From positions 195,501-259,500 of the forward strand of contig JACQJH010000001.1 in assembly GCA_016205145.1 (NCBI GenBank): 64,000 bases of DNA, written 5' to 3'. The translations under genes and the position numbers were made by a program. This document shows, in pieces, positions 1-64,000 of this stretch. Within the stretch, counting starts at the first letter, position 1. The number at the start of each line of letters is the position of its first letter. A model generated the notes under the pieces. It did not search any database. It had not been told where the DNA came from and saw only the letters and a program-made list of their open reading frames with translations. The DNA comes from Candidatus Iainarchaeum sp. GTDB lineage: Archaea; Iainarchaeota; Iainarchaeia; Iainarchaeales; JACQJH01.

Positions 1-193
1 ACCTTTCAGGGCTCTTCGAATATTCGACTATCTCGATTTTTTTTCCAAGCCTTTCGGAGAGCCTTTTCACGTTCTGGGCGCCCTTGCCGATTGCCCTGCC
101 CACATCTTTTCCCCAGACAAGGAAAGAGACAGTGGAACCGTCAACAATGCAGTCCCTTGCCCCGACACCCGAAATTTTTTCAAGCGCGTTCAT
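1..193 (-). CDS. nusA: NusA-like KH-domain transcription elongation factor, N-terminal part only (gene runs off the window start)
   Basis: Reverse-complement translation from an ATG at 193 gives MNALEKISGVGARDCIVDGSTVSFLVWGKDVGRAIGKGAQNVKRLSERLGKKIEIVEYS, typical of the archaeal NusA KH domain. Its position downstream of L30e matches the conserved rpo operon order. Confidence 0.6.
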   Translation of the reverse strand, partial: MNALEKISGVGARDCIVDGSTVSFLVWGKDVGRAIGKGAQNVKRLSERLGKKIEIVEYSKSPER

Positions 194-229
194 CAGCATT
201 ATCTCCTCTAAGCCAAGCTTCATCCAATG

Positions 230-538
230 TCACTTTGCAATTATGTCCAAGACCCTGCTCTTGCCCGTTTCTTCCACGGTGAGAGTTGAAATCACAAAAG
301 GCTTTCCGCAGACCGAACCGAGCGAAAGCCCCGTTCCTTCGAACTCGAAAACCGGGACGTTGCAGGTTTTTCCGAGATTCCGGATTTTTTCCTTGACCGT
401 CACGGGCGAGTCGAGGCTCACTACGACAAGCGCGCCTTTTCCGCCTAGCACGCTTTTCTCGCTCTGCCTCACGCCGAAAACAACCTTTCCGGTGTCCACG
501 GCCCTGCGTATTTCCCTTTTCGCGTCAACTTCTGCCAT
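230..538 (-). CDS. rpl30e: 50S ribosomal protein L30e
   Basis: 102-aa ORF (AEVDAKREIRRAVDTGKVVFGVRQSEKSVLGGKGALVVVS...). Conserved placement between rpoA'' and nusA in archaea. Confidence 0.85.
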   Translation of the reverse strand: MAEVDAKREIRRAVDTGKVVFGVRQSEKSVLGGKGALVVVSLDSPVTVKEKIRNLGKTCNVPVFEFEGTGLSLGSVCGKPFVISTLTVEETGKSRVLDIIAK

Positions 539-663
539 GCAGTATCACTGAACAAAATTGCACAGCCGGAACGAAAAAAACAGAAGGATTCAAAAGAAGC
601 GCCTTCTCATTTTTTACTCCAGCGCAATAAGACCTGTCCGGGCAAGCATTTTAAAAAGCAATC

Positions 664-774
664 CCCGGCGATTTCGTCCGCCGGGTTCGACGACGGGTAT
701 TCTTCGCAAACCATTGGTTTGCGACGTGCCCAGAATCTTCGGATTCTGGAGCATCGCTTCGCTCAATACCCCTC
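664..774 (+). repeat. Intergenic composite element: D/E hairpins with module B inserted in the second hairpin loop (L30e-rpoA'' spacer)
   Basis: CGGCGATTTCGTCCGCCG GGTTCGACGAC GGGTATTCTTCGC [AAACCATTGGTTTGCGACGTGCCCAGAATCTTCGGATTCTGGAGCATCGC] TTCGCTCAATACCC. The bracketed 50 nt are module B. Confidence 0.75.
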
Positions 775-794
775 TGTCCGCCTTTAAATCTCTT

Positions 795-2060
795 TCACTT
801 GCCCCCCTTCATCACCAATTCGACTATTCCCGTGCCGACTTTTATCGGCTGGCCGACGATTATGTTTTCAACGACGCCTTCAAGGTTTTCGACTTCGCCC
901 TTGAATGCCGCGTCAAGCAGATGCTTTATTGTTTCCTCGAACGCGGCTCTCGCGAACGGCGAGCTTTTCTCGCGCGTTATTCCCGTCCTGACTATGCCCT
1001 TGATGTCGCCGCTGTAAGTCATCATGTCCGCAAGCAAAATGATGTGCCTGACGTCGACGGCGATTCCGTTGTCGTCAAGCGTCTTCTTGAGTTCCTTGAC
1101 AATCATGGCTCTCGCAGCCTCTATTCCGAAAACCTTGCTGATTTCCATGACATCGTTTGTCGTGGTCCTCGCGGGATCGATTTCCTTGAGCTTCAAAACG
1201 CTTTTCATGTTGCTGCCGGAAGTCTTGATGACGAACTCGCCTTTTTCCTCGACAAGAAGCGTCTTTGTTATGCCCTTCACGCCCTGCACCCTTGAATTCA
1301 GCAGCTTCAGCAAGTGCTTCCTTATTTTCAGCAGGGATTCCTTTTTTGAAAACGAGAATTCGACGACGTTCTTGCGCTGCCTCGCCTCGCCAAGCTTTAG
1401 GCCGGTCTTGATTTTGTCGACAAGGTCTTTTTCGTCGACGTTTCTCGCCTCGGCCTTGGCTTCGTCGATTTCTATCTGCAGCACGTTGTTGGCAAAGTTT
1501 TCCTTCACGCTGACAACGTCGGAAATCCTGACGTCCAAGAGAGATTTGGCAAACTTGTCGGCTTCCTTGCCGTTTTTTCCAAGCCCGCCGTCCAGATAAA
1601 TCGTCATTGTCGGATACTTGGCTTTGCTCCTGCCGTCGACTATCTCTTCAACCCTCTGGATTCCCGAGCCGACTGAAACTTCCGCTGCGCCCGCATAGTG
1701 CTTTGTCCTCAAAGTAAGCTGGGTTGCCGGCTCGCCAAGCGACTGCGCGGCGACAATGCCGACAGCTTCGCCCGGTTCAACGACAAGGTTTTCATAGCGC
1801 TCCTTTATTTTTTCCGCCAGAATGCCCGCTTTTTCCCTGCTCATGTTCTTTTTTTCCGCAAACAAGACGATTTCGTCAAGCACTTTTTTCGGCAGTTCGA
1901 CTTTTTCCCAGGAGCGGAGCTCTATTTTCGGGATTTCACGGTCCTTCCTGCTTTTTTCCTCGGCCTCTTCGGCAACTTCTTCAGCTTCTTCTTCGGCCTC
2001 TTCGCTGTCCTCAAGGGCTTCGTCTTTTTTTTCCGGGGTTTTCTTTTTCTTTGCCGCCAT
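795..2060 (-). CDS. rpoA2: DNA-directed RNA polymerase subunit A'' (C-terminal part of the split largest subunit)
   Basis: 421 aa with an acidic/basic N-terminal tail, then motifs conserved in RpoA'' (VVEPGEAVGIVAAQSLGEPATQLTLRTKHYAGAAEVSVGSGIQRVEEIVDG). Confidence 0.9.
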   Translation of the reverse strand: MAAKKKKTPEKKDEALEDSEEAEEEAEEVAEEAEEKSRKDREIPKIELRSWEKVELPKKVLDEIVLFAEKKNMSREKAGILAEKIKERYENLVVEPGEAVGIVAAQSLGEPATQLTLRTKHYAGAAEVSVGSGIQRVEEIVDGRSKAKYPTMTIYLDGGLGKNGKEADKFAKSLLDVRISDVVSVKENFANNVLQIEIDEAKAEARNVDEKDLVDKIKTGLKLGEARQRKNVVEFSFSKKESLLKIRKHLLKLLNSRVQGVKGITKTLLVEEKGEFVIKTSGSNMKSVLKLKEIDPARTTTNDVMEISKVFGIEAARAMIVKELKKTLDDNGIAVDVRHIILLADMMTYSGDIKGIVRTGITREKSSPFARAAFEETIKHLLDAAFKGEVENLEGVVENIIVGQPIKVGTGIVELVMKGGK

Positions 2061-2069
2061 TTTTTCACA

Positions 2070-4682
2070 TCAGTTTTCGATTTTCTTTATTTCCTCTTCA
2101 ACGTCAATCGTCTTGCCCCTGCGGGTTTTGCGCGGGAACACTCCGTCCTCGCCGTAAACGAACTGCACGACATTCCTGTTGGCCGTCCTTACGGTTGCGT
2201 CGTTCCACACGGTCAGGTCCTTGAGGCTGTTGGCAAGGCGCCTGTACAGGTAGCCTGAAACCTTTGTCGAAACGCCCGTGTCGACTTCACCCTGCCTTCC
2301 GCCCATTGCGTGGTAGAAATATTCCTTCGGGTGCATTCCCTCGAGGAAATTCTGCTGGATGAAGCCGCCCGCCAGCGCTCCAACGTCGCCTTTCTTGTTG
2401 TGGGTTATGAGCCTTTTGTCAAAGCCCTTTTTCGGCCTTCCTTCCCTTACAGAGGCCTGGCCCCAGAAGCCTGAAATGTTCATGAGGTTCGTGCTCGAAC
2501 CGCGGCTGCCCGAAATTATCATCACGGTCGTGTTGAGTTTCGGGTTTTCCGTGAGAACATCCTGCTGGAGCTTTTCCTTCAAAATTTCCTTTTCGACCTT
2601 CGCCTTGACTTCCGAGCCCAGCCTCATCATGCTGATTTCAAAGCTCTCGTCCAGGGTCCTGCCCGGAATGATGTGCAGGGTTCCCTTATTGTACTTGTCG
2701 ACCAGCTCCCTGCCCTTTTCAAGCTCTTCCTGGATTGCCCTGTCCTTGGCCCTCTTTATGGTGTCGCTTACCTCGTATTCGTCCAGGCCGACTGTCATGC
2801 CCTTCTTTGTCAGCAGATCGCCTATGATGCGGCTGATCCTGTAATAGAATTCCTCAAGCACTTCGCTCGGATAATTCCTTGCCAGCGCATCCGCAATCCT
2901 TCCCCTGCCCTCGCCCAGGCCGGCTTCGTCTATGACACCGGAAACGAGCTTTCCGTTTTTTATGCGCACGAAAGCGTCAAACCTGTCATATTCTTCGACG
3001 GTCTTCTCCTTCACAAGGCCCGCGTCCTCAAGCAGCTTGCACATGTTCGACTTGAATTCGAGGTTCAAATCCTGCGGCAGCATCAATGAAAAGATCAGCT
3101 TTCCGGAATACCTTTTGCCTAAGTCGGGCTTGGGCATTTCAGTGAGGCCGATTTCGTAAAAGTATTTCATCGCCTCTTCCCTTGAAAACGTCGTCGATTT
3201 CATTGTGAGCGCGAACGCGCCTGAAATGCCGTCCTCGTCCATGATTATGACCGGTGCGCCGTACCTCGGCGAAACTATCTGGTCCCTGACAAGCATCAAT
3301 TGCCTTGCCTCGGTCTTGCCTTCCTCTGTCTGCGGCACATGCATGTTCATTTCGTCGCCGTCGAAGTCCGCGTTGTAAGGCTTGCAGACAATCGGATTGA
3401 TCCTGAACGTTCGGCCCGGCATTACCCTGACAAAGTGCGCCATCATTGAAAGCCTGTGCAGTGAGGGCTGCCTGTTGAACAAGACAATGTCGCCGTCCTG
3501 CAGCTTCCTTTCAACCCTGAAGCCGATGTCCAGTTCCGCAAGGATCTCTTCCTTCATTTCCTCGGAAACCTTCTTGCGCGTTCCGTTCGGCCTGATGATG
3601 TAGCTGATTTCGTCGCCGTGCTTTATCATCTTCTCGATTTCCTTCTTGTTGTATTCGGTAACCGCTTCCGGCACTGTAAGTTCGTCGGCGATTTCCTTCG
3701 GCACGCCGAGCTCGCTTATCTTGATGTAAGGGTCCGGCGTTATCGTCGAGCGCGCGGCAAAGTTGACGCGCTTTCCCGTCAAATTGTGGCGGAACCTTCC
3801 CTTCTTTCCCTTGAGCCTCTGAACAAGAGTGCGCAAGGCCCTTCCGCTTCTGTGCTTTGCCGGCGGCACGCCCGCCGTTTCATTGTCAAAATAAGTGGTA
3901 ACGTGGTATTGCAGCAGGTCCCACAAATCCTCGATTATGAGCTGCGGCGCGCCCGCATCGATGTTGTCCTTCAATCTCAGATTTATCCTGATGATGTCGA
4001 CAAGCTTGTGCGTCAGGTCGTCCTCGGACTTTATGCCCGACTCGAGTGTTATGGACGGCCTGATTGTTATCGGCGGAACCGGAAGAACCGTTATTATGAA
4101 CCATTCCGGCTTGATTATTTCCGGATTGTAGCCGAAAAGCTTAAGGTCATCGACTGAAATCTTTTCAACCCATTCCCTTATCTGAGTGGGATAGATGCGG
4201 TCCTTGTCCAAATAGAAGTTTGTCGGCTTGTCCAGTGAAACCGCGCCCCTGTCAGCATTGCAGTGCGGGCATTTCCTTGACTTCTTCGCTTTCGCAACAA
4301 CTGTCTTGCTCAAATCCTTTCCGGGCACGTGGCCGTCGCGCACTTCCTTGAGCTTGTCGTCCTTGATTGAAATTTTGCCGCAGCTCTGGCAGGTCGCGTT
4401 CATCAGACTTTCAAGCTTCCTTCCGAATTCGGGATGGATTATCGGCCTGACAAGCTCCATGCTGCCGAAGTGGCCGGGGCACTGCTTCATTTTCTGGCCG
4501 CATGTCTTGCACCTAAGGCCCGGGTTTATGACTCCGAGATGCGGGTCCATGAGGCCGCCTTCCATCGGATAACCGTCCTTGTCGTACGTTTCCGGAGTCT
4601 TGATTTCAATCGCAGACATTTTCCTTATCTGCGAAGGGTTCAGCATAAGAAACTGCACGCTTTCAATCCTTTTTGCCAGCAT
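2070..4682 (-). CDS. rpoA1: DNA-directed RNA polymerase subunit A'
   Basis: 870 aa containing the zinc-binding N-terminus (CKTCGQKMKQCPGHFG), the NADFDGDEMN catalytic motif and other Rpb1-like blocks. Confidence 0.95.
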   Translation of the reverse strand: MLAKRIESVQFLMLNPSQIRKMSAIEIKTPETYDKDGYPMEGGLMDPHLGVINPGLRCKTCGQKMKQCPGHFGSMELVRPIIHPEFGRKLESLMNATCQSCGKISIKDDKLKEVRDGHVPGKDLSKTVVAKAKKSRKCPHCNADRGAVSLDKPTNFYLDKDRIYPTQIREWVEKISVDDLKLFGYNPEIIKPEWFIITVLPVPPITIRPSITLESGIKSEDDLTHKLVDIIRINLRLKDNIDAGAPQLIIEDLWDLLQYHVTTYFDNETAGVPPAKHRSGRALRTLVQRLKGKKGRFRHNLTGKRVNFAARSTITPDPYIKISELGVPKEIADELTVPEAVTEYNKKEIEKMIKHGDEISYIIRPNGTRKKVSEEMKEEILAELDIGFRVERKLQDGDIVLFNRQPSLHRLSMMAHFVRVMPGRTFRINPIVCKPYNADFDGDEMNMHVPQTEEGKTEARQLMLVRDQIVSPRYGAPVIIMDEDGISGAFALTMKSTTFSREEAMKYFYEIGLTEMPKPDLGKRYSGKLIFSLMLPQDLNLEFKSNMCKLLEDAGLVKEKTVEEYDRFDAFVRIKNGKLVSGVIDEAGLGEGRGRIADALARNYPSEVLEEFYYRISRIIGDLLTKKGMTVGLDEYEVSDTIKRAKDRAIQEELEKGRELVDKYNKGTLHIIPGRTLDESFEISMMRLGSEVKAKVEKEILKEKLQQDVLTENPKLNTTVMIISGSRGSSTNLMNISGFWGQASVREGRPKKGFDKRLITHNKKGDVGALAGGFIQQNFLEGMHPKEYFYHAMGGRQGEVDTGVSTKVSGYLYRRLANSLKDLTVWNDATVRTANRNVVQFVYGEDGVFPRKTRRGKTIDVEEEIKKIEN

Positions 4683-4749
4683 TCCATTCCACCTTTTCGT
4701 CCAGCCAGTCTTTCATTTCTACGGTTGTTCGGCCTTCAATCCCGAATCC

Positions 4750-6567
4750 TCAAACCTTGTCCTTTATGATGAGCTTGGGGAAAACTCCCAAAGCCTTCAG
4801 CTCGTCAAGCAATAATTTGAAACTGTAACTCATTTCAATCGGATAAATGCGCGCGCTGTCGCACAAAGGGCAGAAACGCTTGTTCCTGATGACGTCGTTG
4901 ACTGCCAGCACGCCGCACCTTTCGCAGACGTATTCGACGGTCTTGTCCGAGCTTTCAATGAGCTTTTCCTGCAGCAGCATGGCCGCGCCATGCCCAACCA
5001 GTGTTTCGGCTTCCATTTCGCCGAAGCGCAGGCCGCCTTCCTTCTCTTTCCCTTCTGTCGGCTGCCTTGTCAGAATCTGCACTGGCCCGCGCGACCTGGA
5101 CTGCATCTTGTGCGCGACCATGTGGAACAGCCTCCTGTAACCGCATACGCCCACAAAAATTTCGCCTTCAAGCCTTTCGCCTGAAACCCCGTCGTAAAAC
5201 ACTTCCTTGCCGTCGCTCCTGAAACCGTAATCCGACAGCATTCCTTCAAGCGCTTCCAAAGGGGTTTCATTGAACGCAGTGCCATCAATCGCTTTCGACT
5301 TCAATGAGCCGGCCTTGCCTGCAATCATTTCCAGCAAATGCCCGATCGTCATCCTTGAAGGAATCGAATGCGGGTTAATTATCAGATCCGGCTTTATGCC
5401 TTCGGCAGTGAACGGCATGTCTGCTTCAGGTATGACCCCGCCGATGACGCCTTTCTGGCCGTGCCTGCTTGAAAACTTGTCACCGCGCTCCGGAGACATT
5501 TCGGTCCTCACCTTGACCTTGATCAATTTGTTGCCGTCCTCGCTTTCAGTCACGATAACTTTGTCAACATATCCCGGCTTGCCCTTGCGCGTTATCACGG
5601 AGCTTTCCCTTCTCTTTTCCTTGACAACGCCGAACTCGGATATTTCCTCCAAAAACCTTGGAGGCGAGGTTCTTCCGACGATTATTTCCTTTTCCTTGAC
5701 TTCTGCCTCAACTCTCACAAGGCCGTCCTCTCCAAGATTCTTGTAGGCATCCTCTCCAAGATAGCCTTCGACGTCTTCCGCCGGAATCTCAAGCTTGTCC
5801 TTCTGCCCGCCCGGATACCTGTTCTCGGTTCCGTCGTACGTCCTGTAATATGCGGCCCTTCCGAGGCCCCTTTCAACCGAGCCCTCGTTCAGCACAAGAG
5901 CGTCCAAGACATTGAAACTGTAAAACGGCATGATCGCAACGACAAAGTTCTGGTTCTGCGGCCTCTTGTCCACGCCGATGAAATCCATGACTTTCGTTTT
6001 CACAAGATGCGACTGAGGATAGTAAAGCAAAAAGCCCTCGGTGTCCGTGCGCAAATTCATGTTGATTGCCGGAATGCCAAGCGCCTGCTTGAACATTTTT
6101 GCGCCGTGCAATGCCTTGCCCGCCATGTTATGCGTAAGGTACGGGATCATGGAAGTGATGAGCGAAAAAACCGCGGAAGCGTCAATCTCAAGATGCGTGT
6201 GCTCGTTCGAAAGCTCGTCCTCGGAAACCGCGACAAAAGCGTTTTCCTCCTCTTCGGAGTCAAGGTACTCTATTATGCCCTTGCTTATCAGGTCGTTCCA
6301 CGAAAACTTGCCTTCCTTCGCCATGCGCACGTGCTCGTCCGTCAGCAACGGCCTGCCGTTCTCAACAATAATGAGGGGCCTCTGCACCCTTCCGGAATCG
6401 GTGTTGATGTAAACCTCGTTCGTCTGCCTGTTCAAGGCAACATTCACGAGATGCGAGATTTTTCCGGAACGCCTCGACTTTATGAGCTCCTGCGTCAGTT
6501 TCTCAGGGCTCTCATGGAAACCAATGAGCCTTCCGTTGATGTAAACCTTTCCGATTTCCGCCATCAT
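4750..6567 (-). CDS. rpoB1: DNA-directed RNA polymerase subunit B' (C-terminal half of split subunit B)
   Basis: 605 aa with Rpb2 C-terminal motifs (GQKGVIG, SRMTIGHLLE, zinc ribbon CERCG...CPLC). Confidence 0.9.
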   Translation of the reverse strand: MMAEIGKVYINGRLIGFHESPEKLTQELIKSRRSGKISHLVNVALNRQTNEVYINTDSGRVQRPLIIVENGRPLLTDEHVRMAKEGKFSWNDLISKGIIEYLDSEEEENAFVAVSEDELSNEHTHLEIDASAVFSLITSMIPYLTHNMAGKALHGAKMFKQALGIPAINMNLRTDTEGFLLYYPQSHLVKTKVMDFIGVDKRPQNQNFVVAIMPFYSFNVLDALVLNEGSVERGLGRAAYYRTYDGTENRYPGGQKDKLEIPAEDVEGYLGEDAYKNLGEDGLVRVEAEVKEKEIIVGRTSPPRFLEEISEFGVVKEKRRESSVITRKGKPGYVDKVIVTESEDGNKLIKVKVRTEMSPERGDKFSSRHGQKGVIGGVIPEADMPFTAEGIKPDLIINPHSIPSRMTIGHLLEMIAGKAGSLKSKAIDGTAFNETPLEALEGMLSDYGFRSDGKEVFYDGVSGERLEGEIFVGVCGYRRLFHMVAHKMQSRSRGPVQILTRQPTEGKEKEGGLRFGEMEAETLVGHGAAMLLQEKLIESSDKTVEYVCERCGVLAVNDVIRNKRFCPLCDSARIYPIEMSYSFKLLLDELKALGVFPKLIIKDKV

Positions 6568-6604
6568 TCACACCTTTTTTGCCCCATTTCCCCTTTGCAA
6601 AAAT

Positions 6605-8071
6605 TCACAGCTTTTTCAGCTTGACGCCTCTGCCGTACAGGAACTCTTCAATCGGCTTTTCGTCAGTCTCGGTCGTGACTTCAACCATCAGCGAGAGGTT
6701 CTTCACCAAACCGCATTGAGGGCCGTCCGGCGTCTCAATGCCGTCAAGCCTGCCCCAGTGCGTGCCATGCACGTCGCGCGCTTCATACAGTTCGCGGTTC
6801 TTGTTCAGGGGACTCTTGACTTTCCTCAAATCCGTGAGAGGCGACAGGAAGTTGACCCTGTCCATGAACTTTGAAACGCCCGTCGACCTGCCGATCCAGT
6901 TGCCCGTCGACATGGCAAACCTGACGCGCTCTGTCACTGCGCCCGGCCTGACAATCGTTGAAATGTTGAGTTTCCTTCTCCTTGTAATAGTGCGGTCGAT
7001 CTGGAACCTCAAATCCTTTATGAAATACTTGAAAGAATACCTGAACAAATGTTCCATGAGCTTGCCCGACAATTCAAGGCGCTTGTTGGCATAATGGTCC
7101 TTGTCGTCCTCGCCGCGCAAATTGTAAGTCCTTTCAACTGCTTTTTCGGCCATCATGACAAGGTAATAAGCTTTCGCAAGCCTCGACTCCTTTGCCTGCC
7201 CGATGTGCGGCAAAAGGAAAGCGTCGATGACTTCCTGCGCCCTCTTCAGCCTGTAATCGATGACCTGTCCGGGCGCGACATACTTTCCGATCTTGTCCAA
7301 AGCCTCTTTCTCGTCGGTTATCTCGCAGTTCTCAAGGTTCAACAGCACGTCGTTCTGGATTTCAACGCCGTCGGAGAACGCGCTTGAAATTTCCTTGTCG
7401 GACTTGAGGCCAAGCGCCCTCAAAAGCACGAACAGCTTCAGCTTCCTCGGCGAAGCGGGGAATGTTACTGACAGCAACCCATCAGGTTTCCTTGAAATCC
7501 TGACCCTGCCCTTGAACGCCCCCTTCGTCGAAATGACTTCCGAAATGACGCCTTTCACGCTTTCGGATATCATGACCCTGTCTGACGCGAGCACTTCCTG
7601 CGTCATCAAAGCCTTCTCGGAACCGTTGATGATGAAATAGCCGCCGAAATCCATGGGGTCCTCGCCCATTTCAACCAATTCATCCTCGCTCTTGTCCTTG
7701 AGCCAGCAGAGGTTCGACTTCAACATTATCGGCATTTCGCCGATGTAAGTGCGCTTGACATCCTGTTCAACGTCCCTTCTGAGCAGCCTCATTGTAATGT
7801 ACAGCGGACCGGAATAGGTGCGGTTCCTGATCCTGGCCTCCATTGGATAAAATTGCAGTCTCGGGCTTCCGTCAGCTTCGACTATGCGCGGCTTCAAGAC
7901 TTCTATGTCCGACAATTCGATTTTGACTTCCTCTATCTTCGGGATGATTTCGCCGTTTTCCGACACGATTTCCGGAAGCTTCTTTTCAATGAACTGGTTG
8001 AAAGAGTCGACTTCCATCTTGGCGATGCTTCTGTTCAGAAAATAAGAGTCGATTAGGGGCCATTTATCCAT
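6605..8071 (-). CDS. rpoB2: DNA-directed RNA polymerase subunit B'' (N-terminal half of split subunit B)
   Basis: 488 aa with an Rpb2 N-terminal (protrusion/lobe) sequence. Lies immediately upstream of rpoB' in the operon. Confidence 0.9.
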   Translation of the reverse strand: MDKWPLIDSYFLNRSIAKMEVDSFNQFIEKKLPEIVSENGEIIPKIEEVKIELSDIEVLKPRIVEADGSPRLQFYPMEARIRNRTYSGPLYITMRLLRRDVEQDVKRTYIGEMPIMLKSNLCWLKDKSEDELVEMGEDPMDFGGYFIINGSEKALMTQEVLASDRVMISESVKGVISEVISTKGAFKGRVRISRKPDGLLSVTFPASPRKLKLFVLLRALGLKSDKEISSAFSDGVEIQNDVLLNLENCEITDEKEALDKIGKYVAPGQVIDYRLKRAQEVIDAFLLPHIGQAKESRLAKAYYLVMMAEKAVERTYNLRGEDDKDHYANKRLELSGKLMEHLFRYSFKYFIKDLRFQIDRTITRRRKLNISTIVRPGAVTERVRFAMSTGNWIGRSTGVSKFMDRVNFLSPLTDLRKVKSPLNKNRELYEARDVHGTHWGRLDGIETPDGPQCGLVKNLSLMVEVTTETDEKPIEEFLYGRGVKLKKL

Positions 8072-8194
8072 GATTCACACCATTCACAACTGAAACACTT
8101 TTTTTTCCGCAATCGCGGCTGCTTTTTTTATGGCTTGTTTTTTTTATGGTTTTATGGTAATGGCCGCCCAAACGTGCCGGCGGCTGAAATGCGG

Positions 8195-8425
8195 TCAAAC
8201 AACTTTCCTGTAATAAACCGCCTGTCCCGCGGTCGGGGAATTCCTTATTATCTTGATAATGTCGCCCTTTCTGGGCTTGAGGTTTTTCACTGCCGGATCG
8301 GTTTTGCTGATCTGCGGCAGGTTTTCGGCCTGGGTTCCGAGCCTGGCAAGCAGCCTGTCCACGTCTTCCGCAGGCAGGATGAAGTGTTCCGGAACCAGAA
8401 AATGTCTTACAGGCTCAAATGACAA
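8195..8425 (-). CDS. rpoH: DNA-directed RNA polymerase subunit H (Rpb5-like)
   Basis: The C-terminal 70 aa of the track ORF 8195..8539 (VRHFLVPEHFILPAEDVDRLLARLGTQAENLPQISKTDPAVKNLKPRKGDIIKIIRNSPTAGQAVYYRKVV) match RpoH. The upstream 40 codons are non-homologous read-through. The likely true start is the TTG at 8425. Confidence 0.75.
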   Translation of the reverse strand: MSFEPVRHFLVPEHFILPAEDVDRLLARLGTQAENLPQISKTDPAVKNLKPRKGDIIKIIRNSPTAGQAVYYRKVV

Positions 8426-8639
8426 TTGGTTTCCCCCCGGGAAAAGCGGCCTTTTTTCGCTGCAGGGAATTGGGCGCGCTTTTGGCTGGCAATCAATGCA
8501 CTGCACCAAAAACGGTTGTGTCCAAACCTGAAACCCCAAGCAAGCGGAAAAAAATCGCCACGTATAAGTATATGTGCGAGAATTTTACTTATTTACAGAC
8601 GGAAAGAAATAAAAAGGTTTGTAAATTGGTTTGTCTTAT

Positions 8640-9740
8640 ATGGCATTGGACGCTTTTGCGGTGCTTTTGCAGTTTTCCTCCGGTTTCTTCAGCCGGGAGT
8701 ATTTCGGCAATGCGATTTCCCAGTACGTTGTCTTCCTGGCAATAGTCGGAATCTCGGTCCTTGTGGCGAAGGCCGCCGATTACCTGATCAAAAACTGGTT
8801 CCGCAGGCTTGCCGACAAAAGCTCGAACAAGTTCGACGATCTTGTTCTCGACGTCATTGAAAAGCCGCTTGTGCTGGCGATAGTCATTGCGGGCATTTTC
8901 ATCGGCTACCATTTCCTTTCGTTTCCAGACGCGATTGACGGCATTTTCCGGAACATAATCCAGATTCTTTACATCCTCGTCGGCGCATGGCTTGCCATGC
9001 GGTTTGTCGACGCGCTCATAAAGGAATACCTCGAGCCGCTTTCCGCCAAAACAGAGTCAAAGCTTGACGACCAGCTCATCCCGATTCTGCGCAAGGTCGT
9101 CAAGGCGGCAATACTGACAATCGCGTTCATAATCATCCTGAGCAATTTCGGTTACGATGTCACCGCGCTCATAGCCGGCCTTGGAATAGGCGGCCTGGCA
9201 GTCGCGTTTGCCGCGCAGGCGACCATTGCCGATGCTTTCGGCGGCCTGTCCATTTTCACGTCAAAGCCGTTCCTTGTCGGAGACATAGTGAAAACTCCCG
9301 ATGCGTTCGGCACAGTGGAGGAAGTCGGCCTGAGGTACACGCGCATCAGGACATTCGACAAGAGGATTGTGGTGGTTCCGAACAGCAAGGTCGCAGGCGG
9401 GGTCATTGAAAACGTTTCCTCCGAGCCGGCCCGCAGGATACAGCTGCACCTCGGCCTGACTTACGCGACGCCGGCAAAAAAAATCAGGCAGGCAAAGGAA
9501 ATAATACTCAAAATAATCAAAAGCAACCCCGGCTGTTCAAAAGGCGCGGAACTTGCGCCGCAAGTCACATTCTCGGAATTCAAGGACTACAGTCTTGACC
9601 TCTGGGCAATCTATTTTGTTGACAAGGACAACTGGATTGAAGTGCAGGGCCAGGTCAACGAGGCGATAAGGGAAGAGTTCGAAGATGCGAAAATCGAGTT
9701 CGCGTTCCCGACTCAGACAATCCACTTGGCGAAAAAGTAG
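8640..9740 (+). CDS. mscS: Small-conductance mechanosensitive channel (MscS family)
   Basis: N-terminal TM helices followed by the MscS beta-domain signature (FLVGDIVKTPDAFGTVEEVGLRYTRIRTFDKRIVVVPNSKVAGGVIEN). Start is the ATG at 8640, or the TTG at 8631 used by the track. Confidence 0.85.
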   Translation: MALDAFAVLLQFSSGFFSREYFGNAISQYVVFLAIVGISVLVAKAADYLIKNWFRRLADKSSNKFDDLVLDVIEKPLVLAIVIAGIFIGYHFLSFPDAIDGIFRNIIQILYILVGAWLAMRFVDALIKEYLEPLSAKTESKLDDQLIPILRKVVKAAILTIAFIIILSNFGYDVTALIAGLGIGGLAVAFAAQATIADAFGGLSIFTSKPFLVGDIVKTPDAFGTVEEVGLRYTRIRTFDKRIVVVPNSKVAGGVIENVSSEPARRIQLHLGLTYATPAKKIRQAKEIILKIIKSNPGCSKGAELAPQVTFSEFKDYSLDLWAIYFVDKDNWIEVQGQVNEAIREEFEDAKIEFAFPTQTIHLAKK

Positions 9741-9742
9741 TG

Positions 9743-10045
9743 CTATTTTTTCGCGGCCCTTTTTCTTTTGAATGAGCGATAGTCAGCAGCTTCCTTAATG
9801 TGGGAAATCAAATAAGCATTTTTGCCTATTTTTTTATAGCTTTTTTCTTGTGCTTCCTTGAATTTTACTATAACAAAAAGCAGTAATGTTGCAGCGAGGA
9901 TAGTCAACCAGACATGTACTGAATTGGTACTATAATAGCGATTTGGGTCTGCTATAATTTGATTCAAATTTAATTCCCATAAATAATTAGCAACAATGTT
10001 CGTTAAGATGCCAACACTAACGCCAATAATAAAAATGTTCCTCAT
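9743..10045 (-). CDS. Small hypothetical membrane protein (AT-rich segment)
   Basis: 100-aa ORF with two predicted TM helices and a basic C-terminus. The local GC is clearly lower than its surroundings. Confidence 0.4.
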   Translation of the reverse strand: MRNIFIIGVSVGILTNIVANYLWELNLNQIIADPNRYYSTNSVHVWLTILAATLLLFVIVKFKEAQEKSYKKIGKNAYLISHIKEAADYRSFKRKRAAKK

Positions 10046-10151
10046 TTTTATTTGAGGCTCTTCGCTTTGGTTGTTTTTTCCAATTCTTTAATCAACTTTT
10101 TTTCTTCTCGTGTTAGATTCTGGTCACCAAAGTCAGAATTTTTGCCTATGC

Positions 10152-10469
10152 TCATTTTATCGCCTTTCCCGTCGCCACCGCCTCGCTGACGATGCCTATC
10201 CGCCTGGCTTTTTCCTCGAATTCTTCGGGCGTATAGCACAGGCTTTCAAGCTGCTGTTTTTCGTTCCAGTAATCGTACATTTTTTCCATTCTGCTGAAAA
10301 AATTGGTCCCCTCAAACTTCTTGCTGACGATTATGAAATCATAGTCGGATTCTTCCAAAGCCCCGCCTTTGGCCCTTGAACCGAAAAGGATTATTCTGGC
10401 GTCCGAGAAATCCTTTTTGACTTTGTGCGCGAATGCAGCGATTATTTGCTTATCTGTTTTTCCGCCCAT
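10152..10469 (-). CDS. Nucleotidyltransferase (MNT) domain protein, antitoxin-like partner of HEPN
   Basis: 105 aa with a minimal nucleotidyltransferase motif (IILFGSRAKGGALEESDYDFIIVS). Confidence 0.8.
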   Translation of the reverse strand: MGGKTDKQIIAAFAHKVKKDFSDARIILFGSRAKGGALEESDYDFIIVSKKFEGTNFFSRMEKMYDYWNEKQQLESLCYTPEEFEEKARRIGIVSEAVATGKAIK

Positions 10470-10825
10470 TCAAAAACCTCTTTTGCGTTTTCAAGCAGTT
10501 CTTCCGCCATTTCGTCGCTGTAAGCGTCTTTTGGAATCGCGTTTGCGGCATCCGGATAGCGTGTTTGCACGTAGTGCGGATTGATTTTCCTGCAAGCTGA
10601 AACGATTTTTTCCGGCGCTTCAAGCTCTTCGGCCAATGCAATAATATTGTGCAGTGTCGTGCCCTTGTTCTTTTGCAGGATAAAAATAGCTTTCAAGGCC
10701 TTTTCAGCCGCCTGCTGGCAGTAAAACGCGCATGCGTAATAGACATCCTGCGAAAAAAGGATTTTTGCTGTTTCGAGGTCGTCTTCCGCCGCGTTAAGCC
10801 AGTCTAGGACTTCCTTGCGCATCAT
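10442..10825 (-). CDS. HEPN domain protein (toxin-like partner of MNT)
   Basis: 127-aa all-alpha protein (YYACAFYCQQAAEKALKAIF...). It overlaps the MNT gene by about 28 nt, which is the typical HEPN/MNT two-gene arrangement. Confidence 0.8.
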   Translation of the reverse strand: MMRKEVLDWLNAAEDDLETAKILFSQDVYYACAFYCQQAAEKALKAIFILQKNKGTTLHNIIALAEELEAPEKIVSACRKINPHYVQTRYPDAANAIPKDAYSDEMAEELLENAKEVFEWAEKQISK

Positions 10826-10917
10826 AAGGATTTGCCGGCTAAACCCATTTATTTATATGCCGCTTTCAAGGCATTTCTGATGCAAAGGGAGTTTTTTTAT
10901 AACTACTAAGCACTTAG

Positions 10918-11577
10918 GTGGTTTATGGCATTTTTTTCCGCCCCGCAAAAGTTTTCTCTTCCCCGACCACGGTAACCCTTCTGGCTTCAAACATTTTCAC
11001 AATCTTTCTCGCATTGACCGAAGGCTGGTCGCTGGCATTGGTTTTGTGGGTTTACTGGCTGCAAAGCGTAATTATCGGCTTTTTCCAGTTCCTCAAAATC
11101 CTTTCATTGGAAGAGTTTTCCTCCGACGGCGTTTCATTCAACGGCGTGCCGGTGCAGCCCACCACAAGGACAAAAATTTCCGTGGCATTCTTTTTTGCCC
11201 TGCACTACGGTTTTTTCCACCTTGTTTACGCGGTTTTTCTGGCATCCTTTTTTCTTTTCCAGGATTTTTCCGGAAGTTCCGCGCAGGCGCAATCCCAGGA
11301 CCTGTTTTTCTTTTTTCTTGCCGCGGCTGCCTTTTTCATAAACCATTTATTTTCGTTCCTGCATTTCAGGAACGCAGCCTCCGCTGAAAAGCCTAACATC
11401 GGCGCGGTGATGTTCGCGCCGTATGCGAGAATCATTCCGATGCATTTGACAATAATTTTCGGCGGGGTTTTGATTGCAACCGGCCAGGCCAAAAGCGCCC
11501 TGCTCCTTTTCCTGCTGTTGAAAACCGGGGCGGATTTGGCAATGCACCTGTTTGAGCACAAATCGCAATCGGTTTAG
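10918..11577 (+). CDS. Hypothetical polytopic membrane protein
   Basis: 219-aa ORF with 5-6 hydrophobic helices. No recognisable motif. Confidence 0.5.
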   Translation: MVYGIFFRPAKVFSSPTTVTLLASNIFTIFLALTEGWSLALVLWVYWLQSVIIGFFQFLKILSLEEFSSDGVSFNGVPVQPTTRTKISVAFFFALHYGFFHLVYAVFLASFFLFQDFSGSSAQAQSQDLFFFFLAAAAFFINHLFSFLHFRNAASAEKPNIGAVMFAPYARIIPMHLTIIFGGVLIATGQAKSALLLFLLLKTGADLAMHLFEHKSQSV

Positions 11578-12557
11578 CCCGCGAGAAAGTTTTTTTCTCC
11601 GCTTTGCGCCTGCCTTGCATTGAACAGCACCAGGCCGAGCAGGCCGAGCGCGAGGTTTGTTGCCAGCACTCCGAGCGAGAACGAGATTGCCTGCTGTGCG
11701 GGAATGCCGGCAAATGACAGGAAAAATATGAGGATTGCCTCCCTTGTGCCCAGGCCGGAAAAGGAAATGGGCAAAGATTCAAGCAGGAAAGCCGCAGGCA
11801 GGACCATGAGCAGGAAAAAATAGGAAACGTTTATGTGCACGGCCAACGCTATTATGTAGTATTGCCCTATTGCCGCAAGCCATGTTATGATTGTCAGCAA
11901 TGCAACAAACAGCGTGACCTGCTTTTCCCTGCCGAAACTTTTCATTCCTTCGTAGAAGTCGTGAAAACTTTCCCTGAATGTCGCCTTGAATTTTTCGGGC
12001 ACCAAGAACCCGAAGAACGGCTTTGCAACCTTCGCCATGAACTTTTTCCTTGAAATGAAAAATATTGCGCACACAAATGCAATGAACCCCGCACCGAGCG
12101 CTGCGAAAGCCGCGTTTCCGGCATTGTAAGCCAGGGAAAAAGCCGCGAGCCCGGCAAAAGCCATCAAAAAAAGCGTTGCCATGTCAAGCAATCTTTCAAC
12201 GAACACCGCGGAAAGGCATTGGCCCCTGCTTGCGCGCGGTGTTTCCTTGTTCAAATAAACCGCGCGCAGGAAATCCCCGACCTTGCCAGGGCTCAGCAAT
12301 CCGAAAAAGAATCCGATTGCCCAGATTTCAGCCGACTTGGCGAGGGAAATTTTTCCTTTCACCGGCTTCAAAAGCAGTTGCGCCTTCAAGGCCTTCAAAA
12401 AAAGCAGTGGCAGCAAGGCCAGCACGCCCAAGGCGAACAGCAGAAGGTTTGTCCTGAGCAGGCTTGCAATGATTTTCTGCGGGTCGAAGTAAAGGACAAT
12501 TCCCGCAAACAGCGCCACGCCGACCAAGCCGAGGTATTTTGAAAGGCCTTTCATCAA
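11574..12557 (-). CDS. Flippase-like / lysylphosphatidylglycerol-synthase TM-domain family membrane protein (UPF0104)
   Basis: 327 aa with about 8 TM helices. The N-terminal pattern (KYLGLVGVALFAGIVLYFDPQKIIASL...LKPVKGKISLAKSAEIWAIGFFFGLLSPGKVGDF) is typical of the TIGR00374 family. Confidence 0.65.
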   Translation of the reverse strand: MMKGLSKYLGLVGVALFAGIVLYFDPQKIIASLLRTNLLLFALGVLALLPLLFLKALKAQLLLKPVKGKISLAKSAEIWAIGFFFGLLSPGKVGDFLRAVYLNKETPRASRGQCLSAVFVERLLDMATLFLMAFAGLAAFSLAYNAGNAAFAALGAGFIAFVCAIFFISRKKFMAKVAKPFFGFLVPEKFKATFRESFHDFYEGMKSFGREKQVTLFVALLTIITWLAAIGQYYIIALAVHINVSYFFLLMVLPAAFLLESLPISFSGLGTREAILIFFLSFAGIPAQQAISFSLGVLATNLALGLLGLVLFNARQAQSGEKNFLAG

Positions 12558-12602
12558 AAAAACCGTTCAAAAATTTAGGCCGGCAATTGTTTTAAAGCTT
12601 GC

Positions 12603-12722
12603 CTCGCCGTCATCGCCCGGCGGGTGCGAAACCAAGGCCTTCGTTGCAAAATCTTGGATTTTGCGACGTGCCCAGAATCTTTGGATTCTGGGGCATCACT
12701 GTTGTGAAAGACCGAGTGAGCT
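12603..12722 (+). repeat. Intergenic H1'-H2 element with module B in the H2 loop
   Basis: CGCCGTCATCGCCCGGCGGG TGCGAAACCAAGGCCTTCG [TTGCAAAATCTTGGATTTTGCGACGTGCCCAGAATCTTTGGATTCTGGGGCATCAC] TGTTGTGAAAGACCGAGTGAGC. Confidence 0.75.
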
Positions 12723-12762
12723 AATTTTCAATATTACTGTGCGAAAAGAATTTTTTTTTGTT

Positions 12763-15160
12763 TCAGCTTGCCAGCCTTCCGAAAATGCCGAACAGGTTGT
12801 TGAAATTATTGCTCTCTTCTCCGAGGCTTTTTATCTGCTCGTCAAGCAGTGCAATCGTTTCCTTGTCGGCTGAGCCGCTTGCCTCAAGCTTTGCCTTGAT
12901 TTCATTCAGCTTTTCCGATCTTTCCTTCAGTTTTGCCGCATAATCGCCGTTGCCAACAAGCTTGTCAACAAACCCAAGCTTCTCCTTGTCCTGCACGGTC
13001 ATGTCGGCAGTGGCGCCAAGCTGGTTTGCAAGCGCGGGATCGGATTCCGCCCATTTGGATGCAATCTTGTAAAGGTCTTCCTGAACTCCAATTTTGGCTT
13101 CCCCGCCGTATGCAACGCCGAACTTCCTGCACATGTTATCGACTACAAGCCTTGCTGTCTGATCGGGGTTCCTTTCGGCATTAAGGCATTGCTTTGCCGC
13201 CTGCTTTTTGGCTTCGCACCTCAAGGCAGCTTCCGCCTTGCATTTTGCCGCCTCAAGCCTCATCCTGTCCAAACCGGCTGAAACCTGGCTGCCGGCCTGC
13301 CTGCACATTGAAGTAGCCTGCGCTTCACTTGGGAAAAACCTTGTCATGTTCTGCGCGTCGCCCAAAAACTGTTCGACTATTTCATCATCGGTCATTTCGC
13401 ACAATTCTTCAGGCGACGGTCCCGGTCCCATGGGTCCGCCGAAACCGCCTTGCGGTCCTTGCGGCCCGAAACCCTGGCCGCCAAAGCCCTGTCCTTGTCC
13501 GCCCTGCATTCCGCCAGGTCCGACACCCGGCCTTATACAGTTGCCCTGCTTGCTTGGGTCAGGATATTCGCCTGGCGGGCATTGCCCTTGCCCCTGCTGG
13601 TTCGGTCCGCCGAATGGCCCGCCCTGTCCGAATCCTTGTCCCTGCTGCTGCATAGGCTGGCCTATTCCCTGATTGGGGAACGGTCCCTGGTTTGGAGAAT
13701 TCGGCAGCATGAGGCCGTTCGGCCCCTGTTGCATTCCGAATCCGAAATTGTTAAGCACGTCGTTTGTCTGCATGACCGGCTGGCCATTCTGCATTTGCTG
13801 CGGCTGGACGTTTTGCTCTGCAACCTGCTGCTGTTCAGCCTGTGGAGCCTGCACTATTTCTTCAGCGCTTTGGCTCAGGCTTTCATCCGCTTTCTGCTCG
13901 GCTTCCTGGAGCCTTGCAAGGATTGCAAGCATTGTCGGCGAAGAAATTGAAATTTCATCCGAAGCGGTTGCACCGCCATCGGTTGGCGCGGGTGCTGGTT
14001 CTGGTGCCGGGGCAGGTGCGGGTTCAGGCGCTGGAGCCGGTTCTGGCTGCGGAGCAGGCTGCTGCTGTTCCACCTGCGGTTGCTGCTCGCCTTGAGGCTG
14101 TTGTTGCTGCTGGTCTTGCGGCGGCACGTATCCAGGCGGAGGAGAATTGCACTGGTAGCTTCCGGTATTGCAGTTCCATCCGAACTCACATTGTGGCGGC
14201 TGTCCCTGGCATCCGTTTGGTCCGGGTCCCTGTTGCGGTGGACCGAATCCCTGCGGTTCGGACCTTTGCTGTTCCCAGCCGCGCTGTTCAAATCCCGGTC
14301 CTTGGTTGCGATATTGAGAGTTAATGCATCCGCCCCTTCCATCCGGTTCAGAGCCTTCGCCACATGGCATTTGCTGGTTTCCGCCCTGTCCCGGTCCGCG
14401 CGGCCCGAAATTTGTCGGCAACTGCGGTCCGAATCCTTCCTGGCCCTCGAATTCTTTCATTTTTGAGCATTCGTCTCTGAACTTTGAAATCTGCTGCCTT
14501 ATCTTTTCCTTCTGCTTTTCAAGCTGCCCGGCGATTTTTTCCTTTTCCTTGTTCAGCCTGGCAAGGCAAACATTTTGAATCAGTTCGGGTGTCATGTCCT
14601 TCAAAGTCAGGCTGTCAGGGTCATAGCCTGCGTCCCTCATGTCCTTTTTCTTGTCAGCAGGAATTGGCATTTTTCCTTCGCTGATCTGGCTACAGAACAA
14701 CTGCGAATCAGAATCGCACGAGCTTGACTCCGCGTCTATTGTGCCGCACGCGGTTGGAGCATCCTCTTTTATCGCGCCGACAATTTCGTTTGTCAAAGCG
14801 TCCCTGTCGGTTTTGCAGCCCTCAATGAACTTTGCGCTGTTTGATGCAACCCAAGTGTAGGCGGTCGTCATTGCCTTTGTGACGTCCTCTTCAGCCACGT
14901 ATTGCGAGTCGGCAAAGCTTGATGAAACATAGCTGTCTATTCCCATGCCGGAATCAAAGCCGAATCCGCCAAATCCCTGCTCGTCTTGCTGTCCGCCGAA
15001 GCCTTGCTGCTGGCCGAAACCCTGCTGGAAACCCTGGCCTTGGCCCTGCTGCGGAAACTGTCCCTGCTGCGGAAACTGCGCAAACGCCAAGCCGGCAAAA
15101 ACCGCGAACGCGAAAAGCAATGCGATTATTCCAATGCCTTTTTTCTGCAAATTGACCACT
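12763..15160 (-). CDS. Secreted low-complexity Q/G/P-rich, Cys-rich protein (cell-surface candidate)
   Basis: Signal peptide (KKGIGIIALLFAFAVFAGLAFAQ) followed by QGQGFQQGFGQQQGFGG tracts, PEPAPAPEPAPAPAPEPAPAP repeats, many Cys, and a coiled-coil-like C-terminus. The track ORF runs on to 15585, but its first ~140 codons cross the intergenic hairpin repeat, so the likely start is a GTG/TTG near 15160. Confidence 0.6.
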
Positions 15161-15213
15161 GTCAAAGCAAAGTTTAATCCCCTATTTAAGCTTTGCTTTT
15201 TAGCTTTTCGAAC

Positions 15214-15273
15214 CGGCGGTTTCGTCCGCCGGGTCCGAAACCAAGGCGTATTGCTGATGCAATACGCCGAGTA
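15214..15273 (+). repeat. Intergenic H1-H2 element without insertion
   Basis: CGGCGGTTTCGTCCGCCGGG TCCGAAACCAAGGCGTATTGCTGATGCAATACGCCGAGTA. The first 40 nt are identical to the tRNA-Lys trailer. Confidence 0.8.
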
Positions 15274-15341
15274 TGCCAGCATATGATGCAAAAGTGCACA
15301 CTTGGCTTGTATTTGTGCCTGCAACCGGAATCGTTTTTCTT

Positions 15342-16523
15342 TTACCAGCCGTAGCTTTTCGCGCGCGAATACTGCAGGGCTGAGAAAACGCGGATTGTTT
15401 TGAGCTTTGGCAGTTTTGGGTTTGCCAGCAGCCTCAATCCGACAAGCAGCTTGTCCGAAAACGTCAGGCTTGTCAGGTTTTCCGGCATTATGCCGCCCAT
15501 TTCGTTCAGCTTTTTCTCGTCGAAAGTGTAAAGGCTTTTCTTTCCGCCGATAATGGAACCGTAATTGGGGAACTCCTTTCTCCATTTTTCAGAGTATTCC
15601 GCGAAAGCCTTTTCCGAAAAATCGTTTTGCTTCGCCGCCTTCGCAATCGTTTCCGCGCAAAGCCTGCCTGACATGAGTGAAAGAGCCGTGCCGCCTTCAA
15701 ACATCGGGGACGTAAAACCTGCCGCATCTCCGACCAAGGCAAACCTTTCCCCGCACGTTTTCGAAACCGGCCCGGATTCCGGTATGAGCCCGCCGAAAGT
15801 TTTTGTCACCTTCTTGTCCTCGAGCCGCATTTCCCTGATGAAACCGTCAAGGAATGCCTTTGCTTTTCCCTTTTCATTCGTAACTATTCCGACATTCGCC
15901 CTGTTCCCGCTTTTCGGGATAATCCAGGCATAACCGTGCGGCGCGAATTTGGTGGAAAAAAAGAAGTCGATTAAATCCTGGTCGACCAGGCCGTGCATTT
16001 CAACCTGCACGCCAATCACTGTTTCAGGTTTCCTGTTGATTCCGGTTTTCTGCGAAAAAACCGACGTCGGGCCGGAAGCATCGACAACGGTTTTGGCAAT
16101 GAATGTTCCGCCGCTGGTCTGTATGCGCCATCCTTCCGTGTCTTTCACGAACTGTTCCGCCCGCGTGTTCAAAAAGATTTTTGCGCCGGCTGCCTGCGCC
16201 TCGCCCACAATGAACCTTTCAAACTTGTGCTTTTCGAGCACAAAGCCTTTTTCGCGCACAACGGAATTCTTTCCGTTCGGAAAAATCACGCGGATGCCTT
16301 CAACGCGCTTTGAAATCACGCTGTCGGGCAGCTTCAGGCCGATCCTGTCAACCGCCAGTTCGGAAAGGCATTCGCCGCAGTGCACGGGTTCGCCAACCGC
16401 GGGGTGCTCTTCAATCACGCAAACACTGAGGCCGAGCCTGGCGCAATGCAATGCAGTTGAGCCTCCGGCCGGGCCCGAGCCTATGACCGCGACATCAAAA
16501 ACGTTTTCAGCCAAGCAAAACAA
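15342..16523 (-). CDS. Geranylgeranyl reductase family FAD-dependent oxidoreductase (digeranylgeranylglycerophospholipid reductase-like)
   Basis: N-terminal FAD-binding fold (DVAVIGSGPAGGSTALHCARLGLSVCVIEEH). Length (393 aa) and motifs fit GGR. Confidence 0.85.
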   Translation of the reverse strand: MFCLAENVFDVAVIGSGPAGGSTALHCARLGLSVCVIEEHPAVGEPVHCGECLSELAVDRIGLKLPDSVISKRVEGIRVIFPNGKNSVVREKGFVLEKHKFERFIVGEAQAAGAKIFLNTRAEQFVKDTEGWRIQTSGGTFIAKTVVDASGPTSVFSQKTGINRKPETVIGVQVEMHGLVDQDLIDFFFSTKFAPHGYAWIIPKSGNRANVGIVTNEKGKAKAFLDGFIREMRLEDKKVTKTFGGLIPESGPVSKTCGERFALVGDAAGFTSPMFEGGTALSLMSGRLCAETIAKAAKQNDFSEKAFAEYSEKWRKEFPNYGSIIGGKKSLYTFDEKKLNEMGGIMPENLTSLTFSDKLLVGLRLLANPKLPKLKTIRVFSALQYSRAKSYGW

Positions 16524-16643
16524 CCTTTAAGATAGAAGCCAGAAGCCCTTTTTATTATTTGTTCCAAAACGTGTTTTCGGCGCATGGCCGAAAACAAGGC
16601 ATCCGCTTCATGAGGCGTCAGGTATGCCTGTTGGCTATTGGCT

Positions 16644-18176
16644 TTAAGACCAGCAGTTTTTCACAGTGTATTCAAGCGAAGCGCTTGAGTCCGCTTCAAC
16701 GGGCACGGAGAACTCGAACGTGTACGCGTCCTTTTTCACGTACTCGAAGTTCGCCTTTGTTATCTGCGCGTTGCCGCCCGCGTTCTCGATTGCCTTCACT
16801 GTAATCTTCTCTTTCTTGTGGTTCCTTATGTCGACCTTGTACGATTGCACCGAGCAGGCCGGAAGGTTCTGCTGTTCAACCGTGGTTTTTTGCGCGGCAA
16901 TGTCGAATGCATAGCCGACAAACAGCTTCCTTTCCTCGTCTTTCGGAGTATGAGTTATGCTGTCTTCGCCCAGGAACTGCGCATTGCTTCCGTCGGCCTT
17001 GTAAACCCTCACAGTGCCGGCAGGCAATGGCATTCCGAGACTGCTTTTTTCGTCGTTCTTGAAGTTGACCATGACTTTAACGCTGTTCGCGCCATCCGAA
17101 TCGCTGCCCGTATAATAGTAGCGGTTGCCCTCGAAGACGAATTCCTTCTGCACTGCAACGCTTTTCGCGCGCAGCAGGGAAATCTGCTTCGACTCCTTGT
17201 CCAAAACGTCGGTTTTCCGGTCAAGCGTGTAAGTATGGTATTCGAAAGCGTTGGCCTGCGAAAAGCCTGGCGCGCTTCCCCCTGCGGCATCCGCTGCCTT
17301 GGATTCTGCCAGCATGGGCACAGGGTAGGCGTTTCTGCCCTGCAGATTCAGTTGTCCGGCAAGCAATGTGAGCGAGGCATTCCTGAAATCAATGCCGGTG
17401 CTGTTTGAAACAGTCACGTTTCCAGAAAAGTCCATTGCGGTCTCGTCATCATTGAGCTTTGCAACGTAGTCCGCGCTCCAGCCGAGGCCGCCGGTCAGAT
17501 AGCTGACATTGACTTTCCTGTTGCCGGAGCTTTCCGCGAAAACTTTGAGCACAAGCGTGGGCTTTGTCAGCAAACCGGGTTTCTGCCCGAACGAAACCGT
17601 TGAAACGTTCTGCAATGAAACTATGCCGTCCTGAGTTTCAAGGACTATGCCGTCGGAATGGCTCAGCAGCTTTCCGGTGTATGATTTCGCTTCCGCGCCG
17701 CCCTGCACTTCAACTGTTATGGTTTCGCCGACAAATTTTTCCAGCAAAGCCTGCCTTGACGCGGTATCATAATCGTAATTCTGTTCCGCTACGAAAGTTT
17801 CAGGGAACATGAGATCATTGAACAAAACCGTGCCCGTGTCGATGAGCTGTGAAACGTCGCTGAAGTTCACTAGATTCAGGCCCTTTTCAAGGGAAATCTC
17901 CCTTGTCTCGTTCACCAGGCCGAGATTGCCCTGGTAGATTGTAAGCGCGAGGCCTGCATTGTCCGGCAGGCTCTGGACTTCCTGTGCAAACGCCTGCAGG
18001 TAGGCTTTCGGCCTTTCCGAGGAAACGACCTTCGAATACTCGCCTATCCTGTACTGCGGTGTTTCCTTCATTCCGGGGTTGAACAGCAATGCAACCACTC
18101 CGACAATGAAAATGACCGCGATGACCGCCAGCAGCTTTTTCGCAAAACCATTTTCCAGAAAATCCTTTCCAACCAT
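16644..18176 (-). CDS. Hypothetical membrane-anchored extracellular protein (possibly DUF4139-like)
   Basis: 510 aa with an N-terminal TM anchor and a long beta-rich ectodomain. The family assignment is tentative. Confidence 0.45.
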   Translation of the reverse strand: MVGKDFLENGFAKKLLAVIAVIFIVGVVALLFNPGMKETPQYRIGEYSKVVSSERPKAYLQAFAQEVQSLPDNAGLALTIYQGNLGLVNETREISLEKGLNLVNFSDVSQLIDTGTVLFNDLMFPETFVAEQNYDYDTASRQALLEKFVGETITVEVQGGAEAKSYTGKLLSHSDGIVLETQDGIVSLQNVSTVSFGQKPGLLTKPTLVLKVFAESSGNRKVNVSYLTGGLGWSADYVAKLNDDETAMDFSGNVTVSNSTGIDFRNASLTLLAGQLNLQGRNAYPVPMLAESKAADAAGGSAPGFSQANAFEYHTYTLDRKTDVLDKESKQISLLRAKSVAVQKEFVFEGNRYYYTGSDSDGANSVKVMVNFKNDEKSSLGMPLPAGTVRVYKADGSNAQFLGEDSITHTPKDEERKLFVGYAFDIAAQKTTVEQQNLPACSVQSYKVDIRNHKKEKITVKAIENAGGNAQITKANFEYVKKDAYTFEFSVPVEADSSASLEYTVKNCWS

Positions 18177-18260
18177 TCTTTCTCACCACAAAACTCTTTT
18201 CCGCTAACACAATAAACGCGCGACTTTTATAAATCATTTTGCTTTTGTTTAGGCGAAAGG

Positions 18261-19349
18261 CTAACCGCCCAACGCTTTGAAATCGATGTTCCTGCAGACC
18301 GCGGCTTTTTTGCCGAAAAAGAATGCGTGCAGCTTTTCCTTTCCCGACAGCTTTTCCTCTATCCTTTTTTTCATTGCAAGCTGTTCTTCCTGGCCAAACT
18401 TTCCGCGCAAAACAACCTTTCCAGTGCCCAGCCTTTGGAGCGCGGGCACAAGCGCGCTTTCATCCGCGTTTTCCAGCGTTTCAAGCACCCTGAACCTGTT
18501 TTTGAAAAACGCGCTTGCAAGCTCTTCGTCTGCGGACAAAAACTTTTCGTTGAAACCCCATGCTTTTCCGCCCAGAGCTTCCAGCAGTTTTTCCTTCAGG
18601 CCTGCCTTTCCGACAATTTCATCCAGTTCGAACAGGAAACCGCCGAGCTTTTCATCCGGGGCAGAGTTTTGCGCGCCATCGCCTTCAATCCTTTCGCCTT
18701 CAGGCAAAACGACCGCGGAAACCACCGCTTTTTTGAGCTTGCCAAAATAAAGGCTTACGCAGTTCGGCTCGTGCTCCAATGAAACGAATTCCTTTTCACA
18801 GTCAGCAGGCAAATCCTTCAATGCAAGCTCATGCGAAACCTCAACGCAAACGATTTCCACCCCGGCTTTCTTCGCAAACTCTATGAGTTCGCGGGTGTCC
18901 GGCTGTGTCTTGTGCAAATCCTTTTCCCTTCTCTCCGCGCTTCTCCTTGAAGGATCGGCGAAGACGACTTCCGCTTTCAGCGCCTTCAGGTCGGCTTTCC
19001 TGTAATCCGCGCGGATGAATTCAATGTTTCTGCACCCGTATGCTTTGGCATTCATTTTTGCGCACTCTATTGCCTCGGCATCGTTGTCGAAAGCGAAAAC
19101 CCTTTTGCAGTTTTTAGCCAAGGCAATCGCGTCCATGCCGATGCCGCAGCACAAATCAACGCCAATCCCTGCCTTCAGCCTGCCTGCGCGATAGAACGCG
19201 ACCTTTTCCGGCGTCGCCTGCTCCAATGCGGCTTTTGAAGGGAAAAACATTTCCCTGGCCCTTGAAAACTTTTTCTTTGCGAAAAAGCGCAACTCCTTGA
19301 GTTCCTGCTTTGAAATTTCCGGCATGCAAGAATGCTTGTGGAGAAACAA
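18261..19349 (-). CDS. Class I SAM-dependent methyltransferase (Tgs1/Methyltransf_15-like, probable RNA methyltransferase)
   Basis: SAM-binding motif I (GIGVDLCCGIGMDAIALAKNCKRVFAFDND) and post-I acidic residues. 362 aa. Confidence 0.7.
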   Translation of the reverse strand: MFLHKHSCMPEISKQELKELRFFAKKKFSRAREMFFPSKAALEQATPEKVAFYRAGRLKAGIGVDLCCGIGMDAIALAKNCKRVFAFDNDAEAIECAKMNAKAYGCRNIEFIRADYRKADLKALKAEVVFADPSRRSAERREKDLHKTQPDTRELIEFAKKAGVEIVCVEVSHELALKDLPADCEKEFVSLEHEPNCVSLYFGKLKKAVVSAVVLPEGERIEGDGAQNSAPDEKLGGFLFELDEIVGKAGLKEKLLEALGGKAWGFNEKFLSADEELASAFFKNRFRVLETLENADESALVPALQRLGTGKVVLRGKFGQEEQLAMKKRIEEKLSGKEKLHAFFFGKKAAVCRNIDFKALGG

Positions 19350-19408
19350 TTTAAAACGCGCCCAGCCGGCAACAGCCTTTTATTCACAAAAAGCAATTCT
19401 TTTTTTTC

Positions 19409-20002
19409 ATGCGCAAAATTTCACGGCCCGGAATGATTGCAATAATCCTGCTTGCCTTGGGCCTGCTGCTTTTGGGCTGTGTTTCCCCGCCTTCGACTGC
19501 GCCTCCCTCCGGCGTGCCACCGCCGGACCGCATTCCCACAAAAGAAGAGCGCGCCGCTTCGAAGTGCGTTCTCACAAATTATGGGCACATTGTTCCCGGA
19601 GAAACGGAATGCGAATTGCTTTGGGGCTATCCTTCGTACAAGCCGGTTGCCGCGGCCTGCGCCAACCTTGAAGCGCCGGATATTCCATCAGATATTGCCG
19701 GTCCGCCTGGAACAGGCAACCTTGTTGAATGCACTGATGAAGGGTTGGCGCACAAGGACTGCTGTGATTCCCTGAAAATAGTCTGGCCTGACTGGACCTG
19801 CTCGGCCGGCAGGCTGTACTGCCTTGGCTCACATGGCCTTGCGCAGCAAAAGCGCCTCTCCGGTCACAGCGCGCGCTGCGCAACGTGCGAGGACATGTGC
19901 CCGCCCAGCTTCGGCACGTGCAAGAATGGCGTGTGCTACGCGAAAAACCAGCCCGGCAACTGGACTCAGCGCGTGGACTGCAAAACCCTAAAACCGAAAT
20001 GA
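19409..20002 (+). CDS. Cys-rich secreted lipoprotein, hypothetical
   Basis: Signal peptide with a lipobox-like LLGC and a Pro-rich linker, then a 16-Cys domain. Confidence 0.5.
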   Translation: MRKISRPGMIAIILLALGLLLLGCVSPPSTAPPSGVPPPDRIPTKEERAASKCVLTNYGHIVPGETECELLWGYPSYKPVAAACANLEAPDIPSDIAGPPGTGNLVECTDEGLAHKDCCDSLKIVWPDWTCSAGRLYCLGSHGLAQQKRLSGHSARCATCEDMCPPSFGTCKNGVCYAKNQPGNWTQRVDCKTLKPK

Positions 20003-20081
20003 AATCCGGCTTCTTTGCTTCTTCGTTTACTGACGAAAACAGCAAACATATTTAAGAACGGCCGAGCCAAATTATTTACCG

Positions 20082-20312
20082 GTGATTTGTTTGGCGAGAA
20101 AGTTCACTGTTGTCGTTGAAAAGGACCAAGACGGCGTTTTTGTAGCATCGGTTCCGGAACTACCCGGATGCCATACGCAGGCAGACTCCCTGAAAGAGCT
20201 TAAGGCAAACATAAAGGAAGCGATTGAAGCCTATTTGGAATCCATGGAAAAGGATGAGCTTCCAACAACTAAATTCGTCGGAATCAGGGAAGTCGAGGTT
20301 GCGGCAAAGTGA
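20082..20312 (+). CDS. hicB: HicB-family antitoxin (UPF0150)
   Basis: 76 aa (VVEKDQDGVFVASVPELPGCHTQADSLKELKANIKEAIEAYLES), the classic HicB N-terminal domain. Its stop overlaps the start of hicA. Confidence 0.75.
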   Translation: MICLARKFTVVVEKDQDGVFVASVPELPGCHTQADSLKELKANIKEAIEAYLESMEKDELPTTKFVGIREVEVAAK

Positions 20313-20536
20313 CAGCGCTCAGGCCAGTGAAGCCTGAGCAAATACTGAAAGTCGCCAAGCTGCTCGGCTTTGAACTTGTGCATGTCAGAGGCTCCCACCA
20401 CGTTTTCAAAAACGCGGCTGGCAAGCGGATAACTATTCCGGTCCACAAAGGCAAGCTTATTGGCAAGGGCCTGCTGTTGAAAATAATCAGGGAAGACTTC
20501 GGTCTGACGAAAGAAGAATTCGAACGCTTGTTGTGA
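20309..20536 (+). CDS. hicA: HicA-family mRNA interferase toxin (YcfA-like)
   Basis: 75 aa (KVAKLLGFELVHVRGSHHVFKNAAGKRITIPVHKGKLIGKGLLLKIIREDFGL), the HicA dsRBD-like fold motif. Confidence 0.8.
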   Translation: MTALRPVKPEQILKVAKLLGFELVHVRGSHHVFKNAAGKRITIPVHKGKLIGKGLLLKIIREDFGLTKEEFERLL

Positions 20537-20608
20537 ATGTGCAAAATAATCATCTCATTACTGCTCACGCTTGAAATGAAGTGAAAATTTTTATTCTGCG
20601 CCGGCGTT

Positions 20609-21097
20609 GTGGTTTGCATGAACAGGCAAACGCTTTTCAGGCTCGCTGCTTCAATCGCAATCTGCGGGCTTGCCGGCGCAGTCGGCTCAATCTTCACGTT
20701 TCCCGCAATCGCTTCGTGGTATGCGTCAATCAACAAGCCTTACTTCACTCCGCCGAACTGGGTTTTCGGCCCGGTTTGGACAGCGCTTTTCCTGCTCATG
20801 GGCATAGCGCTTTTCCTTGTGTGGGAAAAAGGCTTTCAGGAAAAGGAAAACAAGTTCGCGGTAAAGGTTTTCGGCGCACAGCTCGCCTTGAACGTTTTGT
20901 GGTCACTGCTTTTCTTCGGCCTGCACAACCCTTTCCTAGCAATGATTGAAATCGTTGCGCTCTGGCTGGCGATTGCCGCGACAACCATTCTGTTCAGCCG
21001 CATCGACAGGCGCGCGGCTTTGCTGCTGCTGCCTTACCTTGCGTGGGTTTCATTTGCGGCGTTCCTCAACTATTCGGTCTGGCTTTTGAACGCCTGA
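20609..21097 (+). CDS. tspO: TspO/MBR family tryptophan-rich sensory protein
   Basis: 162 aa with five TM helices and conserved Trp-rich blocks (PNWVFGPVWTALFLLMG...LAWVSFAAFLNYSVW). Confidence 0.85.
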   Translation: MVCMNRQTLFRLAASIAICGLAGAVGSIFTFPAIASWYASINKPYFTPPNWVFGPVWTALFLLMGIALFLVWEKGFQEKENKFAVKVFGAQLALNVLWSLLFFGLHNPFLAMIEIVALWLAIAATTILFSRIDRRAALLLLPYLAWVSFAAFLNYSVWLLNA

Positions 21098-21126
21098 AAA
21101 AAGCAGGTTTACTCGGCGTGTCGCGC

Positions 21127-21463
21127 AGCGGCACGCCTTAATCCCGACGCAGGGGGCTCCGCCCCCTTGCAAACCCCTGAAACATTTACCGCTACTTACT
21201 CGGCGGTTCACAACGTGAACCGCCTTGGTTTCGGCACACGCGCCCGAAAGCGCGTTGTCCTTTGTTAATGCAAAAGCAGATGGGTACGGCGCAACAGCGA
21301 AATATCCGTCGTCGAGCCCGCTTGTGAAATCATCGCCATCAGGCGCAGCGCTATGCGAGCAAAGCGAGCGCAGGGGTTGCACCCCTTGCGAACCCTGCAA
21401 AGCATGCGTGGTGTTCCGCAGCAGCGCGAACACCACAAAGCGCACCAGCCGGGCGTGACGGCT
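21127..21463 (-). repeat. tRNA-Asp 3' trailer: two consecutive hairpin cassettes (about 340 nt)
   Basis: First unit: AAGCCGTCACGCCCGGCTGG ... GGGGTGCAACCCC TGCG ... GGGCTCGACGACGGATATTTCGCTG...GTACCC. Second unit: CCGAAACCAAGGCGGTTCACGTTGTGAACCGCCGAGTAAG ... GGGGGCGGAGCCCCC TGCG TCGGGATTAAGGCGTGCCGCTGCGCGACACGCCGAGTAAACC. Confidence 0.75.
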
Positions 21464-21625
21464 TCGCCCGCACCGGGAGTCGGACCCGGCCCACGGCCTC
21501 GCTGCATTGCAGTACTCCATAAAAGAAACTTTTCTTTCTTTTTGGGGTAAAGCACTTTTTCTTTCTTCGCAAGAAAGAAAAAGGGCTTCGACAGGGCCGT
21601 ATCCTAGCCGATAGACCATACGGGC
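21464..21625 (-). tRNA. tRNA-Asp(GTC) with a ~90-nt intron at the canonical 37/38 position (introns 21499..21588)
   Basis: The minus-strand 5' exon GCCCGTATGGTCTATCGGCTAGGATACGGCCCTGTCG runs through acceptor, D-arm and anticodon stem CGGCC with loop CTGTCG. The 3' exon A-GGCCG-TGGG-CCGGG-TCCGACT-CCCGG-TGCGGGC-G pairs perfectly in the anticodon and acceptor stems. The D-stem has two G-U pairs and the T-loop has C at position 55, so it may be diverged. Confidence 0.55.
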
Positions 21626-21696
21626 TTTTTGCCGAAGTTATTTTGTCCGGCGTTTTGTTTTTATTTGTTGCGCGGCCATTTTTGCCGGACCTTTGT

Positions 21697-22536
21697 TCAG
21701 AAGTTCAATGCAATCAGGCCCAGGACAAGCAGTGCGATTGCGGCATACTTTCTCGCTTCAAGCTTTTCGTTCAGGAAGACTGCGGCGAAGACTGCCGTCG
21801 TTATGGGCAGGCCCGCGCTGATGGACGCTGTTATTGCGAGGCCGGTTTTTTGCATTAGCAGGTTGAAGGCAAGGCTGAGGTCGACTATTGCAAGCCCCCC
21901 GCCCAGCAGGAAAAAAGAATTTTGCCGCGTTGGCAGTTCGATTTTTCTTTTTGAAAGCAGAACGTATGCGAGTATGATTAATCCGATGAGCGCCTGCGAG
22001 TAGAATGCGGTGTTGTAGGGGCCGAGGCTTTTCGTCAAAAACTTCAGCATTATGTAGTAGATCGTCCAGCCTGTTGCGGTTATTGCTATGAATTTTGCGC
22101 CGTCGACGATTTTGTATCGCAATAATGATTTTTTTGCCGCGATGACCGCCGAGGACAGCAGTATTGCCGTTGCCCCAACTGCCTGCATTGCGCCCAGGCT
22201 TTCATTCAGGAACAGGGCGGAGATTGCGATTATCATGAGAACGTAGATGTTTGCAAGCGGCTGGGCTATCGCGGTTTCCATCTTGTGGTATGATTTGAGC
22301 AGTGCGACGATTGCGATTGCGCCCGCAATGCCGGCAACAATAAGCGCAATTATGTCCGCCAAGCCCGGAATTTTCGGTTCGGAGAAAAGAAAAACGCCTG
22401 CCAGCAGGAACGGAGCTGACACGGCATAGAAATAAACGAGCGCCCATTCCTCGGCCATTGACTGCATTGCCTTCTTGCTTGCAATCGGCGCAAGGCCGCC
22501 GAAAAGCAGGAGCAATGCCAGGACAAAAGTTTCCAT
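21697..22536 (-). CDS. EamA/DMT-family transporter
   Basis: 279 aa with 10 TM helices arranged as a duplicated EamA-like domain. Confidence 0.8.
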   Translation of the reverse strand: METFVLALLLLFGGLAPIASKKAMQSMAEEWALVYFYAVSAPFLLAGVFLFSEPKIPGLADIIALIVAGIAGAIAIVALLKSYHKMETAIAQPLANIYVLMIIAISALFLNESLGAMQAVGATAILLSSAVIAAKKSLLRYKIVDGAKFIAITATGWTIYYIMLKFLTKSLGPYNTAFYSQALIGLIILAYVLLSKRKIELPTRQNSFFLLGGGLAIVDLSLAFNLLMQKTGLAITASISAGLPITTAVFAAVFLNEKLEARKYAAIALLVLGLIALNF

Positions 22537-22591
22537 GCTTGAGTATTGTCGTTTGACGCTTTTTTATTTTGTTTGCAGGCAATCATTAATT

Positions 22592-23323
22592 ATGCAAGTT
22601 GTGCACGGCAAACGGATTTTTCAGGCCCTTTGCGTTTTGCTCGTCGTCTTGTCTTTTGCAGTGGGCTTTTTTGCTCTGCCTTTCCTGCCTGCAAAGGCGC
22701 CGATCCACTGGAACATTGAAGGCAAGGCTGACGGCTTCGGCCCGGCCTGGATGGCGGCATTCCTTGTTCCAATAATGATTGCATTCCTCGCCGGACTGTT
22801 TTTCGTGATTCCGAAAATCGAGGTGCGCAAGGACAACATCAAAAAATTCGAGTCAAGCTACTGGCTGCTCGCGTCCGGCTTGTGCGTGGCGTTGTTCGCG
22901 ATTTTCCTTTTATCGCTTGCCTCGAATTTCGGCTACAATTTCGACATGACGTTTGCGGTTTTAGGCATAATCGCATTGCTGTTTGTCTTCATGGGCCTGC
23001 TAATGCCTTCGTTCAAGCAGAATTATTTTGTCGGTGTGAGGACGCCCTGGGCTTTGGCCGATGAAAGGGTGTGGGTTGCAACGCACAAATTTTCGTCAAA
23101 AGTTTTCATTGCTTCAGGCATTCTTTTCGGTTTATGTGCTTTGCTGCCGAAACATTTCTTTTGGCTCATTCTTGCGGCAATCCTGCTGATGGTTTTCGGC
23201 ACGTTCGGCTATTCGTATTGGATTTACCGAAAACTGCACAATGCGCAGGCAAAAGACAAACTGCCTGAAAAAAGCAAGCCTCCCGCAAAAGGCATAAACT
23301 CCGCCAAAAAAGGCAAAAAATAG
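22592..23323 (+). CDS. SdpI/YhfL-family (DUF1648) membrane protein
   Basis: Conserved GVRTPWALADERVW motif (GIRTPWTL in SdpI) and 6 TM helices. The track start at 22475 overlaps the EamA gene, so the internal ATG at 22592 is preferred. Confidence 0.65.
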   Translation: MQVVHGKRIFQALCVLLVVLSFAVGFFALPFLPAKAPIHWNIEGKADGFGPAWMAAFLVPIMIAFLAGLFFVIPKIEVRKDNIKKFESSYWLLASGLCVALFAIFLLSLASNFGYNFDMTFAVLGIIALLFVFMGLLMPSFKQNYFVGVRTPWALADERVWVATHKFSSKVFIASGILFGLCALLPKHFFWLILAAILLMVFGTFGYSYWIYRKLHNAQAKDKLPEKSKPPAKGINSAKKGKK

Positions 23324-23412
23324 CGTTCTGAAAAACTCTTTTATTTTAAGAAACAGAGTTTTTCCTTTTTGGTTTTGCGGTTTGCTTTGTTGAGCTATTT
23401 TTTTATGCTTGA

Positions 23413-23817
23413 ATGCAGTTTCTAATCATTATGCCCTTGTTCGAGGATTTTGTCGGCATCTACGAATTCTTTTTCATGGCCCTGATTTACATTTCAATCG
23501 GCCTGCATTTTTTGGCCGCCAAGGGATGGTTCAACAAGCTCAAGCTTGTCATTGCGGTCATCGGCTTTTTCTTTTTGGTTGGAACAATCCCTTTCTTTTA
23601 CGCTTTTGTCTTCATTCTCGCATGGCTTGTCCTAATGGGCATTCCACTGATGGTTGACAGGACAACCGCTCTAATCCTGCTTGTGGTTGCGGCAATAATC
23701 GGGCCAAGGAACCCGTTTTTCCTGTTCCTCTCCCTGGGCCTTTACGCGATCATAAACTTCTGGTTCATCTATTCGGCTTTTGAAACTCTTGAAAAGAAGC
23801 CCGCCGGAAGGCAGTGA
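23413..23817 (+). CDS. Hypothetical small membrane protein (4 TM)
   Basis: 134-aa hydrophobic ORF with no motif. Lies upstream of the ABC permease on the opposite strand. Confidence 0.4.
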   Translation: MQFLIIMPLFEDFVGIYEFFFMALIYISIGLHFLAAKGWFNKLKLVIAVIGFFFLVGTIPFFYAFVFILAWLVLMGIPLMVDRTTALILLVVAAIIGPRNPFFLFLSLGLYAIINFWFIYSAFETLEKKPAGRQ

Positions 23818-23855
23818 AACTTGCCGGGCGTTTTTGGCCTCGCCGGAATGGTTGC

Positions 23856-24680
23856 CTATTCTTCTATCCTGCTGAACAGGTATGCGGCGATTGCGACTGT
23901 TGCAAGCATGAACGCGGCCGTAACCGGCAGGCTCAACGCTATGCTTATGTATGACTCTCCGAACAGCGCGAATCTCATTGTTTCAACCGCGTACGTGAAG
24001 GGGTTGAATGCCGCAATTGTCCGCAGTATTGCCGGAGAACTCTCCAACGGAAAGAGCGCACCGCTCAGGAAAAACAGCGGCATTATGACCAGGTTTGAAA
24101 TTATCGGAAAGCCCTGCATGTCCTCCATCACAGAGCCGAACATCATGCCGATTGAAACGATCGAGATTGAGATTATTATGACCGCGACTGCGAGCGCAGG
24201 CAAAGCCAGCAAATTTATGTGCACGCCCAGCAGGATGGTCACTGCAAGCATCACGGCTGCCTTGAACAGCGCGTCGGTTGCCCCGCCCAGCGCCTTTCCA
24301 ATCACTATTGCCGGCCTGCTCACCGGGGCAATCAGCGTTTCTTTCAGGAAACCGAACTGCCTGTCGATGAGTATTCCCATTCCTGAAAAGAACGAGCCGA
24401 AAAGTATGGTCATCAGGATTATGCCGGGTGCCATGAATTCAAGATAGTTTGTGCCGGCGCCGCTCACGGCAAACGCCCCGTTGAGGCCGGTTCCGAGTAT
24501 CAGAAAAAACAGCAGCGGCATGCCGAACTGCGAAATCATCCTGCTTTTGGAACGCCGCATCCTCAGCATTTCCCTTTTCCACAGGAAAAAAACCGCCCTT
24601 AATTCGTTGCCCAAAACCATTCCCTTCGCCTCAGCCCCAATTGCCATTCCGCTTTTCATTTCCGCGTGCTCTTGTGCCAT
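23856..24680 (-). CDS. ABC-2 type transporter permease
   Basis: 274 aa with 6 TM helices and ABC-2 permease topology. Overlaps the upstream ATPase gene by 25 nt, so the two are translationally coupled. Confidence 0.8.
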   Translation of the reverse strand: MAQEHAEMKSGMAIGAEAKGMVLGNELRAVFFLWKREMLRMRRSKSRMISQFGMPLLFFLILGTGLNGAFAVSGAGTNYLEFMAPGIILMTILFGSFFSGMGILIDRQFGFLKETLIAPVSRPAIVIGKALGGATDALFKAAVMLAVTILLGVHINLLALPALAVAVIIISISIVSIGMMFGSVMEDMQGFPIISNLVIMPLFFLSGALFPLESSPAILRTIAAFNPFTYAVETMRFALFGESYISIALSLPVTAAFMLATVAIAAYLFSRIEE

Positions 24681-25666
24681 GCCTTCCGCAGTATCCTCAT
24701 GGAGTCCTTCGCGCTTCCTTCCTCTTCCCTTATCGTCCTGCCCGTGAAATGCAGGAACACGTCGTCAAGCGTGGGCTTCCGCACGCTGATGGAATTGACT
24801 TCAACGCCGGACTTTTCGCATTCCCGGAGAATCTGCGGAACCTTCTTGTCGGCTTCTTCCACGGAAATGTCAACGCGTCCGTCGTGGCAGGTCACGCTTT
24901 TTACCCAGGGATATGCTTCAAGCGCCGCCTTCACTTTCGCGCATTCGGGCGTTTCGATTGAAACAGAGTCGCCGCCAAGCGCGCTTTTCAGCCTTTCAGG
25001 CGAATCAAGCGCGATTATCCTCCCCTTGTCCATGATTGCAACCCTGTCGCACACCCCGTCCGCCTCGTCAAGGTAATGCGTCGTCAAAACGATTGTCACG
25101 TTGTTCTCTTTTTTCAGCCTTTTCACATATTCCCAGATTCGCTTTCTTGTCTGCGGGTCCAGGCCGACTGTCGGCTCATCCAAAAACAGGACTTTCGGAA
25201 AATGCATGAGGCCGCGCGCGATTTCAAGCCTTCTCCTCATTCCGCCGGAAAAAGTCTTGACCTCGTCTTTGAGCCGGTCCTCCAATTCAACCATGCCCGC
25301 GGTTTCCCTTATGCGGCGGCTCCTGTCATCCTTTCCGAGGCCGTACATTGCGGCGTGCAGTTCAAGGTTTTCGAATGCCGTCAGGTCTTCATCAAGGCTC
25401 GGGTCCTGGAAAACAATGCCGATGCTTTTCCTCACGGAATCCGCGTTTTGGACAACGTCAAAGCCGTTGACCTCGGCTTTTCCATCCGAAGGCCTTTTCA
25501 TTGTGACAAGCATTGAAATGAGCGTCGTCTTGCCCGCGCCGTTCGGCCCGAGCAGACCGAAAATCTCGCCTTCACTGACGGAGAACGAAACGCCGTCCAC
25601 GGCCGCAAGGCCGCCGAATTTTTTCGTCAACGCGCTGATTTCAATGGCATTCAAACGCTTCACCAA
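24656..25666 (-). CDS. ABC transporter ATP-binding protein
   Basis: Walker A (GPNGAGKTT), signature LSGGMRRRLEIARGL, Walker B (VLFLDEPTVGLD), H-loop, plus a C-terminal extension. Confidence 0.9.
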   Translation of the reverse strand: MVKRLNAIEISALTKKFGGLAAVDGVSFSVSEGEIFGLLGPNGAGKTTLISMLVTMKRPSDGKAEVNGFDVVQNADSVRKSIGIVFQDPSLDEDLTAFENLELHAAMYGLGKDDRSRRIRETAGMVELEDRLKDEVKTFSGGMRRRLEIARGLMHFPKVLFLDEPTVGLDPQTRKRIWEYVKRLKKENNVTIVLTTHYLDEADGVCDRVAIMDKGRIIALDSPERLKSALGGDSVSIETPECAKVKAALEAYPWVKSVTCHDGRVDISVEEADKKVPQILRECEKSGVEVNSISVRKPTLDDVFLHFTGRTIREEEGSAKDSMRILRKAWHKSTRK

Positions 25667-25741
25667 ATCTGCTGAAAAAAAGAACCAGTATAGAAAGAAG
25701 AAGTGGTGTTAATGGTTTAAATTAGTTTTCCCAGTTTGCAT

Positions 25742-26275
25742 TCAGTCAAGCCCGGCAAAGCTTTTTTCCGCGTTCACGGCCGAAGCCTCGACAAAGGCGT
25801 TCTGCCGCTCGATGATGCAGGCTTTCATTTTTGCGAGCGCCTTTTCGCCCGGGCCAAGCGCATCCAAGTCGCAGTTCGTGCAGTTTTCGACCTTCACGTT
25901 TTCGCTCTGGCGCAGGCTGACTTTCTCGGCCTTTTCCGCGCCGGCGTTTTCGATTTCCACGACAACCTGCGAGTACTGCGGGCACGGCAGGAGCCTTCCC
26001 TCAACGGGCCTTGCCTTCAGCGCGGTCCGCCCGAGGACCTCGAAAGAAATCTGCGCGGAAACAGCCGTTGTTTTCGCCGAAGTTCCTTCCTGCGCGGAGT
26101 CTGCGCCTTTTTCGCCTGCGCTGTCCGCGGTCTTTCCGTTTGCGCTTTTCGCCGCAAGCGAAAGGAAGCCGCTCGGATTGTTCAACGCAAAAAACGCGCC
26201 CACAAAAACCAATGCGATTGCGAGCAATGCGATGCCTGAAGTTTTTGCATTTGCAGGCGAAACTTTCAGATTCAT
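25742..26275 (-). CDS. Hypothetical membrane-anchored protein (operonic with ABC transporter)
   Basis: 177 aa with an N-terminal TM anchor, an Ala/Ser/Lys-rich linker and a small Cys-containing domain. Confidence 0.45.
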   Translation of the reverse strand: MNLKVSPANAKTSGIALLAIALVFVGAFFALNNPSGFLSLAAKSANGKTADSAGEKGADSAQEGTSAKTTAVSAQISFEVLGRTALKARPVEGRLLPCPQYSQVVVEIENAGAEKAEKVSLRQSENVKVENCTNCDLDALGPGEKALAKMKACIIERQNAFVEASAVNAEKSFAGLD

Positions 26276-27840
26276 TCAAACCCCACTGTGGCCTCAAGGC
26301 TTGCCTCTTCCGACAGCAGTTGCGCGGAGTCCGCGGTTTCAATGCTGTCCGTTATGGTGTCGCTGGAAATCACTGCCTTGACGGAATAGCTGCCAAGGCC
26401 CTGGATTTTCGCGAAGATTTCCGCATTCTTGGTTTCGCCTTTCTTTATCGAGTCGAAAAACGTTGTCGAAGTGCCGCTGATGATCCAGCTTGCCGGAATC
26501 CCGTCCAGCGAAACGCTCACGTTTTTCGCGTCAACCCTGCCGACGTTCTTTATTGACACGATGAATTTGACTGTCGAGTTCAGGCCGACGGTCCCTTCGT
26601 TCCTGCCGCCGCTTGGAGCCTGCACGCTCAAAGGAAAAGTTTTTTTGTCCAATGCGATTGCCGCCAAAGCCGTGTCAATGGCATTTGACGAATTGCTTTG
26701 CCTGCCGAAACTGCCGTCGGCGTTCGCCTTTGTTTTCAGGCAGTCCAGTGCCTTGTCGGCTTTTTCCGTTTCATTGAATGCCCTGAATGCAATGCTGCCG
26801 AGCGCGGTCCTGAAACCGTCGCTTATGCACCCGTCGGAGTCCTGCTTTGCCGCGAGCCAGTCGATGCTTTTCTGCGCAACGCTTTTTCCTTCGCCGGCGG
26901 CACCCAACGCTATTATCGCTTCTTCCGTGAAATCAACGCTTTCCGTTTCATCCCCTGAGTTGTAGCCGAAACTGCCGTTGGAATGCATTGCGGAAACAAG
27001 GTAATCGGCGGGAGTTTCACCGCCATTTTCAGGCATGCTTTCTCCGGCCTGCGCAAACGCAACAACCGCCCAGGCTGTGGTGTCGACGTCGCTTTCACCG
27101 CTTCCGCTCTTGAAACCGCCGTCGCCCTGCTGTGAATCCTTCAGCAAATCAATCGTCGTCCTGCCGTTTTTTTCGAATGAGTTCAGGTCCTCGCCGGCCG
27201 AAATGAGCGCCATCGCCGCAAGCGCGGTGTTCAAAGAATCCCCGAAGCTTGCGTCGCTTTGCTGCTGTGCTATGATGTAGCTTTTCGCATTTCCCGGAAC
27301 TGCTGAAGCGAGCGCAATGTTGTTGTCCCGGCCCATGCCGAGGCCCATCATTCCGAACGAGTGCTGGAACAAATTCGCGCCAATCCTGCCGCCTGTTTCC
27401 TGCGAATCCGCAAGCCATTCAACTGCGTCAGCGCCCGCACCATCCAAGTAATCGAGTGAAACTGTGCCGTTGTCGTTCGGAACTGCGGCGCTTATGCCTG
27501 TCATTGAAGGCAGGTTGTTTTCGCCGAACTGCCAGTATTTCGAAAAATCGCTTGAAGCGCCCAGGCCGTTGACTGAATTGACGAACGCCGATTCCTTCAC
27601 CCCATCGCCGTCGAAATCGTAGTATGCGATGTCGAGTGCAACGCTTTTTTCCTGTGCCGCCTGCACGAACGCCGTGAATGCATTCGCGTCATCCGCAACG
27701 TTCACGCTTGCGCTCGTGTCGGCCGAAGCGTTTGCGTACGGAAAGTTGAATTTCACGTTCACGGTTTTCGCCTGCGCCGCTTGCGCGAACACGAAAAGCA
27801 GAACAAAGAACAAAAAGCCGATTTTTCTCATTTCCCCCAC
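26272..27840 (-). CDS. Secreted surface protein with prenyltransferase/terpene-cyclase-like alpha-alpha repeats and a C-terminal CARDB-like domain
   Basis: Signal peptide (FLFFVLLFVFAQAAQA). Repeated motifs TALAAMALISAG, TTAWAVVAFAQAG and TALAAIALDK are typical of PF00432-like repeats. The C-terminal beta domain (VGLNSTVKFIVSIKNVGRVDAKNVSVSLDG) is CARDB-like. Confidence 0.55.
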   Translation of the reverse strand: MGEMRKIGFLFFVLLFVFAQAAQAKTVNVKFNFPYANASADTSASVNVADDANAFTAFVQAAQEKSVALDIAYYDFDGDGVKESAFVNSVNGLGASSDFSKYWQFGENNLPSMTGISAAVPNDNGTVSLDYLDGAGADAVEWLADSQETGGRIGANLFQHSFGMMGLGMGRDNNIALASAVPGNAKSYIIAQQQSDASFGDSLNTALAAMALISAGEDLNSFEKNGRTTIDLLKDSQQGDGGFKSGSGESDVDTTAWAVVAFAQAGESMPENGGETPADYLVSAMHSNGSFGYNSGDETESVDFTEEAIIALGAAGEGKSVAQKSIDWLAAKQDSDGCISDGFRTALGSIAFRAFNETEKADKALDCLKTKANADGSFGRQSNSSNAIDTALAAIALDKKTFPLSVQAPSGGRNEGTVGLNSTVKFIVSIKNVGRVDAKNVSVSLDGIPASWIISGTSTTFFDSIKKGETKNAEIFAKIQGLGSYSVKAVISSDTITDSIETADSAQLLSEEASLEATVGFE

Positions 27841-27954
27841 CGCCCGCAGATGTTTTTTTTCTTGCGTTCAGAATCAGTGCCGAAGCCTTTTAAGCAGTTC
27901 CATTTAGGATAATTATCATTAGCATTCATGGTAACGTTAGCACGCTATTAGCAC

Positions 27955-28506
27955 TTGGTTTATCATGGTGGTTTGTTGGACATACTGAAGGCTTTGGCCA
28001 ACTCCAACCGGCGCAACATGGTCCAGATTCTCCTCAAAAAGGAAACCCACATTGCCGCGCTCGCAAGGGAATTGAACATTTCCAATCCGGTTGCATTGAA
28101 GCACGCGCGCATTCTTGAGGATAACGGCCTGATTGAACGGGAAAAAGCGGGGAACACGCACATACTGCACATCCGCAAGGACGCGCTCAAGAAAATACGG
28201 CTGGCATCGGAGCTTTTTGAAAAGCCAATTTCTTTCAGCGTCGCGAAAGGCACTTTGCTTTTGGACGCGCTTTCAAAGGTCGATGGCCTCGAGATCGAGA
28301 ACACGAAACAGGGCGCGTTCATCAAGGCAATTGACGGCAAGGAAGGCTACTTTGTCTTTGAAATCAACGGCAAGTTTCCGACAAAGCCGATCGAGGAAAT
28401 CGAAATTTCCGGCAGGACGGAAATCGAGTTGAAGCGCCTTCTGCCCGTCATCGGAAAAAAAATCGTTTTCGAAACAGCCGGTTCCGTCCGGCTGGTCCGG
28501 GACTAA
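27955..28506 (+). CDS. ArsR-family winged-helix transcriptional regulator with C-terminal extension
   Basis: HTH region MVQILLKKETHIAALARELNISNPVALKHARILEDNGLIEREKAGNTHIL. Confidence 0.7.
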   Translation: MVYHGGLLDILKALANSNRRNMVQILLKKETHIAALARELNISNPVALKHARILEDNGLIEREKAGNTHILHIRKDALKKIRLASELFEKPISFSVAKGTLLLDALSKVDGLEIENTKQGAFIKAIDGKEGYFVFEINGKFPTKPIEEIEISGRTEIELKRLLPVIGKKIVFETAGSVRLVRD

Positions 28507-28638
28507 GGCGTATCGTTGCAAAATCTTGGATTTTGCGACGTGCCCAGAATCTGTGGATTCTGGTGCATGCTTACGCAATACGCCGAGTAATTCTATTCCG
28601 CATTTCGGGGTTTTACGCGGGGGTGTCCCATGTGTTCA
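28503..28638 (+). repeat. Intergenic H2 element with module B in the loop, plus a degenerate spacer-H3
   Basis: AAGGCGTATCG [TTGCAAAATCTTGGATTTTGCGACGTGCCCAGAATCTGTGGATTCTGGTGCATGC] TTACGCAATACGCCGAGTAATTCTATTCCGCATTTCGGGGTTTTACGCGGGGGTGTCCC. Lies between the convergent ArsR and PLP-enzyme genes. Confidence 0.75.
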
Positions 28639-29793
28639 CGCCTTTTCCAGCGCCTGCTTTAAGTCTTCAACCAAGTCGTCCGCGCTTTCCAAACCAACGG
28701 ACAAACGCACCATTGTCTCGGTTATGCCCGCTTTCCTGCGCTCGCTCTCCGGCAAAGCGCCGTGCGTCATCGCCCAAGGATATTCTATGAGGGATTCGAC
28801 CCCGCCAAGGCTCACTCCGAGAGTGAACAGATTGGTTGCAGCAAGAAACTTCTTCGCTGCAGCTGCGTTTCCTTTGAGTTCAATCGTTATTATGCCGCCA
28901 GTGCCTTTCATCTGCTTTTGCGCAAGGCCTTTCTGCGCAAAGCTTTTCAGGCCGGGATAAATGACGCGCTTCACTTTCGGATGCCTTTCAAGGAACTCCG
29001 CGATTGCCTGCGCGTTTTTTTCATGCTGCAGCATTCTCTGCTTCAAGGTCTTTATCCCGCGCAGGACAAGAAAGCAGTCCAAGGGCGAAGGCGTAGGGCC
29101 GAAGGCATTCTGCAAAAACTTCAGTTGCCTGTAAATCTTTTCGTCGTTGCATGCAATCGCGCCGCCGATGATGTCGGAATGGCCGTTGATGTACTTTGTC
29201 GTGCTGTGTATGACAATGTCGGCACCCAGGTCAAGCGGATTCTGGAAAACCGGTGACAGGAAAGTGTTGTCCACCGCCACAATCAGGCCTTTTTTGTGCG
29301 CGAGCCTTGAAATTTCCGCGATGTCAACAAGCTTCAGCAAAGGGTTTGTCGGGCTTTCAAGGTAAACCATTCCGGTGTTCGGCTTCAACGCCTTTTCAAG
29401 GCTTTCCGGTTCAGTCAGGTCCGCAAGCGAGTAATCAATGCCGAACTGCCTTTTGAATGTTTCCAGCAGCCTGAAAGTTCCGCCGTAAACATTGTCCACT
29501 GCAACAATGTGCCCGCCGCTTTTAAGCAGGCTCAGGCAGACCATTTCCGCGCCAAGGCCGGACGAGAACGCGAGGCCAAAGCGCGCGTTTTCAAGCGAGG
29601 CAACGCTTTTTTCCAGGGCATCCCTTGTCGGGTTTCCCGATCGCGAATAATCGTATCCCCGGTTTTTGTCAACCGAATCCTGTCTGAATGTTGACGACAG
29701 GTAAACTGGCGTCATGACCGCGCCGGTCAGGGGATCTGCGCCCGCTTCGTGGATCGCCCTGGTTTCGAAATCAAGCCGTTTGCCTTTAGCCAT
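28636..29793 (-). CDS. PLP-dependent cystathionine gamma-synthase / beta-lyase family enzyme (Cys/Met metabolism)
   Basis: 385 aa with the full-length Cys/Met-metabolism PLP enzyme pattern (RAIHEAGADPLTGAVMTPVYLSSTF...GNPTRDALE...SFAFSSGLGA; PLP-Lys context STTKYINGHSD). Confidence 0.9.
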   Translation of the reverse strand: MAKGKRLDFETRAIHEAGADPLTGAVMTPVYLSSTFRQDSVDKNRGYDYSRSGNPTRDALEKSVASLENARFGLAFSSGLGAEMVCLSLLKSGGHIVAVDNVYGGTFRLLETFKRQFGIDYSLADLTEPESLEKALKPNTGMVYLESPTNPLLKLVDIAEISRLAHKKGLIVAVDNTFLSPVFQNPLDLGADIVIHSTTKYINGHSDIIGGAIACNDEKIYRQLKFLQNAFGPTPSPLDCFLVLRGIKTLKQRMLQHEKNAQAIAEFLERHPKVKRVIYPGLKSFAQKGLAQKQMKGTGGIITIELKGNAAAAKKFLAATNLFTLGVSLGGVESLIEYPWAMTHGALPESERRKAGITETMVRLSVGLESADDLVEDLKQALEKA

Positions 29794-29840
29794 GGTACCA
29801 AAACCTTGTCGCTTGTTATTTAAAAAATACGCCCGACAGT

Positions 29841-30437
29841 TTAAACGTCGATTTTCTGCCTGCTTTCCATGCTTAGCAGCAGGGCTGCGCCCCTCAGCAG
29901 CAGAACAAGCAGTATGAACGCCATCGCGATCTGCCCGGTCAGCCTTGACAGGAAAACCCCGTTTTCGAGCAGGAGGATGTGCAGCAAAAGCATTGCCATT
30001 GCGACATAGCCGGTTCTCTGCAGGTTTTTCCAGTTTTCATAGCCGAGCTTTTGCACCCACTCCGCAGTCGACGTGAACGCCATGAGCGTGAAAATCATGA
30101 ACGCTATCGCCGCGACCGCCAGTGACATCACGTCCGCAAAAGAAATTTCCCGCCTTTCGGAAAGCAGGACAATGGCCGCCAATGCGACGTGCAATGCCGC
30201 AAGCGAAAAACCCCACAACCCGAACGCCTTCCTGTGCACGAGAAAGCGGTCAAAGAATTTGACGAAGCGCGCGAGCGGGCCCAAAAAGAATGCCAAGCCG
30301 AGGATGATCACTGCGGAGAACGCAACAATGGCATTCGCAAAGCCGATGCTTAAAGGCATCGCCCTGAAAACAAGATAGTACCACGCGAACGTCCCGATCA
30401 CAAGCAGGGAAACGATGTGCGGCAATTTCCTGTCCAT
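29841..30437 (-). CDS. Hypothetical polytopic membrane protein
   Basis: 198 aa with about 6 TM helices. No catalytic motif recognised. Confidence 0.5.
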   Translation of the reverse strand: MDRKLPHIVSLLVIGTFAWYYLVFRAMPLSIGFANAIVAFSAVIILGLAFFLGPLARFVKFFDRFLVHRKAFGLWGFSLAALHVALAAIVLLSERREISFADVMSLAVAAIAFMIFTLMAFTSTAEWVQKLGYENWKNLQRTGYVAMAMLLLHILLLENGVFLSRLTGQIAMAFILLVLLLRGAALLLSMESRQKIDV

Positions 30438-30509
30438 GCACTACAACAACGACTTTCCGCTTTAAAAATTTTTCCGGCCTCCATCTTAGCGCTTGGCTTT
30501 GGTGGCTTG

Positions 30510-31130
30510 ATGCGCGCTTTCGGCTTTGACAAAAAAGAACTGGCGGTTTTCAGGCGCCTTGACTCCGCGCAAAAAATCCAGGACTTTCTGGACAAAAAAC
30601 TTTCGTACAACCTTGAGGAAAAAGGCGAAACCTGCTATTCGCCGAGGCTTGTCCTCCGGCACAGAAAGGCGCACTGTTTCGAAGGCGCTGCCTTCGCTGC
30701 CGCGGCCCTGGCCGTGCACGGCCACCCGCCCCTGCTAATGGACTTCCGGGCAGTGAGGGACGAGGACCATGTCGTTGCCGTCTACAAAATCAACGGCTTG
30801 TGGGGTGCGATCGGCCAGTCCAAGTTTTCCGGCCTCAAATACCGCGACCCCGTTTTTGCAAGCGTGCGCGAACTCGCAATGTCCTATTTCGACCATTACT
30901 TCAATTTGCGCGGCGAAAAGACCTTGCGCGAGTTCTCCGCGCCCGTCAACCTTTTCCGGTTCGGAAAGGCCTGGCTTGTTTCCGAACGGCCAATTGGCTT
31001 CCTTCCAGACGGAGTTGAAAAGGCAAGGCACTTCAAAATCCTGCCTTCCGCGGAACAGGAAAAGCTGCTGAAAAGCGCTTCAAGGCAGCGCATCAAGGCG
31101 GAACAGGCAGTGGTCAAACAAAAGAAATGA
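30510..31130 (+). CDS. Transglutaminase-like superfamily protein (putative Cys-His-Asp peptidase/amidase)
   Basis: Candidate catalytic triad context (RKAHCFEGAAFAAAAL ... HGHPPLLMDF ... DHVVAV). Start is the internal ATG, because the track start at 30417 overlaps the divergent membrane gene. Confidence 0.5.
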   Translation: MRAFGFDKKELAVFRRLDSAQKIQDFLDKKLSYNLEEKGETCYSPRLVLRHRKAHCFEGAAFAAAALAVHGHPPLLMDFRAVRDEDHVVAVYKINGLWGAIGQSKFSGLKYRDPVFASVRELAMSYFDHYFNLRGEKTLREFSAPVNLFRFGKAWLVSERPIGFLPDGVEKARHFKILPSAEQEKLLKSASRQRIKAEQAVVKQKK

Positions 31131-31256
31131 CCAAACAGCTTTTTCTCCGGCCTTGCGGCTGGGATTTGAAAAATAAAACAAAAAATAGAACAAAAAAAAC
31201 TTTTTGGGAAAAAATGCTTTTCCCAAACTGAAACCTTTAAACAGCCAATTTTTCAA

Positions 31257-31415
31257 TCAGTTGTTGTCGGATTTTCTTTTCTGATAGCAGTCCCTGCAGT
31301 AAACGGGCCTTTTGCCATCAGGCTTGAATGGAACCTTTGTTTCAGCTCCGCAGTCAGCGCATACCGCATCGTATAGCTGCCTTGGGCCGCCAAAGTCCCT
31401 GTTGCCGTAAGCCAT
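31257..31415 (-). CDS. Small zinc-ribbon protein (CxxC...CxxC), 52 aa
   Basis: My own translation gives MAYGNRDFGGPRQLYDAVCADCGAETKVPFKPDGKRPVYCRDCYQKRKSDNN. It is below the track length cutoff. The overlapping 72-aa track ORF 31253..31471 is in another frame and lacks any motif. Confidence 0.5.
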   Translation of the reverse strand: MAYGNRDFGGPRQLYDAVCADCGAETKVPFKPDGKRPVYCRDCYQKRKSDNN

Positions 31416-31490
31416 TTGTTTTTTTCACCTTTTTTTCTTTTAGTTTTGCGCGCAAACTCTCGCCTGCGCACACATTCTTTTTCACACGCT

Positions 31491-31504
31491 AAACCTTAAA
31501 AGCC
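31491..31504 (+). promoter_or_regulatory. BRE/TATA-like motif AAACCTTAAAAGCC (first copy)
   Basis: A- and T-rich octamer preceded by a purine-rich BRE-like AAACC. The same motif repeats 60 nt downstream. Confidence 0.4.
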
Positions 31505-31553
31505 CGCAGGTTTGCCTTTTTTTTGCCTTTTTTTCCCGGTTTTTTGCCCGCCT

Positions 31554-31569
31554 GAAACCTTTAAAAGCC
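31554..31569 (+). promoter_or_regulatory. BRE/TATA-like motif GAAACCTTTAAAAGCC (second copy) upstream of the DEAD-box helicase gene
   Basis: Lies about 150 nt upstream of the TTG start at 31717. If the first copy is also active, there are tandem promoters, or a short ncRNA or long leader. Confidence 0.4.
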
Positions 31570-31716
31570 TTTGTTGGCAGAACCTTCTACAGAGATTAAA
31601 GGAATAAGAACCCTATTTTTTTCTTAACTGAAAAACTTCGCTGCCCGGGCGGTTTCCGCTTTTGCAGGATAGTGTTTTTTTTGCCTTTTTCTTCTAAAAC
31701 CAAGGAGAGGTACACA

Positions 31717-32823
31717 TTGAAATTTGAAGAATTAAACATCAGCGACAGCCTGAAAAAGGCCATCAAAAGCAAGGGCTTTGAAAAGCCATCCGAAGTGCAG
31801 GAACAGGTAATTCCGGCAGCGCTTTCGGGAAAAGATTTGGTCGGAAAATCGAAAACCGGCACCGGCAAGACAGCCGCCTTCGCAATCCCATTGATTGAAA
31901 TGGTTCAGCAGGGCAAGCCGTTTTCCGCGCTCGTGGTTGTTCCGACAAGGGAGCTTTGCGTGCAGGTGAAAGACGAAATCGCTTCCATTGCCCAGGGCAG
32001 CCGCATCAACACTTTTGCGGTTTTCGGCGGGCAAAGCATTTCAGGCCAGGCAACTGGTTTGAGGAGAAAGCCGGAAATAATCGTCGGCACCCCCGGCAGA
32101 TTGCTTGACTTGCTGTCAAGGCGCATGCTCTCGTTTTCGCAGGCACAATTCCTGGTGCTGGACGAAGCCGACAAAATGTTCGACATGGGTTTCAGGTTCG
32201 ACATCGAGCGCATAGTCTCGTATTTCCCGAAATACAGGCAGACAATGCTGTTCTCGGCAACAATGCCGAAGGAAATCCTTGCGCTAGTGGAAAAGCACAT
32301 GAAGCATGACAAAATTGTTTTCGATTTGAGCGAGGACAACGCGCCCGTCGAATCGATTGAGCAGTTTTACGTCAAGGTCAGCCAGAAACAGAAGGTTGAC
32401 ACGCTGTGCAGCATTCTTGCAAAGGAAAAGGACTCGAAAAACCTTGTTTTCTGCAGGACAAAGCGCACGGTCGACTGGCTTGAAAAACTGCTTGCAAGGC
32501 ACGGAATCAGGGTTTTCGCGATTCACGGCGACAGGCAGCAGAATTCGAGAAAGCGCACGATCGACGAGTTCACGCGCTCCGAAAAAGGAATACTGCTTGC
32601 AACTGACATTGTCGCGCGCGGCATACACGTTGACGACATCGACAACGTCATAAACTTTGACTTGCCGACCGAAGCCGAAACCTACATCCACAGGATTGGC
32701 AGGACTGCAAGGCAGGGCAAGAAAGGCAGGGCAATAAGCTTTTGCACGAACCCGATGGACGTGCATGACCTGTCACAGGTTGCTGCTTACAACAACAGCC
32801 ACATCGCGGAATGGCGCTTCTGA
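31717..32823 (+). CDS. DEAD-box ATP-dependent RNA helicase
   Basis: Q-motif, Walker A (GKSKTGTGKT), PTRELC, DEAD (VLDEAD), SAT, HRIGRTAR. The probable start is the TTG at 31717, preceded by AGGAGAGGT. The track begins at the ATG at 31672. Confidence 0.9.
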   Translation: MKFEELNISDSLKKAIKSKGFEKPSEVQEQVIPAALSGKDLVGKSKTGTGKTAAFAIPLIEMVQQGKPFSALVVVPTRELCVQVKDEIASIAQGSRINTFAVFGGQSISGQATGLRRKPEIIVGTPGRLLDLLSRRMLSFSQAQFLVLDEADKMFDMGFRFDIERIVSYFPKYRQTMLFSATMPKEILALVEKHMKHDKIVFDLSEDNAPVESIEQFYVKVSQKQKVDTLCSILAKEKDSKNLVFCRTKRTVDWLEKLLARHGIRVFAIHGDRQQNSRKRTIDEFTRSEKGILLATDIVARGIHVDDIDNVINFDLPTEAETYIHRIGRTARQGKKGRAISFCTNPMDVHDLSQVAAYNNSHIAEWRF

Positions 32824-32865
32824 AAAAAGCGCCTCATTTCCTTCTTTTCTTTTTCTTTGCTTTTT

Positions 32866-33816
32866 TTAATTTGCGCTTGGCTTAAGGCTTTTTTTTGCGG
32901 CTTTTTTGCCTGGAAGCAGGCATTCTTTGTACTGGTTTATGTATGCTTTGTAGAGGTATTTGACGAACGGGCTTTCCTTTTTTTTCGCGTCGACTTCCCT
33001 CAGCATCAGGTAATACAGCATTTTTTCGGAGTTGAAAATGTTCAGCAAAGGATAATTGTTTTTGAACAGCAGATGGTTCATCGCCAGCCTTGAAATCCTG
33101 CCGTTCCCGTCCATGAACGGGTGGATTCTCACGATTTTCAAATGGGCCAATGCAGCGGTTTCAAAGGGGTGCAGGGTTTGTCCGGCCTGCTTAATCCATG
33201 AGAAAAATTTGTCCAGTTCCGGCTGGACCTGTTCCGGTTTCGGCGGCAGATAGTTTCCGACAATGTTCTGCCTCGTCCTGATTCTGCCTGCTTCGGGATG
33301 GATGCCATTCATTTCGATTGCATGGAGTTTAAGCAACAGGCTTTGGTCGAATTTGCCGTTGTAACCAAACAGGAAATCAATGCATTCTTTCATGTTTTCG
33401 ACTTCCCGGACGTCGCGCTTCGCATGCCTTGCCACAGGCTTCCCTTCAAGGATATTTTTCGTTTCCTCATAGCTCAGGGAATTGCCCTCGATTGCGTTGG
33501 TGTTGTAAATGAAGCTTATTATCTGCTCTTTTTCGGTTTTCCACAGGCCTTTGCCTATTTTGCGGGTTTTCAGGTAATTTTCCCTGAGCAGGTCGATTAT
33601 TTTCATCTGCTTCAGCGTCAAAATCCTCCCGATCGGCTGGGCAAGTTCAAGCTCCTTTTCGGCCTGGGCAAGGTTCGACAGGTCGGTTCCGACATATTTG
33701 CTTATTTTTTTCCACTTGTTTTTGGAGACACGGATGTTTTTCATCAGGTAAAAATACCCGCGGCCGCCGATTTTCTTTTTCTCGATATATGGCATGGTAA
33801 AAATTAGGGGGCACAA
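32866..33816 (-). CDS. Fic/DOC family protein (putative AMPylator)
   Basis: Canonical Fic motif HPFMDGNGRISRLAMNHLL in a 316-aa protein. Confidence 0.85.
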   Translation of the reverse strand: MCPLIFTMPYIEKKKIGGRGYFYLMKNIRVSKNKWKKISKYVGTDLSNLAQAEKELELAQPIGRILTLKQMKIIDLLRENYLKTRKIGKGLWKTEKEQIISFIYNTNAIEGNSLSYEETKNILEGKPVARHAKRDVREVENMKECIDFLFGYNGKFDQSLLLKLHAIEMNGIHPEAGRIRTRQNIVGNYLPPKPEQVQPELDKFFSWIKQAGQTLHPFETAALAHLKIVRIHPFMDGNGRISRLAMNHLLFKNNYPLLNIFNSEKMLYYLMLREVDAKKKESPFVKYLYKAYINQYKECLLPGKKAAKKSLKPSAN

Positions 33817-34140
33817 AATTTAAAAGCATATATTAGGGGGCACAATTTAAAAATTGTGTAATAATTCCCTCCTCCCTGATTTGCACAGGGGATCTCACCG
33901 TTGCCGCTTTTTTCGCGGCGCAACAGCGTTCTTTCGAACCTGCTGCCCAGCCATTCAAGGCAGTGCACAAGAGCGTGCACGAAAATCTACAGCGGTGCGT
34001 GTTAGCTACTACACCAAGGAGGGCTCGGCATGCTGCCGAGCGTGCAGCCTTGTGGTATCGCTGACGCGATACCACGCGTGCCCGCCCAAAACAGTTCCTG
34101 CCGGCTAATTATTTGTTTCACTCAATCGTTTTAAATGTTT

Positions 34141-35016
34141 TCAGGCGAGTTTTTCCGCCAAAACCGGCTGAATCAGGGAAATCCACAGGCCCGCAATGAA
34201 GAATGCTGCGGCTTTCAGGTAATAGTCTGTTATCACAAACTGGCCCGCGCCGAGCAGTGCGCCTAAAACAATGAGGCCAATAACGCTTTTGGGCACAAAA
34301 GCTTTGGCGGATTGCGTTTTTCCAAGCTCTTTCCATGCAAAGAAGCCCGCGTAAAAGCCGAGAAACGTTGTTCCCAAGGAAACGGTTTCCGAATCGCCGA
34401 GGACAATGATTGCTATTACCGCCAGAACGACCGCCGCAACAAGGCCCAATTCTTCTTCTGGCTTCGTCAGCCTGAAACCGTGTTTGAGCCACTGTTTCCT
34501 GCTCCAGGCATTGATTGTGCCAATGCAGAGGCCGAGGATAATGCCGCCCAGGACATCTGTCAGGAAATGCACGCCAAGATACATTCTTGAAACTGCCACG
34601 GCTATAACCGCGAATGCCAGGAGAAGTTTTTTCTGCCTGTCAAGGAAGCCGCGCGTGTAAGCGAAAACCGATGCAATGGTTGTGGCGTGCCCGCTTGGAA
34701 AAGACGCGGTATTGTAAGTGTCCTGCGCCACCACGCGGAAAACGCCCTGGTCCGGCCTCGGCCTTGCAACAAAAATTTTTATTATGCCTGCTGCAAGCGC
34801 GGCAAACATGACCGCATTCATCAGGAAGAACGCGTGGTTTTCCTTTCCCTTCCAGTAAACCAATGCGGCAACCATTATCCAGACAACCGGGTGGCCGAGA
34901 AGAGTGATGCCTTTCATTGCAATGTCAAGCAATCCCGAGGAAAAAGTTGCCTGCAGTGCGTGCAGGAACCACTCGTCAAAAGCCTGGATTGCAGCGGGAA
35001 AAAGCACGTTCATCAA
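34141..35016 (-). CDS. PAP2-family (phosphatidic acid phosphatase type 2) membrane phosphatase
   Basis: PAP2 signature blocks (KIFVARPRP ... PSGH ... SRMYLGVHFLTDVLGG) on a 6-TM core, plus a C-terminal TM extension. Confidence 0.75.
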   Translation of the reverse strand: MMNVLFPAAIQAFDEWFLHALQATFSSGLLDIAMKGITLLGHPVVWIMVAALVYWKGKENHAFFLMNAVMFAALAAGIIKIFVARPRPDQGVFRVVAQDTYNTASFPSGHATTIASVFAYTRGFLDRQKKLLLAFAVIAVAVSRMYLGVHFLTDVLGGIILGLCIGTINAWSRKQWLKHGFRLTKPEEELGLVAAVVLAVIAIIVLGDSETVSLGTTFLGFYAGFFAWKELGKTQSAKAFVPKSVIGLIVLGALLGAGQFVITDYYLKAAAFFIAGLWISLIQPVLAEKLA

Positions 35017-35042
35017 ACCAAAAACATTTCAGCTTTCCGCCT

Positions 35043-35483
35043 TTAAACCTTTGTTTTCATTACGCGTTTCATGCCGGGAATTTCCACGCTTGAATAGTCG
35101 ACGCTCAGTCCTGCTTTTCCAAGCGCTTTTTTGAGCGCGTAAACCTTGCAAAACCCCGCCAACTCTTTCTGCTCGTTTTTCTGCAGGCTTTCGACTGCGG
35201 TTATCTCGTTTATCACGCCGTTGACTTTTCCGGAGGACGCTGCCTTCAGGATTTCCGCGATTTCGGCTTCCGATTTTCCGGCCGGCAGTTCGGCCAGCAT
35301 TGCGTCAAGCTTTTTCAAATCCACAAGCTTTCCGAGGTTCTGCTCCACTTTCTTGTCCACGCTTATCGTCAGGCTTGCCAGGAATTCCATTACCGTGCGC
35401 GGGTCGGTTTTCTCCTCTATCTTGAGTTTCTTGATTGCGACCCAGTCATCGTAGTTTGCGATTAATTGAATGCTCTTGTCCAC
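35043..35483 (-). CDS. Hypothetical soluble protein
   Basis: 146-aa ORF with a coiled-coil-like pattern and no motif. Confidence 0.4.
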   Translation of the reverse strand: MDKSIQLIANYDDWVAIKKLKIEEKTDPRTVMEFLASLTISVDKKVEQNLGKLVDLKKLDAMLAELPAGKSEAEIAEILKAASSGKVNGVINEITAVESLQKNEQKELAGFCKVYALKKALGKAGLSVDYSSVEIPGMKRVMKTKV

Positions 35484-35529
35484 GCTCTCACCTTGTAAAA
35501 ATAAGTTTCTGGTGGTTAAAAATCCACAT

Positions 35530-35660
35530 GCTTACTCGGCGTTTCACAACGCAGGGGCCTTTGCCCCTTGCAAACCCCCGAAATATTTGTTGTGTCCTAC
35601 TCGGCGTGTCGCATCAGCGGCACGCCTTGGTTTCGGACCCGGCGGACGAAACCGCCGAGA
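35530..35660 (-). repeat. tRNA-Lys 3' trailer: modular GC-rich hairpin cassette (H1-H2-spacer-H3-TGCG-H4)
   Basis: Reads on the minus strand directly after the discriminator: H1 CGGCGGTTTCGTCCGCCG; H2 TCCGAAACCAAGGCGTG...CACGCCGAGTAGG; spacer ACAACAAATATTTCGGGGG; H3 GGGGCAAAGGCCCC; then TGCG and a half-H4 ending GCCGAGTAAGC. Confidence 0.8.
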
Positions 35661-35734
35661 CGAGCCCGGAGGGATTTGAACCCTCGACACGCGGATTAAG
35701 AGTCCGCTGCTCTACCAGGCTGAGCTACGGGCCC
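35661..35734 (-). tRNA. tRNA-Lys(CTT)
   Basis: Minus strand GGGCCCGTAGCTCAGCCTGGTAGAGCAGCGGACTCTTAATCCGCGTGTCGAGGGTTCAAATCCCTCCGGGCTCG folds into a perfect cloverleaf with anticodon loop CTCTTAA. Confidence 0.9.
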
Positions 35735-35912
35735 AATTAGGGCGGTTAAATTTCGCTGGTCATTAAACTTGTTATTAATTCACTTATGCCCACTGATTTT
35801 AAACTTTTGTCAATGGGCTATTGGTCTTTTGGGGTTCGTGTTGGGCATGTGCGGTATCGGCGGTAGCGAAGATACCACAAACAGCACTGGCTTTTGCGTG
35901 ATGGCTTGCCCG

Positions 35913-36084
35913 GCGTATTGCGATACGCAATACGCCTTGGTTCCGCACGCAGGGGGCTCTGCCCCCTCGCACGCCCCCGAAACATTTACTACGATCACTC
36001 GGCGTATTGCGATTAGCAATACGCCTTTGTTCGCACCAGCCGGGCGTTCGGCTATGCCCACTGATTTTAAACTTTGCAGTGCCA
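35913..36084 (-). repeat. tRNA-Thr(TGT) 3' trailer: full hairpin cassette, same architecture
   Basis: H1 AGCCGAACGCCCGGCT; H2 TGCGAACAAAGGCGTATTGCTAATCGCAATACGCCGAGTG; spacer GTAGTAAATGTTTCGGGGGC; H3 GGGGGCAGAGCCCCC; TGCG; H4 TGCGGAACCAAGGCGTATTGCGTATCGCAATACGCCGGGCAAGCC. A 25-nt block (CCCACTGATTTTAAACTTT) is shared with the region upstream of tRNA-Lys, so the two tRNA-plus-trailer units look like a tandem duplication. Confidence 0.8.
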
Positions 36085-36158
36085 AGCCTTGGGAGGGATT
36101 TGAACCCTCGACCAGCAGTTTACAAAACTGCGGCTCTACCAGGCTGAGCTACCAAGGC
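36085..36158 (-). tRNA. tRNA-Thr(TGT)
   Basis: Minus strand GCCTTGGTAGCTCAGCCTGGTAGAGCCGCAGTTTTGTAAACTGCTGGTCGAGGGTTCAAATCCCTCCCAAGGCT forms a cloverleaf with anticodon loop TTTGTAA. Confidence 0.9.
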
Positions 36159-36183
36159 GGCTGTAGAATTGTTGTTTGGGCAA

Positions 36184-36194
36184 TTTATTAAAAG
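36184..36194 (-). promoter_or_regulatory. TATA-box-like element upstream of tRNA-Thr(TGT)
   Basis: CTTTTAATAAATTG on the minus strand, centred about 30 nt upstream of the tRNA 5' end. Confidence 0.5.
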
Positions 36195-36241
36195 ATTGTC
36201 GGGGTTGCCCTAGCGCATTTTGTTTGCTTGTTTTGGCCGTT

Positions 36242-36790
36242 TCAGAATGACAGTTTTTCGCGCTTTCTTTTTTCGCCTATCAGGCCGAAAATGAGTTCCT
36301 GCGTTCCTTCCGGGTCGGGAACCGCAAGCAATGAGCCTTCGGCGCCGAACCTGTTGTTGTATGTTATCTGGCCGGCAAGGCTTTGGATGTGCACGCTTCC
36401 GAAGCCGAAAATGCTTTCTGCAAAGGAGCGCGAGATTATGGCGTCTGAAATCCTTTCAAGCGGAATGGAGTTTACCTTGTAGCCTATGAAGCCGCTTTTC
36501 TGGATTATTCTCTTATTGGTTATCCAATAGTGCTGCTTGTTGTAGCGCCAGAATGCTCCAAGCAACGGTATGAGGATAATGCCAACAAAGCCCAGGGAGA
36601 AAACCGTCCACAGCAGTCCGCCGGGCGAGCCCGAAAAAATGCCTCCGAATATAAGCGGAGTGAAGAAAATTCCTATTAAGAGGAACAGGATTATTCCTGG
36701 CACGAGCCAATACCAGAGCAGGCCGCCCACAGGCTTGATTTCCTTGATTATTTTTTCGCCTTCCTGCAAATTGAACGGCCGGTTTTCCAT
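36242..36790 (-). CDS. Bacterial-type PH-domain (bPH_2/YdbS-like) membrane protein
   Basis: N-terminal PH-like segment (EGEKIIKEIKPVGGLLWYWLV), two TM helices, then the YdbS-like C-terminal region. Confidence 0.65.
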   Translation of the reverse strand: MENRPFNLQEGEKIIKEIKPVGGLLWYWLVPGIILFLLIGIFFTPLIFGGIFSGSPGGLLWTVFSLGFVGIILIPLLGAFWRYNKQHYWITNKRIIQKSGFIGYKVNSIPLERISDAIISRSFAESIFGFGSVHIQSLAGQITYNNRFGAEGSLLAVPDPEGTQELIFGLIGEKRKREKLSF

Positions 36791-36882
36791 AATTTAATTT
36801 ACTGCTTGTTTTGGTTTAAAAGGTGTCGTTTTTCGGCTTTGGCGTTGTTTTTTCTTTTTTTCCACACACGTAAAATATCATT

Positions 36883-38304
36883 ATGTATTATCGCCCGCGT
36901 GAGTCTTTGCTGCAGAAGCTGGTTTCACGGCTGAACGGCTTTTCTTTCGAGCGCAAGTTCCTGCTCGTTTCGGCAATCGTTTTCATTGCATTGTATTTGT
37001 TTTTTTACCCGCCTTTTTTCACTTCGATTGACGAGAGCCAGTTTGTCAAGCAGGCGTGGCTGTTCCTGCACGGAAAAATAGGCGAGCAGGATCCATTGCA
37101 GGCATTCGACCTTTTCTGGAACGGCTCGTTTTTCGTTCCGCGCTATCCGCCGCTTGCGGCGTTTTTGCTTGTGCCATTCCTTTTTTTCGGCTGGCAGTTT
37201 TCCTTTCTGCTGAACCTGCTCATGCATCTCGCCGGATTTTCCGTTTTCTATCTGCTGCTGAAACGTTTGCGCATCAATCCGGCGTTTGCGGTCTTGTATC
37301 TTTTCTTTCCGGCTTCGGCTTTGTTTTCGCGTTTTGCCGTCAGCGAACCGTTGTCCTCGCTTTTGGTGCTTTTGGCAGCGTATTTTTACCTCTCGGATGA
37401 GGGTCAGGGCATTGGCTCGAAAGGCCATTTTTTGGCGGGCGCGTTTTTCGGCCTCTCCTTGCTGGCGCGCTACACTAACGTTCTCGCTTTCGCGCCCTTC
37501 CTCTTGTTCGCATTTTTTGACAGCAGGGAAAAGCTTGCAAGGCTTGTAGTCGGCGCATTGCCGTTCATTGCGCTTCTGCTTTTGTTCAACAATGCGGCTT
37601 TCGGCGGGTTTCTGGAAACCGGCTACTCCATTACCGGGGAACGCCTGAAGTTCGAATTCGGAACAGTCTTCGCGGCCAAGCTTTTCTCTTATGTTCTGGT
37701 TTTGCTTGCAGTGTTTCCGGCAATGCTTGCAGTCGTTTTCGTTGAGCGCACAAGGCTGTTCCACGAAACGGTTCTGGCTTCGGCATTGTTCCTGCTGTTT
37801 TTTTCCGCGTACTTCTGGAGCGCGAACATTCTCGGCCTTTCCGATGTGCTGACCAAGGCGAGGTTTTTTTTGCCGATAACCGGGTTGCTGCTCGTCCCGT
37901 ACGCTTCATTCCTTTCACGCATGGCCTCGAAATTTTCCGTGCCGGAAAAACCTTTTCTTTTCGGGATTCTTGCAGTGCTTGCCATCGCAACGCTTTTTGT
38001 TTTCTCCGCGCATTCCAACGCCGGCCGGGAAAAGCTTGCGTTGTTTGAAAAACTGCAGTCCTCGGTTCCGGACGGCTCGCTTGCCATTACGCAGGCAAAC
38101 TGCCTCACTTTGAAAGACCAGGCCGAGCATTCGGATTTGGGAATGTTTTTCGGCGGAATGTTCAACCAAACAAAGTCAATCAACGCTTCGCGTGGTTTTG
38201 AAAAATACGTGCCGGAATTCAGGACTGTTTTTTTGGTGAACCGCAACTGCGTTCCGGGCAACGAACCCCTGGCTATTGAACGGTTTGTTCCGAAACAGTC
38301 ATGA
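36883..38304 (+). CDS. GT-C fold membrane glycosyltransferase (ArnT/PMT-like family 39)
   Basis: 473 aa with about 11 TM helices. The first periplasmic-loop pattern (FFTSIDESQFVKQAW) resembles ArnT/PMT-family transferases. Confidence 0.55.
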   Translation: MYYRPRESLLQKLVSRLNGFSFERKFLLVSAIVFIALYLFFYPPFFTSIDESQFVKQAWLFLHGKIGEQDPLQAFDLFWNGSFFVPRYPPLAAFLLVPFLFFGWQFSFLLNLLMHLAGFSVFYLLLKRLRINPAFAVLYLFFPASALFSRFAVSEPLSSLLVLLAAYFYLSDEGQGIGSKGHFLAGAFFGLSLLARYTNVLAFAPFLLFAFFDSREKLARLVVGALPFIALLLLFNNAAFGGFLETGYSITGERLKFEFGTVFAAKLFSYVLVLLAVFPAMLAVVFVERTRLFHETVLASALFLLFFSAYFWSANILGLSDVLTKARFFLPITGLLLVPYASFLSRMASKFSVPEKPFLFGILAVLAIATLFVFSAHSNAGREKLALFEKLQSSVPDGSLAITQANCLTLKDQAEHSDLGMFFGGMFNQTKSINASRGFEKYVPEFRTVFLVNRNCVPGNEPLAIERFVPKQS

Positions 38305-39154
38305 GGAATGCGAGTTCAACCAGCTTTTGCGCTTCGACCGCCATCTCGAATTCCGTTGCAGCCTGCCTGAATTTTTGTTTGCGCAATCCGATGAATTCAA
38401 GCATCTGGCTGTCGAGCCTTTCCCTTATTTTTTCCGCGTCCACGTTCAGGTTTTTCGCCGCATCCTCTCTTAATTCCCTGCCCGCAAAGTCGGTCACAGT
38501 TATTGTTTCCGCGGCCAGGCCTGCGCCGTCAATGGTTGCGGCCATTGCATTGGCGTCGGACAGGTTCACTGACATGCCGTCCAGTGCCACAATGTTGAGT
38601 TCCAAGACGTAGGCTGCGGTTATTGTGAGCGCGGCCTCTTCCTCAACAAGGCTTTTCGTTTCCGGGACTGTTTTTGCGGAAACGATTTTGCCATAGTTCG
38701 CCTGTTCTTTTTCCGCAAGCCATTGCATGTCTTCAACCATTGATTTCTGGAATTCTGTGAGCGTGGCCTGCGCTATTTTGTCGTCTGAAACCGGCAGTTG
38801 CACCTGGTTTGCCTTCTGCACAAGGCCCTGGACCCTTGAATGCGAATCGTTTGCGAACGCAAGATAGAATTCTTTTTCCTGGCCCGCGGGAATGCCGTTT
38901 GCCGCCGGAGCGGACCGTGACACTTTTATCGCGACGAATGCCGCGAAAAGAAGAATGCTGATCGTTGCAAGTATCACGGCCGTCTTGTTTTCCTTCAGGG
39001 TTTGGCGAAGGCTTTTCTGCGCATGGGCGGGGCTTTTCTTCGCACCGCCGGCCTTTTCTTCGCGGCCTGGCTTTTCGGTTTTTTGGCGGGGCCAGCTTTT
39101 TTTTGCCGCCGGCTTGTGCCCATCCGCCTTTTCCCCGCGTTTTTTTCCATCCAT
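38273..39154 (-). CDS. Hypothetical single-pass membrane protein with basic N-terminal tail
   Basis: K/R/G-rich cytoplasmic tail, a TM anchor (AVILATISILLFAAFVAIKV), then an alpha-helical ectodomain. The track start at 39343 is probably too far upstream; the ATG at 39154 is preferred. Confidence 0.45.
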   Translation of the reverse strand: MDGKKRGEKADGHKPAAKKSWPRQKTEKPGREEKAGGAKKSPAHAQKSLRQTLKENKTAVILATISILLFAAFVAIKVSRSAPAANGIPAGQEKEFYLAFANDSHSRVQGLVQKANQVQLPVSDDKIAQATLTEFQKSMVEDMQWLAEKEQANYGKIVSAKTVPETKSLVEEEAALTITAAYVLELNIVALDGMSVNLSDANAMAATIDGAGLAAETITVTDFAGRELREDAAKNLNVDAEKIRERLDSQMLEFIGLRKQKFRQAATEFEMAVEAQKLVELAFLMTVSEQTVQ

Positions 39155-39210
39155 CCGAAAACCTGTTTTCGCGTTAGTTTTTAAAGGATAACCTACAAAA
39201 ACGGGTCTTA

Positions 39211-41271
39211 ATGGCATTCGAATTTTCGTTGTTTCACGTATTTTTGATGAGTTTATTGTCGCTTGTCTTCGTAGCCGTGCTTGTCCGCTACGTGCTAAGG
39301 AAGGACACCGGCACTGCGCAGATGCGCCAGGTTTCCGATGCAATCAAGGAAGGCGCCAACGCTTTCATGAAGCGCCAGTACACCACGATTGCAATACTGT
39401 CAATTGTGCTTGCAATACTGCTTTACGGCCTCTACCTGTTTTTGGGCAAGAGCCAGACCATTGCAATGATGACCGCCGGCTCTTTCATTCTCGGCGCGTT
39501 CTTTTCCGCTTTGGCGGGCTTCATCGGCATGTGGGTTGCGGTCAGGGCGAATATCCGCACTGCGTCTGCGGCAAAGAGAAGCCTTGGCGAGGCCCTTCTG
39601 GTTTCGTTCCGCGGCGGCGCGGTTTCAGGCATAACAATTGTTGCGTTGTCGCTTTTGGGCGTCAGCCTGATTTACTTTTTGTTCGGCGGCATTGAGCATC
39701 CGACTGAAGTGCCGTTCCTGATTGTAGGATTCGGTTTCGGGGCAAGCTTTGTGGCATTGTTTGCGCAGCTCGGCGGAGGCATTTACACCAAGGCGGCGGA
39801 TGTGGGCGCCGACCTTGTGGGGAAAATCGAGGCCGGCATTCCGGAGGACGATCCGAGAAACCCGGCGGTTATCGCAGACTTGGTCGGCGACAATGTCGGC
39901 GACTGCGCCGGGCGCGGCGCGGACCTGTTTGAAAGCACTGCGGCTGAAAACATCGGTGCAATGATTCTTGGAGTCGCCTTGTATCCTGTTTTCGGAGTCA
40001 ACGGCATACTCTTTCCCCTTGTGGCAAGGTCCTTCGGCCTGCTTGCAAGCATTGTCGGCATTCTTTCGGTGAAAAGCCTCGGCAACGAGGATCCCATGAA
40101 GAGCCTGAACAGGGGCTATTACGTTGCCACGATTCTCGCGGCAATCGCGTTTTATTTTGTCACAATGGCAATGCTCAAGAACATCTGGTTCTTTTATGCA
40201 GGGCTGGTCGGCATAGCCGCAAGCATTCTTTTCGTGTGGATTACAATCTATTACACTGAGCAGGCTTTCGATCCCGTGCGCAGCATTGCCAAGGCATCCG
40301 AAACCGGCCATGCAACGAACATCATCCAGGGCTTTGCGGTTGCGTTGGAGACAACGGTTGTCCCGGTCCTGGTGCTTTCGGCTTCGCTTATCCTGACATA
40401 CAATTTCGGCGTGTGGAGCGGAGTTCCGAACGGCGGATTGTATGGCACGGCGATTGCGACAATGGGAATGCTGAGCACTGCGGCTTTCATTCTTGCAATG
40501 GACACTTTCGGCCCCATAACAGACAATGCCGGCGGCATAATCCAGATGTCGAATGCGCCTGAATCGGTCAGGCGCATCACTGACAGGCTTGATGCTGTGG
40601 GCAACACGACAAAGGCTTTGACCAAAGGCTATGCAATCGGTTCGGCCGCTTTGGCGGCATTCCTGCTTTTCGCGGCTTACATGGATGAAGTGGCGCTTAT
40701 CACGGGCAAGGTTCTGGTCATTGACCTGGCGCAGGTGACGATTTTTGTCGGCGCATTCCTGGGCGCAATGCTCGTGTTTGCGTTTTCTTCCCTTGCAATC
40801 AGGGCTGTGGGCCAGACCGCTTCAACCGTTGTTGAAGAAGTCAGGAGGCAGTTCAAGGAAATCAAGGGCATAATGTCGGGAAAGGCAAAGCCGGATTATG
40901 CGACGTGCGTTGACATCTGCGCAAGAAATTCCCTTGCAGCAATGGTTGCGCCCGGACTCCTGGTCGTTTTCATGACTATCGCTGTCGGCATTCTTTTGAA
41001 GGCCGCGGCTGTTGCCGCTTTTCTGATGGTCGGCACAATCACCGGGATCCTCATGGCCCTGGTTTTGAACACTGGCGGAGGGGCCTGGGACAACGCCAAA
41101 AAATACATTGAGGATGGCGCGCACGGCGGAAAAGGCAGCGAAGCCCACAAGGCAGCCATTACCGGCGACACTTTGGGCGACCCGTTCAAGGATACTGCAG
41201 GGCCGAGCCTGCATGTCCTGGTGAAGCTTTTAGGCACGATAACGCTTGTGCTGGCTCCATTGTTCATCTAA
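39211..41271 (+). CDS. hppA: Membrane-bound H+/Na+-translocating pyrophosphatase
   Basis: 686 aa with the diagnostic motifs GGIYTKAADVGADLVGK, DNVGDCAGRGADLFES and GDTLGDPFKDTAGPS. Confidence 0.95.
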   Translation: MAFEFSLFHVFLMSLLSLVFVAVLVRYVLRKDTGTAQMRQVSDAIKEGANAFMKRQYTTIAILSIVLAILLYGLYLFLGKSQTIAMMTAGSFILGAFFSALAGFIGMWVAVRANIRTASAAKRSLGEALLVSFRGGAVSGITIVALSLLGVSLIYFLFGGIEHPTEVPFLIVGFGFGASFVALFAQLGGGIYTKAADVGADLVGKIEAGIPEDDPRNPAVIADLVGDNVGDCAGRGADLFESTAAENIGAMILGVALYPVFGVNGILFPLVARSFGLLASIVGILSVKSLGNEDPMKSLNRGYYVATILAAIAFYFVTMAMLKNIWFFYAGLVGIAASILFVWITIYYTEQAFDPVRSIAKASETGHATNIIQGFAVALETTVVPVLVLSASLILTYNFGVWSGVPNGGLYGTAIATMGMLSTAAFILAMDTFGPITDNAGGIIQMSNAPESVRRITDRLDAVGNTTKALTKGYAIGSAALAAFLLFAAYMDEVALITGKVLVIDLAQVTIFVGAFLGAMLVFAFSSLAIRAVGQTASTVVEEVRRQFKEIKGIMSGKAKPDYATCVDICARNSLAAMVAPGLLVVFMTIAVGILLKAAAVAAFLMVGTITGILMALVLNTGGGAWDNAKKYIEDGAHGGKGSEAHKAAITGDTLGDPFKDTAGPSLHVLVKLLGTITLVLAPLFI

Positions 41272-41276
41272 ATCGC

Positions 41277-41420
41277 CGTCATCGCCCGGAGCCGTCACGT
41301 CCGGCTGATACGTGCGGCACGTAAAGTGCCGCTGCCTCGCTGTTGCTCGGAACCGGCGGGTGCGACGTTGAGGATTCTCACTGCATTCGAATCCTCTGCC
41401 TGCTTAATTAGTTTTTTTGC
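41277..41420 (+). repeat. Variant nested hairpin element downstream of hppA
   Basis: TCGCCGTCATCGCCCGG [AGCCGTCACGTCCGGCTG ATACGTGCGGCACGTAAAGTGCCGC ...] CGGCGGGTGCGAC GTTGAGGATTCTCACTGCATTCGAATCCTC: an H1' hairpin split by an inserted H1-like hairpin, followed by a B-like hairpin. Confidence 0.6.
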
Positions 41421-41590
41421 TCGTAGAATTTGTGGAACTTTGTGTGCAGAATGCCTTCGCCTTGTTCAGTCTTTCAGTCATTCCGGTTCAATTCCTGATG
41501 GCAATGGGCCTTTTGCAGTTCGCCACAGCCATGCCTGGCGCAACAATCGCGTTCCCGGTTTACTTTCCCAGAAACGCAAAAAATTAGGAA

Positions 41591-41736
41591 TGCCCCGGCC
41601 GGGATTCGAACCCGGGTCGCGGCCTCACCCCGCTCTTGAATTTTTTGGAAAATCCTTGAGAGGGCCGAGTGCTTTCGGCAACAGCTGCTTTTTTTTATAA
41701 AAACAAACCGTTTTAGCCGGACTACACCACCGGGGC
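41591..41736 (-). tRNA. tRNA-Glu(CTC) carrying two introns (about 40 nt in the D-loop plus about 31 nt at 37/38)
   Basis: Exon 1 GCCCCGGTGGTGTAGTCCGGCTAAA, exon 2 CACTCGGCCCTCTCA, exon 3 AGGCCGCGACCCGGGTTCGAATCCCGGCCGGGGCA. Once spliced it matches the archaeal tRNA-Glu/Gln scaffold (D-arm GTGTAGTCCGGC, T-arm CCGGGTTCGAATCCCGG). The anticodon stem CGGCC/GGCCG is perfect. Confidence 0.65.
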
Positions 41737-42498
41737 ACTGCAGAATTTTTTGAACCTGTTTATGTGCTTTTTGTTGCTGAACCCGATTTCAGTGAAATAA
41801 CGCAGGACTTCTTTAGAATCTCCCATTGAGCACTGCATTGTATTCCTGTCCTTCTTTTGGGTCCATTTAGATACTCTGTAGCCCAATATTTTAAATGCCT
41901 TTGTTATGCTGCTTTGGATTGTAGGCGATGCCGTGGCGAACCAGATTGTGGGCGTTTTGTGCCTGCGCGTTTTCGGGTAAACGCTTCCGTCAGTGTCAAT
42001 CAATCCCCTGACACAGGCTTTAAGGTAACCGCTTTTTCCAAGAACCCAGCAGGGAATTGCCGCGCCATTCGTGGTTTTATTGCCGTTTTTTATGCCAAAA
42101 TGCATCAGCGTGTGCACCAAATTTTTGCTTTGCTTGAATATGACGACAGCGTTTCCGGTTTTTGGAAATTTTATGCTGAATTCGGTTCCAAACACTTTTT
42201 TGAACAGGCCCGAAGTATAATTTGTCAGATAATCAAAATCGTTCCCGCGATGGCCTATAATTCTTATTTGGTAAATGCTTTTTTCTTTTATAACCTGGCA
42301 GTTTCCGTCGCCAAGCATTATGCCGATAATTTCCGCAAGCTCCGCGCTTTTCTTTTTTGCAAGCAATTTCGGTTTCATCGGCAAGAATTTGCCGTTCTTC
42401 CGCGGCTGCAGCCGGCAATTACCCATAATGTACTGTTGTTTTTGTGGACAAAAGGGGTTTGCCAAGTGGCTTTCCCCTGATTCTTGATTTGGCCTCAC
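41722..42498 (-). CDS. Free-standing LAGLIDADG-family homing endonuclease (two LAGLIDADG motifs)
   Basis: Motif 1 AEIIGIMLGDGN and motif 2 RGLIDTDGSV are separated by about 100 aa, the arrangement of single-chain LAGLIDADG enzymes. The 3' end overlaps the 5' end of tRNA-Glu by about 15 nt. Confidence 0.75.
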   Translation of the reverse strand: MRPNQESGESHLANPFCPQKQQYIMGNCRLQPRKNGKFLPMKPKLLAKKKSAELAEIIGIMLGDGNCQVIKEKSIYQIRIIGHRGNDFDYLTNYTSGLFKKVFGTEFSIKFPKTGNAVVIFKQSKNLVHTLMHFGIKNGNKTTNGAAIPCWVLGKSGYLKACVRGLIDTDGSVYPKTRRHKTPTIWFATASPTIQSSITKAFKILGYRVSKWTQKKDRNTMQCSMGDSKEVLRYFTEIGFSNKKHINRFKKFCSAPVV

Positions 42499-44882
42499 AC
42501 CGCCTTTTCATAGCTTGCGCGCGTGAACGGCATGTCCGCAAAGCCTTTTCCACCGCCAAGCTTTTCCTTGACGGATGCGATGATTTTTTCCGCGTCTTCG
42601 CCTGAAACGCTGCCAACATCGACCCTGACAACATCGGCAATCGCTTCGAGCTTTTCAAGCTCCGGAACCATGTTCATCGCCATAGGATTGTAGAGGTGCG
42701 TGCGCTCGCTTTCATCCAGTTCAACAGCATATTTCCACTTGTTCCTGTCGATGAGAGTATACCTGCCTTTTTTTGGCAATATTTTGGTTTCGATTATCAT
42801 TATTTCCGGAAGTTCGAATGCGACAAGCTCAATCTTTGCGTCCGTGCGTTTCCGTGTAGCGGAAAGCTGTTTGAGCGTCAGTTCCCCTGACGGCAAAATC
42901 CTTTCGACCTGCGGGTTTTTGGCGAAAAAGTTTGCGGCAATGGAATTGAACACGTTCAAGTTTTTGCCGATGATGATTTTTTCAAAGCCCTGCCCCGCAA
43001 GCCAGTGATAGAGGCCGAGGTTGTTGCATTCGATTGCCGCGCCCGCAAGCTCCGCGCTTTTGCCTTTCACTGTTTCCGACAGCTTTTTGGCGAGCGCTGC
43101 AAGCTCATGGTCCTTCATTATCACGGGCGTTGAAAGCACAAGCTGCATTGCGTGCTCGGAGCAGATTTTTTGCGCTTCAAGCAATGTTTTTTTGTCCGCG
43201 TTTTCCGGGAACGAAACCGCGCAGGGCTTTGCCTGCAGGAAAGCATTCAACTGCTTGAGCGAGGAAACCTTGACTGAGATGGCGGCCTTTCTGCCTTTTT
43301 CATGCCCCGCGTCCTTCAGCAGTTCTTTTTTCCGTTCCTCGAATTTTTTAGCATCAACGTTTTTCCTGAAACCTTCAAGCTTTTTTTTGGTGAACGCGTC
43401 GATGGCTTTCCTGCGCAGGTCGTTGAGCTTGCTGAACGGAACCATGAGGCCCTCGTCGACCTTGACGCTGATGCTTTTCAATTCAAACAATGTTTCGCCG
43501 GTCTTTGAAAGCTTTTCCTCGGCAACCTTTTCTCCGAGCGGGATTTTTTCGGCTTTTTTCGGCGTGAAATCCGAGACGACTTCCGCGGAGGTTTGCCCGT
43601 CAAAAGCCCTTATCCTGAATTCTTTGTGTGAAATTTTCGCTTCAAGGTTCACTTCCGGCTTTTTCATGGTCTTGATTGACGAGTAAGCAAGGTCGGTGAG
43701 CTGTTTGGACTGCACCTTGAAGATTGTCCACCCTTTTTTGATTTCGTGCGGAACCTCGATTTCGACTATTTCGTTTGCAAACGCGTGTTCCATTTCCTTT
43801 CCGTTTTTCAGGATTTTTTTGGCAAAAAAGTCCACTCTCTCGTCGCCCAGCTTGTGCGACAATTTGTCCCATTTCCTGACGCGCTCGAACAATTGGACCT
43901 TTATCTTGCCGTCGGCGTATTCAAGCACTTTCGCGACGCGTATTCCGACCTTTCCCGGATAATCCTTTTTTATGATGTCGTCGTTCTTGCCGTTGAAGTG
44001 CCCTGCCGAAAAGTCGCGGTTGTAGGCTATGCGCAGCTGCTTTATCTCGTCTTCCGAAACCGCTTCTTTTCCGCCGAACGCGTTATCGATTGCTTTCCTG
44101 TAAACCCTTGTCGCAATTGCAACATATTCAGTGCCCTTTTTCCTTCCCTCGATTTTGAATGCCGAAACGCCTGCTTCGGCAAGCTGTTTTATCATGGGCA
44201 CCGCGAAAAGGTCCTTCTGCGACAGCAGATAGCCTTCGTCAATCCTTTTCCCGCCTTCTTCCAAATCGTAAAACAGGCGGCAGTTCTGCGCGCACCTTCC
44301 GCGGTTGCCGGAGCGCTTGAACGAAACGCTGCTCGCAAAGCACTGCCCCGAATATGCTACACACATCGCGCCATGCACAAAGCACTCAACCTCTATTCCG
44401 GTCCCAACCCGTGATTTCATTTCATGGATTTCTTCAACCGAGTTTTCCCTTGCCAGCACCGCGCGCTTGATGCCAAGATCTTTTGCAAACAGCAGTCCTT
44501 CGGTGTTGTGGATTGTCATCTGCGTGCTTGCATGCAATCTCAGCCCGGGCAAAAGCTCGTGCAGGCTGTGCGCCAGGCCGACGTCCTGCACGATTACAGC
44601 GTCAATGCCATGCTCGTACGCACTCTTCGCCATGTCGATTGCCGCGCCGATCTCGAACTCGTTGAGCAGAATGTTCAATGTAAGGTAGGCTTTCCTGCCG
44701 TGCAAATGCAAATAGTCGATTGCTTCTTTCACCTGCTCAGGCGAAAAGTTTTGCGCGCCGATCCTTGCATTGAACGCCTGGTAGCCGAAGTAAACAGCGT
44801 CCGCGCCGTTTGCGACCGCAGCTTTCATGTGCTCAAAGCTGCCCGCCGGGGCGACAAGCTCCGGTTTGATTTGTTTCACCAT
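42495..44882 (-). CDS. Peptidase U32 family protein (collagenase-like; RlhA/TrhP-type), long form
   Basis: N-terminal U32 catalytic region (ELVAPAGSFEHMKAAVANGADAVYFGYQAFNARIG...YLTLNIL...E). 795 aa with a long C-terminal extension. Confidence 0.85.
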   Translation of the reverse strand: MVKQIKPELVAPAGSFEHMKAAVANGADAVYFGYQAFNARIGAQNFSPEQVKEAIDYLHLHGRKAYLTLNILLNEFEIGAAIDMAKSAYEHGIDAVIVQDVGLAHSLHELLPGLRLHASTQMTIHNTEGLLFAKDLGIKRAVLARENSVEEIHEMKSRVGTGIEVECFVHGAMCVAYSGQCFASSVSFKRSGNRGRCAQNCRLFYDLEEGGKRIDEGYLLSQKDLFAVPMIKQLAEAGVSAFKIEGRKKGTEYVAIATRVYRKAIDNAFGGKEAVSEDEIKQLRIAYNRDFSAGHFNGKNDDIIKKDYPGKVGIRVAKVLEYADGKIKVQLFERVRKWDKLSHKLGDERVDFFAKKILKNGKEMEHAFANEIVEIEVPHEIKKGWTIFKVQSKQLTDLAYSSIKTMKKPEVNLEAKISHKEFRIRAFDGQTSAEVVSDFTPKKAEKIPLGEKVAEEKLSKTGETLFELKSISVKVDEGLMVPFSKLNDLRRKAIDAFTKKKLEGFRKNVDAKKFEERKKELLKDAGHEKGRKAAISVKVSSLKQLNAFLQAKPCAVSFPENADKKTLLEAQKICSEHAMQLVLSTPVIMKDHELAALAKKLSETVKGKSAELAGAAIECNNLGLYHWLAGQGFEKIIIGKNLNVFNSIAANFFAKNPQVERILPSGELTLKQLSATRKRTDAKIELVAFELPEIMIIETKILPKKGRYTLIDRNKWKYAVELDESERTHLYNPMAMNMVPELEKLEAIADVVRVDVGSVSGEDAEKIIASVKEKLGGGKGFADMPFTRASYEKAV

Positions 44883-44909
44883 AAGAATCTCTTTTTCAAA
44901 ATCAGGGTT

Positions 44910-45134
44910 TTATTCTGTTTTTCCGCTTGCCGGCAGGGATATGCGCGTGGATTTTTTTGAGTCAAACCGTTTCTCAAAGTTCAGAATGGTATACCCGACT
45001 GTTTTGCCGCTTTTGGCGTCTTTTCTTTCCAGTATGTCCTCTCCAATTTCCCCGCAGACCGCTTTTTTCGGCTTTCCGATGACTATCTCAAGTATGTCGC
45101 CTTCCTTGTCGTAGTGCAGGCTTATTTTTTCCAA
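44910..45134 (-). CDS. DUF2283-like small protein (antitoxin-like)
   Basis: 74 aa beginning MEKISLHYDKEGDILEIVIGKP, matching the DUF2283 N-terminal pattern. Overlaps the upstream gene by 13 nt. Confidence 0.5.
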   Translation of the reverse strand: MEKISLHYDKEGDILEIVIGKPKKAVCGEIGEDILERKDAKSGKTVGYTILNFEKRFDSKKSTRISLPASGKTE

Positions 45135-45427
45135 CTCGTTTCACCTGGTTTTTCAGTCTTTGAATAATATCCGGCCAGTACAAACCCGCTGTTTTCATGC
45201 GTCTTTATAACAATTATTAGTAGCCTGCCGTTTTTAACCTTTTTATGGTACAGCTCAACTTTGCCGTCAAGCCTGCTTTTTTTGATGAAGTCCGGGTTGC
45301 AGACAGTTTCCTCGATTTCCTTGAATTTGCCTTCAAGTTCCGGCCTGAACATCGTCATGTGCGAATACCTTTCAGCCGTCAGGGAAATTTTCCTTCCCAG
45401 CGGATCAGTGGCGCGGAACAGTTCCAT
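45122..45427 (-). CDS. Hypothetical 101-aa protein, possible DUF4258-type toxin partner of DUF2283
   Basis: Placement is operonic with the DUF2283-like ORF. There is no strong motif, so the assignment rests on the known DUF4258/DUF2283 pairing. Confidence 0.35.
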   Translation of the reverse strand: MELFRATDPLGRKISLTAERYSHMTMFRPELEGKFKEIEETVCNPDFIKKSRLDGKVELYHKKVKNGRLLIIVIKTHENSGFVLAGYYSKTEKPGETSWKK

Positions 45428-45504
45428 GCTTTTCCAAAAAGCCCCGGCTGGGAAAATTTAATAACTGTTCGAGGTTTTAGTCAATAAACGAAGGCCGATG
45501 ATGA

Positions 45505-45625
45505 CCAGGCTGAGATTTGAGAGCCGCTTTCGTCCGGCTGGTTCGACGCCCCATGCCAATTTCATTCGCATGGGGCTGCGCGCTGTTGCGCGGGAACTGC
45601 CTGAAAGCGCTTGATGAAGAATCGT
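45505..45625. repeat. Variant D/E-like hairpin element between DUF4258-like gene and asd
   Basis: AGCCGCTTTCGTCCGGCTGG TTCGACG CCCCATGCCAATTTCATTCGCATGGGG CTGCGCGCTGTTGCGCGGG. Confidence 0.55.
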
Positions 45626-45703
45626 TATGAGTGCCGAGGCTTTCGCTTTATTGGCGGTTTGAATGGTTCATTGGCCTGCAAGACATGATATTTTTCTTCT
45701 GAC

Positions 45704-46786
45704 TCAGCCAAGAAAGCCCTTTGCCTTAAGCAATTCCGCGTTCAGGATTCCGCCGCCGGCAGCGCCCCTGCCCGTGTTATGCGACAATCCGACGAACCTG
45801 AAGTCGAAGACCTTGCATTCGCGCAGCCTGCCGACCGAAACAGCCATGCCTTTTTCGGCATCCCTGTCCTTGCGCGGCTGCGGCCTGTTTTCCTCGAACC
45901 TGTAAATGATGGGCTGTTTGGGCGCGAAAGGCAATTTCAATTCCTGCGGCTCCGCCTTGAAATCCTGCCAGATCTTGATTATCTGTTCCTTCGAGGGCTT
46001 CTTGTCCTTGAATTCGATGCTCACGCAAGCAGTGTGCCCGTCGATTACGGGAACGCGGTTGCAGTGCGCGGAAATTTTGATGCTCTTGTCGTAAACGAAT
46101 TTGCCGTTTTCAATCTTTCCCAGAATCTTTTCAGGCTCGCACTCCGATTTTTCCTCTTCCCCGCCGATATAGGGAACGACATTGTCAATCAGGTCAAGCG
46201 ACGGCACGCCGGGATAGCCCGCGCCTGACGCTGCCTGCATTGTAGTGATAATCATTTTGCTTGCCTTGAACCCCGCTTGCTGCAACGCATGCACCGGCGT
46301 GAGATAGCTTTGCAGGGAACAATTTGGTTTGACCGCAATGAACCCCTTCACGAATCCGCGGTTTTTCTTCTGCACCGGAATTATTTTTATGTGCTCCGCA
46401 TTGATTTCCGGAATGAGCATTGGAATGTCGTCGGTATGTCTGTGCGCGCTCGCATTCGAAACAACGGGGATGTCGTGCCTCGCATACTCTATTTCAAGCG
46501 CCTTTGTCATGTCCTTGTCCATTTCAAGCGCGGAAAAAACGAAGTCGGCGTCGCATTCCTCGACTTTGTTCGCGTCCCTTACAACAAGGCCTTTCACGTG
46601 TTTCGGAATGTCTTCCTGCATCTGCCATCTTCCCGCAACAGCTTCGGCATAGCTTTTGCCAGCCGAAGAGGGCGAGGCCGCCACGCATGACACTTCAAAC
46701 CATGGATGATTCTCCAAAAGCCTTATGTAATTCTGGCCAACCATTCCGGTTGCGCCCAAAACCCCGACCTTCAGTTTCTGCATCAA
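45704..46786 (-). CDS. asd: Aspartate-semialdehyde dehydrogenase
   Basis: NAD(P)-binding N-terminus VGVLGATGMVGQ, catalytic Cys context (SNASAHRHTD...) and length of 360 aa. Confidence 0.9.
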   Translation of the reverse strand: MMQKLKVGVLGATGMVGQNYIRLLENHPWFEVSCVAASPSSAGKSYAEAVAGRWQMQEDIPKHVKGLVVRDANKVEECDADFVFSALEMDKDMTKALEIEYARHDIPVVSNASAHRHTDDIPMLIPEINAEHIKIIPVQKKNRGFVKGFIAVKPNCSLQSYLTPVHALQQAGFKASKMIITTMQAASGAGYPGVPSLDLIDNVVPYIGGEEEKSECEPEKILGKIENGKFVYDKSIKISAHCNRVPVIDGHTACVSIEFKDKKPSKEQIIKIWQDFKAEPQELKLPFAPKQPIIYRFEENRPQPRKDRDAEKGMAVSVGRLRECKVFDFRFVGLSHNTGRGAAGGGILNAELLKAKGFLG

Positions 46787-46932
46787 AAAACACTCTCCAT
46801 GAAAACGAATTTATGCCGATTCGGCATTTTTGCCTGTCTAAAAGCAGTAAAAACTCCTCTACGAAACCCATTAAAAAACTAACTAAAAATTACGAAAAAC
46901 GTATGGACCGTTTTGCCTTAAAAAAGAAAATT

Positions 46933-47041
46933 TGCCGGTGGCGAGATATGAACTCGCGGCCTCTTGATTATGAGTTTCGCCCCGCAACACAAAAAAGCTG
47001 AATTGCAGTCAAGCGCTCTAACCAGGCTGAGCTACACCGGC
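46933..47041 (-). tRNA. tRNA-Cys(GCA) with ~34-nt intron at 37/38 (intron 46969..47002)
   Basis: The 5' exon GCCGGTGTAGCTCAGCCTGGTTAGAGCGCTTGACTGCAA and the 3' exon ATCAAGAGGCCGCGAGTTCATATCTCGCCACCGGCA give perfect acceptor and anticodon stems. The T-loop TTCATAT is slightly atypical. A TATA-like CTTTTAAAAGCC sits about 35 nt upstream. Confidence 0.6.
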
Positions 47042-47070
47042 AAACTCAATTCGGTTAGGCTATGATTTTT

Positions 47071-47081
47071 GCCTGTTAAAG
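47071..47081 (-). promoter_or_regulatory. BRE/TATA-like element upstream of tRNA-Cys
   Basis: CTTTTAAAAGCC on the minus strand, about 35 nt upstream of the tRNA-Cys 5' end. It matches the AAACCTTTAAAAG motif seen elsewhere in the window. Confidence 0.5.
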
Positions 47082-47113
47082 GCTTTTAAAAGTTGTTTTC
47101 GGCGGTTTCGGTC

Positions 47114-47848
47114 TCAGATGGTGAAAAACCCTTTTTCGCCCAGGACTTCGGCTTCCTTCGACTGTTTGGTGTAGTCGAGCCTGCTTTTCACTTCGATGTG
47201 GCCGTTGTGCAATAGCATCCTGTCCGCATAGCCTATGAACAGGCCGGTTTCAAGCACGCCCGGAATCTCCTTTGCCTGGAATTCCAAGTCTTCAAGCGAA
47301 TAAATCCTGTCGACCAGCACTTCCGTGAGATAGTTGTTCGACTCGGTTTTCGCCGGCTTTCCGTCGCGCAAAACGATGTTTGCCCTGCCGAGCTTTTCAA
47401 GCTGTGCGACCGTGCGCTTCCAGCCGAAAATGGCGATTTCAAACGGGATTTTTCCATGCAATCTTGCGACAAGGTTTTTCCTTTCAGTGATGATTATGAG
47501 CTCTGCCGCGCTCTGCGCTATCATCTTGTCCCTCACAAGCGAATGCGAGTCGCGCTTGATGAAATTGAAAAAATTGTCAGCTTGGTCGACAAACTCGACT
47601 GCAACGTCTATTTCGATGTCGTTCAGCGAAACCACTTCAAGGCCCAGTTCGGTGAGCATTCCCGCCATTTTTGCGGAAGTGGGAACGACCGAAAACGACA
47701 GCTTTTCCTCCTCCGCCTTCAATGCGACCTTTTTGAGGAAGATTTCGGCCATCTCGCTTGTGCCGAACGACAGCACTTCGCCTTTTTTTATGTACTTGTC
47801 GACAAGCAGTTCAACCAGATTTTCGCTCAAAGCCATTGTAATGCCCAT
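47114..47848 (-). CDS. rpiA: Ribose-5-phosphate isomerase A
   Basis: 244 aa with RpiA blocks (VLSFGTSEMAE ... GIEVVSLNDIEIDVAVEFVDQAD ... LETGLF). Confidence 0.85.
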   Translation of the reverse strand: MGITMALSENLVELLVDKYIKKGEVLSFGTSEMAEIFLKKVALKAEEEKLSFSVVPTSAKMAGMLTELGLEVVSLNDIEIDVAVEFVDQADNFFNFIKRDSHSLVRDKMIAQSAAELIIITERKNLVARLHGKIPFEIAIFGWKRTVAQLEKLGRANIVLRDGKPAKTESNNYLTEVLVDRIYSLEDLEFQAKEIPGVLETGLFIGYADRMLLHNGHIEVKSRLDYTKQSKEAEVLGEKGFFTI

Positions 47849-47940
47849 AATAGATTGATTCTGCTGTTTTTATTTTTTTGTCCTGCTGGCAGGGATTCCT
47901 GCGGCTTTTTTATTTTTTTTGCTGGAAAACCATTTTTCCC

Positions 47941-49056
47941 ATGATGTACCACATCATCACGACCCCGGACTGCAACCTTTGCTGCAGCTACTGTGCGGGC
48001 AAGGCCTTCGACGAGCCGGAGGACGCGAGCAACAACATGCAGTTTGAATCCCTGCCCATGAAAATCTCGTATTCGATGCAGGACCTCAATTCTTTCCTTG
48101 CCAAGGACAGGGAAAAGAAGGGCCTGATTTTTTACGGCGGCGAGCCTCTTGTAGCCCTGCAGTCAGTCAAGCAGGTAATGGATTCAGTGCAAGCCGACTA
48201 TTTCATGATGCAGACAAACGGCATTTTGCTCAACCTTTTGCCGAAAGAGTATGCAAACCGCTTTCACACAATCCTGGTTTCCATTGACGGCGGAAAGGAA
48301 AGGACTAACGCAAACAGGGGCGAGGGAACATTTGAACGCGTTGTCTCCAACCTCAAATTGCTCGGGCAAAACGGCTTCAAGGGCGAAATAATCGCGAGAA
48401 TGACTGTCGAGGAGCCCACAAACTTTTTTGACGACATCATGGCACTGCTCCACAACACTGATTTTGCGTTCTCTTCCGTTCACTGGCAGCTTGACGCAAA
48501 CATGTGGCACGATTACGAAAAAAGAAACTTCTCAAAATGGAGCAAAGCCTATAATCAAGACATTTCAAGGCTCGCGGATTACTGGCTTGCCGAGCTTGAA
48601 AAAGGAAACGTTTTGCGCCTTTATCCTTTCCTCGGCCTGCTTGACGCAATCCTCAATGGAACACAATACAATCTGCCATGCGGTTCCGGCACAGGCAACT
48701 TTTCAATCCTGACAAACGGCGAAATCAGCGCGTGCCCGATCATGGCGGGAGTGAAAGACAAATACGTTGGCAACATCCGCGATTCAAATCCGGAAGACCT
48801 GCCGTTCAAGATAACCGTCGGCGGGCCATGCGTTTCCTGCGAGGTTTTCAGCTATTGCGGAGGCAGGTGCCTTTATTCAAACATCGCAAAGCCCTGGCCG
48901 GAAAAAGGCTTCAAGGAAGTCTGCGGAACCGTAAAGCATTTGGTCAAGGAAATGCAGAGAATTCGCCCAAAAGTTAAGGCCTTGCTTGACAATGGAACAA
49001 TCGAATGGGAACAGCTTGCCTTCGTCAAATACAACAGCGCGGAAATTATCCCCTGA
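47941..49056 (+). CDS. Radical SAM protein with C-terminal SPASM/twitch domain (peptide- or protein-modifying maturase-like)
   Basis: Radical SAM core CNLCCSYC (Cx3Cx2C) near the N-terminus and a C-terminal Cys cluster CPIMAG...GGPCVSCEVFSYCGGRC, typical of SPASM domains. Confidence 0.8.
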   Translation: MMYHIITTPDCNLCCSYCAGKAFDEPEDASNNMQFESLPMKISYSMQDLNSFLAKDREKKGLIFYGGEPLVALQSVKQVMDSVQADYFMMQTNGILLNLLPKEYANRFHTILVSIDGGKERTNANRGEGTFERVVSNLKLLGQNGFKGEIIARMTVEEPTNFFDDIMALLHNTDFAFSSVHWQLDANMWHDYEKRNFSKWSKAYNQDISRLADYWLAELEKGNVLRLYPFLGLLDAILNGTQYNLPCGSGTGNFSILTNGEISACPIMAGVKDKYVGNIRDSNPEDLPFKITVGGPCVSCEVFSYCGGRCLYSNIAKPWPEKGFKEVCGTVKHLVKEMQRIRPKVKALLDNGTIEWEQLAFVKYNSAEIIP

Positions 49057-49096
49057 AAACACTGTTTTTAACTTTTTTCAAGGCAAACTTTCATTC

Positions 49097-50518
49097 ATGC
49101 AGGAAAAACAAAACGCCTTCCGCACCGAAAAGGACTCGCTCGGCGAAAAAAACGTGCCTCTTGAAGCCAATTTCGGCATTTTTACCCAGCGCGCTTTCGA
49201 AAACTTCCGGATCAGCGGCCTGAAAGCGCCGAAAGAACTGCTGAAAGCCTACATTTCAATCAAGCTGTGCGCCAGCCAAACCAACGCGCAATTGGGCGTG
49301 CTTGAAAAAGACAAGGCTGATGCCATTGTGCGGGCGTGCAGGGAACTGCTTGCAAAGCCTTTGCATGAGGATTTTCCGCTTGACGTTTTCCAGGCCGGAG
49401 CCGGAACACCCTACAACATGAACGCAAACGAAGTCATTGCGAACAAGGCAACGGAACTGCTTGGCGGAAGGAAAGGCGAATACCTAGTGCACCCGAACGA
49501 CCATGTAAACCTCTCGCAGTCAAGCAACGACGTTTCGCCGACGGCAATACGCATCGCAGCATTATGGCAACTGCAAAACCTCGACAAGAACCTGGCGCAA
49601 TTGCAGGCCGCATTTGAAGGAAAAAGCCATGACTTTGCGGATTTGCTTAAAGCGGGGAGAACGCACCTGCAGGACGCATTGCCCATAACTCTCGGCCAGG
49701 AATTCTCGGCTTTCGCAAAAGCCGTTGAAAAAAGCAGGAAACGCATCAGGCAAAGCGAGGAAAATTTGCGAATTCTTGGCATCGGAGCAACCGCGCTTGG
49801 CACCGGCTCGAACGCGCCGAAAGAATACCAGAAACTCATGGTTGAAAACCTCGCAAAAGAAACCGGCCTCGAACTCAAACCGGCCGACAACCTGTTCGAA
49901 AAAACCGCTTTTGCCTCCGATTACCTTGAAACCGCGCACGCACTATCCGAATTTGCTGTCGATTTGAACAAGATTTGCAATGATTTGCGCCTGCTATCCT
50001 CAGGCCCGAACACTGGTTTTGCGGAAATCGTTTTGCCTGGCGTGCAACCCGGCAGCAGCATAATGCCCGGCAAGGTCAATCCAAGCATATCCGAAATGGC
50101 GAACATGGTCTGCTATCAGGTGCAAGGCAACACAAAAACAATCGAACTGGCGGCAATGAACGGCGAACTGCAGTTGAACGTGTTCACGCCGGTCATCGCG
50201 CACAACCTGTTGCAGTCAATCGACATTTTGGCAAACGCCTGCTCCGCCTTGAACGAAAAATGCGTTTCCGGCATCCAGGCGAACGAAAAAAAGCTGAAAG
50301 AAAACTTCGACAAAAACCTGGCAACGGCAACGCTTCTCTCTCCGTTAATCGGCTACGCAAAGACAGCAGAGCTCGTCAAAGAAGCGCTACGCGAAAACAA
50401 AAGCCTGATTGAGATAGTGAAAGAGAAAAAACTGCTATCCGAAGAAAAGCTGTCCAAACTGCTTTCGAAAGAAGTTCTGACGATGGCTAATTTGGAAGAA
50501 TTAAATAAATTGAAGTAG
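49097..50518 (+). CDS. Class II fumarate hydratase / aspartate ammonia-lyase family enzyme
   Basis: Signature GSSIMPGKVNPS and N-terminal block EKDSLGEKNVP. I cannot separate FumC from AspA by eye. Start is the internal ATG at 49097; the track begins at 48986. Confidence 0.85.
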   Translation: MQEKQNAFRTEKDSLGEKNVPLEANFGIFTQRAFENFRISGLKAPKELLKAYISIKLCASQTNAQLGVLEKDKADAIVRACRELLAKPLHEDFPLDVFQAGAGTPYNMNANEVIANKATELLGGRKGEYLVHPNDHVNLSQSSNDVSPTAIRIAALWQLQNLDKNLAQLQAAFEGKSHDFADLLKAGRTHLQDALPITLGQEFSAFAKAVEKSRKRIRQSEENLRILGIGATALGTGSNAPKEYQKLMVENLAKETGLELKPADNLFEKTAFASDYLETAHALSEFAVDLNKICNDLRLLSSGPNTGFAEIVLPGVQPGSSIMPGKVNPSISEMANMVCYQVQGNTKTIELAAMNGELQLNVFTPVIAHNLLQSIDILANACSALNEKCVSGIQANEKKLKENFDKNLATATLLSPLIGYAKTAELVKEALRENKSLIEIVKEKKLLSEEKLSKLLSKEVLTMANLEELNKLK

Positions 50519-50538
50519 GTAACATAATTAGTGATTTA

Positions 50539-51747
50539 ATGTTCCGCTGGCTCAAAAACCTGTTCAGGCCGTCAAGAGGCCCGCACTATTTGATTGAATT
50601 CAGGTTTCATGGTTACACAAAAAAGTATCTGAAGGAAACCATTTTTGACGTCTCGAAAAAGTTCCGCGTTTCAGGCGTTACCAAAAAGCACGTTGTTCCG
50701 CATATAAGCTTGGTTGGGCCGTTTCAAACAAGAAACCAAAGAGAAGTCGTGTCCAAGTTTGTGAACGTGTCCAAAAAATATGGGCGCATAAACTTCAAGT
50801 TGTCAGGATTCCGCCACTTTGACGATCGGGTGGTTTTCGTTGATGTCGAGTCTTCCTCTGAACTGGCCAAATACCGGCAAGACCTGTTCAAAAGCTTGGA
50901 GCCAGTCATTTACACGACCGACACCGACTACCTTGAACCATTCGCGTTCCATTCTACAGTCGCCTTCAAAGACATCCAACACAAATTTGACAGGATTTTC
51001 TCCTATTTGGATAAACAAAAGCCTAAACAAATAAACCAAACCCTGCTCAGGGCCACGTTGTTAAAAGGCGGAAAAATTCTATGCGAATACGATTTCATTC
51101 AAAAAAGGCTGCTCAAACGGAAAGAGGCACTAGACAAAAAACTAATGAAAAAGACGATTGGCATATTGAAGGAAACCAAAAACGCGGACATCACAAAAAT
51201 ACCTGAATTTACGGCCAAAGAAAGCGAAGGAAAACGCACTTTTCTTATAAGCGACCTCCACTTGGACCATGCCAATATTATAAAATTCTGCAAAAGGCCA
51301 TTCAAGAATGTCGAAGAAATGAACCGCGCACTAGTTGATAATTGGAACAAAACTGTCTCTAAAAACGACACGGTTTATTTTTTGGGTGATATGGCATATG
51401 GCAAAAACAGCAGGTCGGCAAAATACTGGCTTTCCAAACTAAACGGCAAAATAGTGTTCATTGAAGGCAATCATGAGGATATTGGCAACATGAAATCATA
51501 CACGCAAATAATACTAAATTTTGGGCAAGAACGATTTCTCTTAATTCATGATCCAGCGCTCAAACCAGCCGACTGGCAAGGATGGGTTATCCACGGGCAC
51601 AAACACAACAACGATTTGTCTGGTTACCCATACATTAACAAAAAAAACAAAACAATCAACGTAAGCGCAGAATTGGTAAATTACACCCCAAAACGGTTAG
51701 ATGAGGTTTGCAAAGAAATTGGGGTGTTTGAATTCAAGATTCTTTAG
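50539..51747 (+). CDS. Fusion protein: N-terminal 2H phosphoesterase (LigT/2'-5' RNA ligase-like) + C-terminal calcineurin-like metallophosphoesterase
   Basis: Two H-x-S/T-x motifs (HISLV, HSTVA) about 85 aa apart in the N-terminal half. Metallophosphatase motifs (LISDLHLD ... GDMAYG ... GNHED ... GHKH) in the C-terminal half. Confidence 0.7.
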   Translation: MFRWLKNLFRPSRGPHYLIEFRFHGYTKKYLKETIFDVSKKFRVSGVTKKHVVPHISLVGPFQTRNQREVVSKFVNVSKKYGRINFKLSGFRHFDDRVVFVDVESSSELAKYRQDLFKSLEPVIYTTDTDYLEPFAFHSTVAFKDIQHKFDRIFSYLDKQKPKQINQTLLRATLLKGGKILCEYDFIQKRLLKRKEALDKKLMKKTIGILKETKNADITKIPEFTAKESEGKRTFLISDLHLDHANIIKFCKRPFKNVEEMNRALVDNWNKTVSKNDTVYFLGDMAYGKNSRSAKYWLSKLNGKIVFIEGNHEDIGNMKSYTQIILNFGQERFLLIHDPALKPADWQGWVIHGHKHNNDLSGYPYINKKNKTINVSAELVNYTPKRLDEVCKEIGVFEFKIL

Positions 51748-51761
51748 AAAATATCGGAGAA

Positions 51762-51992
51762 TTGGTTGAAAAGGTTTCATTTTATAAACCGCGACTTGAT
51801 TTCAATGATCGTGCACTTCTTGCAGTTGTTTCTTTTTTTGGTTGTATAATTTCTTCATTAATTTTTTTGTCTGGTATCACTTTCGGTAAACTTAATTTCT
51901 TATCTTTTGCTATGGGATTTGCATTGTTGGGGATAGGCTCATCCTTAATTCTTCTTGTTAGTTGGTTTCTTTTCAACAAAGAAAATGAATGA
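51762..51992 (+). CDS. Small hypothetical membrane protein in AT-rich segment
   Basis: 76-aa ORF with two TM helices. Local GC is markedly low over 51750..52140. Confidence 0.3.
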   Translation: MVEKVSFYKPRLDFNDRALLAVVSFFGCIISSLIFLSGITFGKLNFLSFAMGFALLGIGSSLILLVSWFLFNKENE

Positions 51993-52172
51993 TAGTTATA
52001 TGGGAATTTCTGTCTAACATTGTCAGACTTTTCCCACTAATATCATCGCCTCCATTTCGTCGAATTTTTTCTTGCGACTTGTGCGCCGCTCGGCTTAAAC
52101 CTTCGTCTGCTCGGCAAAAATTAAGCTAAAAATAGTCTTCTGGATTTGCTTTTTTTGCAGGCTTTTTTTAAA

Positions 52173-52244
52173 AGCCTCTGGCGGGAATTGAACCCGCGAC
52201 CCCGTCCTTACCAAGGACGTGCTCTACCACTGAGCCACAGAGGC
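52173..52244 (-). tRNA. tRNA-Thr(GGT)
   Basis: Minus strand GCCTCTGTGGCTCAGTGGTAGAGCACGTCCTTGGTAAGGACGGGGTCGCGGGTTCAATTCCCGCCAGAGGCT forms a canonical cloverleaf. Confidence 0.9.
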
Positions 52245-52280
52245 GATGAAAAGCCTAAATTTTCCTTCCCGCAAGCTTTT

Positions 52281-53555
52281 TTATTCCAAATCCCAAAGCT
52301 CTTTGAGCGCGTCAAGCCTGACTGTTTTCTGTTCGCCGGTTTCAAGGTTTTTGACTGCAAGCTCTTTTTTCTGCAGTTCGTCTTCGCCGGCAATAATCGC
52401 GAATTTGATACCCTGCTTGCTTGCGAATTCAAGGTTTTTTGAAATGCCCCTTCCAACCAAATCAATGTCAGTGTTCAGGCCCAGCCTTCTCATTTCCTGC
52501 ACGATTTTAAGGCATTCTTTTTGCGTTTTTCCGATCGGAATGACAAAGAATTTCACCGGGTTTTCTACGCCGAGCTTTTCTTCGACGACATCAAGGAGCC
52601 TGTCGATTCCAAAAGAAATGCCGATTGCCGGTGTAGGCGAACCGCCATAGCTTTCAATGAGATTGTCATATCGGCCGCCCCCGCCGCAGGAAATTCCCGC
52701 ACTTGAAACCTCGAAAACGTTTCCAGTGTAATATTCCAATCCGCGTGCCAGGCTAAGGTCGACTTTTACTTTTTTTGACAGGCCGTTTTCTTCAAGCAAA
52801 TCCAATAGTTCTTTGAGTTCCTTGAACCCGTCTTTTTCTTTCACGTCCTTGGGCAGGCCTTCGAAATCGTTTTTCTTGAGCGTTTCAATGATCTTGTCGG
52901 AAATGCCTTTTTGTTCCAATTCCTTCCTGACTTCTTCTTCGCCGATTTTTTCCAGTTTGTCCAGGCTCCTGAAACAGTCCTTGATTTGGCGTTCTTCCAC
53001 GCCATTCGCCTGCGCGACGGCTTCGAGCAGTTTTCTGTTATTCAGCCTTATGTAGAAATCAACGTTTATTTCTGAAAAAAATTCGGCTGCAAGCGCAATC
53101 AGTTCAAAGTCAGCGAAAACGCTTTTCACTCCGATGATGTCGGCATCCGCCTGTGTAAACTCGCGATACCTTTTTGCGCCCGGCCTGTCATACCGGTAAA
53201 CCCTTTCGATCTGGTAGCGCTTGAACGGTTTCGGCAGCTGCGGGTTTGTTGCTATGACACGTGCCAATGGAACCGTCAGGTCGAAGCGCAGGCCAAGCTC
53301 TCTCTCGGACTTGTCCTTGAAGTAGTAGATTTCTTCCTTGATTGCCTCGCCGCCAGAGCCTTTCTTTGCAAGCAAGGCGAAGTCTTCCACGACGGGCGTC
53401 TGCATTGGCTGGAAACCGTATTTTTCAAAGATGCGCCTGGCTAAACCTTCGAGGAAAAGTTTTTTGCGCGCCTGTTCGGGCAGGATGTCGCGCATTCCCC
53501 TTATCGCCTGGAATTTTTCTTCAGCCATGCAATTCACTTTCAGATTTCCTGTCAA
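52281..53555 (-). CDS. hisS: Histidyl-tRNA synthetase
   Basis: Class II aaRS motifs and HisRS-specific blocks (FQAIRGMRDILP, FKRYQIERVYRYDRP, GGGRYDNL). Confidence 0.9.
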   Translation of the reverse strand: MTGNLKVNCMAEEKFQAIRGMRDILPEQARKKLFLEGLARRIFEKYGFQPMQTPVVEDFALLAKKGSGGEAIKEEIYYFKDKSERELGLRFDLTVPLARVIATNPQLPKPFKRYQIERVYRYDRPGAKRYREFTQADADIIGVKSVFADFELIALAAEFFSEINVDFYIRLNNRKLLEAVAQANGVEERQIKDCFRSLDKLEKIGEEEVRKELEQKGISDKIIETLKKNDFEGLPKDVKEKDGFKELKELLDLLEENGLSKKVKVDLSLARGLEYYTGNVFEVSSAGISCGGGGRYDNLIESYGGSPTPAIGISFGIDRLLDVVEEKLGVENPVKFFVIPIGKTQKECLKIVQEMRRLGLNTDIDLVGRGISKNLEFASKQGIKFAIIAGEDELQKKELAVKNLETGEQKTVRLDALKELWDLE

Positions 53556-53617
53556 AATCCCATAAAAGGGCTATGGTTTATAGCCGCCCGCTTCATTCCG
53601 TGGCATTGTCCAAACTT

Positions 53618-54265
53618 TTATTCCGAACGCGCTGGCTTTCTGACGTGGAATACTCTTGTCGGATAAGTTCCCGGAATAGGTTTTGTGTTTTCCGTGATTA
53701 TTTCAAATCCTGCGGCTTTGAGTTCGCTATGCCAGGTGTTTATCTCTTTTTGTCCGCCTATTTGGATGAGCATGTTGAATTTGGCTTCCCCGCCCGGCCT
53801 GAGTATTCGGTATAATTCGGCAAAGGCTGTGCTTTTGGGCGTTGCGTGTGCTATGCCGAAATGCGAGTAAACAAAGTCGAAGTAATTGTCTGGGCGGCGC
53901 GTGTTGTGCGCGTGCGCAACATGCCATAAAACGTTTTCTTGTCCGCGCCATTCCGGGGCGCGCTTTAAGCTGAGGCCATGTGCTTCCATTTCGGGGTATT
54001 CTCTGGCAAGTTGCATGATGCTTGTTCCTTCTTTACAGCCTAAATCAAGGACCCTGATTTTTCTGTCAGGCGTTGCTTGGTGAATCCTTCTTATGTCCTC
54101 GATATTAAACCCCAGATTTTGGTAAATTGTTGGCAGGCCGGTTTTGCTCACCGACCACCTGCACAGGGGCCTGTTTCCTTCGTAAAGTTTGATTATGTCT
54201 CTGAGTCTTCGGCCCACTTTTGCCCTATCTTCAGGGGATTCGGGTTTTCTATGGCCCGGTTCCAA
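53618..54265 (-). CDS. Class I SAM-dependent methyltransferase (Methyltransf_11-like)
   Basis: Motif I VLDLGCKEGTS and motif II/III spacing in a 215-aa protein. Confidence 0.75.
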   Translation of the reverse strand: MEPGHRKPESPEDRAKVGRRLRDIIKLYEGNRPLCRWSVSKTGLPTIYQNLGFNIEDIRRIHQATPDRKIRVLDLGCKEGTSIMQLAREYPEMEAHGLSLKRAPEWRGQENVLWHVAHAHNTRRPDNYFDFVYSHFGIAHATPKSTAFAELYRILRPGGEAKFNMLIQIGGQKEINTWHSELKAAGFEIITENTKPIPGTYPTRVFHVRKPARSE

Positions 54266-54333
54266 AAAGACACCTCATTCCAAATCCCACCGCTCTTTTA
54301 GTTCGTCGAGTTTGACTGTTTTTTGTTCGCCAT

Positions 54334-54716
54334 TTACTTTTTTGCTTTTTTTGCCTCATTCATTTTCGCTTTTGCTTTAAGGATTTGCCCTATCTCCGCG
54401 GCCGGCGCTTTTTGGTCGAACCTGATTTGAATGGTTTTTTTTCCGGTCACATAACCTTTTTCTTCGAGCGCTTTGCGGTCTTTACTTTGAAGCGCGAACG
54501 CCAGGCCGAAGCCGGCGTGGCTCTTGAATGCGGCAAACCCGGCAAGAAGGCCCTGGTATTTGTAGAATGGCACGCCCCAGCTGATGCTTTCCTCCGCCTT
54601 TGGCACGGCTGATTTGATTATTTTCCTGATTTCCTTGAGCGTCGGCTGCGCTTCTATGCCTGCGCCGGCAATGTACTCGTCGACGTTTTTTGCGCTGTAA
54701 TTTTTCACTATTCCAC
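54334..54716 (-). CDS. DUF1801 (YdhG/YjbR-like) domain protein
   Basis: C-terminal 125 aa of track ORF 54334..54993 ([16 protein letters not shown]...[28 protein letters not shown]). The upstream part of that ORF overlaps hisG in another frame. The likely start is a GTG near 54716. Confidence 0.5.
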
Positions 54717-55604
54717 GACCTTGTTCAAGGGAAACTCGACTATGCCTTCCGCGCCGGCACCCTTCAGTTTCGGAATGAGCGTCCTGACGTCGTCTATTTT
54801 GACGATTGTGAGAACGTCGAACCAGCCTTCCTTGGAAAGCTTTGAAACCGTTGGATTGTTCAATGATGGCAGGACTTTGAGGACTTTTTGCAGGTTTTTT
54901 TCCTGCACGTTCATCATCAACCCCGCAAGGGTTTGCGCCGCGATTGCGCCTTTGAGCAGGGTTGCGATTTCGTCGATTTTCTTTCTCTTCCACAAATCCT
55001 TTGCCGCGCCTTTGTTTGCAATCAGTTTCGTGTTGCTTTCCATGAGCGTTTCGACAATGCGCAGGCCGTTCGCGCGCAAACTGCTTCCGGTTTCAGTCAC
55101 TTCAACGATTGCGTCGGCAAGCGTCGGCGGCTTGACTTCGGTTGCGCCCCATGAAAATTCCACTTCGGCTTTGACGTTGTTTTTTGCAAGCCATTCCTTT
55201 GTGAATCCCACAAGTTCGGTTGCGATCCTCTTTCCCTGCAGGTCCTTCACGCCTTTGATTTTCGAGTCGTTCGGCACAGCCAGAACCCATTTGACCCTTC
55301 CAAGGCCGGATTTTGCGTAAACAAGGTCCGCGATTTCGTCAACGCTTGACTTGTTTTCAAGAATCCAGTCCTTTCCCGTCAAGCCAAGGTCGATTGCGCC
55401 CTGTTCGACGTAACGCGACATTTCCTGCGCCCTGATGAGCACGCACTCTATTTCATCGTCGTTTATTTTCGGGTAATACGAGCGCTCTTCCGCGCGGATG
55501 TCATAACCGGCTTTCTTGAACAATTCTATTGTCGAATTCTGCAGGCTTCCCTTGGGGATGCCAAGCTTGAGTTTTTTGCCGCTTCCATCTTCTTTGCCTT
55601 TCAT
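54708..55604 (-). CDS. hisG: ATP phosphoribosyltransferase (long form with regulatory domain)
   Basis: 298 aa ([23 protein letters not shown] ... [13 protein letters not shown]) plus a C-terminal ACT-like region. Confidence 0.9.
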
Positions 55605-56650
55605 TTCAATTCCTCCGCTTTCCTGAAAAAACAGCTCCTCTTGCCCGTGTGACAGGCAACATTGCCTTCCTGCTTCACTTTAAGAAGAATCGCGTCGTTG
55701 TCGCAGTCAAATCTCACTTCCCTGACAATCTGGAAGTTTCCGGAAGTTTCGCCTTTCACCCATAATTTTTGCCTGCTTCTGCTCCAATAGCAGGCCTTTC
55801 CTTCTTTCAGGGTGCGGCGAAGGCTTTCCCTGTTCATGTATGCAAGCATAAGCACTTCTCCCGTATTCCAGTCCTGTGCGATTGCAGGCAGCAGGCCGTT
55901 TCCCTTTTCAAAGTCAAGTTCATCGGGCAGGATGTCGGATAATTTTATCTTGCTAGTGTACAATGACATGCCCAATGCGCAGTCCACGCCGATGCCTTCA
56001 AGCCTGCGCGCCTCTTCAAGCGAGGCAATCCCGCCGGCGGCAATGATGCGGTTTTTCGTTGCCTTGCGAAGCCTTTGCACCGCTTCAAAGTCGATGCCTT
56101 TCATGAGGCCCTCTTTTTCCACGCACGTGAACAGGAATGCAGAGCACAGGCCTTCAAATTCTTTCGCCTTTTGCAAATAATCCGCCCCGGTTTTTTCCTG
56201 CCAGCCTTTCACAACAACCTCGCCTTTCCATGAATCCAATGCAACAATGATTTTTTCCTTTCCAATTTGCGCGCCAAGCTTTTGCAGGAATTCCTTGTTT
56301 GCGGCACTGCCGATGATGACGCGCTTTGCGCCAGCGCCGATGAGCGCTTTGGCTTTTTCCACGCTGTCGATTCCGCCGCCGGTGTTTGCATTCACGACAG
56401 AGCAGATTTTTTTGACGGTTGCGAGATTTGAGCCTATGCGTTTTGCCGCGTCCAAATCAATGACCTGCACTTCCCTGAAAGCGGAGAATTTTTCCGCGAA
56501 TTTTTCGGGAGCAGACGCTATGCGAATCTTCTCGGTTTTGCCCTGCTGCAGCTGGACAACTTTTCTGCCTTTCAAGTCAATGCTTGGCAACAACATTTTC
56601 ATTCCCTCACTACAATTCCCTTTTCTTTCAGGTATGCCTTGACTTTCCAC
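55601..56650 (-). CDS. hisA-hisI: Bifunctional fusion: ProFAR isomerase (HisA) + phosphoribosyl-AMP cyclohydrolase (HisI)
   Basis: The N-terminal ~240 aa are a HisA TIM barrel ([15 protein letters not shown] ... GGGIDS ... IAAGGIAS). The C-terminal ~105 aa are HisI ([50 protein letters not shown] ... [11 protein letters not shown] ... ACHTG). Confidence 0.8.
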
Positions 56651-57378
56651 ACCGGAAACTCGTTGAAATGGAAAATGCTTGCGGCAAGCGCGGCATCGGC
56701 CTTTCCTGTTTCAAATACATCCACAAAGCTTTCAAGGTTTCCCCCGCCCCCGCTTGCAATGACTGGAACGTTAACGCTTTCCGAAACCGCTTTTGTCAGT
56801 TCGAGGTCGAAGCCCTCTTTTGTTCCGTCGCGGTCCATGCTTGTCAGGAGGATTTCGCCTGCGCCAAGTTCAACCGCTTCTTTCGCCCATTCGAGGGCGT
56901 TTTTTCCCGTGAATTTGCGGCCGCCGTATTTCGAGCACTCCCACCAGACTTTTCCTTTCTCTTCCCTTTTTTTCGCGTCAATCGCCAGCACGACTGCCTG
57001 GTTGCCATACGCTTTTGCAATCTCCGAAATGAGGCGAGGCCTTTCCAGCGCGGCAGTGTTTATGCTTACCTTGTCCGCGCCTGCTTCGAACACACTTTTT
57101 GCGTCCGCCAGTGAGCGTATTCCGCCCCCGACAGTTAACGGCACGAAAACTTCCTGCGCGGTTTTTTCGATTACGTCAACCATTGTTTCTCTTCTCTCGG
57201 AACTTGCGGTGATGTCCAGAAAGACGATTTCGTCAGCGCCCTGCGCGTAATACGCTTCGGCCTGCTCCCACGGCACGCCGGCGTATTTTATTTCCTTGAA
57301 CTGGACTCCTTTGACGACTCTTCCTTGCGCGACCGAAAGGTCGCAGTCCAGACAGGGAATGATTCGTTTTGCGAGCAT
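56599..57378 (-). CDS. hisF: Imidazole glycerol phosphate synthase cyclase subunit
   Basis: 259 aa beginning [16 protein letters not shown], with HisF barrel motifs ([11 protein letters not shown] ... GGGIRS). Confidence 0.9.
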
Positions 57379-57390
57379 TTGAAACCAGTT

Positions 57391-57795
57391 TTATTCTCTA
57401 TTCATTAATTCAGTTTGAACGCGGGTGTACATTGTAATTAATCCATTTGCAATAATGTCCGTTGTGTGTTCGGGCTGTTCTGTCGTGCGTTCGTGTTCTA
57501 TTTCAATGAACCGGTTTATCCTTTCCATTGTGCTTTCAAGGACTTCCGTGGGAATGCTTGTGAGCGGCCTATTGCGTTCAACCAATCTTAGTGTCAGCCT
57601 TTCGAGTTGCTGGTCTGGGCCCAATCCGGTTTCCAGCAATTTTTGCAGTTCCGGAATCACATGTTGCTGGGCCGGCATATCCGTTCCGGGGACGGTATGT
57701 GTCGATTCTCTCACATCTTGCCCAAAATAACCCTGCGCTATATTCCGGAAACGTTCTTTAAGCCCTTCCGGGTGCGCCTCATGTCGTCTCTCCAT
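57391..57795 (-). CDS. Hypothetical 134-aa protein embedded in the his operon
   Basis: ORF between hisF and hisH on the same strand with short spacers. No similarity to HisE that I can recognise. Confidence 0.4.
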   Translation of the reverse strand: MERRHEAHPEGLKERFRNIAQGYFGQDVRESTHTVPGTDMPAQQHVIPELQKLLETGLGPDQQLERLTLRLVERNRPLTSIPTEVLESTMERINRFIEIEHERTTEQPEHTTDIIANGLITMYTRVQTELMNRE

Positions 57796-57804
57796 AGTAT
57801 CACC

Positions 57805-58407
57805 TCAAATTTCAACAAAATTCTCCAGCACCTTAAGTCCAGCGGCTCCGCTTTTTTCCGGGTGGAATTGCACGGCAAAAACGTTGTCTTTTTCAACAGC
57901 GGAACAGTATTTTCCGCCGTAATCGGTTTCGCCAGAGACGATGTCCTTGTCGAACGGCTTGGCATAATAGCCGTGCACGAAATAAAAGAACGAATTGTCG
58001 GGAACATCCTCGAGCAGCGCGCTTTCCTTTGCCTTTTCGACCTGGTTCCAGCCGATCTGGGGAACTTTCAGGTTTTTTCCTTCAAATTTTTCAACCGTGC
58101 CCTGCAAAACTTTCAGGCCTTCGCTTTCAGGGCTTTCCGCGCTTTCCTCGAACAGCGCCTGGAGGCCGATGCAGATGCCGAGGAAAGGCTTTCCTTCCTC
58201 GATTGCCCATTCGATTGCGTAGTCCAGTTTTTTTTCGCGCAGTTCGCGCATTGCCTCGCCGAAATTGCCCACGCCGGGAAAAACGACCTTGCTCGCTTTT
58301 CCCACCTGTTCAGGAGTTTTCGCAATGACTGCCTTTTCGCCGATTTTTCGGAAGGCGTTGCGGACGCTCTGCAAATTGCCCCTGCCATAATCAATGATTG
58401 CAATCAT
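57805..58407 (-). CDS. hisH: Imidazole glycerol phosphate synthase glutaminase subunit
   Basis: Class I GATase triad context (GICIGLQ ... HPE) in a 200-aa protein. Confidence 0.9.
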   Translation of the reverse strand: MIAIIDYGRGNLQSVRNAFRKIGEKAVIAKTPEQVGKASKVVFPGVGNFGEAMRELREKKLDYAIEWAIEEGKPFLGICIGLQALFEESAESPESEGLKVLQGTVEKFEGKNLKVPQIGWNQVEKAKESALLEDVPDNSFFYFVHGYYAKPFDKDIVSGETDYGGKYCSAVEKDNVFAVQFHPEKSGAAGLKVLENFVEI

Positions 58408-59036
58408 AGCATTCCCTTGGTGCTCGGCAAAAACTTCTGCCGCCTGTCAAATTCAACCGCGCAACGCAACGCGCGCGCGAAAGCCTTGAACAGCGCTTCA
58501 ACCAGGTGGTGTGCATTCTTTCCGTAAACAACTTTGACGTGGATGTTTGCCTTCAGCTCGTTTGCCACTGCCTGGAAGAATTCTTCCACAAGCTCGGTCG
58601 GAAACCCGCCGATGCGGTCGAGCGGAAACTTTGCGTCGAACACAAGCTTTGGCCTGCCGCTCAAATCAATCGCGCAGAACGCAAGGCTTTCATCCATTGG
58701 CACGTATTCCCAGCCGTACCTTGCAATGCCCTTTTTGTCGCCAAGCGCTTTAGCTATTGCCTGTCCGAGGACAATGCCGGTATCCTCGACAGTGTGGTGC
58801 AAATCCACTTCCAAGTCGCCTTTTGCCTCAAGCGAAACGTCGATGAGGCTGTGCTTGGAGAAAAGTTCGAGCATGTGGTTGAAGAACCCGATTCCGGTTT
58901 CAATTTCATACCTGCCTTCGCCGTCAAGGTTTACCGAGGCTTTGATTTTGGTTTCAGTGGTGTTCCGTTCAATCTCCGCTTTCCTCACGAATGATTTCGC
59001 CTTTTTTTCGTTTGCCTTTCCTTTGCCTTCGCTCAT
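58404..59036 (-). CDS. hisB: Imidazoleglycerol-phosphate dehydratase (monofunctional)
   Basis: IGPD motifs (GIGFFNHMLE ... DLHHTVEDTGI). Confidence 0.9.
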   Translation of the reverse strand: MSEGKGKANEKKAKSFVRKAEIERNTTETKIKASVNLDGEGRYEIETGIGFFNHMLELFSKHSLIDVSLEAKGDLEVDLHHTVEDTGIVLGQAIAKALGDKKGIARYGWEYVPMDESLAFCAIDLSGRPKLVFDAKFPLDRIGGFPTELVEEFFQAVANELKANIHVKVVYGKNAHHLVEALFKAFARALRCAVEFDRRQKFLPSTKGML

Positions 59037-60124
59037 TTCGTTTCACCCAAAACCTTTTCCAGCGCGGAGCAGAATTTTTTCATCTGTTCTGGCGTGCCGA
59101 TGCTGATGCGGATGCAGCCTTCCAGTCTCTCATAACCGCTCCTGTCCCTTACAAGGAAGCCTTTTTCCTTAAGCTTTTCGGCGATTGCTTTGGCGTTTTT
59201 GCCAAAGCGTGCGACGAGAAAATTCGACTTGCTCGGAAAGCGCTTCACGCCTTTTTCGTCAAGGAACTTTTCAAGAATTGCGCGCCCCGCTTCAACCTGT
59301 TTCACATAATCCTGCATGTAAGCCGGGTCCTTCAGCGCTTCCGTTGCCGCGAGCGCGCTCAAAGCGGTGATGCTGTAAGGCGACTTCGCCTTTTTCAGCG
59401 TTGAAATGATTTTTTCGTTTCCCAGAGCGTATCCGATGCGCATTCCGCCGAGGCCCATTGCCTTTGAAAAGGTTTTGAGCACGACAAGGTTGTCGAACTC
59501 TCCAATCCTGCCGGCAACGGTTTCTTTCGTGAATTCCGAGTATGCTTCGTCGACGATTGCCAGGCAGCCTTCCGCCCGCGCGGCCCTGATGATTTCGATG
59601 AGGTCTTTTTCCGGAATTTCGGTGGCAGTCGGATTGTTGGGGTTGCAGAGAATGACTGCCCGGCTGCCCTTGATTTCCGCGAGCACTTTTTGCGTCGGAA
59701 ATGAGAGGTCTTCATTGTACAGCGGCTTTGCAATTTTCGCCCCTTGCAGTTCAGCGTAAAAGTAAAACATGGCAAAGCTCGGAGTCGGAATCACGATCTT
59801 TCCGTTGCCCACAAAGCATTCAATGCATCCGCGGATGGCCTCATCCGAGCCGTTGAAGGGCACGGCGTTTTCCGGCTTCGCGTTGTTGTAATCCGCAATC
59901 GCTTTTGTCAGCTCCGAGTATTCCGGATACGCGGACAGCCTTTCCGCTGAAACGTTTTTGATTGCCGTGAGAACGCGCGGGCTTGGGCCGAGAGTGTTTT
60001 CGTTGAAGTCAAGCCTCATTTTGCCCAGCCTGCTGGCTGTCGGAGGATTGTACGGCTTGAGCTTTTTCACATTGCCGGTTTCGGAAATCATTTCATTCAC
60101 TTCCCGCATGCTCCGGCTTTCCAA
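59033..60124 (-). CDS. hisC: Histidinol-phosphate aminotransferase
   Basis: Class II aminotransferase, 363 aa, with the PLP-Lys context FSKAMGLGGMRIGY. Confidence 0.9.
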   Translation of the reverse strand: MESRSMREVNEMISETGNVKKLKPYNPPTASRLGKMRLDFNENTLGPSPRVLTAIKNVSAERLSAYPEYSELTKAIADYNNAKPENAVPFNGSDEAIRGCIECFVGNGKIVIPTPSFAMFYFYAELQGAKIAKPLYNEDLSFPTQKVLAEIKGSRAVILCNPNNPTATEIPEKDLIEIIRAARAEGCLAIVDEAYSEFTKETVAGRIGEFDNLVVLKTFSKAMGLGGMRIGYALGNEKIISTLKKAKSPYSITALSALAATEALKDPAYMQDYVKQVEAGRAILEKFLDEKGVKRFPSKSNFLVARFGKNAKAIAEKLKEKGFLVRDRSGYERLEGCIRISIGTPEQMKKFCSALEKVLGETK

Positions 60125-62303
60125 AAAGCTTTGGCAGTTCGTTTATGTCTTTCAACACGGCGTCCGCGCCTTTTTCCAAATAAAATTTTTTGCCCGGCGA
60201 GAACGCGCCCGTCAAAACCATTGCGCAAAAATTGCCTTTCAGCGGGCCGCCCGCGTTTTTCACCATTTCAAGGTCGTCAATCATGTCACCCACATACAAA
60301 ACCTTTTCGGCATTGAGCCTTTTTTTCATCCATTCCAGCGGCGCGGCGTTTGGTTTCAACTTTCCGCCGGTTTCGCTTGCGGTTTCATCCGAAAAAATGT
60401 TTTCTTTTGCAATCGCCGCTGCAAGGCCGCATCTTTCAAGGCAAAGCATTGCTTCGTTGAACGTGCGCCCGGTTATCACGCCGAGCTTTTTGCCGTTGTT
60501 TTTCAGCCACTCGACGGTTTTCCTTGAAACAATCATTTTTTCGTTTTCGCAAAGCCCTTTTTTCACGCCCAATCTTGCCGGTTTGCCGAAAAACTCCGTG
60601 AAACGCCTTTCGCCGAGGTATAGTTCCTCGAACGCGTCCATGATTTTTTCGCGGTCGTATTCGCGTGCAATGCTTTCCCACTTTTGGCCGGCAATCTGCC
60701 TTGCAGCCCTTTCTGCGCCTTCAAAGCCTTTGTCCAAGCCGATTTTCGGGGCGAATTCTTCCCCGCTTACGCGAAAGCCGTTTTTTTGCAGCAACGCAAC
60801 CAGGCTTAAAGCATAGGCAACGTGCCAGTCGTTGTTGAATCCCCCCAAGCGCTTGAACAAAGCGGTTTTCTGCACCGGAAACCTTTTTCCGTACAAAACT
60901 TCGACCGCTTTCACTGTTGCAATCCTGTAAGTGTTGCTTACATCTGCCAGCACGCCGTCAATGTCCAAAACAATCGCGTCAACGCCAGAAAACCCGCTTC
61001 CGGGCGCGCTTTTTCCGCGGTCCAAGCGTATTTCAACGCTTTTTTTGTGCGCTTCAAGGCCCTCGGAATCAGCCATTGCACCAATCGTTTTTTGCAGGCC
61101 TTTCAGGCCTTTTTCAGAGATTTTCTGGAACGCGATGACCTTGACAAAGTCCCTTGCCGACAGGCCAGCGCGTTGTTTTGCCGTTCCGCCGGTTGGCAGG
61201 ACGTGATTTGTGCCGGAACAGTAGTCTCCCGCGGCTACCGGGCTGAAGTCTCCGAGAAAAACGCTTCCAGCCGCGCTTATTTGCGGCAGAAGCCTTTCCG
61301 CCCTGCCGAAAAGCACCAAGTGTTCCGGGCCGATTTGGTTCACGATGCCCGCGCAGTCCTGCAGATCCCTTGCAATGACAACAGCCGAATTGGTTTCAAG
61401 CGCCCTGCGTGCTGTTTCGGCATTCTTTGCTGTTTCAAGCTGAACCGAAAGCGCGGCTTTGGCTTTTTCTGCGAGCGCCCTGTCCGGCGTGACAAGAATG
61501 CAGACGCTGTTTGAGTCGTGCTCGGCCTGCGTCAAAAGCTCGGCCGCAACGATTTTCGCGTCGGCTTTCGAGTCCGCTACAACGCACACCTCGCTCGGCC
61601 CGGCAACAAAATCAATGGAAACCTGGCCGAAAACAAGCCTTTTCGCGGTTGCGACAAAAACGTTTCCCGGCCCGGCAATCTTTTGCACGCGCGGCACGGT
61701 TTTGGTGCCGAATGCCATTGCGGCAATTGCCTGGCTTCCGCCCAGAGTGAAAATCCTGTCCACGCCGGCGATGTCGGCTGCGACAAGCACGAGCGGGTTA
61801 GTGCCATCCTTTTTCGGCGGAGTGCACATCACAATCTCTTTCACGCCCGCGGCTTTCGCAGGCAAGGCATTCATCAAAACGCTTGAAGGCAAAGGATACC
61901 TGCCCGCTGGAACATAAATGCCGACAACGTCCAATGGCCTGACAATTTCCCCAACAACCACGCCTTGCGCATTTTCAGTTTTCCATTCTTTCGGCAGCTG
62001 CCTTTTTGCAAAAGCAAGAATGTTTTTTTTCGCGAGCTTCAAGGCTTCAACCTGTGCCTTCGAAACTTTGGAATAAGCCGCCTTAATCTCCGCACTGCTC
62101 ACTTCCATGCTTTCAGGGGAAAGCCGCACGCCATCGAATTTTTCCGAAAACGCAATCAGCGCGGAATCGCCTTTTTCCCTGACTTCCGCGATAATGCTTC
62201 GGACGGTTTCTTCGACATTCTTGTCCGGCGCCTCCAGCCCGGCAAGGAACGCTTCAAGCTCTCCGGGTTTTTCGGCGGTTATTTCTTTCAGCATGTAGAC
62301 CAC
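60093..62303 (-). CDS. hisD: Fusion: histidinol dehydrogenase (HisD) + C-terminal HAD-superfamily phosphatase domain (candidate histidinol-phosphatase)
   Basis: The N-terminal ~430 aa are HisD (zinc/NAD motifs QAEHDS ... DYCSGTNHVLPT). The C-terminal ~300 aa carry HAD motifs I (VLDIDGVLAD), II (VITGR) and III/IV (YVGDMIDDLEMV). Confidence 0.85.
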   Translation of the reverse strand: MVYMLKEITAEKPGELEAFLAGLEAPDKNVEETVRSIIAEVREKGDSALIAFSEKFDGVRLSPESMEVSSAEIKAAYSKVSKAQVEALKLAKKNILAFAKRQLPKEWKTENAQGVVVGEIVRPLDVVGIYVPAGRYPLPSSVLMNALPAKAAGVKEIVMCTPPKKDGTNPLVLVAADIAGVDRIFTLGGSQAIAAMAFGTKTVPRVQKIAGPGNVFVATAKRLVFGQVSIDFVAGPSEVCVVADSKADAKIVAAELLTQAEHDSNSVCILVTPDRALAEKAKAALSVQLETAKNAETARRALETNSAVVIARDLQDCAGIVNQIGPEHLVLFGRAERLLPQISAAGSVFLGDFSPVAAGDYCSGTNHVLPTGGTAKQRAGLSARDFVKVIAFQKISEKGLKGLQKTIGAMADSEGLEAHKKSVEIRLDRGKSAPGSGFSGVDAIVLDIDGVLADVSNTYRIATVKAVEVLYGKRFPVQKTALFKRLGGFNNDWHVAYALSLVALLQKNGFRVSGEEFAPKIGLDKGFEGAERAARQIAGQKWESIAREYDREKIMDAFEELYLGERRFTEFFGKPARLGVKKGLCENEKMIVSRKTVEWLKNNGKKLGVITGRTFNEAMLCLERCGLAAAIAKENIFSDETASETGGKLKPNAAPLEWMKKRLNAEKVLYVGDMIDDLEMVKNAGGPLKGNFCAMVLTGAFSPGKKFYLEKGADAVLKDINELPKLFGKPEHAGSE

Positions 62304-62305
62304 GT

Positions 62306-62368
62306 GCCAAGTAAAGGCTTACTTGGCATATTGCGCAGCAATATGCCTTGGTTTCGCACCCGCCGGGC
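62306..62368 (-). repeat. tRNA-His 3' trailer: H1'-H2 hairpins between tRNA-His and the hisD start
   Basis: CGCCGTCATCGCCCGGCGGG TGCGAAACCAAGGCATATTGCTGCGCAATATGCCAAGTAAG. The same 35-nt start CTCGCCGTCATCGCCCGGCGGGTGCGAAACCAAGGC recurs at 12601..12636 on the plus strand. Confidence 0.75.
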
Positions 62369-62604
62369 GATGACGGCGAGGCCTGTGCCGGGAATCGAGC
62401 CCGGGCCGGGGGATAACTGCAACCATGCGGTTTTTCGCAAACCTTTTTGGAAAAGGTTTCTTGCGGTTTTTCGCAAACCTTTTTGGAAAAGGTTTCTTGC
62501 GGTTTTTCGCAAACCTTTTTGGAAAAGGTTTCTTGCGGTTTTTCGCAAACCTTTTTCCAAAAGGTTTCCACAGTCCCCAATGCTGCCACTACACCACACA
62601 AGCC
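62369..62604 (-). tRNA. tRNA-His(GTG) with encoded G-1 and a 164-nt intron at 37/38 (intron 62404..62567)
   Basis: The 5' exon is G-1 plus GCTTGTGTGGTGTAGTGGCAGCATTGGGGACTGTGG. The 3' exon ATCCCCCGGCCCGGGCTCGATTCCCGGCACAGGCC gives a perfect anticodon stem GGGGA/TCCCC, and the acceptor stem has one G-U. The discriminator is C73, as expected for tRNA-His. Intron flanks AAACC...GGTT can pair as in BHB motifs. Confidence 0.75.
62416..62559 (-). repeat. Four tandem 36-nt palindromic repeats making up most of the tRNA-His intron
   Basis: Three copies of GCGGTTTTTCGCAAACCTTTTTGGAAAAGGTTTCTT plus one variant; each unit contains an AAACC...GGTTT inverted repeat. The track ORFs 62254..62601(-) and 62425..62778(+) are periodic-translation artefacts of this array. 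Confidence 0.9.
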
Positions 62605-62670
62605 ATTCGGCGGTTTCGTCCGCCGGGTTCGACGACGGGTACTTCGCTGCGCTCAGTACCCATCTGTTCT
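62605..62670 (-). repeat. tRNA-His 5' leader hairpins (module D/E)
   Basis: Plus strand CGGCGGTTTCGTCCGCCG GGTTCGACGAC GGGTACTTCGCTGCGCTCAGTACCC. Near-identical copies lie at 664..706 (plus) and 21307..21350. Confidence 0.7.
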
Positions 62671-62880
62671 TTTTCGTATTATCCTCTGCCGCTAAAAGGT
62701 TTTCCGCCGCGAATCCAGCCTGAGGGCTGGGTTGCGTTGAAAACAGGCTTTCAGAGTTACTTCTATTCAAGAATTTAAGAGAATTTTCATACGATGTGAA
62801 GTAACTCACTTTTCATTCTGAAAACCTGAAATAATCTGCCTATGCAAGGTTTAAATACCTATGCGGCGGCGGGAATTCGT

Positions 62881-63029
62881 GCTTACTCGGCCATTGCAAC
62901 GCAATGGCCTTGGTTCCGAACGCAGGGGGCTTCGCCCCCTCACCCGTCCCCAATCATTTACTACTGCTTACTCGGCGTATTGCGCTGGCAATACGCCTTG
63001 GTTCCGAACCAGCCGGACGGAACCGGCTT
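62881..63029 (-). repeat. tRNA-Leu 3' trailer: full hairpin cassette
   Basis: H1 AAGCCGGTTCCGTCCGGCTGG; H2 TTCGGAACCAAGGCGTATTGCCAGCGCAATACGCCGAGTAAG; spacer CAGTAGTAAATGATTGGGGACGGGTGA; H3 GGGGGCGAAGCCCCC; TGCG; H4 TTCGGAACCAAGGCCATTGCGTTGCAATGGCCGAGTAAGCAC. Confidence 0.8.
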
Positions 63030-63113
63030 TGCAGGAGGGCGGATTCGAACCGCCGAACGCACTAAGCGACAAGGCCCTGAACCTTGCGGGTTTGGCCGCT
63101 TCCCTACCCCTGC
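63030..63113 (-). tRNA. tRNA-Leu(CAG), class II with long variable arm
   Basis: Minus strand GCAGGGGTAGGGAAGCGGCCAAACCCGCAAGGTTCAGGGCCTTGTCGCTTAGTGCGTTCGGCGGTTCGAATCCGCCCTCCTGCA. Anticodon loop TTCAGGG, T-arm GGCGG-TTCGAAT-CCGCC. Confidence 0.85.
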
Positions 63114-63178
63114 ATTATGCTAGTATTTGTTTTGGGTTTGTTTTAAGAATATTTTTTTTTGCGCGCCGGAACGCGCTT

Positions 63179-63252
63179 CGACCCCAAGGGGATTTGAACC
63201 CCTGCCAGAGGCTCCGCAAGCCCCCGTGCTGTCCAGGCTACACCATGGGGCC
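63179..63252 (-). tRNA. tRNA-Arg(GCG)
   Basis: Minus strand GGCCCCATGGTGTAGCCTGGACAGCACGGGGGCTTGCGGAGCCTCTGGCAGGGGTTCAAATCCCCTTGGGGTCG. The cloverleaf has two G-U pairs and anticodon loop TTGCGGA. Confidence 0.85.
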
Positions 63253-63337
63253 AGAACTGTCCGGGCAATTTTGCCAGAAGCAATTGTGCTGAAAAAGTCT
63301 TTTTATGGCTTGTGTTGGATTGCCATAATAAAAGCGC

Positions 63338-64000
63338 TTATTCGCGGAACAGTATGAATGCGATTACCGCGAAGAGCGCGGGCAATAGCAGCAGGTTTGT
63401 TTCGGGAATGTTGGTTGCGCTTGTCCGCTTTGACACGCTGAAATAGGCTTCCCTTGAATCGTTGTTCGGATTGGAGTTTGCCGGTGGCGCAAGAGGGTCA
63501 ACTGGCACTATGCTTTTGAGTGTTATTTGCACTTTATAACTGTCTTTGTTTGCAGCAAGTCCCCCCGGCGGATTGTATGAATAGCTGCCGATTGTCAGTT
63601 CAGATTGGTTGGCCGGAACGTTTGAGAATGCGAGCAGGCCCGTGGCACTAATGCTGCCAACCGGCGTTGCCGATGGGCCGGGCGTGAAGGTTCCGCCGGT
63701 TAACGGGGTTCCACTGGTGTCAAAAAATTTGTATTCGGTTTGGAGGTTCACCGGCCCGGAATTGTTATTGTACACGCTGAGTTTTACTGTTATTGGATTG
63801 CCTTCAAAAATGCTTGGCGCCTTCACGTCAATCAGTGCGACGTCGTTGGCGCTGACTGGAACGCAGTGGCCGAGATTGACGCACACGTACAATTCGCTTA
63901 GGGTCAGCTTGCACGTTCCGTTGTCGCAGTGGAAGTTTATTTCGCAGTCCGCGGAGCTTGTGCAGCTTGCCGCGTTTCCTGTGCCGGGCGCCTTTCCGCC
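63338..64000 (-). CDS. Secreted beta-rich surface protein with C-terminal TM anchor, 5'-truncated by window end
   Basis: The ORF stays open through 63892 to the window edge. It is G/T/S/P/N-rich, predicted beta-rich, and ends in the hydrophobic anchor LLLLPALFAVIAFILFRE, which resembles archaeal C-terminal sorting signals. Confidence 0.5.
   Translation of the reverse strand, partial: GGKAPGTGNAASCTSSADCEINFHCDNGTCKLTLSELYVCVNLGHCVPVSANDVALIDVKAPSIFEGNPITVKLSVYNNNSGPVNLQTEYKFFDTSGTPLTGGTFTPGPSATPVGSISATGLLAFSNVPANQSELTIGSYSYNPPGGLAANKDSYKVQITLKSIVPVDPLAPPANSNPNNDSREAYFSVSKRTSATNIPETNLLLLPALFAVIAFILFRE

Follow-up and report, generated by a model that had tools for sequence, protein, structure and literature searches.

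In this study, we have analysed a window of 64,000 nucleotides of archaeal DNA (the whole stretch, on whose minus strand lie all the features given here with coordinates) and, within it, a tRNA-Glu(CUC) gene whose 5' end coincides with the 3' end of a homing endonuclease gene. The tRNA gene (41591–41736, 146 nt) consists of three exons (41714–41736, 41657–41673 and 41591–41625), with the anticodon CUC at 41658–41660, and corresponds to a mature RNA of 75 nt. The two introns claimed for it in the original prediction are confirmed. The first (41674–41713, 40 nt) interrupts the D loop at the non-canonical position ~20b/21 (Sprinzl) and forms a relaxed BHB (HBh'), with H made by CGGC/GCCG, bulges UAA and AAA, and an h' of 7 bp, while the second (41626–41656, 31 nt) occupies the canonical position 37/38 of the anticodon loop, with H made by CUCU/GGGG and bulges CAA and UGA. 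The 4-bp central helix between two 3-nt bulges that defines a BHB is thus found in both introns, the borders of which were placed by computed structure plus hand analysis. As the D-loop intron causes ARAGORN to miss the unspliced tRNA-Glu in the raw window, tRNAs were located instead with Rfam and a structure-based finder of our own; Rfam places a tRNA at 41591–41736 with 38.5 bits, a D-loop insert of 48 nt and an anticodon-loop insert of 33 nt. Once both introns are removed, the resulting 75-nt RNA is recognized by ARAGORN as tRNA-Glu(ctc) with a perfect cloverleaf, and it aligns with intron-less alleles column for column. Splicing of both introns by EndA is predicted, and an oligo-T run at 41578–41583, 7 nt past the tRNA 3' end, is likely to be an archaeal transcription terminator.

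As originally proposed, the upstream ORF ends within the first 15 nt of this tRNA: the overlap, GCCCCGGTGGTGTAG (41722–41736), is exactly 15 nt long and equals tRNA nt 1–15. The 5' end of the tRNA encodes the last four codons of the ORF and its stop (A-P-V-V-*), with the TAG stop codon at tRNA nt 13–15, and the D-loop intron begins 8 nt from this stop. The full open frame extends over 41722–42498, and we take the ATG at 42426 as its first codon, from short-form relatives and the NCBI model (P0001, 234 aa, 100% identity), so that the gene (41722–42426) codes for a short-form protein of 234 aa plus stop. Its G+C content (0.42–0.45) is below that of the flanks (~0.51). Both motifs of the claimed double-motif LAGLIDADG protein are present, motif 1 as LAEIIGIMLGDGN (42301–42339), with the putative catalytic Asp40 within GDG, and motif 2 as GLIDTDGSV (41980–42006), with the putative catalytic Asp146 within DTDG. 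The profile search suggested at the time gives a match to Pfam LAGLIDADG_3 in the C-terminal half of the protein (25.4 bits against a cutoff of 22.5), with LAGLIDADG_2 below threshold on the N-terminal half. In an alignment of 34 diverse homologues (A1), where the motifs read ..MLGDGN and ..IDTDGS, D40 and D146 are invariant. GDG is retained in 82 of the 84 loci described below; for motif 2, the 80 genome loci were scanned with the pattern RGLIDTDG, which biases its conservation count there. The AlphaFold2 model of the protein (pLDDT 92.9, pTM 0.89) displays the order H-E-E-H-E-E-H twice, in a pseudo-dimeric alpha-beta-beta-alpha-beta-beta-alpha fold, and Foldseek matches it to PI-PfuI, I-Tsp061I, I-AniI and I-DmoI (E = 1e-10 to 1e-7), with PI-PfuI, I-Tsp061I and I-DmoI as the best PDB matches and with WhiA and the bI3 maturase also among the structural matches. 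From its sequence and modeled fold, the window ORF is a single-chain, two-motif LAGLIDADG homing endonuclease, for which site-specific double-strand DNA cleavage is predicted. Long-form members of the family carry an N-terminal HTH domain, which the window copy does not have. The gene is free-standing, as had been claimed: upstream of it, a U32 peptidase gene is present in full and closes with a stop codon of its own, and Pfam finds no Hint or intein domain at the locus. The endonuclease ORF is therefore not intein-borne.

The overlap is not a peculiarity of the window. We surveyed 84 assessable loci, the genome loci among them being the best 80 of 355 matches, and in all 84, with hosts that are almost all DPANN archaea, the ORF ends in or adjoining the 5' end of a co-oriented tRNA. 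A strict test, by which a tRNA of the same orientation must start where the ORF ends, is passed by 77 loci; the remaining 7 show the visible start of a Glu or Gln tRNA with additional introns. The stop codon falls at tRNA nt 13–15 in ~42 loci and at nt 8–10 in ~12, or else the ORF extends deeper into the tRNA in the third frame. An independent protein sample shows the C-terminus [AS][PL]xV in 48 of 120 proteins. Among the 64 junction tRNAs with an anticodon resolved by script, 62 were called Glu(CUC/UUC) or Gln(CUG/UUG), the two exceptions being L084, a CPR-like locus called as Arg, and L083, with a doubtful call of Ser and a Glu-like 5' end; an Asp tRNA stands at one of the loci read by eye. 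The clades of the endonuclease follow the tRNA isoacceptor. A chance adjacency or gene-calling artefact might be suspected where ORF lists are mechanical and ARAGORN misses the tRNA, and yet chance adjacency is excluded because the ORF end meets the 5' end of a tRNA in 84 of 84 homologous loci; with the Pfam match, the 240 homologues and the model pLDDT of 92.9 also against it, the probability of this explanation is negligible. The ORF–tRNA junction is the conserved feature of a DPANN-wide architecture, of which the window locus is one member, rather than the curiosity it was first taken to be. The literature that we searched, with incomplete coverage, holds no account of archaeal LAGLIDADG genes fused to tRNA-Glu/Gln, and an archaeal element invading these genes has apparently not been described so far. 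A scan of IMG/VR for viral carriers returned 6 weak matches (26–42% identity), and thus gives no evidence of a viral vector.

The distribution of the endonuclease gene is patchy. In six metagenome loci, rpiA, tRNA-Met and tRNA-Glu(CUC) are found without it, and these empty sites have filled counterparts (L003, L005/L013, L009 and L014); the tRNA-Glu genes at the syntenic empty sites look normal. In a second pair, tRNA-Gln is followed after 12 nt by tRNA-Glu at L041, while L048 has tRNA-Gln, 3 nt, a truncated tRNA fragment, the endonuclease gene and tRNA-Glu. Some endonuclease copies (L038, L084 and L009) have been damaged by frameshifts, splitting or truncation. Several lineages keep the order rpiA, tRNA-Met, endonuclease gene, tRNA-Glu, and the presence/absence polymorphism is seen between lineages only. 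No strain-level polymorphism was found in the organism of the window by exact look-ups of the flanking U32 peptidase, which returned one further contig with the same arrangement and another ending too early; an exact look-up of the H+-PPase returned no record. In the sole other assembly of this organism, the locus is arranged likewise.

A further feature of the family is found on the other side of the endonuclease gene. Just upstream of it, ~38 loci retain nt 1 to ~27 of the same tRNA as a truncated copy without introns, with the significance of these relics judged against 300 random regions. The distance from the end of the relic to the endonuclease ATG is 31–42 nt, with a TATA-like box between them, and a native-looking TATA stands ~30 nt upstream of the relic. 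The homology stops at nt 22–28 in 19 of 22 loci, running without break across the intron site, and the cassette junctions deduced from the relics are located 1–6 nt 3' of that site. At one locus (L039) the upstream copy is a full tRNA. No relic was detected anywhere in the Iainarchaeial clade. In the window, a search of the upstream region for the 5' end of its own tRNA gave no match (p = 0.94), and a search with all the 5' ends of the family gave a single 10-nt match, GAGGCCAAAT (p = 0.04), which we treat as not significant; on this match, GGCGGTGTGAGGCCAAA (42487–42503), where the U32 peptidase gene ends, is a possible decayed 5' relic of tRNA-Glu, without statistical significance.

Such upstream fragments recall an intron-resident endonuclease, in which tRNA-Glu would have its true 5' exon upstream of the ORF, and the ORF would occupy either one giant BHB intron or the gap between two split-tRNA halves. 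Residence of this kind had been suggested as something to look for in relatives, and relatives do have a 5' tRNA fragment upstream of the gene; at L048 it retains approximately the first 8 intron nt and can still pair 5 bp of h', but the flanks of seven of the eight relics tested cannot form h'. As a general explanation, a giant intron or split tRNA was rejected on these seven loci, in which the flank cannot pair h' with the distal 3' splice site. Moreover, many of the downstream tRNAs are intron-less and thus have no 3' splice site. In the window, where a BHB around the ORF had been proposed as a check, no significant 5' exon or BHB was found upstream, that position being taken by the end of the U32 peptidase gene, and a complete 5' exon follows directly after the ORF and yields a perfect tRNA. 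The window ORF is therefore not intron-resident, and we regard this arrangement as very improbable.

The tight, co-oriented linkage to one class of tRNA across phyla might also reflect a domesticated LAGLIDADG protein, binding specific DNA or RNA sequences, that acts in the expression or maturation of tRNA-Glu/Gln and is cotranscribed with its client gene. The HTH domain of the long forms and the structural matches to WhiA and the bI3 maturase are in line with this, WhiA being a domesticated transcription factor that combines a two-domain LAGLIDADG fold with an HTH. However, WhiA reportedly lacks the catalytic acidic residues and is universal within its clade, whereas this family is patchy and has an invariant pair of Asp residues. 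The apparently normal tRNA-Glu genes at empty sites and the pseudogenised copies also speak against such a factor, the truncated duplicate 5' tRNA fragments are the signature of an insertion and not of an operon, and BHB introns are spliced by EndA, which makes a maturase superfluous. We consider a domesticated factor improbable; the idea of co-option, put forward in the original prediction, is not supported, given the patchy distribution, the decay of some copies and the catalytic residues that are kept.

The presence of the endonuclease gene is associated with the non-canonical intron. D-loop insertions occur in 42 of 71 tRNAs adjacent to the gene as compared with 3 of 53 non-adjacent tRNAs (p = 1.3e-10) and 1 of 19 Glu/Gln tRNAs without the gene (p = 1.6e-5); in the clade of the window itself the figures are 7 of 9 with the gene and 0 of 6 without it (p = 0.007). 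Since Rfam under-detects tRNAs of this kind, those it detects are a biased control for D-loop introns, and the control was redone under equal ascertainment. A strict H-B-h' motif is present in 28 of 40 D-loop insertions, against 4.9 expected from shuffles. As ~40% of the endonuclease-bearing tRNAs do not have a D-loop intron, the intron is not obligatory.

The earlier suggestion that the endonuclease could still take part in mobility here, of the intron or of the gene, is supported by the empty sites, the 5' relics, the retained Asp residues and the strong statistical link with the D-loop intron, and the best reading of the family of the window ORF is that of DPANN-wide selfish cassettes with tRNA-Glu and tRNA-Gln genes as their special targets. 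In the mechanism that we propose, and consider probable, a homing-endonuclease cassette associated with a short BHB intron inserts in the D-arm of these genes and brings along a replacement 5' segment. The enzyme would cut an uninterrupted tRNA gene in the D-arm, at around nt 22–28, a position taken from the relic junctions alone. The cassette-bearing allele would then be the template for repair, so that a promoter, the endonuclease gene and fresh tRNA nt 1 to ~27 would be copied in, usually alongside the short BHB intron at position ~20b/21 of the D loop. The resident 5' fragment would stay upstream as a relic, while the new 5' segment and the resident 3' part would make up a working tRNA gene, and the ORF would continue into the new segment with the UAG of the tRNA as a borrowed stop. 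Because the replacement of the gene end restores the target in DNA, the short intron probably confers immunity: it would split the recognition sequence in the DNA and be removed from the RNA by EndA. In some lineages, changes in the D-loop sequence are suggestive and may give immunity as well.

The window copy sits in an older Iainarchaeial (Diapherotrites) Glu(CUC) clade, and its ORF, catalytic residues and D-loop intron are all intact. With no detectable relic and with synteny conserved in several lineages, it may be old, vertically inherited and immobile. A stronger version of this would be that an old insertion, inherited vertically in the lineage of the window, has lost homing altogether and is kept as a source of promoter or transcript for an essential tRNA-Glu. 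An A/T-rich stretch, CACATAAA (41759–41766), 23–30 nt upstream of the tRNA +1 and within the conserved K-H-I-N-R-F codons, is a weak candidate for a tRNA promoter embedded in the ORF and arising from A/T-rich codons. TATA-like CAT(T/A)TAAA strings fall in the K-H-x-x-R-F codons at variable distances, and the A/T profiles upstream of endonuclease-adjacent and non-adjacent tRNAs are similar. The distance of these codons, which is that expected of a promoter, the absence of relics in the whole Iainarchaeial clade, the conserved order from rpiA to tRNA-Glu and the identical arrangement in the other assembly are all consistent with such a fixed insertion. Nevertheless, promoter capture would keep only the last ~40 nt or so and not a full ORF, both catalytic Asp residues and a confidently modeled nuclease fold are retained, the empty syntenic sites in related lineages show gain or loss, and the decayed copies elsewhere show that an unmaintained ORF erodes. 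We regard the fixed insertion as unlikely, and favor the homing cassette.

A number of known systems share elements with this cassette. The archaeal endonucleases I-DmoI, I-Tsp061I and PI-PfuI have the same single-chain, two-motif LAGLIDADG fold and catalytic Asp pair, and archaeal intron and intein endonucleases are the best matches in sequence and structure, with an identity of only 12–21%; like the window ORF, archaeal LAGLIDADG endonucleases are tied to BHB-type introns in stable-RNA genes. Nevertheless, the genes of I-DmoI, I-Tsp061I and PI-PfuI sit within the intron or intein that interrupts their target, whereas the window gene lies outside, 5' of the tRNA with an overlap of 15 nt, and its host gene is a tRNA, not an rRNA. 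In collaborative homing, as outlined for the free-standing F-CphI and the psbA group I intron of cyanophage S-PM2 (PMC3984707; Zeng et al. 2009 as cited there) and for mobE with I-TevIII in T4 (PMC2790892), a free-standing endonuclease gene also adjoins a gene with an ORF-less intron. There, the intron lies at or near the target, so that it shields the host allele and can travel along with the endonuclease gene, as the D-loop intron may do here if the target is in the D-arm. Those are phage systems, with EndoVII-like or HNH nucleases and self-splicing group I introns; here, we find a LAGLIDADG nuclease, a BHB intron of the protein-spliced type and a cellular tRNA gene, and the cassette brings, in addition, a second copy of the 5' part of the gene, with a relic left behind.

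Integrase-borne elements in archaeal or bacterial tRNA genes likewise bring part of the tRNA, rebuild an intact gene and leave a partial direct repeat, but they replace the 3' part, whereas the ~1 kb cassette described here replaces the 5' part and carries an endonuclease only, with no integrase. In Allomyces atp6, Paquin et al. reportedly described in 1994 a free-standing mitochondrial endonuclease ORF that brings a replacement gene end and leaves a pseudo-fragment. As in the present family, a duplicate of the displaced gene end is said to make the insertion harmless, giving a hybrid gene and a relic; that system is reportedly a GIY-YIG enzyme at the 3' end of a protein gene in an organelle, while here it is the 5' end of a tRNA that would be replaced, together with its promoter. 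Replacement of a gene end with its promoter would be a third way, beyond intron and intein, for a homing endonuclease gene to spare an essential target.

The pre-tRNA-Glu(UUC) of Methanopyrus kandleri contains a relaxed HBh' intron at 20b/21, which is cleaved in vitro, and a canonical intron at 37/38 (PMC5829648), both positions and the tRNA family being those of the window gene. M. kandleri is a euryarchaeon and not a member of DPANN, and no endonuclease gene is reported in that work beside its tRNA-Glu (PMC5829648). A repair event templated on the exon-intron-exon segment of the cassette would copy the intron alone, which would explain ORF-less D-loop introns such as this one. Extending this, we tentatively propose, as a possibility that we would rate somewhat below even, that the family remodels tRNA genes across DPANN archaea by replacing the 5' exon and promoter of tRNA-Glu/Gln, and that its cleavage acts as a pressure under which non-canonical D-loop BHB introns are gained and spread in trans as immunity. 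Why archaeal tRNA genes gain non-canonical introns and become fragmented has long been an open question. Protection from mobile elements is said to have been proposed by Randau and Soll in 2008 as the reason for tRNA gene disruption, with no concrete culprit at hand; the window locus and its 84 relatives now offer one candidate, which leaves a clear signature in genomes. If the remodelling proposal is true, it would support the idea of protection and explain, in concrete and testable terms, how non-canonical introns arise in archaeal tRNA genes. From a practical point of view, as these compact enzymes presumably recognize a near-universal tRNA sequence, they could serve as scaffolds for rare-cutting nucleases.

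The window protein belongs to the LAGLIDADG superfamily, as had been proposed from the sequence: it carries both motifs, LAEIIGIMLGDGN and GLIDTDGSV, scores above the Pfam LAGLIDADG_3 threshold, and is predicted (pLDDT 92.9) to adopt a pseudo-dimeric LAGLIDADG fold, the top structural matches being PI-PfuI, I-Tsp061I and I-DmoI, archaeal intein and intron enzymes. The frame originally called, 41722–42498 (−), is open in the ORF listing of the window, and translation is taken to begin at the ATG at 42426, where homology to short-form relatives across a conserved LQPRxKNGxF segment near the N-terminus and the model deposited at NCBI (P0001; "Candidatus Diapherotrites archaeon", 234 aa, 100% identical to the window protein) agree. 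Upstream lies an intact U32 peptidase gene that ends in a stop codon of its own, so the ORF lies outside any intein and is indeed free-standing. Its G+C content is 0.42–0.45 (41800–42400), versus about 0.50–0.55 in its two neighbours, the genes for the H+-PPase and the U32 peptidase. Most family members, such as the long forms P0012, P0049 and P0104, have an additional HTH domain in the N-terminal ~90 aa, which opens M-R-I-K-L-K-K-G-K-Q and gives weak HTH_3, HTH_24 and Xre-like hits; it is absent from the window protein and from scattered other short forms.

The last codons of the ORF, GCC CCG GTG GTG TAG, are nucleotides 1–15 of the tRNA-Glu(CUC) gene (Rfam; 41591–41736, −), in agreement with the original prediction, which had also given this tRNA two introns. 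These can now be placed as long insertions in the D loop (41674–41713, −; 40 nt, about Sprinzl position 20b/21) and in the anticodon loop (41626–41656, −; 31 nt, position 37/38), each with a 4-bp helix and two 3-nt bulges, and their removal leaves a 75-nt RNA that ARAGORN reads as tRNA-Glu(CUC) with a perfect cloverleaf. The window holds a second intron-bearing tRNA, tRNA-Cys(GCA) (46933–47041, −; 109 nt, Rfam 59.8 bits, missed by ARAGORN), with a 34-nt canonical anticodon-loop intron and no adjoining endonuclease gene.

The ORF–tRNA junction is the conserved trait of a large endonuclease family. The 240 homologues found by protein search belong for the most part to DPANN archaea and in a few cases to CPR bacteria, and among them C-termini of the form A/S-P-x-V, the translated tRNA acceptor and D-stem, are common. 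In six homologue contexts a co-oriented tRNA-Glu adjoins the ORF; the same TAG inside tRNA-Glu(CUC) ends the ORF in five, and in the sixth, from a Woesearchaeote, the stop lies 45 nt ahead of tRNA-Glu(UUC). Scanning a single genome for each GTDB species yielded 355 relatives, of which the best 80 were analysed. Under a strict test of acceptor pairing and T-arm, a co-oriented tRNA begins at the ORF end in 77 of 84 assessable loci, and in the remaining seven a Glu/Gln tRNA with extra introns visibly begins there. All three frames occur, with the stop at tRNA nt 13–15 or 8–10, or with the ORF reading deeper. Chance adjacency is excluded. Nearly all junction tRNAs resolved by the anticodon script (62/64) were called as Glu(CUC/UUC) or Gln(CUG/UUG); the two exceptions are an Arg in L084, which is CPR-like, and a doubtful Ser call in L083, where the tRNA 5′ end is Glu-like. 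One tRNA read by eye is Asp. In a neighbour-joining tree the endonuclease clades follow the isoacceptor, the window copy grouping with an Iainarchaeial Glu(CUC) clade. The linkage may not be confined to archaea, since two members that are CPR-bacterial (or mis-binned) adjoin other tRNAs: in L085 (Nealsonbacteria, CPR-like) the ORF ends at 1128 and a tRNA-like, Ser(CGA)-like gene spans 1129–1211, and in L084 tRNA-Arg(GCG) lies 50 nt past the ORF.

Relics, empty sites, decaying copies and the low G+C content identify the endonuclease gene at the tRNA as an insertion. In about 38 loci, a significant number against 300 random regions, a truncated 5′ copy of the same tRNA (relic) lies upstream of the endonuclease gene. 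The 31–42 nt between relic end and ATG contain a TATA-like box, and another lies at about −30 ahead of the relic, which fits the start of the original gene. Homology between relic and spliced tRNA crosses the D-loop intron site without a break and stops at nt 22–28 in 19 of 22 loci; the invaded genes were thus intron-less, with the junction on the 3′ side of the D-arm. At the empty locus L041, 12 nt separate tRNA-Gln from tRNA-Glu; the filled locus L048 reads tRNA-Gln, 3 nt, relic, endonuclease gene, tRNA-Glu. For the window's clade, six metagenome loci retrieved through their syntenic rpiA gene have rpiA, tRNA-Met and tRNA-Glu(CUC) and lack the endonuclease gene, the filled counterparts being L003, L005/L013, L009 and L014. 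Among decaying copies, L038 is frameshifted, L084 split and L009 eroded at its N-terminus. Such empty sites, relics and pseudogenes, together with the invariant catalytic Asp residues, disfavour domestication of the endonuclease into a WhiA-like role. A serious alternative is that the window copy is an old, now immobile insertion, a reading favoured by the conserved synteny and lack of a relic in its clade. Interpretation as a giant intron or a split tRNA does not hold for the window or for seven of eight relic loci tested. The L048 relic (2613–2645) retains the first ~8 nt of the D-loop intron (AAATTCTT) and is still able to form 5 bp of h′ with the distal 3′ splice site, possibly a vestige of an ancestral arrangement with the endonuclease gene inside that intron. 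A sequence pair, cctcagaactcataa ... gctcagcctgNtcttcat, is conserved between tRNA-Met and the endonuclease gene/tRNA-Glu in several Iainarchaeial loci (L003 ~3850–3900; L009 ~3880–3960; L100 ~1380–1450; L014 ~820–890, inverted).

The D-loop intron travels together with the endonuclease gene. With one structure-based finder applied to every tRNA in the loci, D-loop insertions were found in 42/71 tRNAs adjoining the gene versus 3/53 non-adjacent ones (Fisher p = 1.3e-10) and 1/19 Glu/Gln tRNAs without it (p = 1.6e-5); canonical anticodon-loop introns are frequent in adjacent and non-adjacent tRNAs alike. In the window's clade, the insertion occupies one shared alignment column in 8/10 endonuclease-bearing alleles and 0/4 aligned empty alleles. 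A strict H-B-h′ motif is present in 28/40 insertions (4.9 expected from shuffles), with splice sites ..GGYCA|A. In L082, a tRNA-Gln(CUG) (2721–2874) just upstream of a Glu-type cassette has a D-loop insertion but is not itself paired with an endonuclease gene; this intron may have spread, or been retained, independently of the gene. Anticodon-loop introns of 96–105 nt occur in tRNA-Glu(CUC) of Woese- and Pacearchaeota, with the gene present or absent (L045, L064, L078, L079, L086, L046 4337–4509, L090 5173–5343). Intron-less tRNA-Gln copies adjoining the gene in L057, L070, L077, L088 and L089 have one more D-loop nucleotide than their own upstream relic (AGTGG to AGTTGG or AGCTGG), which may be a minimal substitute for the intron in escaping cleavage.

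The most likely mechanism is D-arm cutting followed by donor-templated repair. The enzyme would cut uninterrupted tRNA-Glu/Gln genes in the D-arm, and repair would be templated by a donor allele whose relic and upstream flank provide homology on the left and whose 3′ tRNA part provides it on the right, bringing in promoter, endonuclease gene, new 5′ tRNA segment and usually a short intron, while the recipient's own 5′ segment would become the new relic. Unlike intron or intein residence, such gene-end replacement would re-form the target in DNA, and an intron near the junction or D-loop changes would therefore be needed against self-cleavage; immunity could come from an intron a few bases off the junction or from D-loop changes, such as the recurrent extra nucleotide of intron-less copies. 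Pairing of the break's left end with the cassette-internal 5′ segment would instead copy the intron alone, thus providing a route for the spread of ORF-less D-loop introns. The tRNA is probably either driven by a promoter inside the ORF, at its A/T-rich K-H-x-x-R-F codons, or made as part of the endonuclease transcript.

Some mitochondrial endonuclease ORFs carry a replacement gene end, and the cassette resembles them in this. Its proposed mode of homing is most like the collaborative (trans) homing of phages, where free-standing endonucleases are paired with ORF-less group I introns (PMC3984707). The cassette differs in that the enzyme is a LAGLIDADG protein, the intron is a protein-spliced BHB intron, the host gene is a cellular tRNA, and the 5′ exon is replaced, promoter included. 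A full-text literature search found no description of an endonuclease–tRNA-Glu/Gln cassette. LAGLIDADG targeting of tRNA genes may reach beyond Glu/Gln, given the distantly related paralogues that adjoin tRNA-Thr and tRNA-Met: one abuts the 5′ end of a tRNA-Thr(GGU) in the same orientation (L047, 505–1155, +; tRNA 1149–1276), and convergent ones overlap the 3′ end of tRNA-Thr(GGU) (L009 853–1947, −; L093 70–1146, −) or tRNA-Met (L007 395–1246, −; L105 3749–4660, −).

Follow-up and report, generated by a model that had tools for sequence, protein, structure and literature searches.

The hisA-hisI gene analysed here, from a DPANN archaeon (Candidatus Diapherotrites), would encode a genuine bifunctional enzyme with both domains intact. 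Together with loss of a HisE domain from the fusion and a hisE gene encoded elsewhere in the genome, this is the explanation that was judged probable. The HisA-HisI fusion without HisE is genuine but mostly ordinary, and corresponds to a common fusion of three enzymes minus the third.

The hisA-hisI gene and its two domains

The window (the whole 64-kb stretch of DNA analysed) contained the gene within a histidine operon (Table 1). The mechanical open reading frame of the fusion extended over 55601..56650 on the reverse strand, reaching a GTG at 56650. Translation almost certainly begins instead at an ATG at position 56602, which overlaps the stop codon of hisF (ATGA); the 333-aa call agreed with the NCBI record MBI4052665.1 and with an independent Logan assembly. 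Both domains were placed in a single frame by Pfam and NCBIfam, which bore out the fusion reported in the preliminary description; in the numbering of the mechanical reading frame, the Pfam match to His_biosynth PF00977 (E 2.6e-48) spanned residues 20-235 and that to PRA-CH PF01502 (E 4.1e-36) residues 268-342. A sequencing, assembly or frameshift artefact joining separate hisA and hisI genes was refuted, because other samples supplied 18 independent clusters (90% identity) of the same two-domain architecture, besides about 100 triple fusions, and because the NCBI record and the separate Logan assembly held the identical 333-aa product. The window protein (hereafter HisAI) retained all 65 residues whose conservation reached 97% or more in an alignment of 127 fused homologues.

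Table 1. Coordinates of the fusion gene, its domains and neighbouring features in the window, by position.
Feature	Position	Strand	Remarks
hisS (histidyl-tRNA synthetase with anticodon-binding domain)	52281..53555	-	TIGR00442 at 386 bits; conserved cluster end
Class I SAM methyltransferase	53618..54265	-	between hisG and hisS; domain search
DUF1801 gene	54334..54708	-	directly after hisG; PF08818 E 3e-15
hisG, long form with HisG_C regulatory domain	54708..55604	-	ATG overlaps hisAI stop (ATGA)
hisA-hisI fusion gene (hisAI)	55601..56602	-	333 aa; Pfam, NCBIfam, start analysis, residue conservation
HisI (PR-AMP cyclohydrolase) domain	55613..55933	-	residues about 224-330; PF01502, NF000768, PDB 1ZPS
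HisA (ProFAR isomerase) TIM-barrel domain	55946..56593	-	residues about 4-219 of 333 aa; PF00977 E 2.6e-48
hisF (cyclase subunit)	56599..57378	-	TIGR00735 at 373 bits
ORF134 (MBI4052667.1, hypothetical)	57391..57795	-	134 aa; five helices; GAGGTGA ribosome-binding site upstream; between hisH and hisF
hisH (glutaminase subunit)	57805..58407	-	TIGR01855 at 238 bits
hisB, imidazoleglycerol-phosphate dehydratase only, no phosphatase domain	58404..59036	-	PF00475, NF002109
hisC (histidinol-phosphate aminotransferase)	59033..60109	-	TIGR01141 at 294 bits; start per Logan gene call
hisD with C-terminal HAD-type hydrolase (MBI4052671.1)	60093..62294	-	733 aa; PF00815 + PF00702/PF13419
Four tandem 36-bp repeats upstream of hisD	62426..62568	.	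palindrome AAACCTTTTTGGAAAAGGTTT in each

The N-terminal half matched a full-length (beta-alpha)8 barrel (PF00977, scoring 164.9 bits with a cutoff of 23.6 and spanning positions 2-227 of the 228-position profile). Scores for the NCBIfam HisA equivalogs TIGR00007 (167.8 bits) and NF010112 (165.6 bits) lay below the respective cutoffs of 228.95 and 243; despite this, the two were the top full-length barrel models for this half. The assignment to the HisA paralogue stands, because HisA models scored best and a separate HisF adjoins. Residues D9, D51 and D123 and the loops G75-G77 and G190-G191 were present and at least 97% conserved in the 127 fused homologues. D9 and D123 (ends of strands beta1 and beta5) were taken to be the catalytic aspartates from D8 and D127 of T. 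maritima HisA, and the glycine-rich loops were presumed to bind phosphate.

The C-terminal domain was confirmed as HisI by scores above both curated cutoffs (PF01502, 123.1 bits against 27; NF000768, 167.4 bits against 126). Its best solved relative was the stand-alone HisI of Methanothermobacter thermautotrophicus (PDB 1ZPS, E 2.8e-36). DCDxD and ACHTGxxSCF were both kept in the alignment, the DCDxD and C-H...C elements were identical, and the metal-binding residues D299, C300, D301, D303, C317, H318 and C324 matched; 1ZPS is monofunctional, whereas the window HisI is joined to HisA.

Histidine biosynthesis proceeds through HisE (step 2), HisI (step 3, PR-AMP to ProFAR) and HisA (step 4, ProFAR to PRFAR). 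HisA had been described as catalysing the next step but one after HisI, which is wrong: steps 3 and 4 are consecutive in the textbook pathway (e.g. Fani et al. 2007, PMC1963479), and the fusion is therefore biochemically conventional. The C-terminal HisI domain would open the purine ring of PR-AMP to yield ProFAR, and the N-terminal HisA barrel would isomerise ProFAR to PRFAR. Since the enzymes of steps 3 and 4 are joined, ProFAR may plausibly be handed directly from HisI to HisA within the fusion. Neighbouring steps are likewise fused in bifunctional HisIE (Enterobacteria, Acinetobacter, plant HISN2; PDB 6J2L, 7BGM), the HisI domain of which is homologous (E 1.6e-27 to 6J22); in HisAI, by contrast, HisI is C-terminal rather than N-terminal and its partner is HisA (step 4), not HisE (step 2).

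Relation to HisA-HisI-HisE fusions

HisA and HisI occurred together in all 120 of the best database clusters, about 100 of which also carried PF01503 (HisA-HisI-HisE). With these counts, and with HisA/F-HisIE fusions noted in DPANN in a 2024 paper (PMC11237513), the earlier wording that the fusion is unusual was overstated. PF01503 was missing from 21 of the best 120 clusters, two of which (P0056 and P0094) were truncated fragments of triple fusions. Triple fusions were seen in Melainabacteria, other bacteria and DPANN archaea, the archaeal examples including L007 (with S27e, S6e and aIF2 neighbours), L020 ('Ca. Iainarchaeum sp.') and L030 (Micrarchaeota). HisE forms varied in DPANN, being stand-alone, HisIE or HisAIE.

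In a neighbour-joining tree of HisA+HisI fusions, which carries no support values, 18 proteins without HisE (E-less) formed a single clade whose sister group was the archaeal triple fusions, 101 of the 122 tips being triple. This placement suggests that the C-terminal HisE (PR-ATP pyrophosphohydrolase) domain was lost once, in one DPANN clade. The E-less proteins terminated 2-17 residues after the SCF motif of HisI with no HisE remnant, the exception being P0010 with a 49-residue low-complexity tail; the window HisAI ended 9 residues past the motif and held no HisE vestige. It was compared with the triple fusion (about 408 aa; PF00977+PF01502+PF01503; P0011 and P0017 in DPANN, P0099 'A2287_01875' in Candidatus Melainabacteria). 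Shared features were the HisA-then-HisI order, 50-56% identity over both domains, a short linker, the conserved residues and the operon neighbourhood (hisF upstream, hisG or hisS close by); the window protein differed in being without PRA-PH and in falling within the monophyletic E-less DPANN clade. Judged from sequence, the window HisAI is a truncated derivative of the widespread triple fusion and not itself a member of it.

The list of his fusions given by Fani et al. (2007) comprises hisA/F, hisIE, hisHF, hisNB and hisIED and does not include HisA-HisI(-HisE), and Archaea are described there as essentially without his fusions (PMC1963479). The main value of the present analysis is corrective: against this classical list, HisA-HisI(-HisE) fusions are abundant in metagenomic data. 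They are also routinely mis-annotated by a single domain, as in MBI4052665.1, which was deposited as 'phosphoribosyl-AMP cyclohydrolase' only, the HisA half being unnamed. The E-less clade offers a clean example from nature of a domain lost from a multi-enzyme fusion with the operon still under selection.

Searches for HisE and the likely source of step 2

The earlier statement that no hisE is recognisable in the cluster was upheld. No operon protein matched the PRA-PH or MazG families in Pfam or NCBIfam, and an HMM built from 85 fused HisE domains returned nothing from the six-frame translation of the whole window (best E-value 1.5). Pfam searches of 20 further ORFs at about 19-52 kb of the window gave no MazG, Nudix or PRA-PH match; the sole pyrophosphatase found in them, a membrane H+-PPase (39211-41271), was rejected as a candidate since it acts on inorganic PPi. 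Two sites that hold HisE in DPANN relatives, the HisAI C-terminus and the hisG-hisS slot, were vacant in the window. PRA-PH was not found within 10 kb on either side of the E-less operons L001/L002, L003 and L085, or within shorter flanks of L004, L006 and L084; HisE was absent nearby in six E-less operon contexts, the window included. When GTDB was scanned with an alignment of DPANN HisE, the matches were to other DPANN genomes and to no E-less assembly. None of 26 DPANN-type HisE clusters was found with a member on the contig of the window, which is weak evidence as this search was limited by its word index.

Step 2 must still occur, since the operon is otherwise intact and strongly constrained by purifying selection. 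It would be supplied by a stand-alone hisE unlinked to the his operon and probably encoded elsewhere in the genome; the 64-kb window was read out of a contig of 612,963 bp. This is the likeliest case because unlinked stand-alone hisE is the usual archaeal arrangement, and stand-alone archaeal HisE (PF01503), absent from the 64-kb window, is the expected provider of step 2 (PMC1963479).

The dN/dS values of hisH and hisF against a sister strain were 0.04-0.05, so the pathway is in use. DPANN archaea are frequently reduced symbionts, and some relatives retain only hisG-hisE-hisS, which means that his pathways do erode in the group. On these grounds the pathway could be incomplete or decaying, with HisE truly absent and the archaeon relying on a host or on hydrolysis that is spontaneous or non-specific. 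Such decay is improbable in view of the hisH and hisF values, the retention in HisAI of all family-conserved residues, and the presence of every other his gene in intact and translationally coupled form.

Non-orthologous replacement was also weighed. The E-less DPANN clade would then be without any PF01503 HisE, and an unrelated enzyme, whether from the cluster or from another part of the genome, would hydrolyse PR-ATP; examples would be DUF1801, the HAD domain fused to HisD, and a Nudix or house-cleaning NTP pyrophosphatase. In its favour, selection on the operon persisted even as the fusion lost its HisE domain, the six E-less neighbourhoods showed no HisE, and no DPANN-type HisE cluster mapped to the 613-kb contig; moreover, the HAD superfamily includes pyrophosphatases, and the HAD domain gave a weak match to PpaX (E 2.5e-4). 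However, no candidate gene was common to the E-less operons. DUF1801 and the methyltransferase were confined to the window lineage, and a shared unfamiliar gene was rejected as a HisE substitute because the ORFs that precede hisD in L001 and L003 were mutually unrelated and free of domains. The HAD domain, attached to HisD in the window but to HisC in relatives, points instead to a histidinol-phosphate phosphatase role, a literature search turned up no non-orthologous HisE, and unlinked hisE is normal in Archaea. Replacement is accordingly unlikely. That the whole DPANN clade (Diapherotrites/Micrarchaeota, at least 18 clusters) is without PF01503 and carries out step 2 by a non-orthologous PR-ATP pyrophosphatase, possibly the structurally novel ORF134 family in the window lineage, is rather unlikely. 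Absence of hisE from the E-less clade genome-wide would indicate a non-orthologous PR-ATP pyrophosphohydrolase, the first of its kind; the more likely presence of hisE elsewhere would make the clade an ordinary instance of the unlinked hisE of Archaea.

ORF134 and the operon context

ORF134 had been described as unlike HisE, and the searches agreed. It had no match in Pfam or NCBIfam, was not listed by the HisE HMM search of the window, gave hhalign probabilities of 0.09% and 0.2% against HisE, and was negative against PDB sequences by phmmer and profile searches. The predicted structure was all-alpha with five helices (pLDDT 90.9); an earlier AF2 model from a 2-sequence alignment (pLDDT 52) was unusable. 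Foldseek with the five-helix model placed no MazG or HisE among the top 50 PDB hits listed (best TM-score 0.42), and BFVD was also negative. Residues invariant in the ORF134 family were H45, R76, E100, R103, E106, D113, N117, E129 and R133.

Several properties of ORF134 would fit a MazG-like enzyme that has diverged extremely, or a novel all-alpha enzyme: it lies within the operon behind a strong ribosome-binding site, it evolves under purifying selection (dN/dS 0.29; neutrality rejected at p = 0.004), a related strain has a homologue and an adjacent paralogue in the same slot between hisH and hisF, the model is all-helical, and the invariant residues might form a putative metal- and phosphate-binding site. 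That ORF134 is itself the missing PR-ATP pyrophosphohydrolase is nevertheless very improbable. Besides the negative profile and Foldseek results, its E100, R103, E106 and D113 are spaced differently from the HisE invariants E46, E47, E50, E63 and D66 (EExxE...ExxD). It was also missing from L001, L006, L084 and L085, where hisH and hisF abut and HisE is likewise absent. Identity of ORF134 between strains was only 30%, with flanking DNA at 83-94%; its GC3 was 0.47 against 0.56-0.64, and dS was anomalously low, all marks of an accessory cassette rather than of a core enzyme. Interpretation as an RNA or mobile element was rejected (no Rfam match, no terminal repeats, no PHROG or PADLOC match). 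On sequence and model, ORF134 is best described not as HisE but as a helical orphan protein that is translated, specific to its lineage and encoded in a variable hisH-hisF slot; it is a recently acquired or fast-turnover orphan gene, unrelated to the missing HisE.

The operon order was hisD-HAD, hisC, hisB, hisH, ORF134, hisF, hisAI, hisG (the mechanical hisC ORF runs to 60124). The order hisD...hisH-hisF-hisAI-hisG(-hisS) was conserved in the six E-less contexts, with hisS at the same position in L001, L003 and L085. The DUF1801 gene occupied the position of hisE in some DPANN relatives, in which the order is hisG-hisE-hisS (L036, L008, L009, L011).

The C-terminal domain of HisD was identified as HAD by PF00702 (E 7.4e-13) and PF13419 (E 1e-9), with TIGR01548 at 113 bits, under its cutoff of 140; in relatives a HAD domain was fused to hisC (L001, L084). 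HisD and HisC flank the histidinol-phosphate phosphatase step, so fusion of HAD to either points to that role. From its fusion partners only, and there being no other phosphatase in the operon, the HAD domain of HisD is a probable histidinol-phosphate phosphatase. The HisD-HAD and HisC-HAD fusions thereby offer a Rosetta-stone assignment for the archaeal enzyme, which is often hard to identify. Enterobacterial HisNB (HAD histidinol-phosphatase + IGPD) similarly joins a HAD phosphatase to a his enzyme, but here the TIGR01548-like HAD (below cutoff) is on HisD, in relatives on HisC, and HisB is IGPD only. The 36-bp repeat array upstream of hisD is a possible operator array.

The HisA-HisI fusion and its family

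The product of hisAI, the hisA-hisI fusion gene, is a real fusion, as the preliminary description had proposed. In the 349-codon mechanical ORF, which reaches 56650, Pfam placed His_biosynth (PF00977, the HisA barrel) at residues 20-235 and PRA-CH (PF01502, HisI) at residues 268-342; the HisI half exceeded the cutoff of the NCBIfam HisI model, and the top NCBIfam matches of the barrel were HisA models. The product was assigned 333 aa because the ATG at 56602 overlaps the hisF stop (shared ATGA); hisAI and hisG are joined by a similar stop-start overlap. NCBI calls the same 333-aa product, deposited there under the name of one domain only, and so does an independent Logan assembly. When 127 fused homologues were aligned, 65/65 positions conserved at >=97% were kept in the window protein, among them HisA aspartates D9 and D123, the two Gly-rich loops and, in HisI, the motifs D299-C-D-x-D303 and C317-H318...C324; these HisI motifs line up with the Methanothermobacter HisI structure 1ZPS. 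Judged from sequence, both halves look catalytically competent. HisI and HisA perform consecutive steps (3 and 4), and not steps separated by another as first described, because the HisI product, ProFAR, is the HisA substrate; this pathway order is established (summarised in PMC1963479).

Homologues were searched for in a 5.8-billion-protein database and the best 120 clusters were examined. PF00977 and PF01502 occurred together in 120/120, so the fusion, initially thought unusual, is not unusual in sequence space. About 100 of these clusters also carried PF01503 (PRA-PH, the HisE domain), giving HisA-HisI-HisE triple fusions of roughly 408 aa with source labels of Melainabacteria, Patescibacteria, other bacteria and archaea. 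Further triple fusions were found by GTDB scan in 'Ca. Iainarchaeum sp.', Micrarchaeota, WOR-3, Clostridia and Deltaproteobacteria, and one triple fusion (P0011) has archaeal ribosomal and aIF2 genes as its neighbours. The architecture is omitted from the classic review of his fusions, which gives hisIE as the only his fusion in Archaea (PMC1963479). This kind of fusion is therefore already known, if barely described, and what the window carries is a truncated form of a family that is known but has received little description.

PF01503 was absent from 21/120 clusters, two of which (P0056 and P0094) are contig-end pieces of triple fusions. In an NJ tree of the HisA+HisI region, computed without support values and with triple fusions as 101/122 of its entries, 18 E-less proteins (HisA-HisI fusions without a HisE domain), including the window protein, formed one clade sister to the archaeal triple fusions; P0035, also genuinely E-less, was placed just outside. 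E-less members stop 2-17 residues past the HisI 'SCF' motif (one low-complexity exception), and no HisE remnant was seen at their C-termini. The simplest reading would be that a Diapherotrites/Micrarchaeota lineage lost the HisE domain once.

Whereabouts of HisE

The his pathway is clearly in use: dN/dS of hisH and hisF is 0.04-0.05 (window versus sister strain L005). Step 2 must therefore be supplied. The cluster itself holds no hisE, as had been noted, since Pfam and NCBIfam gave no HisE match on the operon proteins. An HMM built from 85 fused domains and run against all six frames of the 64-kb window detected no HisE (best E-value 1.5), and a Pfam scan detected none among 20 further window ORFs.

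The order hisD...hisH-hisF-hisAI-hisG(-hisS) is kept in five other E-less contexts (L001/L002, L003/L004, L006, L084 and L085), and no PRA-PH was found near them (±10 kb for L001/L002, L003 and L085; shorter flanks on short contigs). In other DPANN genomes HisE is the C-terminal domain of HisAI, part of HisIE, or the product of a small gene lying between hisG and hisS; the window hisG-to-hisS slot is occupied by a DUF1801 gene and a methyltransferase gene. Six DPANN loci (L008, L009, L011, L012, L036 and L010) carry hisG-hisE-hisS or hisE-hisS alone, with no hisA or hisI within 1.5-8 kb upstream, the span differing between contigs; these sets look like what is left of a his cluster. At L015, L018, L024 and L028 the HisE domain ends an ORF of ~290-330 aa, possibly a HisG-HisE fusion. 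Archaeal hisE, when unfused, normally lies apart from the other his genes (PMC1963479). The most likely answer, and a reasonably probable one, would be that hisE lies elsewhere in the genome. The observation was confirmed, and its original interpretation partly supported.

ORF134 between hisH and hisF

ORF134, a 134-codon ORF, is a genuine gene because a GAGGTGA ribosome-binding site precedes it, its frame is intact in the sister strain (92% identity), and nonsynonymous changes are deficient (13/25 observed versus 78% expected under neutrality; p = 0.004). Its behaviour is that of an accessory cassette, with a GC3 of 0.47 versus 0.56-0.64 in the remaining cluster genes and a dS of 0.15 versus 0.42-0.56 in the flanks (p = 2e-5). 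When 1.84 billion representatives were searched exhaustively with HMMER, only three relatives were found. One, P0155 (30% identity), occupies the same hisH/hisF slot in another strain, preceded by a 152-aa paralogue and within flanks 83-94% identical in DNA to the window. The hisH/hisF junction is variable, with one ORF134 in the window and, in a close relative, a pair of divergent paralogues (L081 206-1111). Another relative, P0154 (670 aa), has 11 perfect 60-aa repeats resembling ORF134 residues 36-79; this could be an artefact of assembly, or the protein may truly be repetitive.

The AlphaFold model of ORF134, from a three-sequence alignment, has five helices (pLDDT 90.9, pTM 0.84; 2/5 models near 50). 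Foldseek gave no significant neighbours in PDB or BFVD and no MazG/HisE entry among the top 50 matches listed, and in profile comparison with HisE the probability did not exceed 0.2%. On this evidence ORF134 is no homologue of HisE, in line with the first impression of it. It is also unlikely to be a general HisE substitute because E-less relatives do without it; in the more distant ones the hisH/hisF gap is empty. H, E, D and R residues that are invariant in the family leave a very slim chance that it could be a new all-alpha phosphohydrolase.

The operon and other features of the window

The his genes form a compact cluster on the minus strand (52.3-62.3 kb).

Features of the his cluster, in cluster order, and of the rest of the window
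Feature	Position	Strand	Remarks
hisD-HAD	60093-62294	-	MBI4052671.1
hisC			
hisB			IGP dehydratase only
hisH			
ORF134	57391-57795	-	MBI4052667.1 (HY394_01370)
hisF			
hisAI	55601-56602	-	MBI4052665.1
hisG			long form; MBI4052664.1
DUF1801 gene	54334-54708	-	starts on last base of hisG
SAM methyltransferase gene	53618-54265	-	before hisS
hisS			
36-bp repeats	62426-62568		four, tandem
Hairpin-element 5' core	12627, 15236	+	
Hairpin-element 5' core	62996, 62908, 62346, 35935, 35625, 21223	-	full element read at first three only
Intron-containing tRNA genes	46933-47041 and 41591-41736 (-)		
LAGLIDADG-domain ORF	41722-42498		adjoins one of these tRNA genes
Other loci	10152-10825, 20082-20536, 32866-33816, 50539-51747		

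The HAD hydrolase at the hisD C-terminus is TIGR01548-like (113 bits versus a cutoff of 140). It is probably the archaeal histidinol-phosphate phosphatase, since its fusion partners, HisD and HisC, flank that step and no phosphatase domain is present in hisB. The protein is the sole member of its 90%-identity cluster and carries only the name histidinol dehydrogenase at NCBI; in related Diapherotrites the HAD is fused to hisC, not hisD (L001 6338-7933; L084 1560-3301). The DUF1801 and methyltransferase genes share the operon orientation, yet are missing in relatives' clusters.

The 36-bp repeats (98% matching) precede the hisD start by 120-265 bp. A palindrome, AAACCTTTTTGGAAAAGGTTT, is present in every copy (four sites versus 0.01 expected). 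In L001 its core, CCTTTTNNNAAAAGG, is found both upstream of hisD and directly behind hisG; in L003 it falls within an ORF upstream of hisD. The array could be a his-operon operator array or a terminator-like hairpin.

A separate hairpin element of roughly 40 nt, TTCG[GA]AACCAAGGC-hairpin-GCC[GA]AGTAAGC, has a conserved 5' core (CGAAACCAAGG / CGGAACCAAGG) at eight places. Several copies adjoin tRNA genes, one precedes the hisD start by 14-50 nt, and in translation the element yields a recurring spurious peptide, '...PWFRT...'. The window is archaeal DNA; its two intron-containing tRNA genes were detected by Rfam and overlooked by ARAGORN. Among the other loci, a nucleotidyltransferase/HEPN pair and a HicB/HicA-like pair were recognised by eye, and Pfam matched a protein with a Fic domain and another, of 402 aa, whose N-terminal domain is a 2H phosphoesterase (PF13563); in the C-terminal part of the 402-aa protein a metallophosphoesterase-like motif was seen by eye.

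Follow-up and report, generated by a model that had tools for sequence, protein, structure and literature searches.

Removal of the phosphate from L-histidinol phosphate by histidinol-phosphate phosphatase (HolPase) is the non-conserved step of histidine biosynthesis and the commonest unexplained gap in the reconstruction of amino-acid pathways, being missing in 42 of 208 prototrophs (GapMind, 2026). An archaeal HolPase of the HAD type was characterised only in 2024, and the largest branch of that family, in which Arg replaces an Asp of the fingerprint, was left as "likely" (PMC10804674). Some genomes of the Diapherotrites (DPANN) have a compact his operon in which all steps but one are recognisable. 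The locus described here, in a stretch of 64,000 nucleotides from Candidatus Iainarchaeum sp. (hereafter the window), raises the question of whether this step is carried out by a phosphatase domain attached to the histidinol dehydrogenase HisD, which is encoded on the minus strand as follows:

60093..62303, minus strand: complete ORF joining hisD to a predicted HolPase (736 aa with GTG 62303 as start; TGA stop at 60093-60095)
61020..62294, minus strand: HisD (histidinol dehydrogenase) domain, residues 4-428 (PF00815, TIGR00069, 9LBV)
60984..61019, minus strand: inter-domain linker, RGKSAPGSGFSG, residues 429-440, rich in Gly, Ser and Pro
60096..60983, minus strand: HAD-IA phosphatase domain, residues 441-736, TIGR01548-like, predicted HolPase

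In the ORF listing this frame is open throughout, with a GTG start and no interruption, and its layout is HisD (residues 1-428), a 12-residue linker and the HAD domain (residues 441-736). A protein from a Ca. Diapherotrites MAG (P0168) is 100% identical to it and starts at NCBI with the ATG at 62294, three codons in, giving 733 aa; this ATG is a more likely start than the GTG at 62303. At NCBI, P0168 carries no annotation beyond "histidinol dehydrogenase". The first-pass annotation had described the gene as HisD with a C-terminal HAD-superfamily domain, and this description is borne out by the single 736-aa frame and the domains found with Pfam and NCBIfam. The DxDGVL, T/S and GDxxxD motifs that it named were verified by translation as DIDGVL (447-452), T611 and GDMIDD (672-677).

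The N-terminal half is, on strong homology, predicted to be a histidinol dehydrogenase. Histidinol_dh PF00815 covers residues 27-427 (E = 1e-157, Pfam), TIGR00069 hisD gives 511.5 bits (NCBIfam, cutoff 243.8), and the domain aligns end to end with the solved HisD of PDB 9LBV (its residues 20-432 of 438, E = 1e-107). The motifs AGPSE (234), QAEHD (259), GDYCSG (359), NHVLPT (366) and LEAH (416-419) are intact, and those of QAEHD, GDY...NHVLPT and the C-terminal His are, by comparison with E. coli HisD, presumably Zn-binding or catalytic. A 2002 study by Barbosa et al. is said to have found that the C-terminal tail of E. coli HisD gives a Zn ligand to the active site of the partner subunit.

In the C-terminal half, the HAD model PF00702 matches residues 441-685 (E = 7e-13, Pfam), and the positions that matter most for comparison with nmHisN (Nmar_1556 of Nitrosopumilus maritimus) and toHisN (Thermococcus onnurineus), both HolPases by experiment (PMC10804674), are these:

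60948..60965, minus strand: HAD motif I, DIDGVL (447-452), with Asp447 as predicted nucleophile and Asp449 as predicted general acid/base
60924..60929, minus strand: cap fingerprint Tyr459-Arg460, 12-13 residues past the nucleophile, corresponding to Y24-D25 of nmHisN, with Arg as in cluster II
60825..60854, minus strand: cap fingerprint Lys484, then GGFNNDW (487-493) with Asp492, corresponding to K56...E64 of nmHisN and R...D of toHisN
60465..60482, minus strand: HAD motif II, GVITGR, with Thr611
60351..60356, minus strand: HAD motif III, Lys650-Pro651
60273..60290, minus strand: HAD motif IV, GDMIDD (672-677), with Asp673, Asp676 and Asp677 as predicted Mg2+ ligands

D447/D449, T611, K650 and GDMIDD are invariant throughout our alignment (A1). 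Among HAD models, TIGR01548 (HAD-SF-IA-hyp1) leads by more than 75 bits, but its score with the isolated domain, 115.4 bits (E = 2e-33), falls short of the curated cutoff of 140.2; by sequence, the label "TIGR01548-like" is the one that fits this putative phosphatase best. The same model gives 139.5 bits for P0019 and 126.7 bits for P0020, two standalone relatives, and 219 bits for the haloarchaeal P0287. The AF2 model of the domain (pLDDT 89) shows one cap, built solely from 7-8 helices (domain residues 26-41, 47-56, 62-77, 84-91, 96-118, 121-133 and 135-142, and a short one at 154-157), all falling between strand 1 and motif II. This model matches 213 PDB HAD structures at E ≤ 1e-3, and the best cap-bearing matches are 1QYI and Tt82 of Thermococcus thioreducens (6IAH); in the latter, cap and core are both aligned (phmmer E = 9e-8, Foldseek E = 6e-12, target-normalised TM 0.82, 26% identity). 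Other types of HAD HolPase fit poorly. The model for E. coli-type HisB-N (HAD-IIIA, TIGR01656) reaches 21.1 bits (cutoff 84.15) and covers motifs III-IV only, and the domain has a large C1 cap. For the paHisN type (HAD-IB, PSP-like, with a D16-D18-Y47 fingerprint), TIGR01491 gives 19.6 bits against 151.9, and PSP structures match only the core of the domain (E = 0.0018).

Like nmHisN, the HAD half combines a HAD core with one large all-helical cap after motif I (7 helices in toHisN and 9 in nmHisN; Kinateder et al., 2024, PMC10804674), a Tyr 12 residues past the nucleophile, and a basic residue with an acidic one eight residues further on. When mapped via 6IAH and the published fingerprint with its motif spacing, rather than against the nmHisN sequence itself, Y459, K484 and D492 match the nmHisN pattern and Arg460 stands where nmHisN has Asp25, resulting in Y-R-K-D. 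The change from Glu64 to Asp492 is conservative and is also found in toHisN. The Y-R-K-D variant is that of the Euryarchaeota cluster II and of delta-proteobacterial clusters, and the Arg in place of Asp25 was considered to make the cluster II call less reliable, hence "likely HolPases" (Kinateder et al., 2024, PMC10804674). Tt82 has Y18-D19...R48...D56, which is the Y-D-R-D pattern reported for toHisN, and is presumably its orthologue; unlike the window domain, toHisN/Tt82 is shorter (240 aa) and standalone, with a smaller cap and with Asp, not Arg, following the Tyr. Taken together, the HMM matches, the published fingerprint with its spacing, 6IAH and the gene context group the domain with the archaeal nmHisN/toHisN family and not with unrelated phosphatases, which supports its assignment as a probable TIGR01548-like member of that HolPase family rather than a generic hydrolase.

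The fusion gene heads an operon with the order hisD::HAD-hisC-hisB-hisH-hisF-hisA::hisI-hisG, whose remaining members are:

59033..60124, minus strand: hisC, encoding histidinol-phosphate aminotransferase, the source of the HolPase substrate (Pfam)
58404..59036, minus strand: hisB, IGPD domain only, without an N-terminal HolPase domain (Pfam)
54708..58407, minus strand: all genes of the rest of the operon
57805-58407, minus strand: hisH
57391-57795, minus strand: orf134, no function assigned
56599-57378, minus strand: hisF
55601-56650, minus strand: hisA::hisI fusion
54708-55604, minus strand: hisG

A candidate ATG of hisC at 60091 lies 1 nt past the stop codon of the fusion. No PHP (PF02811) or inositol monophosphatase (PF00459) domain was found in the approximately 50 ORFs of at least 150 aa in the 64-kb window. 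Thus, with the HAD domain fused to hisD, hisB reduced to IGPD and no other HolPase in the window, the earlier proposal that the fusion places the HolPase step within the operon is supported, and neither an alternative HolPase of the PHP or IMPase type nor a grouping of the domain with unrelated phosphatases was found to oppose it there. A PRA-PH (HisE) domain was found neither in the window operon nor in two colinear operons (L082 and L083). We also considered orf134 as a hidden HisE and rejected it, as it had no BLASTP similarity to a HisIE and no Pfam match even at E = 10; its single-sequence AF2 model has a pLDDT of 52.

The origin of the fusion can be read from its relatives. P0019 and P0020, the two closest standalone relatives (38-42% identical), come from operons L082 and L083, where their genes lie directly between hisD and hisC. 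In these operons hisD and the HAD gene are separate, and the order is otherwise colinear with that of the window operon; in a neighbour-joining tree the fusions are sister to P0019 and P0020. Because of this gene position, the window protein is shown to be a fusion of neighbouring genes, from one lineage of Diapherotrites: in an ancestral hisD-HAD-hisC operon, the stop codon of hisD was lost together with a spacer of 22-23 bp, and the stretch became the 12-residue flexible linker, which stands in place of the stop codon, the spacer and the first HAD codons of the split operons. Searching for the fusion elsewhere, as had been suggested, recovered it from two further independent metagenome assemblies, namely as a 730-aa protein (P0018, 85% identical) on an ENA contig (L081) and as a third copy (81-86% identical) on a JGI contig (L089, also L090), where HisD, linker and HAD again form the same unbroken frame. 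Given that the window comes from a metagenome-assembled genome and that the nearest relatives are separate genes just 22-23 bp apart, a sequencing or assembly error might have erased the hisD stop codon between two genuinely separate genes. Such an error would, however, have had to occur in three independent assemblies (NCBI MAG, ENA and JGI) that diverge by 15-19%, all of which show one frame and conserve the length of the Gly/Ser/Pro-rich linker, and a single base error could not join the genes because the frames of hisD and HAD differ in the split operons. We therefore give this reading practically no credence. An exhaustive search with the HAD domain and a search with the full-length protein gave two protein clusters with the HisD::HAD architecture among the matches listed. 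The fusion is rare and, apparently, unreported so far; both enzyme families were already known, and the domain architecture is new.

The same HAD family is also fused to other enzymes of the pathway, as HisC::HAD, HisG::HisC::HAD and HAD::IGPD (P0158). The HAD half of every one of these fusions has TIGR01548 as its best match, and the aminotransferase halves of the HisC fusions reach, or come close to, the cutoff of TIGR01141 (hisC). In L085/L086 the order is hisD-hisC::HAD-hisB-hisG-hisH-hisA-hisF-hisIE, an operon that is complete for all ten steps only if the HAD domain is the HolPase. At eight metagenome loci, relatives that are 24-29% identical lie inside his operons, mostly between hisC and hisB, which is also the reported position of Nmar_1556 (PMC10804674). 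nmHisN, a standalone monomer, thus shares with the HAD half a gene position within the his cluster and differs from the fusion in lying between hisC and hisB.

Proteins named "TIGR01548 family HAD-type hydrolase" at NCBI account for 2,213 clusters at E ≤ 1e-20. Those of Halobacteria, equivalent to cluster II, have the same Y-R-K-D and GGFNNDW residues as the window domain and are 33-38% identical to it over the full domain. Unlike the fusion, their genes are standalone, not linked to his genes and located upstream of npdG, with the npdG synteny found at 44 of 80 haloarchaeal loci; leuS adjacency, tried as another synteny marker, held at only one of the 80 and was set aside. The only his gene within 6 kb was hisH (3 of 80 loci), and this missing linkage is uninformative rather than negative because the his genes of haloarchaea are dispersed. 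In Haloferax volcanii, transposon disruption of HVO_0431, encoding a HAD hydrolase, leads to histidine auxotrophy (PMC4300041). With npdG being HVO_0433, HVO_0431 is linked to the TIGR01548 family by this synteny and not by sequence, the H. volcanii orthologue being absent from the best 120 of the 2,213 matches.

Operon structure, family grouping and the contexts of relatives all support the proposal of the first-pass annotation that the HAD domain is a candidate histidinol-phosphatase. Its specificity for L-histidinol phosphate is predicted from comparative evidence, and the fusion very probably catalyses the final three steps on the way to histidine as a bifunctional, or formally trifunctional, enzyme. 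The HAD domain would be a Mg2+-dependent HolPase of the nmHisN/toHisN/TIGR01548 type. Asp447 would attack the phosphate of L-histidinol phosphate, the product of the HisC encoded directly downstream, with Asp449 as the likely general acid/base; Thr611 and Lys650 would stabilise the transition state, Asp673 and Asp677 would hold Mg2+, and Tyr459, Arg460, Lys484 and Asp492 of the large cap would recognise that end of the substrate which carries the imidazole and amino groups. L-Histidinol would then be oxidised twice by the N-terminal HisD (NAD+, Zn2+) to L-histidine. The fusion also ensures 1:1 expression and tethers the phosphatase about 20 residues from His419 (LEAH) in the HisD tail; kinetic coupling, which the first-pass annotation had also raised, and direct channelling of histidinol between the two active sites are conjecture. 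The HolPase activity of nmHisN was measured with a kcat/KM of 1.1e4 M-1 s-1 (PMC10804674).

The HAD domain could instead be a phosphatase of other or broad specificity, acting on phosphoglycolate, a sugar phosphate or pyrophosphate, and its fusion to HisD a neutral accident of adjacency with no role in histidine biosynthesis. Tt82, the closest solved relative, was reportedly described as a phosphatase that accepts diverse substrates. NCBIfam models for phosphoglycolate phosphatase and PpaX match the domain weakly (20-34 bits, far under their cutoffs), and the HAD superfamily is known to be promiscuous and frequently mis-annotated (PMC10804674). One accident is nevertheless insufficient because the family has been joined independently to HisC, HisG-HisC and IGPD and placed repeatedly in his operons of many unrelated lineages; moreover, its experimentally validated members are HolPases, of which nmHisN rejected nine other phosphoesters (PMC10804674). 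A role outside histidine biosynthesis is accordingly improbable. Some HAD enzymes are pyrophosphatases, and with PRA-PH not found in the window operon, L082 and L083, the weak PpaX match could also be taken to mean that the domain replaces phosphoribosyl-ATP pyrophosphohydrolase (HisE), a step missing in 9% of prototrophs (GapMind). Yet the HisC::HAD of L085/L086 coexists with a normal HisIE carrying PRA-PH, the partners and neighbours of the family are the late-step enzymes HisC, HisD and HisB, and its characterised members are HolPases, so that substitution for HisE is very improbable indeed.

The Arg at the Asp25 position might, in turn, mean that the Y-R-K-D clade, to which the window fusion, the haloarchaeal TIGR01548 proteins, HisC::HAD and HAD::IGPD belong, has changed its substrate. 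Members of the clade would dephosphorylate imidazole-acetol phosphate, the IGPD product, after which HisC would transaminate the imidazole acetol and so form histidinol for oxidation by HisD. Pfeiffer and Dyall-Smith proposed this order as a possibility for haloarchaea (PMC8305020, supplement), and the substrate panel of nmHisN did not include imidazole-acetol phosphate (PMC10804674). The charge reversal from Asp25 to Arg could make the site less favourable for the ammonium group of histidinol phosphate, and the HAD::IGPD fusion P0158 exists. However, fusion with HisD, or with HisC at its C-terminus, suits the canonical order at least equally, the HisC halves are ordinary TIGR01141 equivalogs, and the delta-proteobacterial and euryarchaeal Y-R-K-D proteins retain all other fingerprint residues of validated HolPases. 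The swapped order also has no known precedent. We regard it as unlikely, and judge a substrate switch marked by the Arg to be similarly doubtful; if true, it would represent a variant sequence of steps in an otherwise universal pathway.

HisD::HAD and its split relatives, the HisC::HAD, HisG::HisC::HAD and HAD::IGPD fusions and the synteny link to HVO_0431 together provide independent Rosetta-stone and context evidence for a role of the Arg branch in histidine biosynthesis. The HolPase step could then be annotated in Halobacteria, DPANN archaea and several uncultured lineages. The fusion itself is predicted to be a natural one-polypeptide catalyst for three consecutive steps and would be a handy construct for tests of specificity and channelling.

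Multifunctional His proteins of other organisms resemble the fusion in part. E. coli HisB (HisN-B) likewise has a HAD-superfamily HolPase joined to another enzyme of the pathway within the his operon, but its phosphatase is of the HAD IIIA 'DDDD' type, essentially capless and N-terminal, and it joins non-adjacent steps, whereas the window fusion joins consecutive activities. Fungal HIS4 (HisIE-HisD) and the heptafunctional His protein of Acanthamoeba also contain HisD within a multifunctional polypeptide; in contrast to the fusion, these proteins are eukaryotic, lack a HolPase and have HisD as their C-terminal module.

The first-pass annotation had proposed that HisD is fused here to a HAD-superfamily phosphatase domain with identifiable catalytic motifs. 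This was borne out: a single open reading frame encodes both domains, which were resolved as follows.

60093-62303, minus strand: hisD::HAD open reading frame, uninterrupted, 736 codons
Residues 27-427: HisD domain (Pfam PF00815, E 1e-157; NCBIfam TIGR00069, 511 bits, cutoff 244)
Residues 441-685 and beyond: HAD hydrolase domain (PF00702, E 7e-13)

NCBI starts the identical protein (P0168, 733 aa, 100% identity) at the ATG at 62294, and the public annotation of the fusion protein names HisD only, not the HAD half. Solved HisD structures align end to end with the HisD half (9LBV, E 1e-107), which retains the QAEHD, GDYxxGxNHVLPT and C-terminal LEAH motifs. All four catalytic motifs of a HAD hydrolase are found in the other half (DIDGVL 447-452, Thr611, Lys650 and GDMIDD 672-677), for which the best specific NCBIfam model was TIGR01548, at 115 bits and under its cutoff of 140.

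The same architecture was found in a protein of 730 aa with 85% identity (P0018), encoded on an ENA metagenome contig (L081) and followed by hisC and hisB. A JGI contig (L089) carries an unbroken HisD-linker-HAD frame up to its end, and a second contig of that metagenome (L090) carries on with HAD-hisC-hisB. The nearest standalone HAD relatives, P0019 of another Diapherotrites MAG (38% identity to the window HAD) and P0020 (42%), are encoded by genes of their own, each placed exactly between hisD and hisC. The split-form operons (L082 and L083) have the order hisD-HAD-hisC-hisB-hisH-hisF-hisA-hisI-hisG with hisS adjacent and are otherwise colinear with the window; a gap of 22-23 bp and a change of frame separate their hisD and HAD genes. 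The standalone HisD proteins end in "...AVKKRLGE*" or "...AVKMRMK*", and the equivalent "...KSVEIRLD428" of the window protein leads through the linker RGKSAPGSGFSG to VDAIVLDIDG, the first strand of the HAD. In a neighbor-joining tree, the two fusions are sister to the two split forms. Given the position of the split forms, the linker junction and this tree, the window protein stems from a lineage-specific joining of two neighboring operon genes. Two large protein searches returned only two clusters with the HisD::HAD architecture among the matches listed. It should be added that a word-indexed search with the HAD domain alone missed both P0168 and P0018, despite their 100 and 85% identity, so negatives from the word index are to be taken cautiously; both were recovered by a full-length query and by an exhaustive HMMER search.

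The latter search, of 1.84 billion representatives, identified 408 relatives of the HAD domain at E <= 1e-10, with the common signature D.DGV..DV..S[Y/F][R/D]...[K/R]..GGFNNDW. The AF2 model of the domain (pLDDT 89, pTM 0.85) has a Rossmann core and, inserted behind motif I, a single large cap built of 7-8 helices. In Foldseek comparisons, only two solved structures matched both cap and core, the uncharacterized 1QYI and 6IAH, which is a Thermococcus thioreducens phosphatase (Tt82; 26% identity, target-normalized TM 0.82, phmmer E 9e-8); other matches were generic HAD-IA cores. Nmar_1556 (nmHisN), a specific histidinol-phosphate phosphatase (HolPase), is likewise a HAD protein with a single cap, of nine helices, and is encoded between hisC and hisB (PMC10804674). 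Its fingerprint was defined as Y24-D25-K56-E64, the earlier-characterized Thermococcus toHisN has Y-D-R-D, and Y-R-K-D was found in the large Euryarchaeota "cluster II" and in delta-proteobacterial clusters (PMC10804674). Aligned to 6IAH, the window protein has Y459-R460...K484...D492 opposite Y18-D19...R48...D56 of Tt82. The spacing is that of nmHisN, with the Tyr 12 residues beyond the nucleophile and the acidic residue 8 positions on from the basic one. Given this pairing and spacing, the window HAD is, as judged from sequence, probably a Y-R-K-D (cluster II-type) member of the nmHisN/toHisN HolPase family. Among the best 150 representatives, 41 had the Y-R-K-D fingerprint and 16 had Y-D-R-D. 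The E. coli HisB-N type was ruled out (21 bits to TIGR01656, whose cutoff is 84), and profile and structure comparison placed the domain outside the PSP-like paHisN, PHP and IMPase types.

Relatives of the HAD domain are also fused to other proteins.

P0056, P0092, P0097, P0110, P0142 and P0149: class I/II aminotransferase-HAD
P0087, 764 aa: HisG-aminotransferase-HAD (HisG-HisC-HAD)
P0158, 440 aa: HAD-IGPD, its HAD of TIGR01548 type and not E. coli type
P0023, 436 aa: UPF0146-HAD

By score, the aminotransferase halves rank as TIGR01141 hisC equivalogs (269-331 bits, cutoff 277), and TIGR01548 was the best match of every HAD half (109-134 bits), that of the IGPD fusion included. Among the his loci of relatives, one (L084) has hisD-hisC::HAD and two (L085 and L086) have hisD-hisC::HAD-hisB-hisG-hisH-hisA-hisF-hisIE-hisS; in these two, the ten steps are complete only with the HAD as HolPase. 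At a further locus (L088), a Y-D-R-D member follows hisF-hisI, and eight metagenome loci contain relatives of 24-29% identity within his operons, mostly as hisC-HAD-hisB, the arrangement of Nmar_1556. In the window, hisB is IGPD alone, a candidate hisC start lies 1 nt past the stop codon of the fusion, and no PHP or IMPase domain was found in any ORF of at least 150 aa across the 64 kb.

Genetic observations in haloarchaea also bear on this family. Transposon insertion in HVO_0431 of Haloferax volcanii, a "HAD superfamily hydrolase," caused histidine auxotrophy (PMC4300041), and curators singled it out as the candidate for the one pathway step still unfilled (PMC4300041, PMC8305020). Of 80 haloarchaeal loci, 44 have npdG downstream of the TIGR01548 gene in the same orientation (median gap ~690 bp; 365-939 bp in the Haloferacaceae loci), and this npdG ORF was verified as F420:NADP oxidoreductase (1JAX, E 1.5e-39). 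Since npdG of H. volcanii is HVO_0433, this pairing makes it very likely that HVO_0431 is the TIGR01548 member.

The domains, their intact motifs, the place in the operon and the origin of the fusion are shown; the substrate specificity is predicted from family membership and context. In the likeliest mechanism, HisC would produce L-histidinol phosphate, the HAD domain with Mg2+ would hydrolyze it via an Asp447 phospho-enzyme intermediate, and the HisD domain would oxidize the resulting histidinol twice to histidine. The fusion ensures stoichiometric co-expression and tethers the phosphatase ~20 residues from His419 in the HisD C-terminal tail; true substrate channeling is our conjecture.

Other readings of the fusion were weighed against this one. 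An accidental fusion to a phosphatase of unrelated specificity is very improbable, given the recurrent his fusions and his contexts of the HAD relatives. The same observations speak against the HAD replacing an unrecognized HisE, which we regard as highly improbable. A swap in the order of reactions, in which the HAD would act on imidazole-acetol phosphate, was raised for haloarchaea (PMC8305020, supplement) and is compatible with the Asp-to-Arg change in the fingerprint; it is nonetheless very unlikely, if only slightly more so than an unrelated specificity. Least credible of all is an assembly artefact, which three divergent independent assemblies rule out.

HisD and HAD-type HolPases are both known enzyme families. 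A HolPase role for this HAD clade had already been put forward, as "likely" for cluster II, in the biochemical work of 2024 (PMC10804674), and was likewise foreshadowed by the HVO_0431 phenotype. The HisD::HolPase architecture appears to be new, as it is in neither the his-gene fusion review (PMC1963479), the 2024 archaeal fusion-protein survey (PMC11237513) nor the Acanthamoeba multifunctional protein (PMC6029752). The HisD, HisC, HisG-HisC and IGPD fusions jointly provide Rosetta-stone evidence for the Y-R-K-D branch that is, within the searchable literature, new as far as shown. The fusion, a predicted natural three-step enzyme, helps to close a common annotation gap; it does not amount to a novel type of system.

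Several further features mark the his region of the window.

55601-56650, minus strand: hisA::hisI fusion, 349 aa (His_biosynth 20-235, PRA-CH 268-342)
57391-57795, minus strand: 134-aa ORF filling the 426-bp hisH-hisF gap on the coding strand
52281-53555, minus strand: hisS, separated from the his operon by a methyltransferase, a DUF1801 ORF and tRNA-Thr
62426-62569: perfect tandem repeat of a 36-bp unit, four copies (98% matches; none expected by chance)

In L082 and L083, hisA and hisI are separate, slightly overlapping genes. A few DPANN assemblies carry HisA/F-HisIE fusions according to the 2024 survey, which reported none with HisD (PMC11237513); unlike the HisA/F-HisIE proteins, the window fusion is without the PRA-PH (HisE) part. 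No hisE (PRA-PH, PF01503) was recognizable in the window operon (54708-62303), L082 or L083, and this second common gap step is therefore unaccounted for in the visible sequence; L085 and L086 have a normal hisIE. The 134-aa ORF drew no Pfam match at a threshold as loose as E 10 and does not resemble HisIE; its single-sequence AF2 model is all-helical and unreliable (pLDDT 52). The split-form operons are without this insert, their hisH-hisF spacing being only 0-12 bp. A conserved his-hisS linkage is seen in L082, L083 and L085, where hisS directly adjoins the operon. L082 (GCA_964540145.1) also encodes a small second HAD-IA hydrolase (5708-6319, 203 aa) ~370 bp upstream of hisD, which is absent from the window. 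The 36-bp repeats, which may form a regulatory array of the his operon, lie roughly 125-270 bp ahead of the hisD::HAD start, and every unit holds the palindrome AAACCTTTT-n-AAAAGGTTT. Two more short hairpin-forming palindromes lie right before the start codon (~62313-62347).

Elsewhere in the window, the genes for RNA polymerase subunits B and A are split. This, the best HisD matches and the two presumably intron-containing tRNA genes listed below confirm an archaeal source. At E 1e-4, Pfam gave no match for the ORFs at 12763-15585 (minus strand, 940 aa), 36883-38304 (plus strand, 473 aa) and 38273-39343 (minus strand, 356 aa). Two tRNA genes were detected by Rfam and not by ARAGORN.

41591-41736, minus strand: tRNA gene, 146 nt
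46933-47041, minus strand: tRNA gene, 109 nt

Both presumably contain introns. An ORF with a LAGLIDADG_3 domain (41722-42498, minus strand) terminates within the 146-nt match, at its 5' edge.
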